A stretch of 64,000 nucleotides of DNA from Mustelus asterias (lineage: Eukaryota). The notes beneath the pieces were generated by a model. The model was not told where the DNA came from and made no database searches. It saw nothing but the letters and a program-made list of their open reading frames with translations. The stretch's first letter is position 1. Each line of letters begins with the position of its first letter. Positions 1 to 64,000 of the stretch are shown here, one piece after another. The DNA is taken from NCBI RefSeq assembly GCF_964213995.1, contig NW_027590136.1, forward strand, positions 1,116,001 through 1,180,000. The letters are read 5' to 3'. Made by a program: the position numbers and the translations under genes.

Positions 1-273
1 GCTGCGATGTATTTTCAGGCTGTGTTACTGGTTAAAGCTCTTTCCACAGTCAGTGCACTGGAGTACGCTCACTCGGGTGTGTGTGCATCCTGGAGCTTTT
101 CCAGTCACACTGATGTTTAAAGCGTTCTGAAGCAGAAAGAACAGAGAAACATTTCTCCTTCTAGATTCAAAGGCTGCTAATATTCAGGTCCCGATGAATC
201 GAGTGACTCTGTCAGAAGATGGTGTGTAGTTTGGATTGAGATTTCTGTCTGTAAATACTCCTCTTCTGATGTC
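1..273 (-). other. 5' part of the main exon of a C2H2 zinc-finger gene (ZNF cassette 1), running off the left edge
   Basis: Minus-strand acceptor TTTTGCAG|GAC at 274/273. Exon start and preceding intron (274-600) are homologous to the ZNF cassettes at ~10.9-11.3 kb, 12.8-13.5 kb and 29.5-29.9 kb. The fingers themselves lie outside the window. Confidence 0.65.
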
Positions 274-604
274 CTGCAAAACGAGTTTACAAAAATAATG
301 ACTGTCAGTACAGGATAGAAATTAAGAACTGACAATTTCAGTCGAACATTCTTTCCTCTCTCATTCCCCAAAAGCTGTGAATCTCCATCCCACACACTCT
401 CCCTCCATTCTCACTCTGCTGTATCCAATATTCACCCTCCCAATTCTCCTGAAGGTGCTGATTGACAGATCCATGCTCACTGCCTCCTGTCCTGGACAGA
501 GAGCTGAAAATCTCCATGCAGGCGGCCAGACAGATGTATGTCTGTATGACTTGACTAAAAATGTGTGGAATATACAGACTGGCCTCCCTTCCTTTCCCTT
601 CAGT

Positions 605-2438
605 GGCGAAGGATGGACAAGTCGCCAGGACCCAATGAACTGCACGCTCGGCTTTTAATGGAGGTTGCTGAAGAGATAGTGGACACTTTGGTTGTAATTT
701 TTCGTAGCTCGCTAAATTCTGGGAGGGTATTGAAGATTGGAAAACAGCCAATGTGACTACCTTGTTCAAAAAGGGAGAAAGGCAGAAGGCAGGGTTAATT
801 TAACCTTGTTAATTTAACATCTGTTGTTGGCAAGATACTGGAGTCAATAATGAAAGTGGAAAGAGCTAATCATTTCGGAAAGCTGAAACCTCGTCAAGAT
901 TCTTTTATGAAACATAAATCATGTTTGACAAATTCGCTTGAATTCTTTGAGAATGTAATAGGGGAGAGTAGATTGAGAGCAATCTGTAGATGTAGTGTAT
1001 TTAGATAGGGTGGCACAGTGTTTTTACCACTATTGCATCACAGCACCAGGGACCCGGATTCAATTGCGGCCTTGGGTGCGTCTGTGTGGAGTATGCACAT
1101 TCTCCCTGTGTCTGCGTGGGTTTCCTCCGAGTGCTCCAGGCTCTCCCCAATGATGTGTGGGTTAGGTTGAACGGCCATGCTAAATTGCCCCTTTGTGTCC
1201 CAATAGAAGTGGATTAGGGGGATTAGTGGGGTAAAAATGTGGGGTTATGGGGATAGGGCCTGGGAAAGATGTTCTGTCGGAGAGTCAGTGCAGACTCGAT
1301 GGGCCAAATGGTCTCCTTCTGCACTCTAGGGATTCCATGATTCGATGATTTCCAAAAGGCATTTGACAAGGCGCTGCATAAGAGACTGGCCTATAAAGTA
1401 AAGGTCCATGGAATTGGTGGAAGTGTATTAGATGGATTGAAAACTGGCCGTCACATAGAAAACAGAGAGTTGGAATAAATTAGTCATTTTCAGAGTGGAA
1501 AGATGTAACTAGTGGAGTACCACAGGGATCAGTTCTTGGCTCACAATTGTTCATTATTCAATTAATGACCTGGAGGAAGGAACAGAATGTAAGGTTTCCA
1601 ACTGATACGAAGATAGGCGGAAGGACATGTTGTGATGAGGATATTTTGATTCTGCAATGGGATATAGATAGATTGGGTGACAAAAACCTGGCAAATGGAG
1701 TTTAATGTGGAGAAGTGGGAGGTCATGTATTTCAGTAGGAGAAATCAAAAGGGAGATTATCTACATGGAGCGGCGCTGCAGGTGAGTGAAGTACAGAGGG
1801 ATCTAGATGTTCTTGCACATGAATCACAAAAAGCTAGCAGACAGGTCCCACAGTCGGTAAGAAGAAAAATGGAATTTTGACCTTTATTGCAAAGGGGTTG
1901 GAGTTTAAAAACATGGGGGGTTGTGTTGGTGAGGCCTCACCTGGAATACTGCGTAGTTTCGATCTTCTTACTTAAACAAGGATACAGTAACATTGGATGT
2001 AGTCCAAAGGAGATTCACCAGGCAAATTCCTGGGTGAGAGGGTTGTCCTATCAAGAGAGAATAAATTGTCTAGGTCTGTATTCCTTGAAGCTTTGAAGAC
2101 AAAGAGGTGACTTTATTGAAACATAAGATCCTGACGGGGCTTGACAGGATAGATGGTGAGGTATTTTTACAAGTGCAAAAGTCTCGAACAAGCTAAATGG
2201 TCGGTCATTTAAAACTGAGGTGCACAGAAATTTCTTCCCCCAGAGGGTGGTGAATGTCTGGAATTCTCTCCCCCACAGGTGGAGGCTGGATCACTATAAG
2301 TATTTAAAGTGGAGGTGGATAAATAGTTGATAGATCGAGGAATAGAGGGCTATGGGAAAAGGCTCACAACAGGAGTTGAAGCCGGCATAGATCAGCCATG
2401 AAGGGCCTGGTGGCCGCTCCTGCATCTATTTCTCGTGA
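605..2438 (+). mobile_element. Decayed CR1 LINE (RT region and 3' end) in the ZNF intron
   Basis: DKSPGP, VYLDFQKAFDK and VRPHLEYCV motifs with stops and frameshifts. TCAGT duplicated at 600-604 and 2439-2443. The paralog at ~12765-12785 shows the empty site. Confidence 0.9.
1008..1348 (+). mobile_element. HE1-like tRNA-derived SINE nested in the CR1
   Basis: GGTGGCACAGTG head, GTGTGGAGT.TGCACATTCTCCC core and CR1-like tail; splits the CR1 motif YLD|FQKAFD. Confidence 0.85.
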
Positions 2439-2518
2439 TCAGTTGCTGCAAGTCAACAGTTTCCCCCCAGAATGAAGAAAGAAATGGAAGGGGGGAGAAA
2501 AGAAAGAGTTTTACTCAC

Positions 2519-3061
2519 AGATGTTGGAGAGACAGGAGGAAGTTTGAGTCAATCTTCATTCAGAGAGGTAGCAGCAGCAGCTTCGCCGGGCAGGAATGAG
2601 GTCAACAAGCTCATTTTGCAACTTCCGCATTCAGACAATGGGGGTGCTCTGATTGGCTGGAGGAGCAGAGTGTTTCCGGTCCTCCAGAGTTCCCATTGGT
2701 CAATCCCCCGCAGACAGACAATGAGGGGCGGAGCCCCACGTGGGGGTGGGCGGGACTTTGCCCTCCAGCCGCGCTGAGCTGTTGTCCAATGGGAAAGGCT
2801 GGAAGACCCGGACAGACAATGGTCAGCGCGCCGGCTTTGTCCCGGGCCCCGCCCCACACCCGCACATGCGCATTCCCCCAAAACCCGCACAGGCGTACGT
2901 TTGATTCACCGCCCCTCACAGCTCTGGCCAATGAGAAGAATTGGAGGACCGGAAGGCCTCAGGTCTTCCAGCCAATGAGAGCGTGGGTTTTTGCGTGAAT
3001 GAAGATGGGGCATCAGACAGACTCAAACTTCCTCCTGACTGGGAGTTATCCGCGCCTTGCG
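2519..3061. promoter_or_regulatory. CpG-rich, probably bidirectional promoter with non-coding first exon(s)
   Basis: Several CCAAT boxes, GC boxes (GGGCGG), NRF1-like CGCACATGCGCA and ETS CCGGAAG. Minus-strand donor GTGAGT at ~2518; plus-strand donor GTGAGC at 3062. Confidence 0.7.
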
Positions 3062-3569
3062 GTGAGCTTTTGGAAATGTGGCCGCTGGGAGGAGCGCCTT
3101 GGTCGGCGTGAAGTTTCTGTTTCAAGTGCTTGGGTTTGTGACTTGTGTAAGAACTTTTTGTCTCGGCTGGGGCTTGTTGAATGCTGCTCTCGCTGGGATT
3201 CCTGTGCCTTGAAAGGCGTGGCCCAGGTAGATGCAATCTCGGAAGACCCAAGCCAGGGAGGAGCCATTTGGGAACTATGGTTTCGGAAGGTTCAGCCGCG
3301 GAAGGTGTGACCCCAGACGGTGCAGCCCCAGTGGGTGTGATTTTGGAAGTTCTGGCCCGGAGTGGTGGACTTTGGAGGACTGTAGTTGAGCGTTGTCGAC
3401 TTCGGACGGTGGAATGTTGATGGGCGAAGCTCTGGAAGGCGATGCCTCCGAAATGTTTCACAATTGTATGGTTGTGAATGGATTGTTTGTTATTGTAATA
3501 TGTGGTTTTCCTGTTATGATAGTTGGTGGTTTGTTCCGGCCCCCGTCTATTTTCTTGCGTTATTTGTGG

Positions 3570-6365
3570 CCTGGGGGGCATCCCCCCCTGGATAAAGTCA
3601 CCCCCGGGGGGTGTGACATCCACTTGGGGAAAGTTCTGGGTGGTGAAGCCCCGGATATAGTAACACCAGAGGGATTTTATTCTCCGGGAGAAAAATTGGG
3701 AAGGCAGGCCCGAACTGAGTACCCTGGAGAGACTCTCCCACCGCCCCGGCTGAAATTCCGGAAGGGATTCCGGATTGAGTAGGTTCGGGGTGGTTTCCCC
3801 ATTTCCCCCCTCCGGCTGAACATCCGTAAGGTGTAACCCCCGGATATGAGTACAAGAACAAAGAACAAAGAACAATACAGCACAGGAACAGGCCCTTCGG
3901 CCCTCCAAGCCCGCGCCGCTCCCCGGTCCAGGATTGAATCCTGAATCCAGGATCCCCGCCCAATTTTCCAGCCTATCTACATACCAATATCCTATCCACC
4001 GAGCTGTCCCTCACAGCTACGATGCTTTGTTCATTACAACCTATTAACTTACCCCCACCCCCCCATTCCAGACCATGTGATCTCCAGGGAGAGGCGAAAA
4101 CCCAGAGTGAAAAACCCCAGGGCCAATATGGGGAAAAAAAATCTGGGAAATTCCTCTCCGACCCCCTGAGGCGATCGAAACGAGTCCAGGAGATCACAAT
4201 GGCCCCGATCGGAAAATGCTTCCCAACCCTAGTCATTTCCACTTCCACGAACACCATATGAATTCCCTGCCCCCGAGACAGGTTCCCAACTATCCGCAGT
4301 CTCACTCTGTACTGGCACCAGCAAGATGATCGTAGAATGAAGCCTTGAAACGAGAAACCAGGAACAATTAGCCCGCGCCGCTCCCTGGTCCAAACTAGAC
4401 CACTCTTTTGTATCCCTCCATTCCCACTCCGTTCATATAGCTGTCTAGATAAGTCTTAAATGTTCCCAGTGTGTCCGCCTCCACCACCTTGCCCGGCAAC
4501 ACATTCCAGGCCCCCACGACCCTCTGTGTGAAATATGTCCTTCTGATATCTGTGTTAAACCTCCCCCCCTTCACCTTGAACCTATGACCCCTCGTGAACG
4601 TCACCACCGACCCGGGGAAAAGCTTCCCACCGTTCACCCTATCTATGCCTTTCATAATTTTATACACCTCTATTAAGTCTCCCCTCATCCTCCGTCTTTC
4701 CAAGGAGAACAACCCCAGTTTCCCCAATCTCTCCTCATAACCAAGCCCCTCCATACCAGGCAACATCCTGGTAAACCTCCTCTGTACTCTCTCCAAAGCC
4801 TCCACGTCCTTCTGGTAGTGTGGCGACCAGAACTGGACGCAGTATTCCAAATGCGGCCGAACCAACGTTCTATACATCTGCAACATCAGACCCCAACTTT
4901 TATACTCTATGCCCCGTCCTATAAAGGCAAGCATGCCATATGCCTTCTTCACCACCTTCTCCACCTGTGACGTCACCTTCAAAGATCTGTGGACTTGCAC
5001 ACCCAGGTCCCTCTGCGTCTCTACACCCTTTATGGTTCTTCCATTTATCGTGTAGCTCCTCCCTACATTATTCCCACCAAAATGCATCACTTCGCATTTA
5101 TCAGGATTGAACTCCATCTGCCATTTCCTTGCCCAAATTTCCAGCCTATCTATATCCTTCTGTAGCCTCTGACAATGTTCCTCACTATCTGCAAGTCCTG
5201 CCAGTTTTGTGTCGTCCGCAAACTTACTGATCACCCCAGTTACTCCTTCTTCCAGATCATTTATATAAATCACAAACAGCAGAGGTCCCAATACAGAGCC
5301 CTGCGGTACACCACTAGTCACAGGCCTCCAGCCGGAAAAAGACCCTTCCACTACCACCCTCTGTCTTCTATGACCAAGCCAGTTCTCCACCCATCTAGCC
5401 ACCTCCCCCTTTATCCCATGGGATCCAACCACTGGAGGGTTGCATCCCCCGGCAGGTGGACAAACCCAGGGGACGGTGCCCTTATGCTTCAGTGTTTATT
5501 TTTTGTTGTGTATAGTTGTAGTGTTGTGTTAATGTTTGTAGATTTGTAGATTATGATTTGTAAATGGAGGTGTATTTTGAGGGCAATGCCCTGGAAAATT
5601 GTAATTGATGATGAACCCTTCCGAAATGGAAGGTAGTAATTGATAAATGGATGGTGTTAGCCATCGGTAATGTATTTTTCAGATTTGTTCTTTGTTCATT
5701 TGTAATTGTTTTGTAATATCGTGTTTGTACTAACCAACGGAAAATCTTTGCATTGTTTGTGGCCTGGGGGGTATCCCCCCCCCCCCCCCCCCCCCCTGGA
5801 TAGAGTGACCCCGGGGGGTGTGACATCCAGTTGGGGAAAGTGTCCGGGGCACCCAGAGGGGTAACACCAGGGGGGTTTTGTTCTCCGGGAGAAAAATTGG
5901 GAAGGCAGGCCGAATTGAGTATCCCGGAGAGCTTTTCCCACCGCCCCAGCCGAAAATCCGGAAGGCAGTCCGGATTGAGTAGGTTCGGGGTGGTTTTCCT
6001 GTCCCCCCGCCTCCAGTCGAACATCCGTCAGGTGGAACCCCCGGACCTGAGTACCTCTGGAGGGTTGCATCCCCGGCAGGGGAAAAACCCGGGAGGCGGT
6101 GCCCTGGAGGGCGGCGGATATGCTGCAATGTTTATTCTTGTTGTGTTGTACTAATGTTTGTCACTTTGTAGATTATGATTTGTAATTGGAGGTGTATTGA
6201 GAGGGCAATGCCCTGGAAAACTATGACCGTTAGTGAACCCTTCCGAAATAGAAGATAGTAACTGATAAATGGATGGCGTTAGCCATTGGTAATGTATTTT
6301 TTTTTACATTTGTTCTTTGTGTATTTGTAATTGTTTTGTATTAACGTATTTGTAATAAACAAAAA
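3570..6365 (+). repeat. Unclassified ~620-bp tandem unit, two diverged copies, the first split by a CR1
   Basis: 3570-3852 plus 5429-5750 aligns by eye to 5750-6360; ends in AATAAA(CAAAAAG). Confidence 0.8.
3853..5428 (-). mobile_element. Young 5'-truncated CR1 LINE with long 3' UTR
   Basis: Open 345-aa RT C-terminus ([14 protein letters not shown]) at 4395-5432; (GTTCTTT)n tail at 3853-3875. Confidence 0.95.
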
Positions 6366-6377
6366 GAAACCAGGCAA

Positions 6378-6756
6378 GTGTTCTCTTCCTGTTGGGGAAC
6401 ACTTCAGCAGTCACGGGCATTCGGCCTCTGATCTTTGGGTAAGCGTTCTCCAAGGCGGCCTTCGCGACACACGACAACGCAGAGTCGCTGAGCAGAGACT
6501 GATTGCCAAGTTCCGCACACATGAGGACAGCCTCAACTGGGATCTTGGGTTCATATCACACTATCTGTAACCCCCACGACTTGCCTGGTCTCGCATTCCA
6601 ACCATTATTTTGTAAATTGAGTGTGTTTTCTTTTGCCCTGTTTGTGAACCGAACTCCCACTCACCTGATGAAGGAGCAGCGCTCCGAAAGCTAGTGGCTT
6701 GTGCTACCAAATAAACCTGTTGGACTTTAACCTGGTGTTGTGAGACTTCTTACTGT
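6378..6756 (+). mobile_element. Penelope-like element 3' end (GIY-YIG C-terminus and pseudo-LTR)
   Basis: PVGEHFSSHGHS...RRVAEQRLIAKF...LN.DLGF peptide, followed by a hammerhead core and AATAAA. Confidence 0.85.
6662..6696 (+). ncRNA. Minimal type I hammerhead ribozyme of the Penelope pLTR
   Basis: CAC-CTGATGA-A-GGAGC(AGC)GCTCC-GAAA-GC-TA-GTG: conserved core, perfect stem II, palindromic AGCT at helix III, CAC/GTG stem I. Confidence 0.75.
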
Positions 6757-6821
6757 AACTGAAGCATAATATCTTTACTTCCATGTTCAATTTCTCTCAT
6801 AATAAAGGATAGCTTTCCATT

Positions 6822-7290
6822 TGTAAGAACTTTGATTTATCTGAATGAAGATTTATGGGGGTTCTCTTGTTTGCAATAACCTCCCTAATCGTAAATCACA
6901 CCAGGTTCCAGCGACTTAAACATATGGCAAAAAAGAAAGCTTCAAATGGTGAAATCAGAAAGTTTATTAACCATTAAACATGTAACAAGTTAGAGAGATG
7001 AAAAGCAAAGTGTCGATTAACAGTTATTACAGAAACCTTCACTTTAACAATTGAACAGACTTCTCTCCATCCCTCTCAGACCAGGACATGAAGTGACGGC
7101 TCCGAAAACGTGGATAACTTGTGAAACCAACAGCTCTCGACACCTCTCTGTAAACATCTCTCCCTCCACCTCTCTCTACCAAATTGGCTTCTCAAGATCA
7201 CTTTTTTATACTTTAAAAATGTCAAAAGACCATCTTAGCCAATTCCCATAAATCTTCAATTATAAACTAAAATAGACACGAGTTTCCGGG
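6822..7290 (-). mobile_element. LTR-like repeat (same family as 36.4-37.27 kb)
   Basis: Reverse complement aligns to 36590-37268, with CCAAT, TATAAAA, AATAAA and a terminal CA. Confidence 0.65.
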
Positions 7291-7679
7291 CAATTTAAAA
7301 ACAAATCAACTGTCTGCTGAAAGGGTTAACTTTTCTGCAGAACCTAAAGGGGTGGAGAGTGAGCAGAAATAAACTTGACACTTTACACAAGTTTAAAAAA
7401 CTTCCCTAACAACAAAACAAACTTGATTTTAAACTTCACCCATTAATGTTTTTTGTTATATTCATCAACCTAATTATTTTAATTTGATCAGTTTTTGTTA
7501 GGGATGGGTAACTTCTATTCTTTATAAACTGGTTCACTCATTTTGTTAATTCTACATGGGCTCAGAGAATCAGAACCCAGACTTTATCATCCTTATCCTT
7601 TTTCTCCTTTTGCCACCACTCCCTCTGTTTTGCGGGAGGGTCGTGGGGATTCCAATCAGACCGAATCAAATTATCATAT

Positions 7680-7845
7680 AAGTAAAATACTGCGGATGCT
7701 GGAATCTGAAACGAAAACAGAAAATGCTGGAAAATGTCAGCAGGTCTGGCAGCATCTTTGGAGAGAGAATAGAGCCAATGTTTTGAGTCTGGATGAGCTT
7801 CTTACAAAGTGTCATCCAGAATCGAAGCGTTGGCTCTATTCTCTA
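7680..7845. mobile_element. Penelope-derived fold-back element
   Basis: ACTGCGGATGCTGGAATCTGAAAC...; internal inverted repeat AGAATAGAGCCAA/TTGGCTCTATTCT. Confidence 0.65.
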
Positions 7846-8470
7846 ATCATTTTGTCTCTAAGCTTCTTGTTCTTAGTTTCCAAATGGCAGGTAAGAGACC
7901 TGTCTGGTCCCCACTCAAGCTCTGGTTTTTCACTGGCCATGCTTGGGTAGGATTATAACTGTTAGAATCTACTCTCAGAGGTCTGCTTTTGAGTCCAGTG
8001 CTACTTGGAGTAGACCATCACTTCACCAAATATCTGGTCACAAGTCCCTCACAGTTCTTATCACAAATTGACGATAGGTTAAGCAATGGTTCAGAATGCT
8101 TTTTAACTTCTTAACCAACTACCAAGTACTGTTTGTTGATTGGTCAGACCCCCTTTTTACACATTCAAGAATCTCAGCTGCTGAACACCAGCCGGTCCTG
8201 GAACAAGTTTAATTCTAACTCATTCTGAGTAAATATTCTCACCAGGTCCTCTGTCGGGGCCCTGCTAAGCAGCTTTAATGGTCCGTGATTGCAGAAACTG
8301 AGCAGTCACAGGAATGTGGTCAAGATAGTCCAGTCCCATAATGCCTCACATTCAATCTGCAGTCCTTCAATTATAACAGAATATGTGGCTGTATGTAGCT
8401 GCCTCGGCCGTGGTCAACCCCAACACTGCCTTCTTGAACTGCTACAATGCCTGAGGTGTAAGTACATGTT

Positions 8471-9063
8471 ATACAGCTATATGAACGGAGTGGGAATGGA
8501 GGGATACAAAAGAGTGGTCTAGTTTGGACCAGGGAGCGGCGTGGGCTAATTGTTCTTTGTTTCTCGTTTCAAGGCTTCATTCTATGATCATCTTGCTGGT
8601 GCCAGTACAGAGCGAGACTGCGGATAGTTGGGAACCTGGCTCGGGGGCAGGGAATTCAGATGGTGTTCGTAAAGCAGAAGTGGAAATGAATAGGGTTGGG
8701 AAGCATTTTCTGATCAGGGCCAGTGTGATCTCCTGGACTCGTTTCGATCGCCTCAGGGGGTCGGAGAGGAATTTCCCAGATTTTGTTTTCCCCATATTGG
8801 CCCTGGGGTTTTCACTCTGGGTTTTCGCCTCTCCCTGGAGATCACATGGTCTGGAATGGGGGGGTGGGGGTGAGTTAATAGGTTGTGATGAACAAAGCAT
8901 CGTAGCTGTGAGGGACAGCTCGGTGGATAGGATATTAGGATGTAGATAGGCTGGAAAATTGGGCGGGGATCCTGGTTTCAGGATTCAATCCTGGACCGGG
9001 GAGCGGCGCGGGCTTGGAGGGCCGAAGGGCCTGTTCCTGTGCTGTATTGTTCTTTGTTCTTTG
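8471..9063 (+). mobile_element. CR1 3' UTR fragment, inverted copy of 3853-4443
   Basis: High identity to the reverse complement of 3853-4443; (GTTCTTT)n tail; GTACAT target-site duplication. Confidence 0.9.
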
Positions 9064-9269
9064 TACATCCACAGTGCCATGAGGGAGGGAGACTGTAGGT
9101 GGATACCAGATTGATATATTCCATTCAACCACACCCAAGGTGAGTTATTCCAATTCCTTTATTGTCCAGGACAATATATTCACAATATCTTTAAAACAGA
9201 AATTAGACATTCCCATTTGATTTCAGGTATTAATATATTCTGTTAGTTTGTTCTTTATTGTCGATGTCA

Positions 9270-9555
9270 GGCTGGGGTTGTTCTCCTTGGAGCAAAGGAG
9301 GTTGAGGGGAGATTTGATAGAGGTGGACAAGATTCTGACAGGTTTAGATAAGGTGGACAAAGAAAAGCTGTTCCCATTAGCTGACGGGACAAGGATGAGG
9401 GGGTCACAGATTTATGGTTTCGGGTCAGAGAGGAAGGGGGGATGTGAGGAAGAATATTTTGATGCAGCGAATGGTAATGATCTGGAACTCGCTGCCTACG
9501 AGGGTGGAGGAAGTGGAGACAATAAACAATTACAAAGGAAATTGGATGGGCATTG
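9270..9555 (+). mobile_element. Old CR1 3' fragment (paralogous copy at 32165-32470, minus)
   Basis: LGLFSLEQRRLRGDLIEV peptide. Confidence 0.8.
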
Positions 9556-9820
9556 GGAGGTTTCAGACAGAAATGCTGACTAAATATCTCTGAACCTCCT
9601 AACACTCTGTCACTCTGTGATCCTTGTGAAATTTGAAACCAGGTATTCGCAACAAGACTCAAAGAGCATCAGCCCACTGGAGGCAAAGTTGTGAGACCGG
9701 CCAGTCGAGCAGAAAGAAACCCTCCGACCCTCCCCATTGACCAACTGTGAGAATGAACAAAATGCAGTCCTGGATGTAACTGAGAGCAGAAACAATAACA
9801 GCAGAATCCAACCCTTGGAA

Positions 9821-10579
9821 TCACTCGTGAACTTGTTGGTGTCTCAGCAGCTGGGATGAAAGACTGAATCTCTTCTCACACTGAGAGCAGGTGAACGGCT
9901 TCTCCCCAGTGTGAACTCGCTGGTGTCTCTGCAGGTGGGAGGACCGAGTGAATCCCTTCCCACATTGAGAGCAGGTGAATGGCCTCTCCCCAGTGTGAAC
10001 TCGCTGGTGTCTCCGCAGGGCGGATAAATCAATGAATCCCTTCTCACACTGAGAGCAGGTGAACGGCCTCTCCCCAGTATGGACTCGCTGGTGTGTCTGC
10101 AGGCTGGATAACCGAGTGAATCCCTTCCCACCCTGAGAGCAGGTGAATGGCCTCTCCCCAGTGTGAACTCGCTGGTGTGTCCGCAGGCTGGATGACCGAG
10201 TGAATCCCTCCCCACACTGAGAGCAGGTGAATGGTCTCTCCCCAGTGTGAACTCGCTGGTGTCTCTGCAGGCTGGATAACTGAGTGAATCCCTTCCCACA
10301 CTGAGAGCAGGTGAACGGCCTCTCCCCAGTGTGAACTTGCTGGTGTGTCTGCAGGCTGGATAACCGAGTGAATCCCGTCCCACACTGAGAGCAGGTGAAT
10401 GGTTACTCCCCAGTGTGAACTCGCTGGTGTGTCTGCAGGCTGGATAACTGAGTGAATCCCGCCCCACACTGAGAGCAGGTGAATGGTCTCTCCACCGTGT
10501 GGCTGCGCCGATGAGCTTCCAGTTCAGAGGGGTATTTGTATCTCTTCCCACAGTCTGCACATTTCCATGGTTTCTCCAT
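9821..10579 (-). pseudogene. C2H2 ZNF gene, 9 fingers, premature TAA after finger 2 (ZNF cassette 2)
   Basis: ATG at 10579 (MEKPWKC) to TGA at 9821 is one frame of 84-bp CxxC...[11 protein letters not shown] repeats; in-frame TAA at 10403-10405. Confidence 0.88.
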
Positions 10580-11569
10580 GGTGCAGGTGTTCTTGCCTCT
10601 CTTCAGTTGAAGACTCGTCCACACCCCTGCTGTGAATGGTGTGATATTTATTCAGGCTGTGTAACTGGTTCAAGCTCAGTGCACTGGAACACACTCACTC
10701 CAGTGTGGCAGTGTGTTGGAGCTTTTCCAGTCACACTAATATTTGAAATCTTTTCAAGTCATCAGGCCGGACAACCATTTCTCCTCGATTCAAAGGCCGA
10801 TGATATTCAGCTCCCAAGGAATATGACTCTGTCAGATCTAGATGTGACGTTTGAGATTTCGGCCTGTGATTCCTCTTTCAGTATCCTGTAAAACAAGTTT
10901 ACAGAGATCATCAGTGTCAGTGCAGGATGGAAATTCAGAACACACAATTCTAGTTTCTGTGGAACATTCTTTCCTCTCTCCAGACTCGAAACATTGGCTC
11001 TATTCTCTCTCTATCTGGGGGATAGCGTGGGAAATGATGCTGCGATAGATCAGCCAATTCTCAATGAATGGTTGAGGCAGTTCGATGGGCTGAATGGCCA
11101 ACTGCAGCTCCTGTTTCTTATGATTTGTGTGGTGGACAGGAAGCAGTGAGCATGGATCTGTCAATCAGCCTCAATCAGCACCTTCAGGAGAATTGGGAGG
11201 GTGAATATTAGATACAGCAGAGTGAGAATGGAGGGAGAGTGTGTGGGATGGAGATTCACAGCTTTTGGGGAACGAGAGAGGAACGAATGTTCTTTAGAAT
11301 CATAGAATTCTTACATCTTATCAACCGTCCCTGAGCCTTCACAATGAATCTCTCTTCTCAGGACATTCTTATCTCTGACTTGTCTGTGCTGCTCGCAGTC
11401 TCACAAAGCAGCTGCCTGTGTGCTGATATGAGGGGCCCTGCGAGGCAAGTTTAATGCTCCATGACTGTGTCTTTAATGACTGAATAACTGTAGGAATATG
11501 GTCAAGTCAGCTAAACCACATGATGCTTTATATTTCGGTTAGTAACTGTTGATTTTGTTAACGTAGCAC

Positions 11570-12242
11570 GTCAGAGGATGACCTGGGTCCCGCCCCCTCC
11601 TCCCACCCACTCCCCCCACTGATCAGAGGATGACCTGGGTCCCGCCCCATCCACCCACCCACTCCCCCCACTGATCAGAGGATGACCTGGGTCCCACCCC
11701 CTCCCCCCACCGATCAGAGGATGACCTGGGTCCCGCCCCCTCCTCCCACCAACCCCCCCCCCCGATCAGAGGATGACCTGGGTCCCGCCCCCTCCTCCCA
11801 CCCACTCCCCCCACTGATCAGAGGATGACCTGGGTCCCGCCCCCTCGTCCCACCCACTCCCCCCACTGATCAGAGGATGACCTGGGTCCCGCCCCCTCCA
11901 CCCACCCACTCCCCCCACTGATCAGAGGATGACCTGGGTCCCACCCCCTCCTCCCACCCACTCCCCCCACCGATCAGAGGATGACCTGGGTCCCACCCCC
12001 TCCTCCCACTCACTCCCCCCACCGATCAGAGGATGACCTGGGTCCCGCCCCCTCCTCCCACCCACTGATCAGAGGATGACCTGGGTCCCGCCCCCTCCTC
12101 CCACCCACTCCTCCCACCGATAAGAGGATCACCTGGGTCCCGCCCCCTCCTCCCACCACTCCCCCCCCCCCCCCATCAGAGGATGACCTGGGTCCCGCCC
12201 CCTCCTCCCACCAGCCCCCCTGATCACAGGATGACCTGGGTT
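11570..12242. repeat. 52-bp C-rich/G-rich minisatellite, ~14 units
   Basis: GATCAGAGGATGACCTGGGTCCCGCCCCCTCCTCCCACCCACTCCCCCCACT, with exact 52-bp period from 11764 to 12024 and shorter variant units. Confidence 0.95.
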
Positions 12243-12589
12243 CTTTTTCTGTAACATCAGAACCACTTGCGGGACAGCTGCACAGGGTTTCTCCTTGTGC
12301 ACAAGTCATTAAAGGCCCCACATTGGATTATGCCTGGTGTCCAGTGCTGTTTGTACTCAAGTCGACTAAGAGTGCCTAAAGTTGCTGGTACCCAGGATCT
12401 CTGACAACTCTCCCTAACCGGACCTTGATTATCCAAAGGTTGGCCAGAATCCTCTCCAGTAACTTACCCGCCACTGTTGTCAGGTTCACCGGCCTGTAAT
12501 TACCAGGCTTCTCTTTGCAACCCTTCTTAAACAACGGAACAACATGAGCCACACTCTCGTCTTCCAGAACTTCCAGAACTCGTCATCAC

Positions 12590-13538
12590 GGAAGAGACTG
12601 ATTCCTATTGGCTGATTCAGGCAGGGCTCCATTGTGATGTCACAATGTGGAAGTTGTCCAATGAGCTTCAGAGTGAAACTCCCTCCTCTGGGCAACATCT
12701 GGGAGGAAATCAATGTTTCCCCCTTTCCATTTCTTTTCTCATTCTGGGGGAAATTGGGGACTTGCAGCAACTGAAGGGAAAGGGAGTGAATTTGGTCTGT
12801 ACATTCCACACATTTTTACTCCAGTAATGTAGACATTTATCTGTCTGGCAGCCTGCATGGAAATTTTCAGCTCTCTCTGTGCCCAGGACAGGAAGCAGCG
12901 AGCGTGGATCTGTCAATCAGCCTCAATCAGCACCTTCAGGAGAATTGGGAGGGTGAATATTAGATACAGCAGAGTGAGAATGGAGGGAGAGTGTGTGGGA
13001 TGGAGGTTCACAGCTTTTGGGGAATGAGAGAGGAAAGAATGTTCTATAGAAACTAGAATTGTCTGTTCTGAATTTCTATCCTGTACTGACACTGATGACT
13101 TTTGTAAATTCCTTTTGCAGGATATCAGAAGGTGAAGATTTAAAGACAATTATCAAACCAAACTTCACATCAAAATCTAACATAGTCACTCAGTTCATTG
13201 GGACCTGAATATCATCGACCTTTGAACCTAGAATGGAAATGTTTCTCTGCTCTGTCTGCTTCAGGAGATTTTAAACATCAGTGTGACTGGAAAAGCACCG
13301 AGACACACACACACTGAAACATGAACACACCGGAGTGACTGTGGAAAGAACTTTAACCAGTTAAACAGCCTGAAAATACATTGCAGCAGAGAGACTGCAC
13401 CCATGTTATGTTGTAATTGAACTGATTGTCAAGCCTGGAGAGTCACAAGGACACCCGCACCATGGAGAAATTGTGTAAATGTGGGGACTGTGGGAAAGGA
13501 TTCAGGTTCCCATCTGCACTGGAAACTCATCAGCGCAG
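12590..13538 (+). pseudogene. ZNF cassette 3, truncated in finger 1 by the ERV LTR
   Basis: CCAAT and palindromic CATTGTGATGTCACAATG promoter; exon-1 donor mutated (GGGAGG vs GTGAGT in the paralog); acceptor TTTTGCAG at 13120; MEKLCKCGDCGKGFRFPSALETHQR from 13462, ending at the LTR. Confidence 0.85.
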
Positions 13539-14116
13539 TGTTTTGCCGGACCGGTAACAGGTTCGTGGAGGTGGTCTGAGAGAAAGAATTCACACTACAC
13601 CAGTATTGCTAGAATAAAATGTGTCTCTTTATTCCCCACAATACATGGACAAGTTCTACAAGTATCATTCAATGGGCTAAGCCTTATATAGTTTAACTAC
13701 CCTGACACGTGGACTGGAGAGCCGTCAGTCCAGGTAGAGTGGCTTACCTCCCGCCGGGCGTCCGTACGTAACCCACGGCAGACTCTGCTGTAGTAGGGAC
13801 TTTCCCGCATATTTATAGAGAAAAGCCTCTCTTTGTTCTGGACATCTGAATATGAGTCACTCTTGGTATCCGGCCAAGTACGTGATGTTTAGAGCAGTCT
13901 CGTGCAATACAAGTTCTATTGTTCGCAGCTCAAGAAAACAAGTTTAATGGTTAATCATTCACGCTATGTCTTGGGCACGGATCTAATTTAATTATGTTTT
14001 GACATGTTTATCCTTTCATGTGGACAGGCTGTCTCCATTGTCCGTAGCAGTTGTCAGCATACGAGATTTTGCTGACAGGGTTGAAATCGGGACATTAACT
14101 CTTTATTCTCCTAACA
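13539..14116 (-). repeat. 3' LTR
   Basis: Direct repeat of 17508-18085; one mismatch found by eye (13905 C vs 17874 T). TATAAA ~13812-13817 and AATAAA 13628-13633 on the minus strand. Confidence 0.97.
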
Positions 14117-14147
14117 TTCCACCTGTTGGACCGATTTCAATCACCAT

Positions 14148-15992
14148 TTACCTCAACGCAGTGTGATACAGGGTACTTTCCAAACCCTGTTTCACACGCC
14201 TGACATATACACAGGTAAGTACATTACAACAAGTTAAAACAGCAACAATCACAAATATCAATATCAGAGGAGGCAAAACATATCGCCGGGCCGTTTGTGA
14301 TATCCCGGTTAGCAAGTCCCACCAATGATGGGCTGATTCATTCTCTATCATTCGCGCAGCATGTACTACCTGTTCTCCGGCTATAAAGGTAGAGACCATG
14401 ACACGGGACACGTTAGACTTATGAGAGTCAATTATATGTTTTAGCTCCGTCGACTGATTCAATGCGCATTTGAACCTGTCGAGAGAGACTCGCCATGGCA
14501 TATGGAGAACTTTCCACTGAGCCGTACTCAAGCGAGATTCAGTGCTATAATTAGTCAATTTGTAAGTCTTGTTCGCCCAATGCCAAATGTACACCCCCTT
14601 CAAACACCCAGAGAACGGTATCTGCGGCAATAATGGTTGGCGGTGTATGGTGGCCACACATACAGCGTGGGGCCCAATCTGCCACAAGATATCTCGTGGT
14701 TTCTCTACTCGCCACTCACATAATGCCGTGTCATCAGTTAAACATGGATCGCGATATCTTGTCATAGTTAAACATGCCAATCCTCTGTCAGTGTCTTCAC
14801 ATGTTGACAAATCATAAGTCCAATTGTTTTTAGGACTAAACCAGTTACCATTAGTTCTCAGAAAGTAAAACCCATGCAGGGTAATTACAGGCAGTACATG
14901 GTATTTACATACAGATATTACATCTGCCACATTCATCAAGGTGTAATGTCCAGTACATGCTGTTTTGTTACAAACAGTTTTATCTGAGCGGGCTTGCACC
15001 CACAAAGTGTCCGATATGTTCCAGAGTTCTCGCAGTTCATGAGAGTTACCCGTAGTAACTATTCGGATAAACCTCTCTTGTTGCACTCGCATGTGCACTC
15101 CTTGGATGTTGCAGATAGTCATATTAAGTGCCGCCGTGATGTTATGCATAAGTTCCTGTGTCGCATTCCACATTCGCTTCTCCCAGTCCAGAGTTCGTAG
15201 CAGAATCCGTGCTGTTTCCACTTGCGTTTTCACAACCGTGGGCATCCATATTCCGACAGTATGGAGCCCGTGTGATGTCGAATATCCAGTGTCCGATAAC
15301 ATAGTTCTGGTAACTTCATTGTCAGCCGCATTAGAGATACCTAGTACTGTACCAGTCCCACCCAACAGCGTATCATACCATGCTCGCCACCTGCGGGCGC
15401 CAGAACAGGTAGGTAGCGAGGGCAGAATGACAGTCCAGTGTACCTCAGTGTGCGTGAGCTGATTCGCCATCTTTCGACAAGTATGTAGGACTGGGGCGAA
15501 TTGTGTTTGTTCTATTATAGGCTTGTTTGGTAGGAACATTATTGCATATAGGAATGTATTGCGGCCTTTTATTTCTGTACTGTTCTGGAACCATACCAAT
15601 CGAGGCCTCTCACCTGTCACAGTAATATTCCAGGTGGTGCCATTTTCCTTACTGGACATACAGGTTCTATTCCTTCTTGTTTGTATCTGGCAAAGTGGAG
15701 CTCCTGCCGTTATGGTAACCGTACAATTCATAGCAGTTGTGGGGAGAGCTTTGTTGTTGTCCAAGCATTTTTCACAACGATATAGCTTACACACACTCGT
15801 TATATTCGTGATTCCGCACATTCGATTCGCGCCACAAGTGAACTCCCCTTGAGTTCTATTATGGGTGGAGTTCTTCCATGCGAGGCGAAAACCGCCAAGC
15901 TTTTCGGTCAATTGATGACCAGGGGTCCCCTCAACCCATATCCACGAGATCAAGAGTATTCCTGCTATCAGTATCAACGTCAATCGTTCCAT
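14148..15992 (-). CDS. env: Intact retroviral envelope glycoprotein, 614 aa
   Basis: Signal peptide, Cys- and N-glycan-rich SU, RRWR cleavage site, fusion peptide AWYDTLLGGTGTVLG, Trp-rich MPER, TM helix, short tail. Splice acceptor TCTTTTACAG 12 nt upstream of the ATG. Confidence 0.92.
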   Translation of the reverse strand: MERLTLILIAGILLISWIWVEGTPGHQLTEKLGGFRLAWKNSTHNRTQGEFTCGANRMCGITNITSVCKLYRCEKCLDNNKALPTTAMNCTVTITAGAPLCQIQTRRNRTCMSSKENGTTWNITVTGERPRLVWFQNSTEIKGRNTFLYAIMFLPNKPIIEQTQFAPVLHTCRKMANQLTHTEVHWTVILPSLPTCSGARRWRAWYDTLLGGTGTVLGISNAADNEVTRTMLSDTGYSTSHGLHTVGIWMPTVVKTQVETARILLRTLDWEKRMWNATQELMHNITAALNMTICNIQGVHMRVQQERFIRIVTTGNSHELRELWNISDTLWVQARSDKTVCNKTACTGHYTLMNVADVISVCKYHVLPVITLHGFYFLRTNGNWFSPKNNWTYDLSTCEDTDRGLACLTMTRYRDPCLTDDTALCEWRVEKPRDILWQIGPHAVCVATIHRQPLLPQIPFSGCLKGVYIWHWANKTYKLTNYSTESRLSTAQWKVLHMPWRVSLDRFKCALNQSTELKHIIDSHKSNVSRVMVSTFIAGEQVVHAARMIENESAHHWWDLLTGISQTARRYVLPPLILIFVIVAVLTCCNVLTCVYVRRVKQGLESTLYHTALR

Positions 15993-16034
15993 GCTGTTTT
16001 ATTCCTGTAAAAGAGATCAATCTTCAAGACATAG

Positions 16035-17243
16035 TTAATCTTCTCGTAGATAACATTTCTTAGCAGGGACATTAACCCATTTGGGCTCACCAGGGTACAT
16101 TACCGTTACGGTTCCATCACTGCCTTGAGCAATGATTTCAGCAGCTCTGGGTGGGCCAGTTTCCTGTTTCACCCAGACTTTAGCTCCAGGTTTATCTGTT
16201 GAGCCAAAACCACCAGTTCCTCTTTCAGTCACCACCTGTGGGATACCAACTTCAACGGCCGGTGCCATCTCACAGGGTTTAATCACCAGTTGGGCGATTT
16301 TATTATTTGCAGTCACAGTATAGGGATCAGGTTTAATATTACACAGAACCACCCCAATTTCTCCTTGATAATCTGAATCAATGACTCCTGCCATAACAGT
16401 TATCCCCTTCAGGGACAATCCAGAACGGGGAAGGATGTGCCCATAAGTTCCCTTAGGGCACTGCAATCCCAATCCGGTTTTAATAACAGTAGGTGTATCT
16501 TGTGGCAGGGTCACTGTTTCTAAGGTTCTTAGATCTAAACCGGCCGAGCCAGGCGTGGCTCGCCGCGGTAATTCTGCTTTATCATCCAATTTCCACATTT
16601 TGATTGATTCTCCTTGTGGGGTTTCACATACATGGACCATTCGGTTCAAAGGCGTGACTCCCCCACCTAGCGGTCGATTATTAATTTGCTTCAATACTTG
16701 ATTTAATTTCACCTTCCAATTAGACAAATCATCAGAAGTACTAGCCTTTCGCAATGAGGTTTTCAGTATTCCATTCATTCTTTCAATTAATCCTGCTGCT
16801 TGGGGATAGTACGGAATATGGTATATCCACTCCACATGATTGTCAGTGGCCCATTGTCGGACCAGGTTTCCCGTAAAGTGGGAACCATTGTCACTATCAC
16901 TCCAAATGTTTCCATCCCACGTATCGGGATTCCAGCCGCTCCCGTCCCCCAATCTAGCTACAAATGCTTTAATTTTCACCATTTCCAATTCTCTAGGTTT
17001 TTTACGCTTCTTCCTCCGATTTATTCTGGATACATAACCCACTGCCTGGCCAGCCAGGGTTTTAAGGGCTTCTAATTCTGTTTCTAACTTTATTATTTTT
17101 TGCTTTAACAACGAATTATTACATTCCTGTTCTCCCAATTGCTGTTTCAGTTTAAGAGCATTCTGCTCGGCTTCCTGTCGTTGTTTAAACTGATTCTTCC
17201 ACGCTGTTGCACATACCCACAGTCTCCGCTGAATTCCCTCCAC
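16035..17243 (-). CDS. Gag N-terminal / integrase C-half / dUTPase fusion ORF (deletion product)
   Basis: Coiled coil and ERV-L-type gag motif [11 protein letters not shown] joined to SDNGSHF...IERMNG (D-35-E). Five dUTPase motifs ([30 protein letters not shown]) then a KVWV...AEIIA IN C-terminal domain. Confidence 0.88.
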
Positions 17244-17251
17244 GGGGGTCT

Positions 17252-17449
17252 TCAGAGGGACGGTATTTTTAACAGAGTAGATAATACTTCTCCGGGAGAT
17301 CCATCTCGGGTCTCCTCTCCCCAGTTTTCAGCGCGACCCCCTCCGTCTCGGAGGCACGCTGCAACCGGTCTCCACGATCCTTCCCATCCCGGAATGATCG
17401 CTTCCTCTCCCTTTTCCTCCTCCTGTAACTTCTTAGTTTTGCGAAACAT
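17252..17449 (-). CDS. gag: Gag extreme N-terminus (MFRKTKK...), out of frame with the downstream ORF by 1 nt
   Basis: First ATG after the PBS; overlaps the open frame of the fusion ORF over 17254-17327. Confidence 0.65.
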
Positions 17450-17486
17450 CTTTCTCCAAGAACCCCCCACCGCCAATTATCACCGT

Positions 17487-17504
17487 ATCCTGCTGACTAC
17501 GCCA
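17487..17504 (-). promoter_or_regulatory. Primer-binding site, tRNA-Ser
   Basis: TGGCGTAGTCAGCAGGAT, 3 nt from the 5' LTR; complementary to the tRNA-Ser 3' end ...ATCCTGC(C/T)GACTACGCCA. Confidence 0.9.
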
Positions 17505-17507
17505 AAA

Positions 17508-18085
17508 TGTTTTGCCGGACCGGTAACAGGTTCGTGGAGGTGGTCTGAGAGAAAGAATTCACACTACACCAGTATTGCTAGAATAAAATGTGTCTCTTTA
17601 TTCCCCACAATACATGGACAAGTTCTACAAGTATCATTCAATGGGCTAAGCCTTATATAGTTTAACTACCCTGACACGTGGACTGGAGAGCCGTCAGTCC
17701 AGGTAGAGTGGCTTACCTCCCGCCGGGCGTCCGTACGTAACCCACGGCAGACTCTGCTGTAGTAGGGACTTTCCCGCATATTTATAGAGAAAAGCCTCTC
17801 TTTGTTCTGGACATCTGAATATGAGTCACTCTTGGTATCCGGCCAAGTACGTGATGTTTAGAGCAGTCTCGTGTAATACAAGTTCTATTGTTCGCAGCTC
17901 AAGAAAACAAGTTTAATGGTTAATCATTCACGCTATGTCTTGGGCACGGATCTAATTTAATTATGTTTTGACATGTTTATCCTTTCATGTGGACAGGCTG
18001 TCTCCATTGTCCGTAGCAGTTGTCAGCATACGAGATTTTGCTGACAGGGTTGAAATCGGGACATTAACTCTTTATTCTCCTAACA
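17508..18085 (-). repeat. 5' LTR
   Basis: 578-bp direct repeat of 13539-14116, adjacent to the PBS. Confidence 0.97.
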
Positions 18086-19740
18086 CCACCTCATCCACTA
18101 CTCCACCAATCTTGGCGTCATCAGCAAATTTACTGATCCACCCTTCAGCCCCCTCCTCTAGTCATTAATAAAAATCACAAAGAGCAGAGGACCAAGCACT
18201 GATCCCTGTGGCACTCCGCTAGCAACCTGCCTCCAATCCGAAAATGTTCCATCCACCACCACCCTCTGTCTTCGATCAGATAGCCATTTACCTATCCAAT
18301 CGGCCAAATTTCCCTCTATCCCACACCTCCTTACTTTCATCATAAGCCGACTATGGGGGACCTTATCAAACGCCTTACTAAAATCCATGTATATGACATC
18401 AACTGCCCTACCTTCATCAACACACTTAGTTACCTCCTCAAAAAATTCTATCAAATTTGTGAGGCATGACATGCCTTTCACGAATCCGTGCTGACTATCC
18501 CAGATTAATCCGCATCTTTCTAAATGGTCGTAAATCCCATCCCTAAGGACCTTTTCCATCAACTTACCAACCACCGAAGTAAGACTAACCGGCCTATAAT
18601 TACCAGGGTCATTTCTATTCCCTTTCTTAAACAAAGGAACAACACCCGCCACTCTCCAGTCCTCTGGCACCATCCCCGTGGACAGTGAGGACCCAAAGAT
18701 CAAAGCCAAAGGCTCTGCAATCTCATCCCTTGCCTCCCAAAGAATCCTAGGATATATTTCATCAGGCCCAGGGGACTTATCGACCTTCAGTTTATTCAAA
18801 ACTGCTAGTACATCCTCCCTCCGAACATCTACTTCCTCCAGCCGATTAGCCTGTAACACCTTCTCTTCCTCAAAAACATGGCCCCTCTCCTTGTTGAACA
18901 CTGAAGAAAAGTATTCATTCATCACCTCTCCTATCTCTACTGACTCCATACACAAGTTCCCATTACTGTCCTTGACCGGCCCTAACCTCACCCTGGTCAT
19001 TCTTTTATTCCTTACATAAGAGTAAAAAGCCTTGGGGTTTTCCTTGATCCGACCCGCCAAGGACTTCTCATGTCCCCTCTAGCTCTCCTAAGCCCCTTTT
19101 TCAGCTCATTCCTTGCTAACTTGTCACCCTCAATCGAGTCATCTGAACCTCGTTTCCTCATCCCTACATAAGCTTCCCTCTTCCTTTTTGCAAGACATTC
19201 CACCTCTTTTGTGAACCATGGTTCCCTCACTCGGCCATTTCCTCCCTGCCTGACAGGGACATACCTATCAAGGACATGCAGTATTTGTTCCTTGAACAAG
19301 CTCCATTTTTCATTTGTGCCTTTCCCTGACAATTTCTGTTCCCAACTTATACCCCCTAATTCTTGCCTAATCGCATCATAATTACCTCTCCCCCAATTAT
19401 AAACCTTGCCCTGCCATACGGCCCTATCCCTCTCCATTGCAATAACAAAAGACACCGAATTGTGGTCACTATCTCCAAAGTGCTCTCCCGCAACCAAATC
19501 TAACACTTGGCCCGGTTCATTTCCCAGTACCAAATCCAATGTGGCCTCACCTCTTGTCGGCCTATCCACATATTGTGTCAGGAAACCCTCCTGCACACAC
19601 TGCACAAAAGCTGCCCCATCCGAACTATTCAACGTACAAAGGTACCAATCAATATTTGGAAAGTGAAAGTCCCCCATCACAACTACCCTGTGACCCCCGC
19701 ACCTATCCATAATCTGCTTAGCAATTTCTTCGTCCACCTG
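18086..19740 (-). mobile_element. CR1 LINE ORF2 (endonuclease end and RT), cut by the ERV LTR
   Basis: [35 protein letters not shown] and FADD.KIGG motifs, then an abrupt LTR junction. Confidence 0.93.
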
Positions 19741-19812
19741 GTTTCAGCAGCAGATGATCTGAGGCCAGGACAAAGTGGGGCGATGTCACTGAGGTGGAAA
19801 TAGGTAGTGTAG

Positions 19813-20615
19813 GTGGTGATGTGGCAAATCGAGTTAAATACAGATCAGTGTGAGGTGTTGCATCATGGAAAGTCAAACCAAGGTAGAACTTTCACGGTGA
19901 ATGGGAGGACCTCAGGGAGTATCGTGGAACAGAGGGACCTTGGAGTTCAGGTGCACGGTTCTCTTAAGGTGGAGTCACGTGTAGATAGGGCAGTGAAGAA
20001 GGCTTTTGGCATGCTGGCCTTTATCAGTCAGGGCATTGAGTATAGAAGTTGGGAAGTTATGTTGCAGTTGGACAGGACTTTGGTGAGGCTGCACCTGGAA
20101 TATTGTGTTCAGTTTTGGTCACCTTGATTTGGAAAGATGTTATTAAACTGGAGAGAGTGCAGAAGAGATTTACAAGGATGTTGCCAGTACTCAAGTTATA
20201 GGGAGAGATTGGACAGGCAAGGACTTTTTTCTTTGGAGCGTAGGAGACTGAGGGGTGATCTTATAGAGATGTATAAGCTCATCAGAGGCATGGATAGGTT
20301 GAATGCACTCAGTCTTTTTCCCAGGGTTGGGGAATTAAGAATTAGAGGGCATAAGTTTAAGTTAAGAGGGGAAAGAATTAATGGGAACCTGAGGAGCAGC
20401 CTTTTTACACAGAGGATGGTACATGTGTGGAATGAGCTGCTGGAGGGAGTGGTTGAGGCAGGGACATTGTCAACATTTAAAAGGCATTTGGACAGATACA
20501 TGGATAGGAAAGGTTTAGAGGGATATGGGCCAAATGGAGTTTGCTTACATGGGCATTTCTGGTGGGCATGGACCAGTTTGGGCCGAAGGGCCTGTCTCCG
20601 TGCTGTAGATTCTAT
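19813..20615 (+). mobile_element. CR1 3' fragment
   Basis: RDLGVQVH, HLEYCVQFWSP and [12 protein letters not shown] peptides. Confidence 0.9.
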
Positions 20616-21322
20616 GAGGATATGTTTGGAAGCTCAGTTTGAAGTGAAACATGTCACTGAGGTTGTGAATACTCCGGTTCAGCCTCAGACAGTCGCAATG
20701 GGGACAGATGGAGTCAGTGGTTAGGAAGTGGAATTTGTTGCAGGGCTGAAGATGATAGCCTTCATCTTCCAATATTTAACAAAGGCAATTACTGCTCATC
20801 CAGTCCTGGATGTCAGACAAGGGAGGATGGTGTGTAAAGTTGGAGAAGAACGTGAAGATGATGGTGTTCACAGACACCTCTTACCCTGATCCTTCTCGGT
20901 GGGCAGGTTAACGGTTTTAAGGTTCAAACCACTGGTTGAGTTGTAGATACATAAAGTCCCTCCTTTGCCCCCACCTCTCTCTCCATCCATAGAGGCCAGA
21001 GCCTTGTGGAGTCCCAGACTGGATGGCAGATTCCCTTCCCTGGCAGACATTAGTGAACCAGTTGAGGTTTTATGACAATCCGGCAGTTTCCATGGTAACT
21101 TTTTCCCAGTGCCGTCCCCACAAATGACCAGATTCATTCAGCTCAATTTCACAACCTGCCTTTGTGTTTTTGTGGGATCTCTCTCACTCCCTTTTCACTG
21201 TTTTAAATCAATTTCACAGAGATTTGGAAGGGGAGGATTTGCAGTCAGGAAACTCAAACCAAACATCACATCAGGATCTGACTGAGTCGCCCAATTTATT
21301 GTAACCTGAATACCACTGAACC

Positions 21323-22523
21323 TTGAGCATGGAAGGAAAAAGCACCGTTCACAGTGGGGTGAAACTGTACACGTGTCCTGTGTGTGGACAAGGATTCAGA
21401 CAATCATCTGCTCTGTCAAGACACAAGTGCAGTCACACTGAGGAGAAACCGTGGAAATGTGGGGAAGGATTCAGAGACCTGCCTGAACTGGAAATTCACC
21501 AATACAGTAACACTGGGGAGAGGCTGTTCACCTGCTCTGAGTGTGGGAGAGGATTCACTCAGTCATCCACCCTGCTGACACACCAGCGAGTTCACACTGG
21601 AGAGAGGCCATTTATCTGCTCCGAGTGTGGAAAGGGATTCACTCAATCATCTAACCTGCTGACACACCAGCGCACTCACACTGGGGAGAAGCCATTCACC
21701 TGCTCTGAATGTGGGATGCAATTCACGCAGTCATTCAACCTGCTGAGACACCAGCGGGTTCACACTGGAGAGAGGCCATTCACCTGCTCCGAGTGTGGGA
21801 AGGGATTCACTCAGTCATCTACACTGCAGACACACCAGCGAGTTCACACAGAGGAAAGACCATTTAAATGTCCAGAATGTGACAAGTGCGATAAAAGTTT
21901 AAAGGAAGTGATGTTCCATCAACGTGTTCACACTGAGGAGACCATTTAAATGCCCAGACTGCGAGAAGTGCTGTAGAGGTTCCAGAGAACTAATGTTCCA
22001 TCAACGTGTTCACACTGATGAGAGACCGTTCAGGTGCTCTCACTGCGGGACTGGGTTCAAGTGGTCATCTCAACTCACTGAACACCAGCGAATTCACACT
22101 GGGGAGCGGCCGTTCACCTGTACGGACTGTGGGAAGGGATTCACTCGGACATCACACCTCATGGCACATCAGCAAGTTCACACCGATGAGAGACCGTTCA
22201 AATGTCCAGATTGCGGGAAGTGTTGTAAAAGTTCCAGCAATCTAGTGTCCCATCAACGTGTTCACAGTGAGGAGACACCTTTTAAACGTCCAGACTGCGG
22301 GAAATGCAATAAAAGCTGCAGCGATCTGATGTCTCATCAACGTGGTCACACTGATGAGAGACCGTTCAAGTGCATTCACTGCGGGACTGGGTTCAGGCGA
22401 CCATCCCAACTCACTGTCCACCAGCGAATTCACACTGGGGAGAGGCCGTTCACCTGCTCCAAATGTGGAAAGGGATTCACTCAGAAATACAACCTGTTGA
22501 GCCATCAGCGAGTTGACAAGTGA
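21323..22523 (+). pseudogene. C2H2 ZNF gene of ~14 fingers with a frameshift near 21940 (ZNF cassette 4, different subfamily)
   Basis: ORFs 21323-21949 and 21924-22523 both encode tandem fingers; the linker CACTGAGGAGACCATTT lacks 2 nt. Several fingers have lost Cys/His. Acceptor at 21219; AATAAA at ~22614. Confidence 0.85.
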
Positions 22524-23671
22524 CTGCTGGAGTTTGATTCTGCTGTTTATCACAAATCACAAACATGTTGATTGTGGTCATTCGCCTCTGATGTAAATAA
22601 ATTTGAGCCCACAAATAAATACTAATGTCCTGGATGAAAGTCAAATCAATCTGCTTTTATGTTAAACAAACAATTTGTTGAAACTTTTTATTATCTCTGA
22701 CTCAAGTCCATTCCTTTCAAATAGTTCTCCCTCTCCCCTGTCTCCTCCATCCTGACCCCAACAAAAAGTGTGATGAACTCATGGAGCTTCTTTGTTACTA
22801 GGATTGAGCCAACCCAATCAGCTGCCCCTGCTGCTTCCCTCTCTTCCACCCTCCCACTGAGCCAAACTAATGTGTCTGAAGCCTCTCCCTGTCTGAGCCT
22901 TGAACCTGCATCTTTCAACAGTTTCTTTCCTGTCTTGGCCCTGACTCTATTTTCATTAAATTACTGACCATCCAACTTCCCCATATTGGCTGATATTGTT
23001 AATGATTCTCTCCCTCTCTTCTGGTTTTGTTCCTCTCACTTTTAACTACACAAACATCACCCTTTCTGAAAAAAAACCCTTTGATCCCACTTTGCTTGCA
23101 AATTATGGCCCCATCTCCAGCCTCCCTTTCCTCTCCAAAGTCTTTGAACTTGGTGTCTCCCAAGGATATATACTTTTGGTCTCCTATTTGGGCAGCAAGG
23201 TGGCATGGTGGTTCACACTGCTGCTTCACAGATCCAGACACCTGAGTACAATTTCAACCTGTGTGGAGTTTGCACATTCTTTCTGTGTCTGTGTGGATTT
23301 CCTCCGTGTGCTCCGGTTTCTTCCACACTCCAAAGATGTGCAGGCTAGCTGGAATGGCCATGGTAAAATGTATGGGATTACGGGTATAGGGTGGGGAGAG
23401 GGACAGCAGATTTCCTTACCCAGAGGATGTTAGTGAGCAATCAGCAATGGTTTCATAGTCAGAGCATTGCCCTGGGTCTCTGGGTTACTGCTCCAGTGAC
23501 AATATCACTATGCCACTGCCTCTTCAATGTACACACAATGAAAAGGCCATTCACCTGCTCCATGTGGGAAAGAATTTGTGCATCCAATTTGAAGGGCTGT
23601 GATCACGATAATTATGAAAATTCAGGATATGAATGCCTTTTCTTTGTAATTCCAACATTCATCTACTCTTA

Positions 23672-24010
23672 ACCATAAGACCATGAGACATAGGAGCAGA
23701 ATTAGGCCACTCGGCCCATCGAGTCTGCTCCGCCATTTAATCATGGCTGATATTTTTCTCATCCCCATTCTCCTGCCTTTTCCACATAACCCCTGATCCC
23801 CTTATTAATCAAGAACCTATCTATCTCTGTCTTAAAGACACTCAATGACCTGGCCTCAACGGCCTTCTGTGGCAAAGAGTTCCACAGATTCACCAATCTC
23901 TGGCTGAAGAAATTCCTCCTAATGTCTGTTTGAAAGGATCATCCCTTTAGCCTGAGGTTGTGTCCTCTTTAGCCTGAGGTTGTGCCCTCTTTAGCCTGAG
24001 GTTGTGCCCT
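23672..24010 (-). mobile_element. CR1 3' end with a terminal 21-bp triplication
   Basis: CATAGGAGCAGAATTAGGCC tail; CTTTAGCCTGAGGTTGTG x3 at 23945-24008. Confidence 0.8.
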
Positions 24011-24081
24011 GGAGTATTCTGGTTAACACACTGGAATACTCCCTTTGGCCCTTTAGGATAATGTCACTGCAGTATGACATA

Positions 24082-24415
24082 GGGCGGTACGGTGGCACAG
24101 TGGTTAGCACTGCTGCTTCACAGCTCCAGGGTCCCGGGTTCGATGCTCGGGTCACTGTCTGTGTGGAGTTTGCACATTCTCCTCGTGTCTGCGTGGGTTT
24201 CCTCCGGGTGCTCCGGTTTCCTCCCACAATCCAAAGATGTGCGCGTTAGGCTGATTGGCCAGGTTAAAAATTGCCCCTTAGAGTCCTGAGATGCGTAGGT
24301 TTGAGGGATTAGCGGGTAAATATGTGGGGGTAGGGCCTGGGTGGGATTGTGGTCGGTGCAGACTCGATGGGCCGAATGGCCTCCTTCTGCACTGTAGGGT
24401 TTCTATGATTCTATA
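24082..24415 (+). mobile_element. HE1-like SINE (related copies ~23190-23400, 25920-26257, 32803-33160, 36063-36360 and 48373-48680 on +; 36675-36937, 40150-40640 and 62803-63122 on -)
   Basis: A box GGTGGCACAGTGG, B box GGTTCGA, V-type core and CR1-derived tail. Confidence 0.88.
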
Positions 24416-24889
24416 GTATATGAGATCTGAAGAAACATTCAACTAAATGCTACCAGGCACCTGATATGCTTAACTGTGGAAACCCTTTTCCATTAAGGTC
24501 TCAGATTACTACAACAGATATGCATTGTTCTGACTCGACCAGCCGGGCTGTGGAATTAATTGGATGGATCTTCCAGAGAGCCAGCAGAGTCATAATGGGC
24601 CAAATGGTTTCTATTTATGCTGTATCATTCTCTAAAAGAGTGAATATTCAGTATCAGGGACAGAGAGAAGAACGAGTGACTGTGCGATTGAACCCAGCCA
24701 GGATCAGCACCATAAAGGGAGGAGTGAGAGGGAAACGGTATAAAAGCTTTGAAACTATTGCATGGCCTTGCAGCAGAACGTTGAGAAATGGAGCACAGCA
24801 GATCACCAATTCTCAATATTTCATTAACTTACCTCATGCTGACAATGTTATTTTGAACTAACTATATGAAGTTTCAATGGCGCTTATTA

Positions 24890-25350
24890 CCCAGCATTCG
24901 CTGCGGGTGTGAAAGTGCCCTATTCACTCCACAGGAGCCCAGTACGCAGACGCAGCGTTGTATCTGGGGCATGCGCAGTGTCACTTTGCTCGGAGCCCTG
25001 CGAGTGTGGAGATGCTTATTTCAAGGGGTGAGAGTCGGTGGGGCGGAGGGAGGAATGGAGCCGGGAGTCGGGGTGGGGAGGGAGCAGAGGCTTCATAAAC
25101 ATATGCTGTAGGCCGCAAGGCCTGAATAAGAGCCTTCCGGTCCCGGGTTTGCAGCTGCGGGGATTTTATCCGGGATCAGGCCCAGTGCCGCGGCCGCCAT
25201 CTTTGTTTAGCGGGGAGCAGAGCGCATGCGCGGCCAGTGGGCGGAGCTTCAGGATTTGGGTGACCAGGAGAGACAATGTTTGAGTCATTGACTGACAGGC
25301 CGGGTTAATGGATGCTGCCTTTCACCTTCTCAATTTGGAGCGGCGGCTCG
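24890..25350. promoter_or_regulatory. CpG-island promoter, probably of the ZNF gene at 29.6-30.9 kb
   Basis: NRF1 sites GCATGCGC and GCGCATGCGC, YY1 site GCCGCCATCTT and GC boxes. The link to the ZNF gene is inferred. Confidence 0.65.
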
Positions 25351-26397
25351 CCGTCTTTTATACACTTTAATCATACAGACATTAGCGGTTACTTCGTCAT
25401 TAGCTTTGGGTGGTGACATGTACTTAGCCAATTGGGCTCCCCTAGCAACAATTGACCTCCAATCACATTCCTTCAAAAACAAGTTTCAGTTCCGCTTTAT
25501 CTGAAGCTAAGCTGACCATCTGGACCTCGCGGTCTGGTTTTTTTTGTCTGTTCCGTATTTTTTCTACAATAACAGGATGTAGCTCAAAGGTTAGTTTGTT
25601 ATTGAGTCAGCAACAGAATCTTTGTTAACCACAGGATAAGTGCTGGTGCAGCCTGTAGTCACGTACGCATTAACTTTCAAAGGTCATAGTCTTAATTTCA
25701 CTCCAACAATCACATCTCATTTATCTAAAATCCAATGAGCACAGATGTACCCTGCCTAACCTTTCCTCATAAAACAGACCCCTTCATGCCCGAAATCAGC
25801 TCGTGAACCTTGTCTGAATTGCTTCCAATGTAAGTATATTCCATCTTAAGTAATCTTATGCTAGAAAACAGGAGGGGAGAATGTTATGGATTTATATTCG
25901 GGTCTGACAAATGACTGTTGGGGGTGACACAGTGGTTTGCACTTCTGTCTCAAAGCGCCAGAGACCCGGTTCAATTCCAGCCTCGGCTGATTGTCTGTAT
26001 GGAGTTTGCACATTCTCCCTCTGTCTGTGTGGGTTTCCTCTGGGTGCTCTGGTTTCCTCCCACACTCCAAAGAGTGGGTTGATCGACCATGCTAAATTGT
26101 CCCTTTGTGTCTCAAGATGAGGGGGAAGGAAAGGATTAGTGATGTACGTACATCAGGTTACAGGGATAGGGCCTGAGTAAAGGTGCTCTGTTAGAAACCT
26201 GGTGCAGACTCAAAGGGCTAAAAGGCCTCCTTCTGCACTGCAGAGATTCTGTGATTTTGGAATCTCCTTTTACAGATGGTTAGAAAAAGAGGATTTTTAC
26301 AGCAATCTCAAAGCCCCAAAAATGTGTATTTCTTAATTTCAAGCCACATTGACACCTGACTCTTGTAATCTCCTTTTGCAGGAGTTAGAATATTTGC

Positions 26398-28450
26398 ACT
26401 TGACGGTCCATGAGGAGGGCGTGGCCGTTCACTTGCTGAATGTCTACGCCCCAACCGGCGGACCGCAGCAAATGACTTTCTATGAGAAAGTGTCCGCTCA
26501 CATCGACACCATCGCGGGGGGCGAATGCATTATCCTCGGGGGAGATTTCAACTGTACCCTCGAGGCACGGGACCGCACCGGCCCCTGGCTGCGCACCCCG
26601 GTGATGGTGAAGTTGCGGGACCTGCTCGGGTCCCACGACTTGGTGGACATTTGGCGACATCTCCATCATGGCTCCAGAGCTTTCACTTATGTGAGGCCTG
26701 GAGTCGGAGCGTCCAGGCCCGACCGCCTTTACATTTCGAGGGCGAACGTGTCCGGCGTGTCTTCGGCTCCATGCGGCTGGTGTCGTGCACGGACCACAGC
26801 CTGATGTGGGCGGACTTTTTGCCGTCTCGCGTCCGGCGGGGGCCCGCGTACTGGCACTTTAACAACATGCTGCTGGAGGACGAGCGCTTCCTGGACTCGT
26901 TCCGTCGATTCTGGGCCGGCTGGAGAAGGAAGCGGGGAGGCTTCCCCTCCTTGAGGCTCTGGTGGGATGTGGGCAAGACTCACGTCCGTACCTTCTGTCA
27001 GGAGTACGCAAGGGGGTCGACAAAGGGACGGAAATCCAGGCTCGAGGAGTTGGAGAAGGAGGTGCTCGACCTGGAGGCACGTCTCAGTCGGCCTGACGCG
27101 GACCCGGCCCTGCGTTCGGAGTACAGGGAGAAGAAGGACGCGCTGCGGGACCTGCAGCTTGCCAGGTCTCGCGGCGCGTACGTGAGGTCACGGCTCCAGT
27201 TCCAGGTGGACCTGGACCGCGGCTCCCCCTTCTTCTACTCGCTGGAAAGAGGGCGGGCTAACCGTCAGCAGCTCCTTATGCTGCTGGCCGACGACGGTTC
27301 CCCCGTCTCGGATCCCGAGGGCATCCGGGCCATTGCCCGGGATGATTGCACCTCCCTCTTCTCTCCGGATCTGTCCAGCGAGGATTCCCACAGACTTCTG
27401 TGGGAGGACCTGCCGCAGGTCAGCCCGGAGGGCGTCGGCAAGCTTGAAGCCCCCACCACCATGGCCGAGCTGACCGGCGCCCTCAATGGCCTCAGTCGGG
27501 GCAAGGCCCCGGGGCTGGACGGGCTGACAGTAGAGTTCTTCAGGGCGTTCTGGGACGTCCTGGGGAGCGACTACGCGGGGGTCCTGGGGGAGAGCATTGC
27601 TCCCGGGGAGATGCCCTTTCGTGGCACAGGGCTGTCATTGCCCTGCTGCCCAACAAGATCTATGCCTCCTAAAAAACTGGCGCTCGGTCTCCTTCCTCAG
27701 CACGGATTATACAATCTTTGCCAAGGCTATTGCTTCATGCCTTGGATCCGTGCTGGACCACATGATCCACCCTGACCAGTCCTACATGGTCCCGGGCCGT
27801 TGTATTCACGATAACCTCCACCTGGTCCGGGACCTAATCGGGGACGTGCTCGATGGCGGAGGGGCAGGCTGGATGAGTCCCCACGTGCTGGCTGAGCGCA
27901 CGGGGATGACAATCCGGCACGCGGCCAAAGCCATCCGAGACCTTAGTACAGTCGTGCTCGGCCCCGAAAATACAAACTCGAGGCGGCGCAGGCGTGCGGT
28001 GGGATCCCGCCCGAGCGTTCCCCTGTTCGGGCGGAATTCCACATTGGCCCAAATCCTCAACCCCCCTCCCTGGGTGAGGTGCCCCACAGCCTGAGCCGCC
28101 TCGCGGAAATGTCCTCCGTGCCTTTTTCTACCGCGCGGAGGCGTTTCCTGTGCGGGCTGCTGCTGCACACCTTCCACTACCGCTTCCTCGCCTGTCGCCC
28201 GGATACACCTTGACGGGCCTTGTTGCCACCGTGTGGCGGAGGTCCCCCCTGGAGGTCCCTCTACGCAGGGATCTCCCCCAATTATGTCGGGGACCTGGGG
28301 TGGAGGGTGGTGCATGCAGCAGTTCCTCACAACCTTAGGATTCACTGGTTCACGGGCTCCGAAGACTGCCCTTTCTGTGGCCTTGCAGAGTCCGTCGAAC
28401 ATGTCTATGTTGTGTGTCTTAGGCTGCACTCCATTTTTGTTTCCCTAAAG
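26398..28450 (+). mobile_element. Tx1-type (L1 clade) retrotransposon ORF2, internally deleted, GC-rich
   Basis: LNVYAP, ILGGDFN, YWHFNN.LL, WWDVGK, KAPGLDGLTVEF and IHDNLHLVRD motifs. Jumps at ~27840 to the C-terminal region; CPFCG..ESVEH zinc knuckle. Confidence 0.92.
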
Positions 28451-28689
28451 AACCCAGCAGGACCCAAGGACTCATCAGCCCACAGCTCCAACAGTTTGCT
28501 GAGGACCACTTCCCTGGTACTTGTGCTTTTTCAGAGTTCATCCCACACTTCTGTTTTCTGATTTCCAGCTGTTTCTGAGTTATAACTGTACCTCTATTGT
28601 GAACACCGAGGCAAAATACTTGTTCAATTCATCTCCCAGCTCCTTATTTTTCATTATCAATTCCTGGACTCACTTTCTATTAGACAGTT

Positions 28690-29270
28690 AAGAAATGAGG
28701 TCGAGCAAGTGACTGAAGTGTCAGTCAGGGAGCACTATTGGGAGCACCAATAGTTTCAAAATATTTCTGGAAAAAGATGGGAGCAGGGCCACTTTTGTGG
28801 GCATTAGGCAGGATCTAGCAGATGTTGATTAGGTGAGTTTGTTTGAAGGGAAAGGAATGACTGGCAAATGGGAGGTTTTAAAAGTGTGATATCAAGAATC
28901 CAGGGGCAGTATATTCCTGTGAAGATGCAGGGAAAGAATGGTAAATTTAGGGATCTCTGGCAGACAAGGGACATTGAGGCTCTGGTCAGGTAAAAGAAGG
29001 AAGCATACATTGGGTTTAAAGATTAAAGAAAATTCCAAGAGGTACTATAGCTATATTAAGAGTAAAAGGGTGGCTCGAGAGGGAATAGATCCCCTTAAAA
29101 ATCAGTATGGCCATCTCTGTGTGGAGCCACAGGAGATGGATGAGATTTTTAATGAATACTTCTCCTCTGTGTTTACTGCGGAGAGCACCATGGATGCTAA
29201 AGAAATAAGGGAAACAAGTGGTGATGTCTTGGGCGCACGCATGTTACTTGGGAGGAGGTATCTGCAGCCT
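28690..29270 (+). mobile_element. Decayed CR1 internal fragments
   Basis: IKENSKRYYSYIKSKR...NEYFSSVFT peptide. Confidence 0.8.
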
Positions 29271-29271
29271 T

Positions 29272-29458
29272 ATAAAAGCAAATTACTGCGGATGCTGGAA
29301 TCTGAAACCAAGAGAGAAAATGCTGGAAAATCTCAGCAGGTCTGGCAGCCTCTGTAAGGAGAGAAAAGAGCTGATGTTTCTTGTCCAGATGACCCTTTGT
29401 CAAAGCTCTGAAACATCAGTTCTTTTCTATCCATACAGATGCTGCCAGATCTGCTGAG
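29272..29458. mobile_element. Penelope-derived fold-back element in the ZNF intron
   Basis: Same family as 7680 and 39194; inverted arms TCTCAGCAGGTCTGGCAGC / GCTGCCAGATCTGCTGAGA. Confidence 0.7.
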
Positions 29459-29944
29459 AATGGGGAGAGAGTGTGTGGGATGGAGATTTACAGCTTTTGG
29501 GGAATGAGAGAGGAATGAATGTTCCGTAGAAATTGTCTGTTCTGAATTTCTATCCTGTACTGACACTGATGACATTTGGAAACTCATTTTACAGGATATT
29601 GAAAGAGGAATCACAGGCCGAAATCTCAAACTTCACGTCTCGATCTGACAGAGTCTTATTCCTTGGGACCTCAATATCATCGGACTTTGAATCCAGAAGG
29701 AGAAATGATTGTCCAGTCTGTCGATTTGAAAAGATTTGAAATGTCAGTGTGAGTGAAAAAGCATCAACACACTGCCACACTCGAGTGAGAGTGTTCCAAT
29801 GCACTGACTAAAGAGCTTTAACCAGTTACACAGTCTGAATAAATATCACACCATTCACAGCGGGTAGAGACTGTAATCTTGTTCTGCATGTGGACGAAAT
29901 TCAACTAATTGTCCACCCAAGAGAGAGGTAAGGACACCTGCATC

Positions 29945-30871
29945 ATGGAGAAACCATGGAAATGTGTGGACTGTGGGAAGGGATACAGAACCCCATCAGA
30001 GCTGGAAGCTCATCGGCGCAGTCACACTGGGGAGAGGCCGTTCATCTGCTCTCAGTGTGAGAAGGGATTCATTCAGTTCTCCAGCTTACAGATACACCAG
30101 CGAGTTCACACTGGGGAAAGGCCATTCACCTGCTCTCAGTGTGGGAAGGGATTCACTTGTTCATCCAACCTGCGGACACACGAACGGGTTCACACAGGGG
30201 AGAGGCCGTTCACATGCTCTCAATGTGGGAAGGGATTCACTCGATTATCCGACCTGCAGATACACCAGCGAGTTCACACTGGGGAGAAACCATTCACCTG
30301 CTCTCAATGTGGGAAGGGATTCATTCAGTTATCAGACTTGCAGAGACACCAGCGAGTTCACACTGGAGAGAGGCCGTTCACCTGTTCTCAGTGTACCAAG
30401 GGATTCGCTCGATTATCCGAACTGCGGACACACCAGCGAGTTCACACTGGGGAGAAACCATTCACCTGCTCTCAGTGTGGGAAGGGATTCACTGTGTCAT
30501 CCAACCTGCAGACACACCAGCGAGTTCACACTGGGGAGAAACCATTCACCTGCTCTCAGTGTGGGAAGGGATTCAGTCGGTCAACCCACCTGCGGACACA
30601 CCAGCGAGTTCACACAGGGGAGAGGCCATTCACCTGCTCTCAGTGTGGGAAGGGTTTCAGCGTTTCATCCCAGCTGCTGAGACACCAGCGAGCTCACACT
30701 GGGGAGAAACCATTCATCTGCTCTCAGTGTGGAAAGGGATTCACTCAGTTATCCAACCTGCGGACACACCAGAGAGTTCACACTGGGGAGAGGCCGTTCA
30801 CCTGCTCTCAGTGTGGGAAGGGATTCACTCGGTTAACCCACCTGCGGATACACCAGCAAGTTCACGAGTGA
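29945..30871 (+). CDS. Intact C2H2 zinc-finger protein, 11 fingers, 308 aa, no effector domain visible (ZNF cassette 5)
   Basis: MEKPWKC start, 11 CxxC-x12-HxxxH units with TGE(R/K)PF linkers; acceptor TTTTACAG at 29594. Confidence 0.92.
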
Positions 30872-31119
30872 TGACAGTGGTTGGATTCTGCTGTTATTGT
30901 TTCTGCTCTCAGTTGCATCCAGGACTGCATTTTGTTCATTCTCACAGTTGGTCAATGGGAAGGGCCAGAGGCTTTCTTTGTGCTGGACTGGCCGGTCTCA
31001 GCCTCCAGTGGGCTGATGCTCTTTGAGTCTTTTTGCGAATACATGGTTTCAAATGTCACAAGGATCACAGAGTGACAGGGTGTTAGGAAGTTTAGAGATA
31101 TTTAGTCAGAAGAAAACAG

Positions 31120-32158
31120 AGGTTGGCAGTGCAAAGGTACATTTCTGAATGGAGGGCTGTGACAAGTGACGTTCCTCAGGGATCAGTGCTGGGACTTTTG
31201 CTGTTTGTAATGGATATAAATGATTTGGAGGAAAATGTAACTGATTTGATTGGTAAGTTTGTGGACGACACAAAGGTTGGTGGAGTTGCGGATAGCGATG
31301 GGGACCGGCAGAGGATACAGCAGGATATAGATCAGTTGGAGACTTGGGCGGAGAGATGGCAGATGAAGTTTAATCTGGACAAATGTGAGGTAATACATTT
31401 TGGAAGGACTAATACAGATGGGAAATATACAGTAAATGGCAGAACCCTGAAGAGTATTCATAGGCAGAGGGATCTGGGTGTACAGGTACACAGGTCATTG
31501 AAAGTGGTAATGCAGGTGGAGAAGATAATCAAGAAGGCATACGGCATGCTTGCCTTCATCGGCCGGGGCATTGAGTTTAAAAATTGGCAAGTCATGTTGC
31601 AGCTTTATTGAACCTTTGTTGGACCGCACTTGGAATCAATTCTGATCACCACACTACCAGAAGAATGTGGAGGCTTTGGAGAGGGTACGGAAAATATTTA
31701 TCAGGATGTTGCCTGGTGTGGAGGGCATTAGCTATGAGGAGAGGTTGGAGAAACTTGGTTTGTTCTCACTGGAACGACGGAGGTTGAGGGGGGGGCGACC
31801 TGATAGAAGTCTACAAGATTATGAGGGGCATGGACAGAGTGGATAATCAGAAGCTTTTTCCCAGGGTGGAAGAGTCAATTACTCGGGACATAAGTTTAAG
31901 GTGCGAGGGGCAAGGTTTAAAGGAGATGTACGAGGCAGGTCTTTTTACACAGAGGGTGGTGGGTGCCAGGAACCCGTTGCTGGTGAAGGTAGTGGAAGCA
32001 GATAAGATAGTGACTTTTCAGATGTGTCTTGACAAATATATGAATAGCATAGGAATAGAGGGATATGGTCCCCGGAAAGGGTAGGGGGTTTTGCGACAGG
32101 CTTGGAGAGCCAAAGGGCTTGTTTCTGTGCTGGAATTTTCTTTGTTCTTCGTTCTGTT
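31120..32158 (+). mobile_element. CR1 3' fragment in the ZNF 3' region
   Basis: [16 protein letters not shown] and RDLGVQVH motifs; absent from the paralogous position near 9575-9580. Confidence 0.9.
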
Positions 32159-34569
32159 TGGAACATCCCAAATGCCCATCCAATTTCCTTTTTAATTGTT
32201 TATTGTCTCCACTTCCTCCTCCCTCGTAGGCAGCGAGTTCCAGGTCATTACCATTCGCTGCATCAGAATATTCTTCCTAACATCTCAACCCCCCCACTGC
32301 CCCCCTTGCACCTCTGACCCAAAACAAGAAATCTGTGTCTCCCCTTGCCCTTGTCCCTTCAGCTAATGGGAACAGCTTTTCTTTGTCCACCTTATCTAAA
32401 CCTGTCAGAATCTTGTCCACCTCTATCAAATCTCCCCTCAACCTCTTTTGCTCCAAGGGGAACAAACCCAGCCTGACATCGACAATAAAAACAAACTAAC
32501 AGAATATGTTACTGTCTGAAATCAAATGGGAATGTTTAATTTCTGTTTTAAAGATATTGTGAAGATATTGTCCTGGACAAAAAAGGAATTGGAATAACTC
32601 ACCTTGGGAGTGGTTGAATGGAATATATCAATCTGATATCCACGTACAGTCTCATGAAAGTCTGGAATATGCAGCTGGAAGTCCCTTCCTAACAGCACTG
32701 TGGGTGGACGTATACCTCAGGCATTGCAGCAGTTCAAGAAGGGGTTGGGGTTGACCATGGCCAAGGCAGCTACATACAGCCACATATTCTGTTATAATTG
32801 AGGGGGCGGCACGGTAGCACAGTGGTGGGGTGGCACGGTAGCTCAGTGGTTAGCACTGCTGCTTCACAGCTCCAGGGACCTGGGTTCGATTCCCGGCTTG
32901 GGTCACTGTCTGTGTGGAGTTTGCACATTTTCCTCGTGTCTCCTCGTGTCTGGGTGCTCCGGTTTCCTCCCACAGTCCAAAAATGTGTGGGTTAGGCTGA
33001 TTGGCTATGCTAAAATTGCCCCTTAGTGTCCTGGGATGCATAGATTAGAGGGATTAGCAGGTAAAATATGTAGGGATATGGGGGTCGGGCCTGGGTGAGA
33101 TTGTGGTCGGTGCAGACTCGATGGGCCGAATGGCCTTTTTCTGTACTGTAGGGTTTCTATGACTGCAGATTGAATGTGAGGCATTGTGGGACTGGACTAT
33201 CTTGACCATATTCCTGTGACTGCCCGGAAACTCATGTCTATTTTAGTTTATAATTGAGGTTTTCTGGGAATAAGTTAAATGCGGAAATATTAAGCATAGC
33301 CTGGAGGGATTTGGAATAACTGAGAATTTTATCCCCAGATAAAGAACAAAGATTTTGCTGGTGTTTGGGTGTAACGTGTTTGGGATTTTAAATCAACAAA
33401 GATGTTGCCTCTAAAATCAGTCCTTGTAAGTTGGCTTAAAAAAGGTTAAGTTATAATGAAGGAGCTTGTATCTTAGTTTAATCAAGGAGTTGTGAGCTTG
33501 TAGTGCTCTGTCGCTTGAAGAAGCTATAGCTGCAAGAGAGAATGCTGAGGATTCATTGTTTGAAATTTACGAGCTGTGAGAATCTATGTGTTTTGTTTGT
33601 TTTATGTGGATGTAAATGTGTTTTATCATTGTTTTGGGCTACATTTGTTGATCACAAGAACGCTTAAGGAATTAATTTTGGTTACTGTTGTTGTAAAGCA
33701 CATACTAAGTTTCTCTATTTGTGTGTGGATGATATTCGTGGGATTTGTGCGAGGTTTTTTGTCTGTGATTTAAATCAAACAGATTTTTAAAAAAAGGAAG
33801 TGGAATTAATAAAACTTTTTTTGTTCAGAAGTTATGAACCTGGAACCATATTTACTGGCCAGAGACAGGATTCCAGGATATTTTACAAAACATGTGGGAA
33901 TTTTAATCCAGATAAAACTCACTCATGAGAGAATGAGAGTTTTAATTTGTAATGGTTATTTAAAATTTGATACATATGAAACGATTCCGACCAATCCTGT
34001 GTTGGATTGATCTTGGGTTAAACTTCCTGTCAGGTCCAAAGATTTATTCCTGACGCAAGTAACACAATGACAAGGAAAATTTTGGAATTGGATACTGAAG
34101 AAAAGAGTTTAAAAGGAGAGAGTATTAAATAGAAATGATTCCCAGACCATGTGGTCGTCAGATTAAAACAAAGGAAGGGTGCTGACATCCATTTGAGAAC
34201 TTTTAATCCACCCCATTTCAAACTAAGGGAGTCTATATACAAAACCCAAGGATGGTAGATAAGGGGGTCTGGAAAGCACCATGATGGGGGCACCTGTCTA
34301 TGAGATGATCAAAAAGCCCCATAATGCCCAGATACTAATTTTATTGAACCTATAATGTCTGTAATCTATCACCATTCTGATTGGATTGTGTCCAGCCGGG
34401 ATGGGCTGAGTAACTGGATAAGAATTGATGATTTTCTTTGTTGGGTGGAGTTGCACATGGTCAGCCCCTGTGGCTTCTCCCCACTGGCGTAACTCAATAA
34501 ACTGTTTGTTGTTTGAATCAGACTCGAGTGTTGAATGATTCTTCTGAGTTCATTCCCCCCAACACACTG

Positions 34570-35630
34570 GGTACATTACCACTTCATCCTTGGGGGTGGT
34601 CTGATAGGCTGTGGTCCAGACATGTGGACTTTGGGGGACCTTTGATGAATCACATGTTTGGTCGTTGTAGATGCGCATTCAAAATGGTTGGAAGCACAGA
34701 TTATGAGTAATATTCCAGCTCCTGTGACAATAGAGAAGCTCTGTCAAATTTTCACAAGCCCTGGGTTACCAGATTCGCTTGTTTCAGATAACGACACTCT
34801 GTTTATAAGTGAGTTGTTTCAGGAATTCTTGTAAAGGAATGGTCTACGCCATGTGCGTACTGCACCGTTTCATCGGGCTACAAACGGTCGAGCAGAAAGA
34901 GCTGTTCAACCTCTGAAGGAGGGATTGAAGAGAATGGCAGGTGATACTTTAAGAACAAGCTCTCAAAATTTTTGTTCCAGTTTTGCATCACACCACAATC
35001 TGCAACCAGATTCTCTCCTGCGGAATTTTTAGGTAGAAGGTTGAAGTCTCATCCGGATCTGCTTCATCCAGGTCTCAGAGCAAAAGTGAGCAGGAGACAA
35101 GAGAAGCAGAAGGAAGGACACGACTACCGCGCCAAAGAGAGGCAGTTCAAACCGGGTGATCAGGTTTACATCAGAAACTTTGGGAGTAACTAAAGGTGGT
35201 TACCGGGAATAATTTTAAACCAAAGTGGTCCAGTATCTTGGGTGGTGAGACTGTAAAATGGAAGAGTTGTTCGCAGACACCAAGACCATATTCGCTTGCG
35301 GTGTGACCCCGAGTCAGGAACAGTTTCAGAGTCAGCAACCATTACTGAGAACATGGCAGAGGGTCATGCTGCTGTGGATGTTCACCAGGAAATGGTTCCA
35401 GCTTTGCCAGTTGACTCTGCTGTGGGAGTGGAAGAGGAATGTTTATGTACAGATTCTCAAACTACCTCTTCACCTCCCATTCCAGAAACACCATGACAAG
35501 ATTTACCAGTGGTATTGTACAGGTCGCAATGCAACCACAAAGCTGTGACAGACTTCCGTATTGTTAAAGACATTACTTTGTTGTATTTCTGTCCTGATGG
35601 GGGATTGAAATTTAAGGGGAGGAGAAGTGT
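34570..35630 (+). mobile_element. Decayed Gypsy LTR-retrotransposon integrase and PPT
   Basis: PLHPW.W...WSR.HVDF.GP, VDAHSKW, VSDN and APFH.ATNG.AERAVQ motifs; PPT AAGGGGAGGAGAAG followed by TGT at 35628. Confidence 0.85.
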
Positions 35631-36399
35631 TACAGAGTTCTTCTCAACCTCTCTCCCTTCTGAGCACGTGTGGGCTTTGGGCAGGGTTTCAGTCTGCAAG
35701 TCCAGGCTGGTTCCAATGCTCCTGTTTCATTTTGTGTGCCAATGATTTTTAAACGTTGTTATTCATTTATATAAAGAACATCCTGCTTTTAACAATGCAT
35801 TTGACTACCTTATTTGTGGACTGAAGTTTCCACAATTTAAAGCAGGAGATTAGTTAAATGGACAGCCTGAATTGAGAGACAATTAAAGAATAAATGATTC
35901 ATTAATACAGATGTTAGGCTGGAAATGTAAATTTGAACACAAAAGTTTGTAACGTTTAGAATTATAAAGATCCAAGGAATGTTTAAAATGCTGTGGGGAT
36001 TATAAAATGTTCCCTTCTGAGGCCGACAGAATAAAAAAAAACAGATAGCAAGACTTGTTAGTGTGGCGCGGTGCCAGAGTGGTTAGCACTGCTGCCTCAC
36101 AATGTCAGGGACCTGGCTTCGATTCCCGGCTTGGGTGACTGTGCGGAGTCTGCACGTTCTCCCCGTGTCTGCATGGGTGTCCTCCGGGTGCTCCAGTTTC
36201 CTCCCACAGTCCGAAAGACGTGCTGGTTAGGTGCATTAGCCATGTTAAATTCTCAATCAGTGTATCCAATCAGACGCCAGAGTGTGGCAACTAAGGGATT
36301 TTCACAGGAACTTCATTGCAGTGTTAACATAAGCCTACTGGTGACACTAATAAATAAACTAATACTTTGTTAACCTTGACTGGAGGGAATGAATCGGCT

Positions 36400-37268
36400 C
36401 CTGTTCAAGATGTCTCAACATTGAATGACTGATGTTAACCAATTATTGGTCAACACTCAGGCTACCCCAAGCTAAGAGATATCGTTTGAGAGAAAGAATT
36501 GTCTTAAAATTCAGACAATGTGTGCAACTTGCTAAAAACCAAACCAGTTTCATTATTGACAAGTTAAAGACCAATTGGCTAATTCCCAACAATTGGCTGA
36601 GCTGGGCTTTCTACATTTTGAAAGTATAAAAAAGGGGATTCAAGAAACCAATTTGGTCGAAGTTTTTCGAAGTTCAAGGTTTTTTTAAGTTTATTTATTA
36701 GAGTCACGCATTCACACTGCAATGAAGTTACTCTGAAAATCCCCCAGTCACCACACTCTGGCGCCTGTTCGGGTAAACTGAGGGAGAATTTAGCATGCTC
36801 AATGTACCTAACCAGCAAGTCCTTCGGTCTGTGGGAGAAAATCCACACAGACAGGGGGAGAATATGCAGACTCTGCACAGACAGTGACCCAAGCCGGGTC
36901 CCTGGCGCTGTGAGGCAGCCGTGCTAACCACTGTGCCCTACAAAGAGGTGTTGAAAGCTGTTGATTTTACAAGTTATCCATGTTTTCGGAGCGGTCACTT
37001 TTTGTCCTGGCCTGAGAAGGATGGAGAGAAGTCTGTTCAATTGTTCAAGTTAAGCTTTCTCCTTTTACTGTTAATAGATTCTTTGCTTTTTTTATCCTTC
37101 TCTCGTTACATTTTTAATCGTTAATAAACTTTCCAAATTCACCATTTAAAGCATTCTTTCTTGCCATTTGGTTAAGTCACTGGAACCTGGTGTGATTTAC
37201 GATTAGTGAGGTTATTGTAAACAAGTGAACCCTATAAATCTTCGTTTAAATAAATCAACAGTTATACA
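36400..37268 (+). mobile_element. LTR-like repeat interrupted by a SINE
   Basis: Homologous to the reverse complement of 6822-7245; CCAAT, TATAAAA ~36624, AATAAA ~37124, terminal CA. Left edge uncertain. Confidence 0.6.
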
Positions 37269-37269
37269 A

Positions 37270-38340
37270 CAAATGTTTTATTCCCACAAGAAAGACACGT
37301 TTAAATGGTATTCCTTCTAAGCAAATATTTTAAATGAATGCACTGTTCATTATGTGATTAAACAGTATTGGAAACTAGTAAATTGACTTGATGCTATTTC
37401 ATTTGTATAGCTTCCAAAAAAATATTCTTCCAACGATTAAAGCCTCTTTGTGATACTGACATCCCCAATCCCTCAGCCCCATGAGATCAGTGTAATGGCA
37501 CAAATATGAAAATAATTAAAAGCAAAAGAAAATCATATATCTGCCTTTAACAGCGGGGATTCCTGGAATATTCTCAGTGTTCTGCATCTCATTAAAGAGG
37601 CAACGTCTATTATACCTGATTAGCACCATGTTCTGTTGTACAGCATAATCTGATTTCGATTATTTAACAGTCCCTCTCATAACTGCTAATGAATGAAGAA
37701 ATGACCAGTTCATAACCTGGTTCAGTGGAAGATAAAATATTTATTCTTGCGATGTTGTGTACTATGCCGCAAAGTCCTGATGTCCTGTGTTCTCAATACC
37801 AATGAATGTTAGACAGCCGGTGGCCAATAAAATGAGCTATCATGATTTGGATGCTGAAGGAGTACTTTCCTGGTCGTCGTGTCCGTTCTGATTTATTCGC
37901 TTCATTGTCAAAAGTCAATGTCAATTTTATGTGTTTCTGTTAACTAAATGCTTATTTGTAAGTCAAGAAGGTTTATTTCACCGTTAATTTTCACAGGATT
38001 AAGGAGCTGTTGGGGAAATATAAGATGTAACATGGTATCATACGAGGAGTTTCTATTGTTAATTCATTAATGGGCGACACAGTGGCATAATGGTTACCAC
38101 GGCTGCCTCACAGCATCCTGAGAACATTAGTTGAGTTTGTCGATGAATTGTCCAGCGATAATAACACTAGGCCAGTGTTTCCCATCTTCTTATATCCAGT
38201 TCCAAGGTACAATGATAGCTATCCACACCTGAAATACAATCATCCCTGCATTAAGTTACATAAATCGATAATAATTCCTCTAATTAATTATACTTTGCTA
38301 CAATGTCTTAGAGACACAGAATTATTGTAAATCAGACTGA
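37270..38340 (+). repeat. Paralog of the VH upstream region 52520-53510
   Basis: Colinear blocks such as CCACAAGAAAGAC, TTCATTATGTGATTAAA, GTTCTGTTGTACA and TTTGGATGCTGAAGGA occur in both. Confidence 0.85.
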
Positions 38341-38596
38341 CGTCTTTACCCTGATAATGTAATGTCATCTGTTTATGTCCATTCCCTTGTGAAGGGATGC
38401 AGAAATAAAGACACTTTATTAACAATGAAATTGTTTCTTTTCTATTACAGATGCTCAAATGCAATTTCACCTCTTGGACTAGCAAAGACATGACAATGGA
38501 TCTCACTGTTACTGCTTCAGTGTTAGTCTGTCTCTGGAATGTTCCAGTGTCAGCAATCAATTCACCAGGAATAATCCTTGGCGTTTTTGATATATT

Positions 38597-38915
38597 TGAT
38601 TTGATTTCATTTCATTTGATTTATTATTGATTTATCACACATATTAATACACAGTGAAAATTATTGTTTCTTGCGCACTATACCGTCAGAGCATAACGTA
38701 CATAGGGAAGGAAGGGGGAGAGTGAAGAATGTAATTTTGCAGTCATAGCTGGGGGGTAGAGAAAGATCAACTTCGTGCGAGGTCGGTCAATTCAAATATC
38801 TGATTTCAGCAGGAAAGAAGTTGTTTTTGAGTCGGTTTGTACGTGTCCTCAGACTTTTGTATCTTGTTCCCGATGAAAAAAAACGATGAGAGACTATGTC
38901 CGGGGTGCGTGGCGT
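38597..38915 (-). mobile_element. Rex1/Babar-type LINE 3' fragment
   Basis: Reverse complement of the 50740-51000 3' end, with (ATTTG)n tail. Confidence 0.75.
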
Positions 38916-38948
38916 TTTGTTTTCATAGGATTTTAGATATTTTTACAA

Positions 38949-39450
38949 GTGTAGAATCGGAGGTTGTGTTGACTCAGCCAGAGGCAGAAACTGGGCATCC
39001 CTGAGGCTGACTGAGACTGACATGTAAAGCCAACGCGTTCAATATTGGCAGCAACTGGATAATCTGGGTACGACAGGTCCCTGAACAGTGTTTATCATGT
39101 CTTCTTCAGTACGATAGTCTTGGGACAACCTACAATTCCTCCGCCCCATGGATTCAGAATCCATTTACTCTGCCCAAAGACACTTCAAACAACGTAAAGA
39201 GAAAATGCTGGAAAATCTCAGCAAGTCGGCAGCATCTGTAAGGAGAGAGAAGAGCTGACTTTTCTAGTCCAGATGACGCTTTGTCAAAAGATCATCTGGA
39301 CTCGAAACCTCAGCTCTTTTCTCTCCTCACCGTTATTGCCAGGCCTTCTGAGATTTTCCAGCATTTTCTATTTTGGGTTCAATTCCAGAATCCACAGTAA
39401 TTTGTTTTCATACTTCAAACAACACCTTCTGTTCAGAAATAACTGAAACC
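38949..39450 (+). pseudogene. Ig VH pseudogene (IgM-like), truncated in FR3
   Basis: EVVLTQPEAETGHP*G*LRLTCKA...WVRQVP...FTLPKDTSNN. Two stops; no leader, YYC or RSS found. Confidence 0.92.
39194..39411. mobile_element. Palindromic Penelope-derived element inserted into the pseudo-VH
   Basis: Long inverted arms; 12-bp duplication ACTTCAAACAAC at 39182-39193 and 39412-39423. Confidence 0.85.
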
Positions 39451-41479
39451 GGAAGATTCCTAAGTTTACCCTGTCTGTCCTACATAGACTCCAGTTTCAC
39501 TATGATGAAAATGACTCTTAGCCACTACTGAAATTGCCGAGCAGGCCAGTCAGTTGTATCAAAGCTGCTATGGAAAATCAAATAATAAACACATCCAGAG
39601 GGCAGGTTTCATCAAGGTGGTTCACAACCGCCTTCTCAGCAGGGACAATTAATGTTGGCTTTGTCAGTGATGCTCACATCCAGAGGATCAATAACAACAG
39701 TGTAAAGTGCTGCAAATTCTGGAAATCTAAAATTAAAGCAACACAAATGCTACTCAGCAGGTCAGTGTGCATCAGCAGAGAGAGAACCAGATTCACATTT
39801 AAAATCGATGCCAGGATGCAAAATCTGATTGATCTAATTCTGAAGAGCAAGGCTGTTCTCTCCAATATCGTACCCTAATACTCATTCTTCAACTAAAATC
39901 ACAAACTTACTGGCCATTAATCACACCTCGGTTTGTGGGAGCTTGCTGTACGCAAATTTCCTGCTGTATTTCCAACATTACAACAGCGACTAAATTCAGC
40001 AAAGGTAGATCAGTGAGCTTTAAGAACTTTGGGATGACATGACGTCGGGTAAAGCGATCTATGCCTGCAAGCTCTACAAAAATGAAAGTTTAATACCTTG
40101 GAAGCGTTGAGATTAATGTGAATATAGCCACTCATCTACCTGATCATAGCACCATGGAATCATAGAATCCCTACAGTGCAGAAGGAAGCCATTCTGTCCA
40201 TCATCTCTGCAACGGCCCTGCCTTCATCCTATCCCGACAACCGCAAATATTCACAGGCTAATCCTATCCCGACAACCGCAAATATTCACAGGCTAATCCC
40301 CCTAGTTGGACAATATGGCGCAATTTAGCATAGCCAATCCACCTTGGCCTTGGGAATTATACTCTCCTGGCGAACTGCTGCAGACTTGATGCACCGAATG
40401 GTCTCCTTCTGCATTGTAGGGATCCTATGATTCTACGTTGCACATCGTTGGACGCTAAGGGGCAATTTATCGTAGCCAATCCACCTACCTTGCACATCCT
40501 TGGACTGTGGAAGGAATCCGGAACACCCGGAGGAAACTCACATGGACATGGATAGAATGTGAAAACCACACACAGACAGTCGCACAAGGTTGGAATCGAA
40601 CCCTCTTCCCTGTCGTTGTAAGGGAGCAATGCTAATTGGATCTCTTAGTGATAACCACACTGGAATTTTTATTCTTCCCTCGTGTGAGTGGCATCACAAT
40701 TTGTGACAGGAATATTTCACTCATCAGATCTGTTTGTTTTAACTGGTCTCGTTGAAGCAAATTAAACGATCAATCAAATTAACATTCAGTGGAATACCAG
40801 CCTGTTCACAGGTAATTTATTGATTGTGACATCAGAACTTTCGGAACAAATTCTTAAATAGAATGGATTATATTGTTTTAATTAAATAGCATCTGGTGTA
40901 ATGTATGTTAAAACGTTTTCATTCCATTTTGAACCAACTGTTAATATTCTTAAAATAACCGCTATTTTGTGATGAAACTAATGAATAAATGACGGTTTAT
41001 CTGATTTTGCTGCCATGAACATTTCATTGTAAACAGTGAGGTGTTTATGTAAATAAACACAGAAATAGAAATCCCAGATTAGATTGTTGACTGACAAAAA
41101 CACAGCAAATATTTCCCCACCAACACAGCACAGAAATAGAGACAAACATGCAAATCGATCAACGGATTCCAGTAATGATTGTTTTTTGACATTATTTCTT
41201 CATCAATTATTTGAGGAAATGAGATAGGATGATATCTATGTTCAGAATTAAGAAAGAATCCCTCTGATTCCGAAATATAATGACACGGCAAATGTGTTTG
41301 TGGAGATTTTCTGTGTTTCATCTCTCTCTCGGTATTTCTCCTGTCTGGTTCTGTGTCTTGTCTCTCCACGATGGCTCATCGTCTTCCCTCCACAACATGA
41401 GGTCAATGTCTGCCCAATGTATTCTCTCAGCCAGAATTATAGGCTTTTCAAAGAATGTAATTCAATGAATTGAAATCGG

Positions 41480-42085
41480 TGAGGGAGCTTTACTCTAAAA
41501 GATCTCTTGAGCATTCTATGATCTGGAATGTTTGCTACATTTTCCGCTGTATGTAACCTCGGCTGTACCTAGTACAGACTTCGATGTGGCAGTACCAAAG
41601 AAACTTTCCCTGTATTTAACCCGTGTTTTCCCTGCTCTTGGAGTGTTGGATTGGATAGTCGAGAGGAATATTTACTCTGCATCTAAACTCACTGTACTTG
41701 CTCTTTGAATATTTAAATTGACTTTGTAAAGGGAGATTTAATCCGTATCTAATCTCTGCTGTACCTGACCTGGGTGGGTTTTATCGGACTGTGGACAGGG
41801 CTCTTCCCCCTGTACCTAACACAAGTTCAATCTTGCCTCCCGAATCTCTGAATGAAGAGTGCAAAAGTGGTTTTACCTATATGCCTTCATTATGTTTGAG
41901 CAGACTTTGTAGAGGGAGTTTCACTCTGTTTCTACAGAGTCTACCTGTTCAAGGGATGTTTGATTTGGATATCTAACTCATGCGTTTCCTGTCTTGGGAG
42001 TGTTTAATTTGTCAATGTGGAGGGAACTTTACATTCTGCAGCTAACCCCATGTTTCTCCTGTCCTGTGAGTTTTTCATGGGACAG
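41480..42085 (+). repeat. Degenerate ~64-bp satellite
   Basis: Recurring AGGGAGCTTTACTCTGTATCTAAC...CCTG..CTGGGAGTGTTTGAT. Confidence 0.75.
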
Positions 42086-42109
42086 GAGCCCGTCTCTCCA
42101 AATTTCATT

Positions 42110-44400
42110 CGGATTGAACCAGTCTCTTTATAATTAATCCTGTGTCAGTTTCTGTTATATAAGGCCATGTTTCTGTTTATGTGGCATTAGACCCTATCTC
42201 TACGCATATTAAACTAGATCCTTTCTCTGATTATACCAAATTAGACGCCATCTCTATTTATATGATAGGTCACATGTTTCTGTTTATATCAAACTAGACG
42301 CTGTCTCTGTTTATATTAATTTAGACCTGTCTCTGTTTGTACTAAACGAGTTAGAACATAGAACAGCACAGAACAGGCCCTTCGGCCCACGATGTTGTGC
42401 CGAGCTTTATCTGAAACCAACATCAAGCTATCCCACTCCCTATTATCCTGGTGTGCTCCATGTGCCTATCCAATAACCGCTTAAATGTTCCTAAAGTGTC
42501 TGACTCCACTATCACTGCAGGCAGTCCATTCCACACCCCAACCACTCTCTGCGTAAAGAACCTACCTCTGATATCCTTCCTGTATCTCCCACCACGAACC
42601 CTATAGTTATGCCCCCTCGTAATAGCTCCATCCACCCGAGGAAATAGTCTTTGAACGTTCACTCTATCTATTCCCTTCATCATTTTATAAACCTCTATTA
42701 AGTCTCTCCTCAGCCTCCTCCGCTCCAGAGAGAACAGCCCTAGCTCCCTCAACCTTTCCTCATAAGACCTACCCTCCAAACCAGGCAGCATCCTGGTAAA
42801 TCTCCTCTGCACTCTTTCCAGCGCTTCCACATCCTTCTTATAGCGAGGTGACCAGAACTGCACACAATATTCCAAATGTGGTCTCACCAAGGTCCTGTAC
42901 AATTGCAGCATAACCCCACGGCTCTTAAACTCCAGCCCCCTGTTAATAAAAGCAGTCTTATTTCTGCACTTGACCCTGTCCACGTTTATATTGCATTGGA
43001 CATGGTGTCAGTTTTTATTGCACTGGTCAATGCCACAAATTAGGAAAGTGTTTGGGAGAAAATAGTTTTCTTTCTGCATCCTTCTAAACATGTAAATTCT
43101 ATGAAGTCTTGGGCAGCGGAAAATAAGAAGCGTTATCTGAAATCTACTTCTGCTGACTGCATTGAAAATGGATACCAAGCCCTATGTTGCATGCACTGTC
43201 AACAAAGAACAAAGAACAAGAAAATTACAGCCCAGGAACAGGTCCTTCGACCCTCCAAGCCTGCACCAACCAAACACTGTCGATTCAATACTGCCCGTTT
43301 CAGGATCCTGTCAGATAGCAATGTCTTTCCACGAACACATTGTCACTTCTTCTTGCAGAACCGTGGAGTCATACAGACATAATTCAAGCAGAGGTATAGT
43401 TCAGTGCAGGAAAAACACTGACCCAGTCTAGTGAAACGTGTACAGGATCACGATCAAATATCATATAACCAGAGAGTATATCTAATGCTATATAAACTGA
43501 GTTCTGGTCCAGCAGACTGTTAACAGAGACAGACTGTATGTAAATATAAACAGGAGCCTGATCCAACAAAATAGAAATGAGTTAGTGCCGAGTGCCATGT
43601 GGGGATGGTCGAAGGTCAAATGCTGGTCTTTCCAGTGACACACACATCCCTTGAAAGAACCATTTAAAATAATGTCGATGACATTGTCTAGGAAAATAAA
43701 ACTGAGATAATGTCTAGTGCAGTTTTTCTGGATACAGAAGCTTGTCCGATATTAACTGAGGCAGAGCCTCGTACATTATTAGTAATTAATGATAGGGGAC
43801 CTAGACTGATATAAGCTGAGACGTAGCCAAGTGTATTAGTAATAATTGCTGACACAGGACCGAGACAGATATAAACTGAGACAGAGTCCAGTGTATTAGT
43901 AATAATTACTGATACAGGACCCAGACTGGTACACACTGAGATTTAGACAATGCAGCAATTAGGACATATTGCAAAATGCAATAATAACAGAGACGTGACA
44001 TAGTCTTAAATGAACAAATACATGGACTGATGCAGCATTAACGTAAACAGGATTTAGTTTATTAAAATCTAATGAACTATTACATAATAACTGTGACAGA
44101 ACCATGTGTTATGCATGAAGGCAGTTCTTCCAGTTTAGTATACAGTGGTAAATGTTCTGAGGCAGTAAAAATTGAGACACGGCCTCTTTTCAGATTAGCA
44201 GAGACATGGCTCAGTGCAGCCAAAACTTAGAAATTATAATATAAATAGGGTCTAAGTCTCGTATATGAGCGCCCGATATTGCGCCGGGTGCAGGGAAAAA
44301 CTTACATAGGAACTCCTGGAATGTGACCCAGTCACAGATTAGTGTAACACAGATCGTGACAGAGGCCAGTTGAATATAGGCAGAGATATGGCCTGTTTAA
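42110..44400. repeat. Degenerate ~30-bp satellite (AGACCCTGTCTCTGTTTATATT...), in opposite orientations either side of ~43.1 kb
   Basis: Units on + at 42110-42350 and 42955-43030; reverse-complement units at 43400-44400. Confidence 0.6.
42352..42955 (-). mobile_element. CR1 3' fragment (same subfamily as 55835-56318)
   Basis: 186-aa ORF2 C-terminus; (GTTCTAT) tail. Confidence 0.93.
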
Positions 44401-44689
44401 AATTATTTCATGTGATTTGCGCGTCAATGGTAAAGTCAGCATTTGTTGGCAAACCCTGATTTCCTTTGAGAATGTGGTGGCAAGCTTTGGAAAGCTGTTG
44501 GAAAGTAGCTTCCAGGCAGCTACTCTTTGCAGAATGGCATTGAGCTTTTTGAGTGGCACACGTCAGGCAAGTAGAAAACATTCAATCAACTGTGTCGGCA
44601 CATACTTGGTGGGCAGAAGGGCCTGTTCCAGTGCTGTACTAACCTTTATTCTTTGTTCATAGTCATGACTTTTGCCTGGTAGATGATGG

Positions 44690-45390
44690 ATAGGGTTTGG
44701 GAATTCAGGAGGAGCGTTGTTCACCGCAGAGCTCCTAGCATCTGACCTGCTCTTGTAGCTACATGATTGAAATATCTGTTCCGGTTCAGATTTTCACGTA
44801 TTATAATTCCTAGGATGTTGATAGTGGGCGAATTCAGCGATGTGTAAGGCCGATTAATGTCAGAGTGATGGTTGGAATCTCCCTCATTGGAGACTGTCAT
44901 TGCCTGCCACTTGTGTGGCATTAATGTTACTTGCCAGTCGTTAGCCCAAGACTGAATGTTTTCTAAGTCTTTCTGCATACGGACACAGACTGTGTCAGTA
45001 TTTGAGGAGTCACAACTGGTGCTGAACTTTGCGCAGTCATCAGTGAACATCCCACTTCTAAACGTTGATGAAGGATGAAGCTTGAGGCTAGGTCACTAAC
45101 CCGAAGACTTTCTGTAGCAATGCCCTGTGACTGAGATGACTGGTCATCAACAACCACAACCATTTTTCTTTGTGCTCAGTATGACTCCAGCCAGTGGATT
45201 GTTTTCCCCCTGATTCCCATTGACTGTAGTTTCGCTCGGGCTCCTTAATGCTACAAACGGTCACTTGCTGCTACGATGTCAAGGGAAGGCATTCTCTCTT
45301 CACCTCTTTAATTTAATTTTTTTATCTATATTTGCACTCATTTTAAAGCATTTCTGGAATCGAGTGCTCCTGGCGGGACCCTAATTGAGC
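44690..45390 (-). mobile_element. Old CR1-group LINE RT fragment (related piece at ~63160-63400, +)
   Basis: MFTDD...QKDLENIQSWA.DWQV peptide. Confidence 0.7.
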
Positions 45391-45639
45391 ATATATTTGT
45401 GTGTGTGTGTGTGTTATGTGAAATATATCATGTTTTATGCAAGTTAATTTCACAATGACCACTTGCATCCTTCCATTTACAGTACATGTGAAATATATCA
45501 TGTTTTATACAAAATAATTTCACAATGACCACTTGCATCCTTCTATTTACAGTACATGATGGACACATAATAAACACACCCATTTCGGATTGGCGTCCTT
45601 TACATATTTCACGTTTTTTGATGATTGAGGAGACCAATT

Positions 45640-46240
45640 TAGGAGTCGTAGCGTTATGTTGCAACTGTACACAACTCTGGTGCGGCCGCACTTGGAGTAC
45701 TGTGTGCAGTTCTGGTCCCCACATTACAGGAAGGATGTGGAGGCTTTGGAGAGGGTGCAGAGGAGGTTTACCAGGATGTTGCCTGGTATGGAGGGGAGAT
45801 CCTATGAGGAGAGGCTGAGGGATTTGGGATTGTTTTCGCTGGAAAGGCGGCGGCTAAGAGGGGATCTTATTGAAACATATAAGATGATTAGAGGTTTAGA
45901 TAGGGTGGATAGTGATAGCCTTTTTCCTCTGATGGAGAAATCCAGCACGAGGGGGCATGGCTTTAAATTGAGGGGGGGTAGTTATAGAACCGATGTCAGG
46001 GGTAGGTTCTTTACCCAGAGGGTGGTGAGGGATTGGAATGCCCTGCCAGCATCAGTAGTAAATGCGCCTAGTTTGGGGGCGTTTAAGAGATCCGTAGATA
46101 GGTTCATGGACGAAAAGAAATTGGTTTAGGTTGGAGGGTCACAGTTTTTTTTTTTTTTAACTGGTCGGTGCAACATCGTGGGCCGAAGGGCCTGTTCTGC
46201 GCTGTAATGTTCTATGTTCTATGTTCTATGTTCTATGTTC
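45640..46240 (+). mobile_element. CR1 3' fragment
   Basis: 157-aa ORF2 C-terminus; (ATGTTCT)n tail. Confidence 0.93.
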
Positions 46241-46584
46241 AATGTTTGAAAGCTTAATTCTGTCACAAGTGCTGCCCATTAATCTGCCATTTGTCATTGT
46301 GTGTCATCGCTTTTTGTATCATGAATGGTTGTTAAAAGCTTTGTGTGGAGACAATTATCCCCAAAAATCCTGCAGTCCCTACTCTGCTGATGTTGTTGAA
46401 TGTCTTAGCAAGGTTGACCAAAGTAAGTTCAAGTTATGGACACATATGGCACATGGAGCAGTTGTTGGCTGGAGGAAATCTTCCAACACAATCACTACAC
46501 TGCACATCAGGTCCACCCGGTCTGATGTATTTCAAGTGTGAACCTGGCAAAGATCTTTCCCGTGATGCTATGATTGAGATATGT

Positions 46585-48312
46585 CTGTAGTTGTTGAAGA
46601 CACAAATAGTTTGCCAAATATTAACGATAGAGGGTTGGCAGCAGGAGAAATACTTAATACAATTAATGTTACCAGAGAGGCAGTGCTGGGTAGACTAATG
46701 GGACTGAAGGTGGACAAGTCCCCGGGTCCGGATGGAATGCATCCCAGGGTATTGAAAGAAATGTCAGAGGTAATAGTGGATGCGTTAGTGATTATTTATC
46801 AAAACTCGTTGCATTCTGGGGTAGTGCCGGTTGATTGGAAAACGGCTAATGTTACGCCGCTGTTTAAAAAAGGAAGGAGACAAAAGGCAGGTAACTATAA
46901 GCCGGTCAGCTTAACGTCTGTAGTAGGGAAAATGCTGGAATCCATTATTAAAGAGGAGATAGCAGGGCATCTGGATAGAAATGGTTCGATCAATCAGACG
47001 CAGCATGGATTCATGAGGGGAAAGTCGTGCTTGATGAACATGTTGGATTTTTATGAAGATGTGACTAGGGCGGTTGATGGAGGAGAACCGGTGGATGCGG
47101 TGTTTTTGGATTTCCAAAAGGCGTTTGATAAGGTGCCCCATAAAAGGCTGCTGAAGAAGATTAGGGCACACGGAGTTGGGGGTAGTGTGTTAAAGTGGAT
47201 TGGGGACTGGCTATCCGACAGGAAGCAAAGAGTCGGAATAAATGGGTGTTTTTCCGGTTGGAGGAAGGTAACTAGTGGCATGCCGCAGGGATCGGTACTC
47301 GGGCCGCAACTGTTTACCATTTATATAGATGATCTGGAGGAAGGGACGGAGTGTAGGGTAACGAAGTTTGCAGACGACACAAAGATGAGTGGAAAAGTGA
47401 ATCGTGTGGAGGACGGAGAAGATCTGCAGAGAGATTTGGACAGGCTGAGTGAGTGGGCGAGGATATGGCAAATGGAGTATAACGTTGAGAAATGCGAGGT
47501 TATACACTTTGGAGGAAATAATAACAAATGGGATTACTATCTCAATGGAAACAAATTAAAACATGCTACCGTGCAAAGGGACCTGGGGGTCCTTGTGCAT
47601 GAGACGCAAAAGCCCAGTCTGCAGGTACAACAGGTGATCAAGAAGGCAAATGGGATGTTGGCCTATATTGCGAGGGGGATAGAATATAAAAGCAGGGATG
47701 TCTTGATGCACCTGTACAGGTCATTGGTGAGGCCGCAGCTGGAATACTGTGTGCAGTATTGGTCCCCTTATATGAGGAAGGATATATTGGCATTGGAGGG
47801 AGTGCAGAGAAGGTTCACCAGGTTGATACCGGAGATGAGGGGTTTGGATTATGAGGAGAGGCTGAGGAGATTGGGTTTGTACTCGTTGGAGTTTAGAAGG
47901 ATGAGGGGGGATCTTATGGAGACTTATAAGATAATGCGGGGGCTGGATAGGGTGGAGGCGGAGAGATTCTTTCCACTTAGTAAGGAAGTTAAAACTAGAG
48001 GACACAGCCTCAAAATAAAGGGGGGTCGGTTTAAGACAGAGTTGAGGAGGAACTTCTTCTCCCAGAGGGTGGTGAATCTCTGGAATTCTCTGCCCACTGA
48101 GGTGGTGGAGGCTACCTCGCTGAATATGTTTAAAGCGCGGATGGATGGATTCCTGATCGGTAAGGGAATTAAGGGTTATGGGGATCAGGCGGGTAAGTGG
48201 TACTGATCCACGTCAGATCAGCCATGATCTTATTGAATGGCGGGGCAGGCTCGAGGGGCTAGATGGTCTACTCCTGCTCCTATTTCTTATGTTCTTATGT
48301 TCTTATGTTCTT
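46585..48312 (+). mobile_element. Young 5'-truncated CR1 with uninterrupted RT domain
   Basis: 541-aa open frame with all RT motifs; (TTCTTATG)n tail. Confidence 0.96.
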
Positions 48313-49134
48313 CTATCGGTTTTGTTTTCAAATAGTATTATGAATTTGAATCATGCATCTCTTGTGGAATGGTGGGCGGCACGATGGCACAGTGGCGAGA
48401 TCTGTTGCCTCACAACGCCATGGTGGTTTGGTTCCCGGCTTGTGTCACTGTCTGTGTGGAGTCTGCACATTCTCCCCGTGTCTCCGTGTACTTCCTCTCG
48501 GTGCTCCAGTTTCCTTCCACAGTACGAAAAGACATGCTGGTTAGGTGCACTTGCCAGGCTAAATTCTCCCTCAGTGTACCCGAACAGGCGCCAGAGTGTG
48601 GCGACTAGGGGTTTTCACAGTAATTCATTGCAGTGTTAATGTAAGCCTACTTGTGACATTAATAAATAAATTAAAACTTTAAATCTTCCAGCAGTTAAGG
48701 AGAATGTAATAATTGTGCAGAAAGATAGTAATTATTTTCACTAAGTACCATCCATTCGCAATTTAATAATTTCATTCACCAGTTCTCATACATTAGGATT
48801 AGTATATTTAAAATGACTTTATGGAAGGTGGGCGAAACTGTCTAGGCCACCATTTATTCCCAATTGCTAATTGGCTAATTGCTTTCGGTAAGTTGTTGGT
48901 GAGCCGCCTTCTTGAACCGCTACACAACCTGCAGTGTAGGTACATCCACAGTGATGTTAGGGCGGGTGATCCTGGATTGCCGTTCAACTGACAGCAAAGG
49001 AATGGTAATATATGTCCAAGTCAGGTTTATGTGTGTCTTGTAGTGGAATTTCCAGGCGGGGTTGTTCCAATTCACCAATTACCATCAATTCAGAAAGATA
49101 AACAATTATTTTACAAATTATGTTCAGCATTTTG

Positions 49135-49655
49135 ATAAAAGCTAAATGCTGCGGATTCTGGAAACTGAAACTGAAAGAAATTCTGGAAAATCTCAACAGG
49201 TCTTATAGCATCTGTGGAGAGAGAATAGAGCCAACGTTTCGAGTCTGGATGATCCTTCTTAATTTGGAGGAAATTGAAGATGGTGATGAAATTGGTAAAT
49301 GATAAGGGTAGATAGGGATTAGAAAGTTTTTTTAAGGATATAGTTGGTGATTGAGACGTTGATTATGTTAGTTAGCATGGAGAAGTTGATTATGACATTT
49401 GGGATCGGTATGTGAATTGACACAACTTGTATGTGGATCGAAATAGTGTATATCATTAAAAACTAACCGTTTGATCTATTCCCATTTTAGAGGAAAGATA
49501 TGCAGATTCCCTGACATCTTGTTAGAAACAATGATGATCTCTCCAACTCATCAGGAATACTCTGCCGAAGCGTCATCCAGACTCGAAACGTTGGCTCTAT
49601 TCTGTCTCCGCAGATGCTGAGATTTTCCAGCTTTTGCTGTTTGTTTTCAGTATTT
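49135..49655. mobile_element. Penelope fragment with inverted pLTR arms
   Basis: 49135-49260 is an inverted repeat of 49563-49655; degenerate hammerhead CTGCCGAAG...CTCGAAACGTT. Confidence 0.65.
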
Positions 49656-49849
49656 CATTCTATACAACTTTGCTTCGTATCATTTATTGATATCAACATT
49701 TATTGACAGTATATTGGCCTTTCTGTCACCACGGAACAAAATCTGCTTCAGAATTCAGTGGGAAATGGAATTGATTCCGACCGATGATAGTGAGCAGCTA
49801 CCCAGTCGCCTCGGATCTTTGTTGACAAGTAAACACCTCATCATCACAC

Positions 49850-51000
49850 AAAACCTCCTGAAACTCCTAGATAACAAGGACACCTATGTCAGACTCCTAT
49901 TTAATGACTACAGCTCAGCCTTCAACACTATTATTACCACAAAACTTATCTCCAAACTCCGTGGCCTGGGCCTGGGCCCCTCCCTCTGCGGCTGGATCCT
50001 GAACTTCCTAACTCACAGACGACAATCAGTAAGGATAGGCAACAACACGTCCTCCACGATCATCTTCAACACCGTTGCCCCACTCGGCTGTGTTCTCAGC
50101 CCCTCGACTTATATACCTATGGCTGTGTGGTCAAATTCCCCTCCAATTCGATTTTCAAGTTTGCTGACGACACCACTGTAGTGGGTCGGATCTCCAGCAA
50201 TGACGAGACAGTACAGGAATGAGATAGAGAGTCTGATGAACTAGTGGGGCAACAATAATCTCTCCGTTAATGCAAACAAAACGAAGGAGATTGTCATCGA
50301 CTTCAGGAAGTGTAAAGGACAACATGCCCCTGTCTACATCAATGGGGACGAAGTAGAAAGAGTCGAGAGCTTCAAGTTTTTAGGTGTCCAGATCACCAAC
50401 AACATGTCCTCGTCCCCCCATGTCGACACTACAGCTAAGAAAGCTCATCAACGCCTCTATTTTCCCAGAAGACTAAGGAAATTTGGCATGTGAGCAACGA
50501 CTCTCACCAACGTTTACAGATGCACCATATAAAGCATTATTTCTGGTTGTATCACAACTCGTGCTCTGCTCAAGACCGCAAGGAACTACAAAAGGTCTTG
50601 AATGTAGCCCAATCCATCACGCAAACCTGCGTCCCATCCATTGACTCTGTCTACAATTCCCGCTGCCTCGGCAAAGCTGCCAGCATAATTAAGGACCCCA
50701 CGCACCCCGGACATTCTCTCTTCCACCTTCTTCCTTCGGGAAAAAGATGCAAAAGTCTGAGGTCACGTACCAACCGACTCAGGAACAGCTTCTTCCCTGC
50801 TGCTGTCAGACTTTTGAATGGACTTACCTTGCATTAAGTTAATCTTTCTCTGCACCCTAGCTATGACTGTAACACTGCATTCTGCACTCTCTCGTTTCCT
50901 TCTTTATGAACGGTATGTTTTGTCTGGGAAGCGCACAAGGAACAATACTTTTCACTGTCTGTTAATACATGTGACAATAATAAATCAAATCAAATCAAAC
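49850..51000 (+). mobile_element. Rex1/Babar-type LINE, 3' part
   Basis: [35 protein letters not shown] and RLRNSFFP peptides; (AAATC)n tail. Confidence 0.9.
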
Positions 51001-51600
51001 ATAACTGGAGTGTGTAATGATTTTCAAAGTCATGATATAAATGAAACTACCTGTAGCTCATGTGAAGTTACTGAATCTTTAAATCCCGATTCATTATTAC
51101 ACTGTTTTGGGAAGTAATGTAACACTTGTAGTTGTCCAGTGAGTTTCACAATATTTCTGTTGCTACCTTATTTACTTTTCACCCTGTTACCTTCATTAAT
51201 TTGGGTGAGGGCATGTTGAGTGATTTGTTGCACGTGAAAGAACCACATGTTTCAAGTATTATAATCGTCCCTCCTCAAACTAATCATGTTCACTCTTTTT
51301 ATCTTGGATATGAAGATTCAGCATCAGCAGAGAAATGAACCATCTGAGCCGCAGGAACATCTCGTCTATTTCTTCGTGAGGATCAGCTTGCTAACTCCCG
51401 ATAAACTCGGGATGGAGTTCACCCAGACACTCTGGAAGAATTGGAGATATTAGACTGACACAAATGGAATAAAGGAGCTGATTCAATTTATGAAATAGTC
51501 AAGCACAAATATGGGAACGTAGAACAGCATTTTTCAGTAACATCTATCAATGATCCATCAGTCCATTCACTGACTCCTCAATCAAAATATTCAGGCGTCC

Positions 51601-51660
51601 AACTGTCATTCATTCAACTGTCATTCATTCAACTGTCATTCATTCAACTGTCATTCATTC
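51601..51660. repeat. 15-bp tandem repeat x4
   Basis: AACTGTCATTCATTC, four perfect copies. Confidence 0.95.
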
Positions 51661-53843
51661 CTGCATCAACACAGTCATGCATTTATTGTTTGAATAGATG
51701 GTGACGTAATATTAATTGAAGTGGCCCAGTGATCCAGAGGCCCAGGACAATGATGTGAGGACAGGGATTTAAATCGGACCATTACAGCTGGTGGAGTTTG
51801 AATTCAATTAAAAAATCTGGAATAGATACTAATGGCGACCAAAGGAACCTCTCTGATTCCCCAATGAAGGAAATCTGCCATCGCTCCCTGGTCTCACACG
51901 GATGTGACTCCACACGGACAGTAAAATGGCTGGATTTTTAATATCTTCAGAAGTGGCCTAGAAAACCAATTAGTTCAAGGGAATTTGGGACAGGCAAAAA
52001 GTGCTGGTCTTTCCTCCATCTGAAACATGCCATGGAAGGATAAAGGGAAAGAAAACACAAACATAAATGTTCATGTATTACAACATGTATCCTCTCTCTG
52101 ACTCATCTCTCACAGTCTGCCTGTAATTCTTTCTATTCATCCATCACACTCTCCTGATGTACTGGAAAAATCATCATTGGTGCAAACAGGGTGCCAGAGA
52201 AGCTGCATAACTCCTTTCTTGAGAAATGGGAGCAATTCATTTGGATTTACAACTTTAAATAATTAAAGTGCCTCCTGTACTATTGCTGGGTATATTTCTT
52301 TATAAATAGGCCTCATTGACAATTGAAGAGTTTGAATTTGTCTTTCAGCCAAGCGGTCAGTACTGAGGAAACAGATATTTGACTTACTGCACAAACACCC
52401 CCAGATGCTTCCTGTCAATAACTTTGAGCGTTTGGCAGCAGCTTGGATTGCTGCCAAATACTGTGTGGGACAGATCAGCGTGAACCTGAATGGACAAAAT
52501 GGGATTCAGCCATTTAAACGATAAATATTTCATTTCCACAAGAAAGACGCATTTTAAATCGTAATCGTTCGTGTCAAATGTTTCCATTCATGCCCTGTTC
52601 ATTATGTGATTAAATGGTATCGGAAAACAATAAATTGACAAGATGCTGTTTTATTTGTGTAACTTCCAAGCAAATGCCATTCCAATCATTAAAGTCTGTT
52701 TATTAACTGCTTCATGAAATGCGAGAGAGAGATGTTGATGGTCTCAATTCCCCCTTCAATTGAGATCAGTGCAAAGACAAAAAAAATGCAAATAAATAAT
52801 ATTAAAATAACGTCATGAAACTGCATGGAACAGCGGAGATACCTGGAATATTCACAAAGTACTGCACCTCGTTTTATCAGCAGCGTCTCTTATTCCTGAT
52901 TCGCACAGTGTTCTGTTGTACACTATAATCTGACTTCCATTATTCAATAGTTCATCTCATATCTGCCAACGAGTAGATAAATTATCAGTTTATAACCTGA
53001 TTCAGTGGAAAGTAAAATATATATTCTTGTGATAATGTGTAATGTGCCGCAAATCCTGATATCCTGTGTTCCTGATACCAGCGAATATTAGACAACCGGT
53101 GGCTAACAAAATGAGCTGCGATAATTTGGATGCTGAAGGACAACTTTACTGATCGCCGTGTCTGTTCCGATTAATTAAATTCTCTGTCAAAAGGCAAATT
53201 CAATTTTATGCTTCTCTGTTTCTCTGCCAACGCACTCTTTAATTTTCACGCAGGCGGGTTTGTTTTACCCCTAATTTAGACAGAGCTGTCTTCCATTCAG
53301 GGACATTTTGAAAAATGTCAGGAGACACTATATAATGCGAGGAAATTCCTGTTATCTCCAAACCCAAATTGTACCGTGATAGCCATCCAGACTGTAAATA
53401 GAATCACTTGTTTTCGTCCCCGCATTTAATTAAAGAAATCGATAGCAATTCTTCTGATAAATTATGCTTTATTATTGTAATGTGATAGAGACCCGGAATT
53501 GTTGCAAGCTAGACTCAATGTTACTTTATTTTCTGAAAATATAATTTTATTACTTTTAGTTTTGTCTTTTTGTTAGGGGCGTGTTAATAAAAGCACCATG
53601 TTTACAGTTGAATTAGTTTTTTTTAATACAGAGATGATGAACTGCAATATCACCTTTAGAAATAATGGAGACATTGCAATGAATCGATTCAGGCAAACGA
53701 AAATCCTGATAGTGATAAAATGCCCACTTTATTATTAACCTATTGTTAATCCCGGAGTCCATTCTTTTGGGGGTGTGGAAGGTGGGACCTGGATCCAGTC
53801 GCCGCCTCCACCCGGGAATCAAAAGGCGGCGCCTTCTGCCGGG

Positions 53844-53860
53844 TATTTAAATGACGCTCA
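53844..53860 (+). promoter_or_regulatory. VH promoter TATA box and CRE-like motif
   Basis: TATTTAAA followed by TGACGCTCA, ~90 bp upstream of the leader ATG; no proximal octamer. Confidence 0.6.
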
Positions 53861-53942
53861 CTGGGACCGGAATCCAACAGTCCGGGAGTTGGTTTGTTCA
53901 CTGAGTTCCTGACACAACCATTTCCCCCAAATGACCAGAAGA

Positions 53943-53988
53943 ATGAACTCGGCGATTTCTCTCAGTTTGTTGCTGACTTTCTTATCCG
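53943..53988 (+). CDS. IgH leader exon (MNSAISLSLLLTFLS; in-frame upstream ATG at 53931)
   Basis: Hydrophobic leader, phase-1 GT donor at 53989, intron to TACAG at 54115. Confidence 0.9.
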
Positions 53989-54115
53989 GTGATTAGTTTT
54001 TCTTGTCCACGTCTCTCACTGTTACTGTATCAGAATTAGCCTACCTTTGGAATGACCCAGAGTCAGCAATCATTTCACCAAGATTAATCCTCGGTAATTT
54101 GACATGTTTTTACAG

Positions 54116-54423
54116 GTGTCCAGTCGGAGATTGTGTTGACTCAGCTGGAGGCAGAAACAGGGCGTCCCGGCGGCTTCCTGAGACTGACCTGTAAAACCAG
54201 TGGCTTCGATCTTGGCAGCAACTGGATGAACTGGATTAGACAGGTTCCCGGACAGGGGCTGGAGTGGTTGGTTGGATACAGAAGTTCATTTTACACCACC
54301 TACTATGACCCACAGATTCAGGGCCGATTTACTCCGTCCAAAGACCTTTCGAACAATATCTTCGCTTTGGACATGATGAGCCTGAAGACTGAAGACACCG
54401 CCATCTATTACTGTGCAAGAGAC
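54116..54423 (+). CDS. IGHV: Ig heavy-chain V segment, shark IgM-type, unrearranged and open
   Basis: VQS-EIVLTQ...[10 protein letters not shown]...[12 protein letters not shown]...[10 protein letters not shown]. Confidence 0.96.
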
Positions 54424-54462
54424 CACAGTAAGAGGAACCAGGGCTGGACCTCAACAAGAACA
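54424..54462 (+). promoter_or_regulatory. VH 23-RSS
   Basis: CACAGTA, 23-bp spacer, ACAAGAACA. Confidence 0.9.
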
Positions 54463-54830
54463 GCTCGAGAGGGAGTGCAGCAACTTCCATCATAACCTGA
54501 TTGTCAATAACTGTTTTAAGTGTAATGTTAATGACAGTGATCAGAACTAAAACACAAACCGCTTCTGACAAACCTAACTTAGAGAAAATTAAACATTAAA
54601 CCGAGCAAACCCACAGACATAATGGTGCTTTTCACTCTATTTATATTTACCGTTAACAGTTTCTGCAATTGCAGACCTGGGATATAATGCTCGTTTTAAT
54701 ATTTCTGATACTTGGAGGAGATGTTTCTGGATTGTGTTTTATAAACTGCTGCATAAATTGTAAATTGCTCAGAAATATTGGTCTATTTGTAGTGAATATT
54801 GAGCGGCAGTACTGAACAGAGAGTGAGTGC

Positions 54831-54906
54831 AGTTTTTGTGCGGGCGTGTCTCACTGTGATACAGCAGTGGGTGGGTGGCACAACAGTTACTGTCAATACA
54901 AAAAAC
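54831..54906 (+). other. IGHD: Single DH segment (54859-54878) with 12-RSS on both sides
   Basis: AGTTTTTGT-12-CACTGTG | ATACAGCAGTGGGTGGGTGG | CACAACA-12-ACAAAAAAC. Confidence 0.9.
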
Positions 54907-55213
54907 CCCTCAGCACTAATTGACCGAGGCTGTGTCAGTGCTCTGGTTCACAATCCAACATTATTTACAGTGCTGTATTATTGATGTCTAACACTGCAAT
55001 AATAGCGAGAATTAATATTCAATGATCAGTTGGTGTTTTCAATAATATGATCATGTGATACTCTGTGAAATATAAAGTATTCGGGTCATTTATGTAGAGC
55101 GAACAGTGTCCACAAATACAATAATAATTTGATGAAAATGCAGTGATTTACTTACCCTCTGGCTTGTGAATTTTTAAAATAATGGTGGATTTCTGTCTAT
55201 TTTGCGCAGGGAT

Positions 55214-55300
55214 GGTTATTGTATGAGCCAGCCCAGGGAATGTGACACTGTGACGCCATGGATTACTGTGGACAAGGGACCATGGTGACGGTGACTGCAG
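55214..55300 (+). CDS. IGHJ: JH segment (55253-55300) with 23-RSS
   Basis: GGTTATTGT-23-CACTGTG; AMDYCGQGTMVTVTA; donor GTAAGG at 55301. Confidence 0.94.
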
Positions 55301-55834
55301 GTAAGGACTGTAAATTTATTTAGTAAGTGTTTTACTTGAGTTTTTGTTTTATATTTTTTCTCGATTTTATTAATTCACTTGTTCACTGAAATGTGGTTTG
55401 GTGGATTATGTGCTGAAAATCTTTACAATGTTTCATGTGATTCTGCTTAAAATGGGGGTTATAGAATTCTACTGATAATTGACAAAAGGTGAGTGATTCA
55501 GTCTCTGTTGTGATTTGGTGTTTATCTGCTGAGGACATTGTGTGGTTGGGTTACTTTAAGTACCTACCTTCTGTTAAACAGTTCGGCGTTTCTGCAATGT
55601 TTTATCTCGGTGACATATAGTGGCTGCGAGTTGTACCATCAACTGCACAAGTGTTTGACGTCTAACCCAATATTAACAAAACGTGTTAAAGTTTCTGCAT
55701 TAATATTATGAACATGTTCCACTTAATCACAATGCTGCTTTTGTTATGTCGTTGTTGTGCTCATTTTAATTATTAGTTACTTTGGTGACGGGCGGATTGG
55801 CTGGATTTTATATTGAGATTTTCTTGCAATGTTG

Positions 55835-56318
55835 CATTTGCAGAGGAGATTTGCCAGGATGCTGCCTGGTTTGGAGGGTCGGTCTTATGAGGAAAGGTTG
55901 AGGGAGCTGGGGCTGTTCTCTCTGGAGCGGAGGAGGCTGAGGGGGGGGGGGGGGGGGATATAATAGAGGTTTATAAAATGATAAAGGGGATAGATAGAGT
56001 GAACGTTCAAAGACTCTTTCCTCGGGTGGATGGAGCTTTTACAAGGGGGCATAACTATAGGGTTCATGGTGGGAGATATAGGAAGGATATCAGAGGTAGG
56101 TTCTTTACGCAGAGAGTGGTTGGGGTGTGGAATGGTCTGTCTGCAGTGATAGTGGAGTCAGACATTTTAGGAACATTTAAGCGGTTATTGGATAGGCACA
56201 TGGAGCCACCAGGATGATAGGGAGTGGGATAGCTTGATCTTGGTTTCAGATAAAGCTCGGCACAACATCGTGGGCCGAAGGGCCTCTCCTGTGCTGTACT
56301 GTTCTATGTTCTATGATT
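55835..56318 (+). mobile_element. CR1 3' fragment in the J-C intron
   Basis: Near-identical to the reverse complement of 42352-42810. Confidence 0.9.
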
Positions 56319-59267
56319 CTGTTGAAAGTGTTTGTAGAATTGAGCTGCTTCTGCATGAAACGGAGTTCAGTCGCTCAGTGATGTGCATTTCTGGTGAGGA
56401 GATTTTGTATCTGGGTGACTTTGAATAAGTAAAACGTGTGAGATGGTTTTTCGATTCAGCATTGTTTCTGCATTGTTTAAAGTCGGTTACACTGATCTGT
56501 TATACGCTTTGTGCTTGAATACAAACAGTCTATAGGTGTTAAATTGCTTGACAGAAATCGGGCATGCTTTATTGCATTTGTATTTTTTTATCGTAAGTGA
56601 TAATTGCAGATCACGCCGCTCGTTCAGAACATAGTTTGCCACTGCAATCACTGTTTGGGGTATCTGCAATGTTTAACCTCGGTGATATCTGATGGCTGAA
56701 GTTTTTCCCATATGTTTAAATATGTTTGAAATTTGACCCAATATAAATAAAATGTGTTAAAGTTTCAATACTAATTTGTCGGACATATTCCACCTCCGCG
56801 CAACGTTATTGCTATTATTCCATATTTCTGTTTAGGTTAATGATTCATGCATTTGGTGACGAGCTGTTTTGCTGAATTCAACATTGAGATGTTCTTGCAA
56901 TGTTCCATTTGATTCTGTTGAATGAATAATTGAGCTGCTATTCCGTGAAACGGGGTTCCATCCCTCAGTGATCTGTTTTGGAGTGTTTCTTTTGAGGAGA
57001 TTTTGTGGTTCGGCCACTGTGAATATTTAAAATGTGTGAAATGGTTTGGCATTTCAGCATTGTTCTGCATTGTTTAATCTCGGTGGTACTGAGCTGTTAC
57101 ACGTTTTCTGGTTGAAAGCAAACAATCTATGAGTTTGAAAATCCATGTAGAGAGAAAACAGGCAGGTTTTGGGAAAAAGATAGAGACATTACAGCGTTTT
57201 TATAAATTTTAACTAACGCTTCCAAATTAAAATAAATCATGACTTACAAAGTTCATTCGGACAGTAAGTCGTTGCTGCAGTCACAAACTTCTCATTAACA
57301 AGTTTGATAGTAAAATTAATATGAATCAAACAATTATTAATCGGTAATATTCACCATTCACCACATTCACCAAAGATTATTTTGTATTAATATCATTTAG
57401 CATTAATGACTTCTACTAGTTCTGCTGTGCTTTGCACACAATTAACATGACCAGAAAAAATTCTGTGCTGGAAATATTTTGTGATAATTCCAGAAACTAT
57501 TTCAATGATAACATGCTGCTTCCACAGCAGCGCTCAGTTTAACAAGATACTTTGCATTAATCGTTATCTCCTTGATTAAGTTCGCATTCACTTAAATATG
57601 AGTTTCGGAAAATAAGACATTGCTATTTGGCAATTTATGTATCCGATTGTTACATTCTTTCTGTGCAGGCGCAACCACATTATTCCTTCCAAGTAATCTA
57701 TAGTTGGATACACGATAATTAATCCCTAATCTAATCTTAAAATTTGTTGAACTGTTTGTGGTTGCTCAATTGTTTCTGTATTGTTTAGCTCAGTGATAAT
57801 GAGCAGTTACACGTTTTCTGGCTAAATGAAAATAAATCTGCGTTTGAAAATTCTTGTAGGGATAAAACAAACAGATTTCGGAAAAATAAAATAAATACAT
57901 GTTATAGTATCTTATTAGTGTTAACTGATGCTTAAGAATTAAAATAAATCATGAATTACAATTCTCACTATGCCACTATATCTCTGTTAGGGACATTACT
58001 CATTTTCAGAAAAAGTACATTTTTGCCCAGTTTTCGAGATTTGAGACAGACAGGGAGAGATATTTAAAGATTGAAGGGAGTTTTGAAATGAATATCAGTT
58101 TAATTTAAAATAGTTTATTGATTTTTTTGTTGTTGCAATTTTATCATTGATAAATTAGAATCAAACTGTTTGAATAAATTTGGCAGATTGAACAGAGATT
58201 TCTGACGGGTGGAATTCGCTTACACTCAAGTAATTGTTCATTAGATTAGATTATGTTTGAATTGTAGTAAATTAAATTGTAGTAAAGTGTCAATAGAAAC
58301 TGGCTAAAGATGGAGAAGTTAATGCTTGAAATGCAAAAAGATTAATTTATATAAAATATTATAATAATATTATATATATTATAAAAGTAATCTTAGCTCT
58401 TCACTTAATAATAACATTCTGTCTCCCACTACTGCTGAACACAGGATAGAATTATGGGAAGAATAAATAACGGAACAGAAGAATTGATTCTATCTGAACC
58501 TTATGTTCTTATTAAATATTATAATGAAAAAAAAGTCTGGACTTGTATTCTGCATCATGTTTTAGTGTTACAGAGGATTTGAATCAATTGTCCTCTTTGT
58601 GTTTGCACTGTTTAATTCAGATCTTCTTTAATTAAACGATATGTTCAGTAATTAAGTTATTTGGATGCTCTAAATTATTAAATCTAGGAAGCAGTATGAT
58701 TGATTTCAAACTGTCAGGCCGTTACCGCCTATAGAAATTCAGAACTATGCATTTTAACACGTTTGTAGGTTATAATAAGACATTTGTAGTAAAGGTTAAA
58801 AAGTTAAAATATTACAATGTGATTAGATTTAAGTAAATGAATGACAGATGTCTGAATGTTTCCATTCAGTAATTTGAAATTATTGTTCAACATTGTCTAA
58901 GATTTAATTGTAACCTAATTATTTAACAATGTTGGAGGCAGAAGCACGTTTTGAATGATTGATAACTCATTTTATTACAGAGTACAAATCAGCTAACAGG
59001 AGAACGAACTGACAAATAACAATAACTTACAATATAATATTAATTCAAAACAAAAGACCTTGAATATTGCACTGGCCTGCAAAATATCACCCGTTTTAGA
59101 GAATATTTAATTGTATCAGAAATGAATTCAGAAACAAAACATTTCTTTACTCAGCTGTGCTCAGCTCGATAAAGTGCTTTGCCTTGATTATTTTGTTGAT
59201 TACATTTAATTAAGAAATTAGATCGAATCAGGTAATGATTTTCAACGTACATGTTTCTTGGTTTGTT

Positions 59268-59470
59268 TAATTGTTACTGTGTCACTGCATCTCTGTTAGG
59301 GACACTGAATTGTTACTGTGTCACTGCATCTCTGTTAGGGACACTGAATTGTTACAGTGTCACTGCATCTCTGTTAGGGACCCTGAATTGTTACTGTGTC
59401 ACTGTATCTCTGTTAGGGACATTGAATTGTTACAGTGTCACTGTATCTCTGTTAGGGACATGGAATTGTC
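59268..59470. repeat. 39-bp tandem repeat x5
   Basis: AATTGTTACTGTGTCACTGCATCTCTGTTAGGGACACTG units. Confidence 0.93.
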
Positions 59471-60779
59471 CTGAATCTGTTATTTTCGATTGCTCATTTT
59501 CAGCGAAATTACATTTTTACTTAGTTTTCGAGAAGTGAGACAGAGAAATAATTAAAAATTGACAGGAGTTTTGGAATGAATATCAGTTTTATTTAAAAGA
59601 GGTTATTGATTTTCTGTTGTTGTAAGTTGTTCATTAATCAATTAGAATCGAACAGTTTGAATGAAATTGACAGATTGAACAGACATATCTGCTGGGAAAT
59701 CGATTGTTGCACCGTAATGTGTCTGTTGTCCGCGTGGTCACCGTGTTGGTGCCAGGAATCTGCCTGACTGGTTGTAAATCTTCTGGTTCCTTCGCCTGTA
59801 TTTCAGGGAGTGAAATTTGATTTATTTCTTCAATACACTTGTACCTGTGAGAAATGTGACAGTTTGACTTGATGTTTGATTTGGCGTCTCTGAAATTAGA
59901 TCCCTAAAGCATAATGTTACCATGAGAGAGAGAGCAGAAACGTCAGACTGGAGCGGGAGAATTGGGTGATTTTTAAGCAGTGATGTACCTGCCTTGGGAA
60001 TGCTCGATGAGCAAATGGAAAGTGAGATTTACTATATTGTACTCCATACTAGAGCAGTCCCTAACCTGTTTAGTAGGACAGTTGGAGGGTCAAATTCATT
60101 TGCATCTTATTTTTAATCTTCTAAAGGTATTTTAGAGTCATTTGCTCGGCCAGAATTTTTAATCTTCCCGAATTGTTCCTTGAGAAAGTGTTGATATGAA
60201 GCATCTTTGAATAACTGCAGTCCATATGCTGCAGGCATCCGCCGTGCTGTTGGGCAGGCAGTTCCAGGATTTTCACCCAGCGACAGTGAAGGAACTGAGA
60301 TATTGTTTCAAGTCAGGACGGAGGGGAGCTTGCAGGTGGTAGTGTTCATATGTGGCTGCCGCCCTTGCCCTGCTAGGATGTAAAGGCAGCGGGCTTGGAC
60401 AATGTTTTCTATGGAGCCTTGGTGAGTTGCTGCAGTGCATTTTGTATATAATACACACTGCTGATACTGCTTGTTAATGATGGAGAAAATGAATAGGATG
60501 AATGAGAGGGCGGGTAACCTTATGGGCTACCTTACCTGAGCGTTACCTTATGGGCGACTTAGCCCTGGATTGTGTCAAATTTCTTGAGTTTTAACAAGTT
60601 TCGCTCATTGAGGAAAGAGGAAATTATTCATTGTGACTGACTTGTGAAAGATTTAACTGTTTTTCTAACCTTTGACCCGCAGTCCGTATTGTGCTCACAT
60701 ATCACTCCCACTGACTGTGTGAGTGGGTGAGTTTGTGTGGAGTGAGGGTGCTTTTCCAAACTGAATCAGCCAGCTAGAG

Positions 60780-61892
60780 ACTTACACACATCACACATTC
60801 TCACACACATAAATACACACATATACACTCTCATATTCTCTCACACATGCACACATACATACTCAGACTTACTTACCCTCTCATACGATCTCTCTCACAA
60901 ACCCATAGACATTCTCTCTGTCTCACGTTCTACATACACTCTCAAATACAAATGCATACATATTCTCGCTCTCTCAATCAATCTCTCACACTCCCATACA
61001 CAAAAGCACTCACACACACACACACCCACACACATTCTCTCTTACACGCAGACGCACACTCTCACATAAGCACAGTCTCACACTTTCGCACACGCACTCT
61101 CACATGCACTCTCTCTCCCACACTCTGTCACACACGCTCAAGCTATCTCACATTTATTCACACAGGCTCTCTCACAATTCCTCTTGGACACGCATCTCTC
61201 TCTCTCTCTCTCACGCACACACGCATATATTTCTATTTCTCTTGCACACACTATCTCACACCTGTACATTCTTGCTCTCACACACTGGCTCTCTCACAAA
61301 CACTCTCTCACAAACATAGAACATGCACACACTGTAACACACATTCTTACACACAGACACAGTCTCTCACATAAGCACAGTCATACGTACACATTATCCC
61401 TCACATACACACACACACACACATGCACTATCCCTCTCACATTCCCTCTTCCGTACTCTCATTCCGTCTCACACTCATTCACACACACACACGCACACAC
61501 ATGCACTATCCCTCTCACATTCCCTCTTCTGTACTCTCATTCCGTCTCACACTCAGTCACATACTCTCTCTCATACGAACACTTGCACACGCATTCTCTT
61601 ACATAGGCACATATTTCTCTCTCTTTCACACGCTCACTTCCTTACACATTGTCTCACAGATGCACAATCTTGCTCTCAAATACTGTCTCTCACAAACACC
61701 CTCCCTTTCACACACACACAGTCTCGACATCTCTCACACACGGACACACATGTATATGCAACGTATCTCTCAAACACTCCACCTATCACAGGCACATGTT
61801 ATCTCAACGGTTATTTCACTCACACACACTCACATATCCATTCTGTCTAAGTTTCACACTTTTTGTCGCTCACACACACTCTCCCCGCCCCT

Positions 61893-61947
<55 letters not shown>

Positions 61948-62178
61948 GTTTGAAGAACAGAGACATACTCTCACATAAATAAAGAATAACTCTTCAAACA
62001 CACTCTCTCTCACACACAGACACACACATTCTCTATCTCACATATCCTTCCTCTCACGCACACTCTCTTTTCTTGCACGCACAAAGCTCTCATGTGTCTG
62101 ACCCACTCTCACACACATAAACACACACAACGTCTCTCTCTCTCACACAAAAACTCTCTCACGCTCTCTCTGTCTCTC

Positions 62179-62210
<32 letters not shown>

Positions 62211-62790
62211 ACACACACACACACTCAAACATATTGCTTCTATCACCCACACACATTGCACACATCTTTCTCACTCACACGCCATCCCATGCACACTTTC
62301 ACACACTGATGAACCTACTATTTTGCTTTCCAATAGGCACTCCCTCTCACACACACTGTCTTTCACATGAACACAACACTCTCTCCCACACACACATACC
62401 CTCCCTCTCAAGCACACACACTCTCTTTCACAGACACCCTATATCACATATAGACACACTCCTTTTCACATAAACACACACTCAATCACACACAGAAGAA
62501 CTCTCTCACACAGACTGCCCACACACACACTTTCAAGAAGAGACACGCTCTCACACACAAAAAATAACTCTTCAAATACACATTCTCTCTCACACACACA
62601 CACATTACTTCACACACCCTTTCTCTCACGCATACTCTCCCCTCTTGCACACACAGCCCACTGTCTCACACATGTGCAAATGCAGTCCATCACACACAGG
62701 CATCCTCAGACTCACACCTCTCTCTCTCTCTTATTCACACACACCCAAACACCCTCTCACACACTTTCTATCTCTCATACGTCAGAGTGT
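60780..62790. repeat. CA/CT-rich low-complexity tract with a (CA)n microsatellite (similar CTCA-rich tract at 63720-64000)
   Basis: Direct inspection; ORFs here are His/Thr/Ser/Leu artefacts. Confidence 0.95.
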
Positions 62791-64000
62791 CTGTCCTTGA
62801 CATCATAGAATAGAATCATAGGATCCTACAGTGCAGAAGGAGGCCATTCAGCCCATCGAGTCTGCCACAACAGCAATCCCACCAAAGCCCTATCCCCATA
62901 ATCACATGTATTTACCCTAACTAGTCTCCCTAACACTAAGGGGCAATTTACCACGGCCAATCCACCGAACCCGCACATCATTAGACTCTGGGAGGAAACA
63001 GGAGCACCCAAGGAAAACGCAAGCAGACATGGGGTGAACTTACAAACTCCACATAGACACTGACCCAAGTCGGGGATCGAACTGTGAGGCACCAGCGCTA
63101 ATCACTGTGCCACCGTGCCACCGCCCTCCCCCCTCTACCCCCCTCCAACCCGGTAGCACTTGAATGAGGGTGGGATCGAGGAGCCCGAATAAAACTCAAG
63201 TGAATAAGATCGGCGGGAAATTCTTCTCTGTTTGGAGTCATACTTAGCACAAAGCAAGATGGTAATGGTTGTTGGAGGTCAAATATCTAAGTTGAGATAT
63301 CACTGCAGGATTTCAGCAGGGGACTATTCTGGGACGAACAATCTTCTACTGCTTCATCAATGACATTCCATCCAACATGAGGTCAGAAGTAGGGATTTCC
63401 ATGTGTTACACCGGACATAAAGACACAATAAATAAGGAGGAACTTGCCTGAGACTAAGTCTGCCTGTCTCCCAATACTGGTGTAAATTTGGTGTTTGATT
63501 CCTGTGCAACCCATCCTAGTTTTGCTGTAAGCTTCCCTTCCAGCTCCCTCAGTCGGTCTATTTGTTCACTGATACGTGTTTCTTAAAAAAAGGCATCGAC
63601 ATGAAAGCAGCTGCCCGGTGACCTACACTGCTGCCTGACTTTACACAGCCCTGTTTCTGAAAGCTGATCAATGTGGAGAATCGGGAAAAGATCGATGGAG
63701 AGGAAGAGGAGGAGGTGGCCCACTGACTCTCTCACCCTCATCTACGCTTACTCACTCAAGCTCAATCTCTCATCCTCACTCAAAGAACTTCAGTCACTCA
63801 CCCTATCTTACCTACCTTCCCTCGCTGACACACTCTCACTCACTCACCCTCACTTACTCATTCCCACTCACTCATCCCCACTCACTCACCCTCACTCACC
63901 GTTGTTCACTCGTCCTTTCTCACTCACTCACACACTCAACCTCACTCACTCACCCTCAGAAACTCACTGATCCTCATTCACCCTGAGTCGCTCACCCTCA

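Follow-up and report, generated by a model that had tools for sequence, protein, structure and literature searches.

The window, a 64,000-nt stretch of the Mustelus asterias genome, carries a provirus of 4,547 bp on the minus strand at 13539-18085, the parts of which are collected in Table 1. A reading made from the letters of the window (hereafter the sequence-only reading) had described a provirus of ~4.55 kb whose 578-bp LTRs differ at a single position, and the two LTRs, each with TGT...ACA ends, indeed differ at 1/578 bases. It had also called a primer binding site for tRNA-Ser. This site has 50 genomic matches to host tRNA-Ser(AGA) genes, compared with 0 for the reversed control, and ARAGORN identified 3/3 tested primer-matching loci as tRNA-Ser(AGA). 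The polypurine tract (PPT), the putative env splice acceptor and the intact env of that reading are in place as well. No copy of a central polypurine tract was found, the best look-alike scoring 9/11.

Table 1. Parts of the provirus at 13539-18085, in the order of transcription
Feature	Position	Strand	Description
5' LTR	17508..18085	(-)	578 bp, TGT...ACA ends; TATA-like and AATAAA motifs
Primer binding site	17487..17504	(-)	complementary to host tRNA-Ser(AGA)
5' gag part	16887..17449	(-)	~187 codons, no myristoylation glycine
Junction J1	16887..16896	(-)	10-nt microhomology; gag joined in frame to integrase core
Integrase core, 3' half	16581..16886	(-)	rve fragment (71-102 of 102); no zinc finger, first catalytic Asp missing
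dUTPase domain	16197..16580	(-)	complete by Pfam; 3' of integrase core
pol C-terminal tail and stop	16035..16196	(-)	conserved in fish relatives
Predicted env splice acceptor	16005..16020	(-)	pyrimidine tract and AG, 12 nt before env ATG; predicted from sequence only
env	14148..15992	(-)	open, 614 aa
Polypurine tract	14117..14127	(-)	purine-rich, precedes 3' LTR
3' LTR	13539..14116	(-)	578 bp

As first read, protease, reverse transcriptase (RT) and RNase H are lacking: Pfam finds none of them in the 430-aa frame that carries the integrase fragment and the dUTPase, and the capsid is likewise absent from the window provirus. The claim that only env and dUTPase are kept was too narrow, since a 5' part of gag and the 3' half of the integrase core, the latter placed by position against the relatives P0001 and P0002, are kept too. 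The junction that joins them (J1) lies inside the interval 16880-16915 proposed for it, and ~3.9 kb appear to be missing there, judging from longer contigs of other organisms' runs. The dUTPase had been called complete. As a domain it is (PF00692 positions 2-128 of 129, E 7e-34), but the gag-integrase-dUTPase (gag-IN-dUT) frame of this copy is broken near 17,265, and the dUTPase is therefore unreadable from the gag start.

The env product has a signal peptide, a furin-type site at 200-203, a long cysteine-rich TM ectodomain and an anchor near 568-595. It is without CX6CC, its sole CXXC being CEKC, and gave no sequence-level match to solved structures; its fold is predicted to be F-like, resembling the fusion proteins of foamy viruses and paramyxoviruses. 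The available parts of PMC11468914 and PMC7947760 describe foamy-virus and lokiretrovirus Env in the same terms, as an F-like class I fusogen related to the paramyxo-/pneumovirus F protein. Foamy viruses differ in having no dUTPase, according to the available text of PMC8278194, and their Env is described in such partial sources as using a long leader peptide, whereas a hydrophobic stretch of signal type lies at the N terminus of the shark Env.

The backbone supports the earlier assignment to class III, and the element can be described as ERV-L-like, non-autonomous and multi-copy. It has TGT...ACA ends, a 5-bp target duplication, a dUTPase after the integrase core and a gag without a myristoylation signal, together with the tRNA-Ser primer. 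Its relatives in the integrase-dUTPase region are ERV-L-like: fish relatives with a full RT-RH-IN-dUT are found at 60-67%, and a primate record (P0011) contains an ERV-like stretch that is 41% identical in integrase-dUTPase. Relatives at 49-63% in integrase-dUTPase have YIDD, the RT of the shark element itself being deleted; lokiretroviruses are set apart by an RT that is sister to all other retroviruses. The longer gag of the C10 copies matches, at 35% over 411 aa, a 601-aa fish protein that NCBI names Fv1-like. ERV-L takes its name from a leucine primer, and identity with ERV-L proper was rejected on account of the 614-aa env. Mammalian ERV-L and MERV-L, by the features given in the available part of PMC8278194, are like the shark element in dUTPase position, 5-bp duplication and Fv1-like gag, and unlike it they lack env.

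The closest described element is XtERV-S, a class III ERV of Xenopus tropicalis with 19 deleted copies, as reported in the same partial text (PMC8278194). The two are alike in backbone, with an ERV-L-like gag-pol, a dUTPase after the integrase, a tRNA-Ser(AGA/TGA) primer, TGT...ACA ends, a 5-bp duplication and no myristoylation signal, and both have an env gene and many deleted copies. They differ in env type: XtERV-S has a gamma-type env with CWIC and an immunosuppressive domain, and the shark Env, with no CX6CC and a predicted F-like fold, is not of that type, so that identity with XtERV-S was rejected. Moreover, what remains in deleted XtERV-S copies is usually just the leader, 5' gag and PPT, and the full-length parent is present in the frog genome, whereas no shark parent was found in the assembly searched here. 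No published description of the shark lineage was found in the literature searched, supplements and repeat databases lying outside its scope, which yielded only general and frog papers; the available parts of PMC10435555, PMC6001957, PMC13524379 and PMC13709493 do not describe it.

The window locus has no target-site duplication. The provirus is flanked by a C2H2 zinc-finger remnant on one side and a LINE on the other, and the same flanks recur at the loci C110 and C71 (99.7-99.96% over 5.5-9.5 kb). These three loci are therefore one insertion, the gag-IN-dUT frame of which is broken in the C71 duplicate too and open in the C110 duplicate. Since the LTR pairs at C110 and C71 are identical, the single LTR difference in the window copy does not date integration. 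Recombination between two insertions is the likeliest cause of the missing target duplication.

Family copies were searched for in one assembly, G000. With the LTR as query, 53 candidates were obtained (40 scored), comprising 46 proviral LTRs at 24 proviral loci and seven solitary LTRs, six of which have 5-bp duplications; a search with env gave the same 24 loci. The 24 loci amount to 20 distinct sites; flanks recur within the window/C110/C71 trio and within the C10 trio. Clean 5-bp duplications are found at 14 of these, with one more that has a PPT remnant; the duplication is not present at the window locus, C36 or C56, and C75 and C2 stand outside the count. The junction is not unique to the window locus, the case that the sequence-only reading had set against itself: J1 is present at 13 sites, nine of them independent insertions with their own 5-bp target duplications, and G000 holds no full-length copy. 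J2, with 87 nt more gag and a 500-aa frame, occupies four sites, 4/4 with duplications. J3, with more integrase and a 528-aa frame, and J4, with 411 codons of gag and out of frame, were found at one site each. It could be supposed that a single post-insertion deletion was multiplied only by duplication at the DNA level, as holds for the two trios with flanks in common. For the family this is hardly credible, being refuted by the nine J1 and four J2 sites, which have unrelated flanks and each a 5-bp duplication of its own.

dUTPase and env are left untouched by all four junctions, the 3' breakpoints of which all lie within ~220 nt of the integrase core. Three of the four junction types are in frame (P 0.11 by chance), including both amplified ones, and the single gag-IN-dUT frame (471-528 aa) can be read from the gag start without interruption in 13/24 loci. 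J2, J3 and J4 each hold sequence that the others lack and cannot have arisen from one another by simple deletion, so that a longer source must have existed on two or more occasions. In addition, junction types cross LTR clades, with J1, J2 and J3 in one 96/97 clade and J1 and J2 in another at 95/94 (a rough tree in which the bootstrap has not settled), and 3' variants are common to different junction types. This mixture is as expected from co-packaging and recombination. Contig depths in run X2 roughly fit the census, at 30 for the J4-only region (3 copies), 286 for env and 590 for the LTR, although depths are not copy numbers.

The 614-aa env frame is open in 18/24 loci, at 14/20 sites, and broken at 5/20 sites. 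A benefit to the host could keep it open, for example by receptor interference of the kind known from Fv4-type genes, and NCBI has placed gene models on seven near-identical env proteins of Mustelus asterias. We regard this explanation as highly improbable. The private changes in env (14 synonymous, 51 nonsynonymous) give a pN/pS of 1.08, the gag-IN-dUT frame decays as env does, and no single conserved locus was identified. Changes common to several copies (4 synonymous, 8 nonsynonymous, pN/pS 0.59, P 0.29) are too few to exclude weak selection; no sign of selection on env or dUTPase was found in the G000 copies. Moreover, C15 (J2) and C102 (J1) have one env frameshift in common and different target duplications, which suggests that a broken env was copied, although gene conversion or recurrent mutation could also explain it.

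Cognate capsid, integrase and full-pol/RT queries of G000, the RT search having been run with a stricter first pass, returned only known copies and distant relics. None of the 53 LTR candidates was a full-length copy or an env-less, pol-bearing partner with the same LTR. Longer forms are found in the runs of other organisms. Of 24 listed runs, 11 hold at least half of the internal region's words, and these fall under six organism codes; four of the 11 were compared with the J4 copy. Record 20 of X7, another organism's run, is a single 7,433-nt contig that extends from gag to the end of env and matches both sides of J4, with 62 differences from the J4 copy in 4,191 bases (98.5% identical). Between the two sides it has 3,227 nt, where ~3,190 nt would be expected if gag were as long as in the fish relative (601 aa) and pol as long as in a relative of 1,156 aa. 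Records 14 and 15 of X5 have 3,257 bases beyond their match to the J4 copy, record 29 of X8 continues 130 nt past the J4 gag break, and a capsid-region contig of X2 passes through J4 unbranched. From its size and position, the additional ~3.2 kb of X7 and X5 would be the missing gag-pol genes. The near-identity across organism codes may reflect inheritance or cross-species spread.

These results bear on the bipartite system proposed in the sequence-only reading. An env-defective, pol-bearing partner would receive Env, and possibly dUTPase, in trans from the deleted element, which would depend on that partner in turn. Record 14 of X5, which runs 1,722 nt upstream of the integrase, has an env with frame-breaking indels. 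Beside an Env that is open at most sites and junctions that all spare dUTPase and env, this contig hints at two mutually dependent class III shark genomes, env+ dUTPase+ satellites on the one hand and pol-bearing, env-broken copies on the other. If true, a virus of ERV-L type with an F-like envelope would owe its continued movement among related hosts to such a pair. We consider it very unlikely, however, that the family works in this way. In G000, neither a partner, among the 46 proviral and seven solitary LTRs, nor a cognate capsid, integrase or RT was found; the X2 contig shows no branch at J4; and record 20 of X7 spans gag to the end of env in one piece. Likewise, env changes look neutral, and one broken env is common to two insertions.

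A helper from outside the family has also to be weighed, as G000 contains a young, open class I family with the same tRNA-Ser primer site. Its LTRs are 99.8-100% identical, and gag (465 aa), pol (1,230 aa) and env are open, the 1,230-aa frame at ~15 loci. Mobilization by this family is most improbable, and is already largely refuted by the length of its target duplications, which is 4 bp in 4/5 copies examined versus 5 bp for the shark class III element. Moreover, it gave no blastn match to the class III element, the integrases are only 43-45% identical, and cognate sequence went on giving rise to new junctions and LTR types.

The window provirus is thus probably a copy from a subfamily that arose by internal deletion within a shark retrovirus of ERV-L type. 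The subfamily was likely copied by the Gag and Pol of its own full-length, env-bearing parent; as no helper was found in G000, we infer this mobilization from its products. The deletions would have arisen by template switches at short gag/pol homologies. The shortened RNAs, keeping their cis signals, would have been co-packaged with the parent RNA and have recombined, and the parent's integrase would have inserted the shortened copies. On this account the survival of env and dUTPase would be due mainly to their position 3' of the breakpoints and to the small amount of mutation accrued. For the clustering of the 3' breakpoints we favor a cis requirement, which might be an RNA element in 3' pol, as with the foamy-virus CAS-II, such an element being required by foamy viruses according to the available part of PMC5035957. 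Alternatively, the requirement might be for translation of the in-frame Gag-IN-dUT fusion, as in mouse IAP 1Δ1, which is described as gaining from translating its own fusion in cis (PMC6466679, available part). The parent would later have been lost, or be absent from G000, and the window locus would then have been rearranged, with loss of the target duplication, and afterwards duplicated with its flanks.

A deletion-and-helper life cycle of this kind is already known from class II ERVs of mouse and cattle. In IAP 1Δ1, as far as the available text of PMC6466679 describes it, an internal deletion creates an in-frame gag-pol fusion, and the element is mobilized in trans and able to dominate new insertions. 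A fusion of the 1Δ1 type is present in the shark family, the frame of the window copy not being open. IAP 1Δ1 differs in being class II, env-less and intracellular, and experiments there demonstrated that its fusion acts in cis. The cattle ERVK[2-1-LTR] D-type forms are defective, outnumber the competent ones and may displace them (PMC10924933, in the part available), and such displacement fits the absence of a parent from G000; D-types, however, are class II and contain no intact gene, and cattle still have segregating competent copies. The class III shark case, in which defective forms have seemingly outlived their parent, agrees with the proposal that ERV families meet a 'parasite-of-parasite' demise, and its four junctions are a natural deletion map of the cis needs of a class III genome.

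The element had been called very young and its lineage active very recently. The near-identity of the LTRs stands: across the 14 insertions with clean duplications they differ at 30/7,745 sites (0.39%), and two pairs are identical. The age does not follow from it, being dependent on the clock. At the shark rate of 2.2e-10 per year assumed in the available part of PMC4422223 it would be 5.9-13 Myr, with 7e-10, the rate for the epaulette shark (PMC10587355, likewise available in part), 1.9-3.9 million generations, and at a mammalian rate less than 1.3 Myr. Near-identical LTRs in sharks thus need not mean recent activity.

The better lead is the lineage itself. It occurs in several sharks and teleosts, with Env identities of 44-60%, and joins a gag-pol-dUTPase of ERV-L type to an open Env for which an F-like fold is predicted; the env-less ERV-L may have come from this enveloped form.

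A young class I family in the Mustelus asterias assembly has an open gag, a 1,230-aa pol and an env, and shares its tRNA-Ser primer site with the window element. This family also has deleted forms of its own, in multiple copies, which retain the 5′ gag, the 3′ integrase and env; their architecture is the same as that of the window element and their origin is independent. The 728-aa Logan protein P0008 reads as a class III gag that continues in frame into the end of RNase H, followed by integrase and dUTPase. The protein has 47% identity across integrase-dUTPase and resembles the product of a separate deletion of this type.

An env search of the assembly returned three old env relics (23-24% identity, with stops), which show earlier invasions by the Env type of the window element.

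At the J3 copy, the single-site form with more integrase, a polypurine-tract remnant of 6-10 nt lies between the target duplication and the 5′ LTR, and is likely a plus-strand processing error. Three two-LTR sites lack a target duplication, namely L033 (contig C36), L041 (contig C56) and the window locus. Each of them sits on a contig that is small or rich in repeats. The two LTRs of the C36 copy come from two clades and have eight differences, thus pointing to recombination between copies.

In the search for primer-site matches, at least 46 tRNA-Ser-like matches formed a tandem array with a spacing of ~2.9 kb. Two open frames (1,314 and 1,151 aa) from the pol search of the assembly are 28-29% identical to class III pol and are putatively assigned to distant retroviral or LTR-element families.

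Locations of features in the Mustelus asterias assembly (G000; C, contig; L, fetched locus) and in the window
Feature	Location	Strand
Young class I family, loci L056-L059	C1:193719000-193733000, C2:89306600-89320500	
Class I family, loci L060-L062	C1:5784000-5793900, C3:113498500-113508400, C1:60776000-60785900	
Old env relics	C8:13381449, C6:36761799, C75:13142702	
Polypurine-tract remnant, J3 copy	L046:612-641 (C280)	
tRNA-Ser-like array	C71:1893724-2277060	
Open class III-pol-like frames	C20:45408865-45411258, C17:17458835-17461294	
C2H2 zinc-finger array, open, 10 fingers	window 29909-30871	+
LINE RT frames	window 4395-5495, 46578-48206

Follow-up and report, generated by a model that had tools for sequence, protein, structure and literature searches.

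A predicted paramyxovirus-F/foamy-type envelope protein in a young, internally deleted ERV-L-like provirus of the shark Mustelus asterias

The window analysed here, a stretch of 64,000 nucleotides of Mustelus asterias (contig NW_027590136.1, positions 1,116,001 to 1,180,000 of the forward strand), carries a young, internally deleted provirus of the ERV-L lineage, and its env gene probably encodes a predicted class I fusogen of the paramyxovirus-F/foamy type, likely the entry protein of the parent virus. Both the provirus and the reach of this Env family into mammals had escaped the first-pass annotation of the window. Taken alone, the locus is unremarkable, one more defective copy of young age; what makes it of interest is the family to which it belongs. 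The features of the element are listed in Table 1.

Table 1. Features of the provirus and of its Env protein (positions in the window; aa, Env residues)
Feature	Position	Strand	Basis or remark
5' LTR, 578 bp, TG...CA ends	17508..18085	minus	1 mismatch against 3' LTR
Primer-binding site (PBS), 3 nt past 5' LTR	17487..17504	minus	sequence
gag 5' remnant: coiled coil, W-x-P-D-T-W motif	16896..17449	minus	tblastn of P0006, two frames
Internal deletion junction, gag joined to mid-integrase	16886..16895		Pol relatives match only from 16895
Integrase C-terminal half, dUTPase (~16197-16580) and C-terminal tail	16038..16895	minus	Pfam and Pol relatives
Candidate env splice acceptor: pyrimidine tract and AG, 12 nt 5' of ATG	16005..16018	minus	sequence
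env ORF, intact, 614 aa and stop	14148..15992	minus (reads 15992 to 14148)	translation
Predicted signal peptide, aa 1-~22	15927..15992	minus	hydropathy (aa 1-19 hydrophobic) and modelled helix 2-18
N-terminal beta-sandwich domain, aa 25-157, 8 sequons, candidate receptor-binding domain	15522..15920	minus	
F2-like strand segment, aa 161-203, ends in R200-R203	15384..15512	minus	structure alignment; conserved C172, C196
Predicted fusion peptide, aa 204-225	15318..15383	minus	most conserved region of the family
Long HRA-like helix, aa 226-314	15051..15317	minus	predicted model (low pLDDT 220-253) and heptad check
Cys-rich beta core, aa 315-480, equivalent of F domains I/II	14553..15050	minus	predicted structure and structure comparison
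HRB-like and membrane-proximal region with HHWWDLL, aa 481-571	14280..14552	minus	sequence and predicted structure
TM helix (aa ~572-596) and short tail (to 614)	14151..14279	minus	hydropathy and predicted structure
Candidate PPT: short purine-rich tract abutting 3' LTR	14117..14127	minus	sequence
3' LTR, 578 bp	13539..14116	minus	1/578 differs from 5' LTR

The env frame is open on the minus strand, the plus strand across the same region having many stops, and its 614-aa product has no internal stop. A Gly-rich hydrophobic stretch (aa 204-~225) directly follows the motif R-R-W-R at aa 200-203, HHWWDLL occupies aa 555-561 and the strongest hydrophobic segment begins at about 571, with approximately 368 aa between cleavage site and TM helix. 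The protein has 24 Cys, 11 of them in this ectodomain, and 19 N-glycosylation sequons. Its SU, about 180 aa after the signal peptide, is composed in the predicted structure of an N-terminal beta-domain and an F2-like piece. These values bear out the description in the first-pass annotation of a short SU with a cleavage site near residue 200 and a very long, Cys-rich TM ectodomain. The annotation also noted the lack of an ISD and of CX6CC, the succession in TM given as the gamma-type criterion in the portion of PMC9967133 consulted, and this too holds: a pattern scan of the whole protein found no CX6CC or C-x5-7-CC, and an ISD-like motif is present neither in the protein nor in any of 66 aligned family rows. 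CX6CC occurs in 2/66 rows, both times within hydrophobic helices and not in the ectodomain. The single CXXC of the SU (73-76) lies in columns filled in only 12-14 alignment rows, with C76 in 8 of 14. No Pfam family matched the protein, PF00523 (Fusion_gly) not being reached at the gathering score, and PF00523 was not among the best 25 of the 41 Pfam families listed for the 66 rows.

Structure searches with a predicted model and language-model searches point to paramyxovirus F and foamy-virus Env, which upholds the earlier view that the layout is not of gamma or beta type and resembles these two classes. The alignments to F run through the beta domains, from aa 161 to 549, and the F2-like segment aligns to the start of F2 in RSV, hMPV, NDV and hPIV3 F and to residue 139 of foamy Env. 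As in F-type proteins, the basic cleavage site stands directly before the hydrophobic fusion peptide, and in the model domains I, II and III are nested, with the F2 strand woven into the core. The predicted architecture is an F-like core preceded by an extra N-terminal beta-sandwich. On this model the nested F2/F1 core resembles that of paramyxovirus and pneumovirus F (PF00523; RSV, hMPV, hPIV3, NDV and Nipah F), and shared with F are a cleavage site before an N-terminal fusion peptide, a long HRA, a Cys-rich beta core, HRB and a single TM. In contrast to F, the window Env has only 6-13% identity to these proteins without an HMM match, carries the additional 130-aa beta-sandwich, has no predicted HRC helix in its F2-like part, and sits on an LTR retrovirus without a separate attachment gene.

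Foldseek also matched predicted Env models of the walleye epsilonretroviruses WEHV1 and WDSV (E 3e-4 and 8e-4), hinting that other fish retroviral Envs may share the F-like core; those Envs are, however, about twice as long and accompany a class I Pol. In BFVD, the Wenling thamnaconus fish filovirus glycoprotein and the walleye epsilonretrovirus Envs (all predicted) match the F-like model, which hints at a possibly wider use of this core in fish viruses. BFVD matches to baculovirus F had E of about 1e-5. Baculovirus F and the errantivirus F-type Env (PF12259; PMC13524379) provide a further case of an F-type Env on an LTR element, as in the window, whereas errantiviruses are Ty3/gypsy elements of invertebrate hosts; the sections of PMC13524379 consulted report no homologous vertebrate ERVs and leave vertebrate ERVs to later work.

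By analogy with F and foamy Env, as described in the available part of PMC11468914, from which the steps of splicing, trimer formation, cleavage, disulfide linkage, receptor binding and fusion are taken over, env would be expressed from a spliced mRNA, and the signal peptide would take the protein into the ER, with glycosylation and trimer formation. A furin-type protease would cleave after R203, the F2-like strand and conserved Cys would keep SU attached to TM, and the N-terminal beta-sandwich would bind the receptor. HRA would then extend, the fusion peptide would insert, and HRB would zip up to form a six-helix bundle.

The element carrying env spans 4,547 bp (13539-18085) between its two LTRs, and its PBS is one that we take to be tRNA-Ser-like. 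The window copy lacks PR, RT, RNase H and the greater part of gag, so it is non-autonomous, and its copying would have depended on a longer relative acting in trans. The gag remnant is frameshifted near 17261, an indel relative to all four compared runs. Longer forms of the element exist, since contigs of run X1 continue with other sequence from both sides of the deletion junction, with a 10 bp overlap, and a contig of run X4 has about 660 extra bases there. As would fit a recent insertion, the CpG observed/expected ratio is higher within the element (0.73-0.78) than in the DNA that flanks it (0.48). No 5-bp target-site duplication is present, as the flanks 13534-13538 and 18086-18090 differ; the left flank is C2H2 zinc-finger-like coding sequence and the right flank a CR1-type LINE RT. 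The mismatched flanks suggest recombination between two insertions or an assembly join, in which case the LTR identity dates the family and not the window insertion. The missing duplication points to a rearrangement at the locus and is not an argument against the ERV-L lineage. Regarding the surroundings, the window is a zinc-finger gene cluster, with C2H2 arrays of 84-bp repeats at 10000-10585, 21320-23570 and 29909-30871. It also contains a 52-bp tandem array (11498-12241), CR1-type LINE pieces in opposite orientations at 18086-20700 (RT/endonuclease on the minus strand at 18158-19743, 3' part on the plus strand from ~19800) and other LINE fragments at 4395-5495, 42423-43007 and 46578-48206.

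The lineage of the element was read from its Pol. The dUTPase is matched in Pfam (E 7e-34), the rve pieces staying below the cut-off, and the integrase-dUTPase piece is 40-64% identical to full ERV-L-like Pol proteins from Logan contigs, Nothobranchius, Dendrobates, Mantella, Geotrypetes, Lissotriton, Bombina and a titi monkey. Nine of these relatives were examined: YIDD is present in all nine, a dUTPase motif in eight and DTG in five. YIDD and a dUTPase after integrase are marks of class III/ERV-L according to the portion of PMC8278194 consulted; the window element itself has the dUTPase in this position, and the YIDD evidence comes from relatives, RT being deleted in the window copy. Compared by eye with rows of the available PMC7947760 supplement, the RTs of two relatives (P0143, P0145) are close to HERV-L and MuERV-L and far less close to SnRV and foamy viruses. 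The titi monkey protein (P0151) has matching gag, integrase and dUTPase pieces. Among the closest described elements are XtERV-S and AnERV6/8 (PMC8278194; bioRxiv 2024.07.05.601823, as far as consulted), with ERV-L-like gag-pol, YIDD and a dUTPase after integrase; XtERV-S, a class III element, also uses a Ser PBS, and many of its copies carry internal deletions (PMC8278194). Their Envs, in contrast, are described there as gamma/alpha-type (with ISD and CX6CC in XtERV-S). Mammalian ERV-L members are reported to be without env (bioRxiv 2024.07.05.601823, same portion). Because env adjoins the ERV-L-like gag-pol, in the window element and in a koala-type contig (L001), the class is given as ERV-L-like, not ERV-L proper.

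An exhaustive search with the window Env retrieved 77 representatives at E<=0.001, of which 48 reached 1e-10; two of the 77 were bacterial false positives. The 18 named clusters (20 representatives examined) include pipefish, horn shark, bichir, lungfish, nine frogs and toads, two caecilians and, among mammals, echidna, koala, bilby and marmoset. A direct database search brought in a further three sharks and seven species of teleosts. The UniRef name of the Nothobranchius relative is already 'Envelope glycoprotein'. The family alignment (A3; 66 rows) comprises the window protein, 13 close proteins and 52 of 74 new representatives, short or weak ones having been dropped. Ten of the 11 ectodomain Cys are kept in 44-48 of the 45-49 rows covering each column, C172 and C196 of SU are nearly invariant, and the fusion peptide has a median identity of 68%, against 25-38% elsewhere in the protein. 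A quick tree, unrooted and built from 31 rows, nests four shark Envs (support 96) among teleost ones (99, 95) and sets the horn shark protein well apart from them, a sequence-based pattern that hints at possible host switching; marmoset, koala and echidna are joined (99). For mammalian members, the linkage of env to ERV-L-like gag-pol comes from contig L001, where positions 1000-5140 hold a koala-type env (99% to P0060) and internally deleted ERV-L-like gag/pol fragments, 44-58% identical to Pol relatives of the window element. L001 is filed in a Bacteroidales MAG and is probably host contamination. Unannotated mammalian ORFs of the family were found in marmoset (P0067, 601 aa, single), echidna (P0071), bilby (P0087) and koala (P0060). 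Three gene models contain fused env sequences: an 811-aa Mustelus model extended at its C-terminus by non-viral sequence (P0018), a pipefish model named 'protein quaking-A' (P0172) and a basking shark gag-env fusion (P0006); these are probably annotation artefacts or deleted proviruses.

The nearest database protein to the window Env is also from Mustelus asterias (99%), and the cluster of the window Env has eight other members, seven RefSeq loci on five scaffolds and one Logan protein, all 98-99% identical. Three residues (62, 202 and 452) are private to the window copy. Residue 202, in the cleavage site, is Trp in this copy only (codon at 15389-15387) and Arg in all eight others, and at position 15389 all four compared runs differ from the window by a transition at CpG. 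The suggestion that RRWR is a CpG decay of RRRR thus fits the comparison of copies. R-X-X-R is still present in the window copy, and [RK]-x-[RK]-R occupies the site in 34 of the 43 family rows covering it. Trp202, a CpG-type change confined to the window copy, may thus make cleavage less efficient.

The first-pass annotation had also raised co-option, and an env kept intact within an otherwise defective provirus, as it likewise is with pol deleted in L001, would suit a syncytin-like host fusion gene. This reading is very unlikely and was not borne out. A single conserved locus would be expected, whereas the window env is multi-copy and young, with at least seven near-identical annotated loci and LTRs differing at a single position; the private changes of the window copy include the cleavage site, and contigs from a related organism (run X1) have indels in env. 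Many near-identical young copies disfavour co-option of this locus, and the frame is open because the element is young. Among runs containing env sequence, none is recorded as RNA. A highly diverged gamma- or beta-type Env, with decayed motifs and an F match arising from long helices, is highly improbable. In beta-type and lentiviral Envs the TM ectodomain is short, comprising HR1, a single small Cys loop and HR2, whereas the window Env has the long ectodomain already described, which includes a beta core of 165 aa and in which 10 Cys are conserved; none of the 66 aligned rows has an ISD or an ectodomain CX6CC, and the F alignments extend beyond helices into the beta domains.

Two retroviral groups with F-like Envs remain to be weighed against an ERV-L-like origin. 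Lokiretroviruses, endogenous in fish and amphibians, have an F-related Env with signal peptide, RXKR, fusion peptide, coiled coil, TM and PF00523 similarity (PMC7947760, in the parts consulted, as for all comparisons with this group). In the four of the 23 listed Loki Envs that were compared by eye, however, cleavage falls at about 115-125, F2 is short with no beta-domain N-terminal to it, and the fusion peptide is of another kind; short motifs of the window family had no match in the part of the supplement that was scanned. The group is defined by an RT sister to all retroviruses and a CGIN1-like integrase, and no dUTPase is reported in its text or supplement, whereas the Pol of the window element is ERV-L-like, as is the RT of its relatives by motif and by eye. 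A lokiretrovirus identity is accordingly highly unlikely. The Env of a fish endogenous foamy virus is likewise a highly unlikely identity. Foamy Env structures (8rm0, 8rm1, 8ozh; PMC11468914, in the part consulted) rank near the top of the structure search, and foamy Env is likewise retroviral, with an F core and a class III carrier affinity. The window Env is nevertheless much shorter (614 aa against ~980), with one ordinary hydrophobic signal peptide where foamy Env has a long leader that contains a second TM, one conserved cleavage site instead of two furin sites, and a candidate receptor-binding domain N-terminal to the F core, not inserted in domain III between HRC and the cleavage site as in foamy Env (same source). 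The foamy Env Pfam family was not among the best 25 of the 41 families listed, and the dUTPase after integrase marks ERV-L (PMC8278194, as above).

The preferred reading is a predicted F-type Env on an ERV-L-like element. F-like Envs are already known from foamy viruses (PMC11468914), lokiretroviruses (PMC7947760) and invertebrate errantiviruses (PMC13524379), and ERV-L-like elements with env have been reported as gamma-/alpha-type (PMC8278194; bioRxiv 2024.07.05.601823), in the portions of these sources consulted. Surveys of anamniote and monotreme ERVs, as far as their accessible parts describe, were seeded with known Env types, the monotreme screen using GyDB Env HMMs and reporting gamma and beta types. 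The literature covered in part also includes PMC9967133, PMC13709493, PMC11521997, PMC6112702, PMC5696478 and PMC12583693. In the open literature covered, we found no description of an F-type Env on an ERV-L-like pol; an earlier annotation of the family may exist, for instance in Repbase, Dfam or a subscription journal.

Env surveys recognize gamma- and beta-type classes, with foamy viruses and lokiretroviruses as F-like exceptions and ERV-L as either env-less or a borrower of gamma Env. A predicted F-type family associated with ERV-L-like pol, whose ORFs are long or intact in sharks, fish, amphibians and mammals alike, adds an Env class that had been missing. With it, structure-guided phylogeny can be used to test where retroviral Env came from, and unannotated ORFs in marmoset, koala, echidna and bilby come to notice that HMM-based env screens would overlook. 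Tentatively, and with somewhat less than even confidence, the F-type protein may be the native ancestral envelope of the ERV-L lineage, related to foamy Env by common descent. If so, class III retroviruses would have begun with an F-type fusogen, which ERV-L lost and XtERV-S-like elements exchanged for a gamma Env, and surveys seeded with known Env profiles would have missed a third vertebrate Env type that ranges from sharks to monotremes, marsupials and New World monkeys.

Follow-up and report, generated by a model that had tools for sequence, protein, structure and literature searches.

The only D segment of an IgM-type heavy-chain cluster in the window (the whole stretch of DNA that was analysed, 64 kb long) is, to judge from the sequence of its junction, a RAG-type coding joint of D1 and D2, which lies between a V and a J that are still unjoined. 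The join is probably young and not fixed in the species. Four origins were weighed, with probabilities that are judgements and not computed values, and the reading that we tentatively prefer, a young inherited join that either segregates as an allele or sits in a recent duplicate, comes close to an even chance.

Public short contigs were compared with positions 54400-55330 at 80% likeness in four of the 20 runs available, which covered three samples of the species, S1 (run X1), S2 (run X3) and a third one, S3 (run X4), together with organism B. The evidence listed comprises 32 of 236 contig pieces, 40 of 260 substitution rows, 12 of 37 gap rows and 24 of 73 loose ends; the filter of this comparison leaves holes, and the contigs attest presence, not absence.

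Organization of the IgM-type cluster

The 64 kb hold one intact V, one D, one J and one truncated pseudo-V. The elements of the cluster are the following:

53931..53988, + strand: leader exon, with ATG at 53931 or 53943 and a GT donor at 53989
54116..54423, + strand: VH exon of the IgM type, open frame, Pfam V-set domain
54424..54462, + strand: 23-RSS of V, with heptamer CACAGTA and nonamer ACAAGAACA; the paralogs have G at 54430
54831..54858, - strand: 5' 12-RSS of D1, near consensus; the alignments of D1-type contigs run through it, and D2-type contigs depart at 54846
54859..54872, + strand: D1, complete, 14 nt; paralog contigs of X1 (2), X3 (1) and X4 (1) match up to 54872
54873..54878, + strand: D2 tail, its last 6 nt, from the gap pattern of the paralogs and the junction parse
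54879..54906, + strand: 3' 12-RSS of D2, with heptamer CACAACA (54879-85), a 12-nt spacer and ACAAAAAAC (54898-54906)
55214..55252, - strand: 23-RSS of J, near consensus, from the RSS scan
55253..55300, + strand: JH (AMDYCGQGTMVTVTA), with a TGT Cys codon at 55267-69 replacing Trp and a GT donor at 55301

When spliced, the leader and the V exon formed one open frame in the translation check, and the leader is close to the leaders of the aligned shark IgM heavy chains. The best shark match of the V was a Triakis scyllium IgM heavy chain with 80% identity (13 proteins at E<=1e-30), and a PDB search placed it in the VH fold family. Compared with its shark IgM relatives, the framework shows some oddities, namely L for P, F for S/T and P for A/V. 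An IgM cluster is expected to carry an IgM-type VH with leader and 23-RSS, two Ds (with 12/22-23 and 12/12 RSSs) and a JH with a 23-RSS and the motif WGXG. We found the first of these, only one D in the window, and a J whose RSS is present and whose motif reads CGQG.

The D is ATACAGCAGTGGGTGGGTGG (54859-54878, 20 nt), and its 5' RSS is composed of the nonamer AGTTTTTGT (54831-39), a 12-nt spacer and the heptamer CACTGTG (54852-58). From nonamer to nonamer, the V-D and D-J gaps measure 368 and 307 bp. A relaxed RSS scan of 54400-55320 found no second D, in agreement with the preliminary description, which had reported a single 20-nt D with 12/12 RSSs between V and J. The window has one short segment flanked by 12/12 RSSs this good, and none of the block-shuffled windows has any (0/40, + strand counted). 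The remaining signals, V23-12D12-23J, obey the 12/23 rule, as had also been claimed. The three frames of the D (IQQWVG / YSSGWV / TAVGGW) are all open as reported there, but this is uninformative, as D1 alone is open too and 28% of 20-mer shuffles are open. The likeness to a tetrapod single-D locus holds for the V23-12D12-23J signal pattern but is only formal, as it would be in any V-DD-J intermediate; a tetrapod-type IgH locus has its V, D and J segments in translocon arrays, which the window lacks.

Two further signal-like motifs were observed. One, on the + strand of the V-D spacer (54533-54560), resembles a 12-RSS, GACAGTG-12-ACACAAACC, whose heptamer is without the first C; it is probably inactive, and the paralogs differ at 54532 and nearby. 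The other, a heptamer-like CACTGCT, is embedded in D1 at 23 nt from the D1 5' nonamer (54831-54869, - strand) and is a possible cryptic 23-RSS.

The 20-nt D is parsed as a D1-D2 coding joint

In all three samples of the species, paralog contigs track the window up to 54872, beyond which they have a CACAGTG heptamer followed by a spacer of 22/23 nt. By eye, a stretch of 12 nt in this spacer also occurs in the nurse shark primer '3' of D1', read as its reverse complement (PMC2435157, partial text). In all four runs, other contigs depart 5' of 54846 into a different nonamer and spacer, showing a separate D2 with a 5' RSS of its own. Gaps within the D give this D2 a 12-nt or a 13-nt form, with the same ending as the D of the window. 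The shortest parse of the junction leaves D1 untrimmed, needs no N nucleotides, and takes 7 nt from the 13-nt form of D2 or 5-6 nt from the 12-nt form. The preliminary description had parsed the 20 nt as D1 plus a trimmed D2, and the paralogous contigs of the three samples agree with it; in the paralog alignment that it had proposed, the 5' flank corresponds to D1, the 3' flank to D2, and both internal RSSs are precisely lost.

Both inner RSSs and the spacer between them are absent, and the left breakpoint lies exactly at the border of the D1 heptamer. The D1 3' spacer of 22 or 23 nt makes the D1 3' RSS and the D2 5' RSS a 12/23-compatible pair. As for processing of the coding ends, 5-7 nt were trimmed from D2, and neither N nor P nucleotides are needed. 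By a rough calculation, the chance that both ends fall at RSS borders is 1.5e-4. The loss of the inner RSSs, the left end at the heptamer border and the 12/23 fit of the pair together indicate a coding joint of the RAG type.

An origin without RAG seems very unlikely to us, whether the 20-nt D were native, the product of an ordinary deletion, or a mis-join of paralogs in the assembly. The short G-rich ends common to D1 and D2 could guide a microhomology deletion; however, deletion through the common TGGGT motif leaves one copy, whereas the window keeps the whole end of D1 and then the D2 tail, and its left breakpoint is exactly at the heptamer border. Multicopy clusters are error-prone in assembly, which would favour a mis-join. 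A native 20-nt D among the paralogs, which would have spoken against the fusion, is absent from those listed.

A 20-mer scan of metagenomes returned two matches without RSS context, which were taken as chance, and TACAGCAGTGGG is present once in the indexed text of Hinds-Frey 1993. In organism B, a contig of depth 2.9 has the start of D1 joined to J via 28 other letters (54862-55266), a V-DDJ-like arrangement.

The locus appears with an intact D2 in another sample

The locus was followed by its private letters, e.g. A54430, T54933 and T55269, whose depth is 53-63 in X1 and 3.9-5.8 in X3. None of the contigs listed for the three species samples spans the junction, and the depth arithmetic of X1 fits either state. 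In S2, record 14 of run X3 is an unbroken contig of 447 nt over 54846-55299, with a depth of 5.76, 7 gaps and 2 other letters, the latter at positions outside the rows listed. On the 3' side of the D, 15 sites are listed; at 13 of them it alone bears the letter of the window, and at the remaining two it shares this letter with one more contig (a recomputation covered 10 of the 15). As depth sums show (25.8+10.5+5.76=42.1 and 10.5+5.76=16.2), record 14 also carries D2-type gaps, at 54862, 54864 and 54866. Among the contigs listed for X3, the locus-type heptamer is borne only by this intact-D2 contig. These private letters and D2-type gaps indicate that the locus carries an intact D2 in S2, where its D-J-J segment appears to sit behind an intact D2. 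The earlier claim of a heritable germline join was thus not borne out and is in part contradicted, given the three samples without a listed junction contig and the intact D2 at the locus in S2.

Record 14 could be explained otherwise if the join were fixed in all animals and the contig were a de Bruijn chimera of a paralog D2 with the D-J part of the locus. Site 54872 tells the joined from the intact form, and 54905 is the first that tells the locus from its closest paralog (records 2 and 3 in X1); the two are spaced 34 nt, just above the 31-letter word length, and a chimeric path through the graph with this paralog is possible. The contigs attest presence only, and the depth of X1 has a hole at 54767. 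However, the junction path and the downstream path of the paralog would both have to drop in X3 while 425 nt of the locus stay unbroken, the marks of the closest paralog have a depth of 0 in X3, and the listed contigs of all three samples include none across the junction. We consider a fixed join improbable.

The third sample is silent on the joined or unjoined allele, since the path of the locus itself is found in X4 only from 54933; the X4 depth over 54862-72 (65.4) is accounted for in full by two contigs, one with an unjoined D1 (30.6) and one with a 12-nt D2 (34.8). The flanks of the window are matched with 0 differences in 310 nt in S2 (record 9), and with 0 in 425 nt (record 2) and 1 in 310 nt in S1; the upper 95% bound of the divergence is about 0.4%. 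This near-identity in both samples suggests that the join is young. At 54741, 54767, 54778 and 54790 the window differs from nearly all of the aligned contigs. Hypermutation and private alleles were weighed as the reason and dropped, as these differences fit the usual 7-10% paralog divergence and lie in a filter hole. The paralog of record 3 was seen in X1 and X4 and not in X3, among the rows listed; cluster content seems to differ between samples.

A young inherited join or a somatic V-DD-J molecule

We place just short of an even chance the specific form of the preferred reading, a heritable V-DD-J IgM allele from a RAG event in a germ cell, standing beside a near-identical unjoined parent allele. 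RAG would have paired the D1 3' 22/23-RSS with the D2 5' 12-RSS, and the D1-D2 spacer of roughly 400 bp would have been excised. The end of D2 would then have been trimmed and ligated to D1 without TdT additions. D1-D2 joining was likely favoured at this locus, because the V heptamer CACAGTA and the D2 3' heptamer CACAACA are weakened compared with most paralogs (at 54883 the latter has A and most paralogs have G), and these two weakened heptamers may stall the locus at V-DD-J. Locus-specific RSS efficiency has been proposed for the nurse shark (PMC2435157, partial text). Since CAC is kept in all RSSs, the joined locus could still complete V-DD and DD-J joining under the 12/23 rule.

The junction without N bases resembles the germline-joined NS4 genes of the nurse shark, which show 'little evidence of TdT activity' (PMC2193156, partial text), and for this reason leans to the germline. 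A paralog in which V, D1 and D2 are joined and J is unjoined has the same 30 junction letters in S1 and S2 (on 54417-54878), and a second V-D1-D2 joint, free of N, is listed in S2 only, at a depth of 16.1 compared with 3.9-5.8 for single-locus contigs. The species thus makes germline V-D1-D2 joins. The joint shared by S1 and S2 carries N-like letters, so the absence of N is a weak sign of a germline origin. The two V-D1-D2-joined paralogs also hint at copy differences among joined clusters.

The near-identity to unjoined alleles would be predicted equally by a somatic event, in which the D1-D2 join at this locus took place in a T or B lymphocyte, the assembler kept this molecule, and the germline is V-D1-D2-J. 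We regard this as a serious possibility, somewhat below an even chance. The intact-D2 form of the locus in S2 (record 14) and the lack of a listed junction contig in 3 of 3 samples are consistent with it. In the nurse shark (PMC2435157, partial text), V-DD-J is a documented somatic product of thymocytes and spleen that red cells lack; of the Group 2+4 loci, 60% were rearranged in thymus. In the same source, however, somatic junctions show trimming and typically have N/P addition, the latter not needed here, and pseudogene clusters showed no rearrangement on Southern blots, while the cluster studied here looks decayed. By our own reasoning, moreover, a minority molecule from polyclonal cells would seldom win the assembly consensus. 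Against a segregating inherited join, Lee et al. judged germline joins infrequent (PMC2193156, partial text) and saw none in NS4 that was polymorphic for the joined and unjoined state (PMC2193153).

Decay of the cluster

The J motif, which the preliminary description had missed, reads YCGQG, with Cys (TGT 55267-69) for the conserved Trp, which is W in all nine aligned relatives (9/9). Among the rows listed, T55269 belongs only to the locus's own contig (depth 62.8 of 1758.5 in X1 and 5.7 of 154.2 in X3), and its presence in both S1 and S2 suggests that the Trp-to-Cys change predates the join. A tblastn search with five shark heavy chains found no C-mu exon in 55301-64000; the window ends 8.7 kb past J, and the distance to C-mu in the nurse shark is 6.3-6.8 kb (PMC2435157, partial text). 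With Cys in J, two weakened heptamers and no C-mu exon found in the 8.7 kb up to the end of the window, the cluster looks decayed. The Trp-to-Cys change would likely impair the product, and a working new locus is doubtful for this reason.

Comparison with known joined clusters and significance

The cluster resembles a partially joined shark IgH cluster, and its membership among the germline-joined ones is putative. A germline fusion of D1 and D2 is known in nurse shark type III IgNAR (PMC4622739, partial text), and a pre-joined D in bamboo shark IgNAR2/5/6 (PMC8692893, partial text). Like the window, these genes have joined Ds with V and J unjoined, and one junction fewer; they differ in having three Ds and in being described as stable features of the germline, whereas the window has an IgM-type V, one D and an unjoined form in another sample. 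The nurse shark IgM V-DD-J of Malecek et al. 2008 (PMC2435157, partial text) has an identical layout with spacers of ~400 bp. Each of these somatic molecules is unique to its clone and typically has N/P bases, and red cells have none of them, whereas no N is needed in the window.

Horn shark and skate have IgM clusters that are joined in the germline, and the nurse shark has such NS4 light chains (PMC2193153, PMC2193156); they share with the window coding joints that are RSS-directed and trimmed, with little sign of TdT. The NS4 joins were not polymorphic in the work of Lee et al. (PMC2193153), whereas the join of the window seems not to be fixed. The joined IgM types given in reviews, as far as their available text goes, are VD-J, VD-DJ and VDJ (PMC4279169, PMC5192425). 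Lewis and Wu print 'V DD-J' (PMC2193153), which is ambiguous between VDD-J and V-DD-J. No germline V-DD-J IgM cluster was found in the literature searched, which covered few of the subscription papers; among 30 papers listed of 315, one uses the term V-DD-J, for a somatic state.

For the youngest germline join, Lee et al. (2000) gave an age of up to about 7 My (PMC2193153); with this age and without polymorphism, their work left ongoing germline RAG activity open. If the segregating allele is true, it would count as direct evidence for present-day RAG editing of the shark germline, and a germline state with D-D joining alone would exist in IgM and not just in IgNAR. With a joined allele next to its unjoined twin, ongoing germline RAG activity would become testable in a population, and its rate obtainable. 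If the join is somatic, 'germline-joined' clusters from single shark assemblies would need checks at the read level. The effect on the repertoire is probably small either way, because the cluster looks decayed.

Other features of the window

A truncated VH pseudogene lies at 38930-39196 (+ strand); it is ~50% like shark IgM V, contains an in-frame stop, and ends in FR3 with no RSS of note. Positions 37502-37773 and 52782-53053 are 78% alike, suggesting an old duplicate of the 5' part of the cluster ~15.3 kb upstream. Zinc-finger genes, one of them oppositely oriented, are located upstream of the Ig cluster. Tandem repeats of 84 bp occur at about 9700-10600, 21400-22500 and 29900-31000, and the one at 21.9 kb translates to C2H2 zinc fingers. 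A direct repeat of at least 300 bp (13539-13838 and 17508-17807, 3969 bp apart) is 100% identical and represents a recent duplication, the ends of an element or an assembly duplicate. Minisatellites of 52 bp and 39 bp and a long CA/CT-rich low-complexity tract were found at 11500-12240, 59230-59470 and 60790-62780, the last two lying past J, in the region in which one might expect C-mu1.
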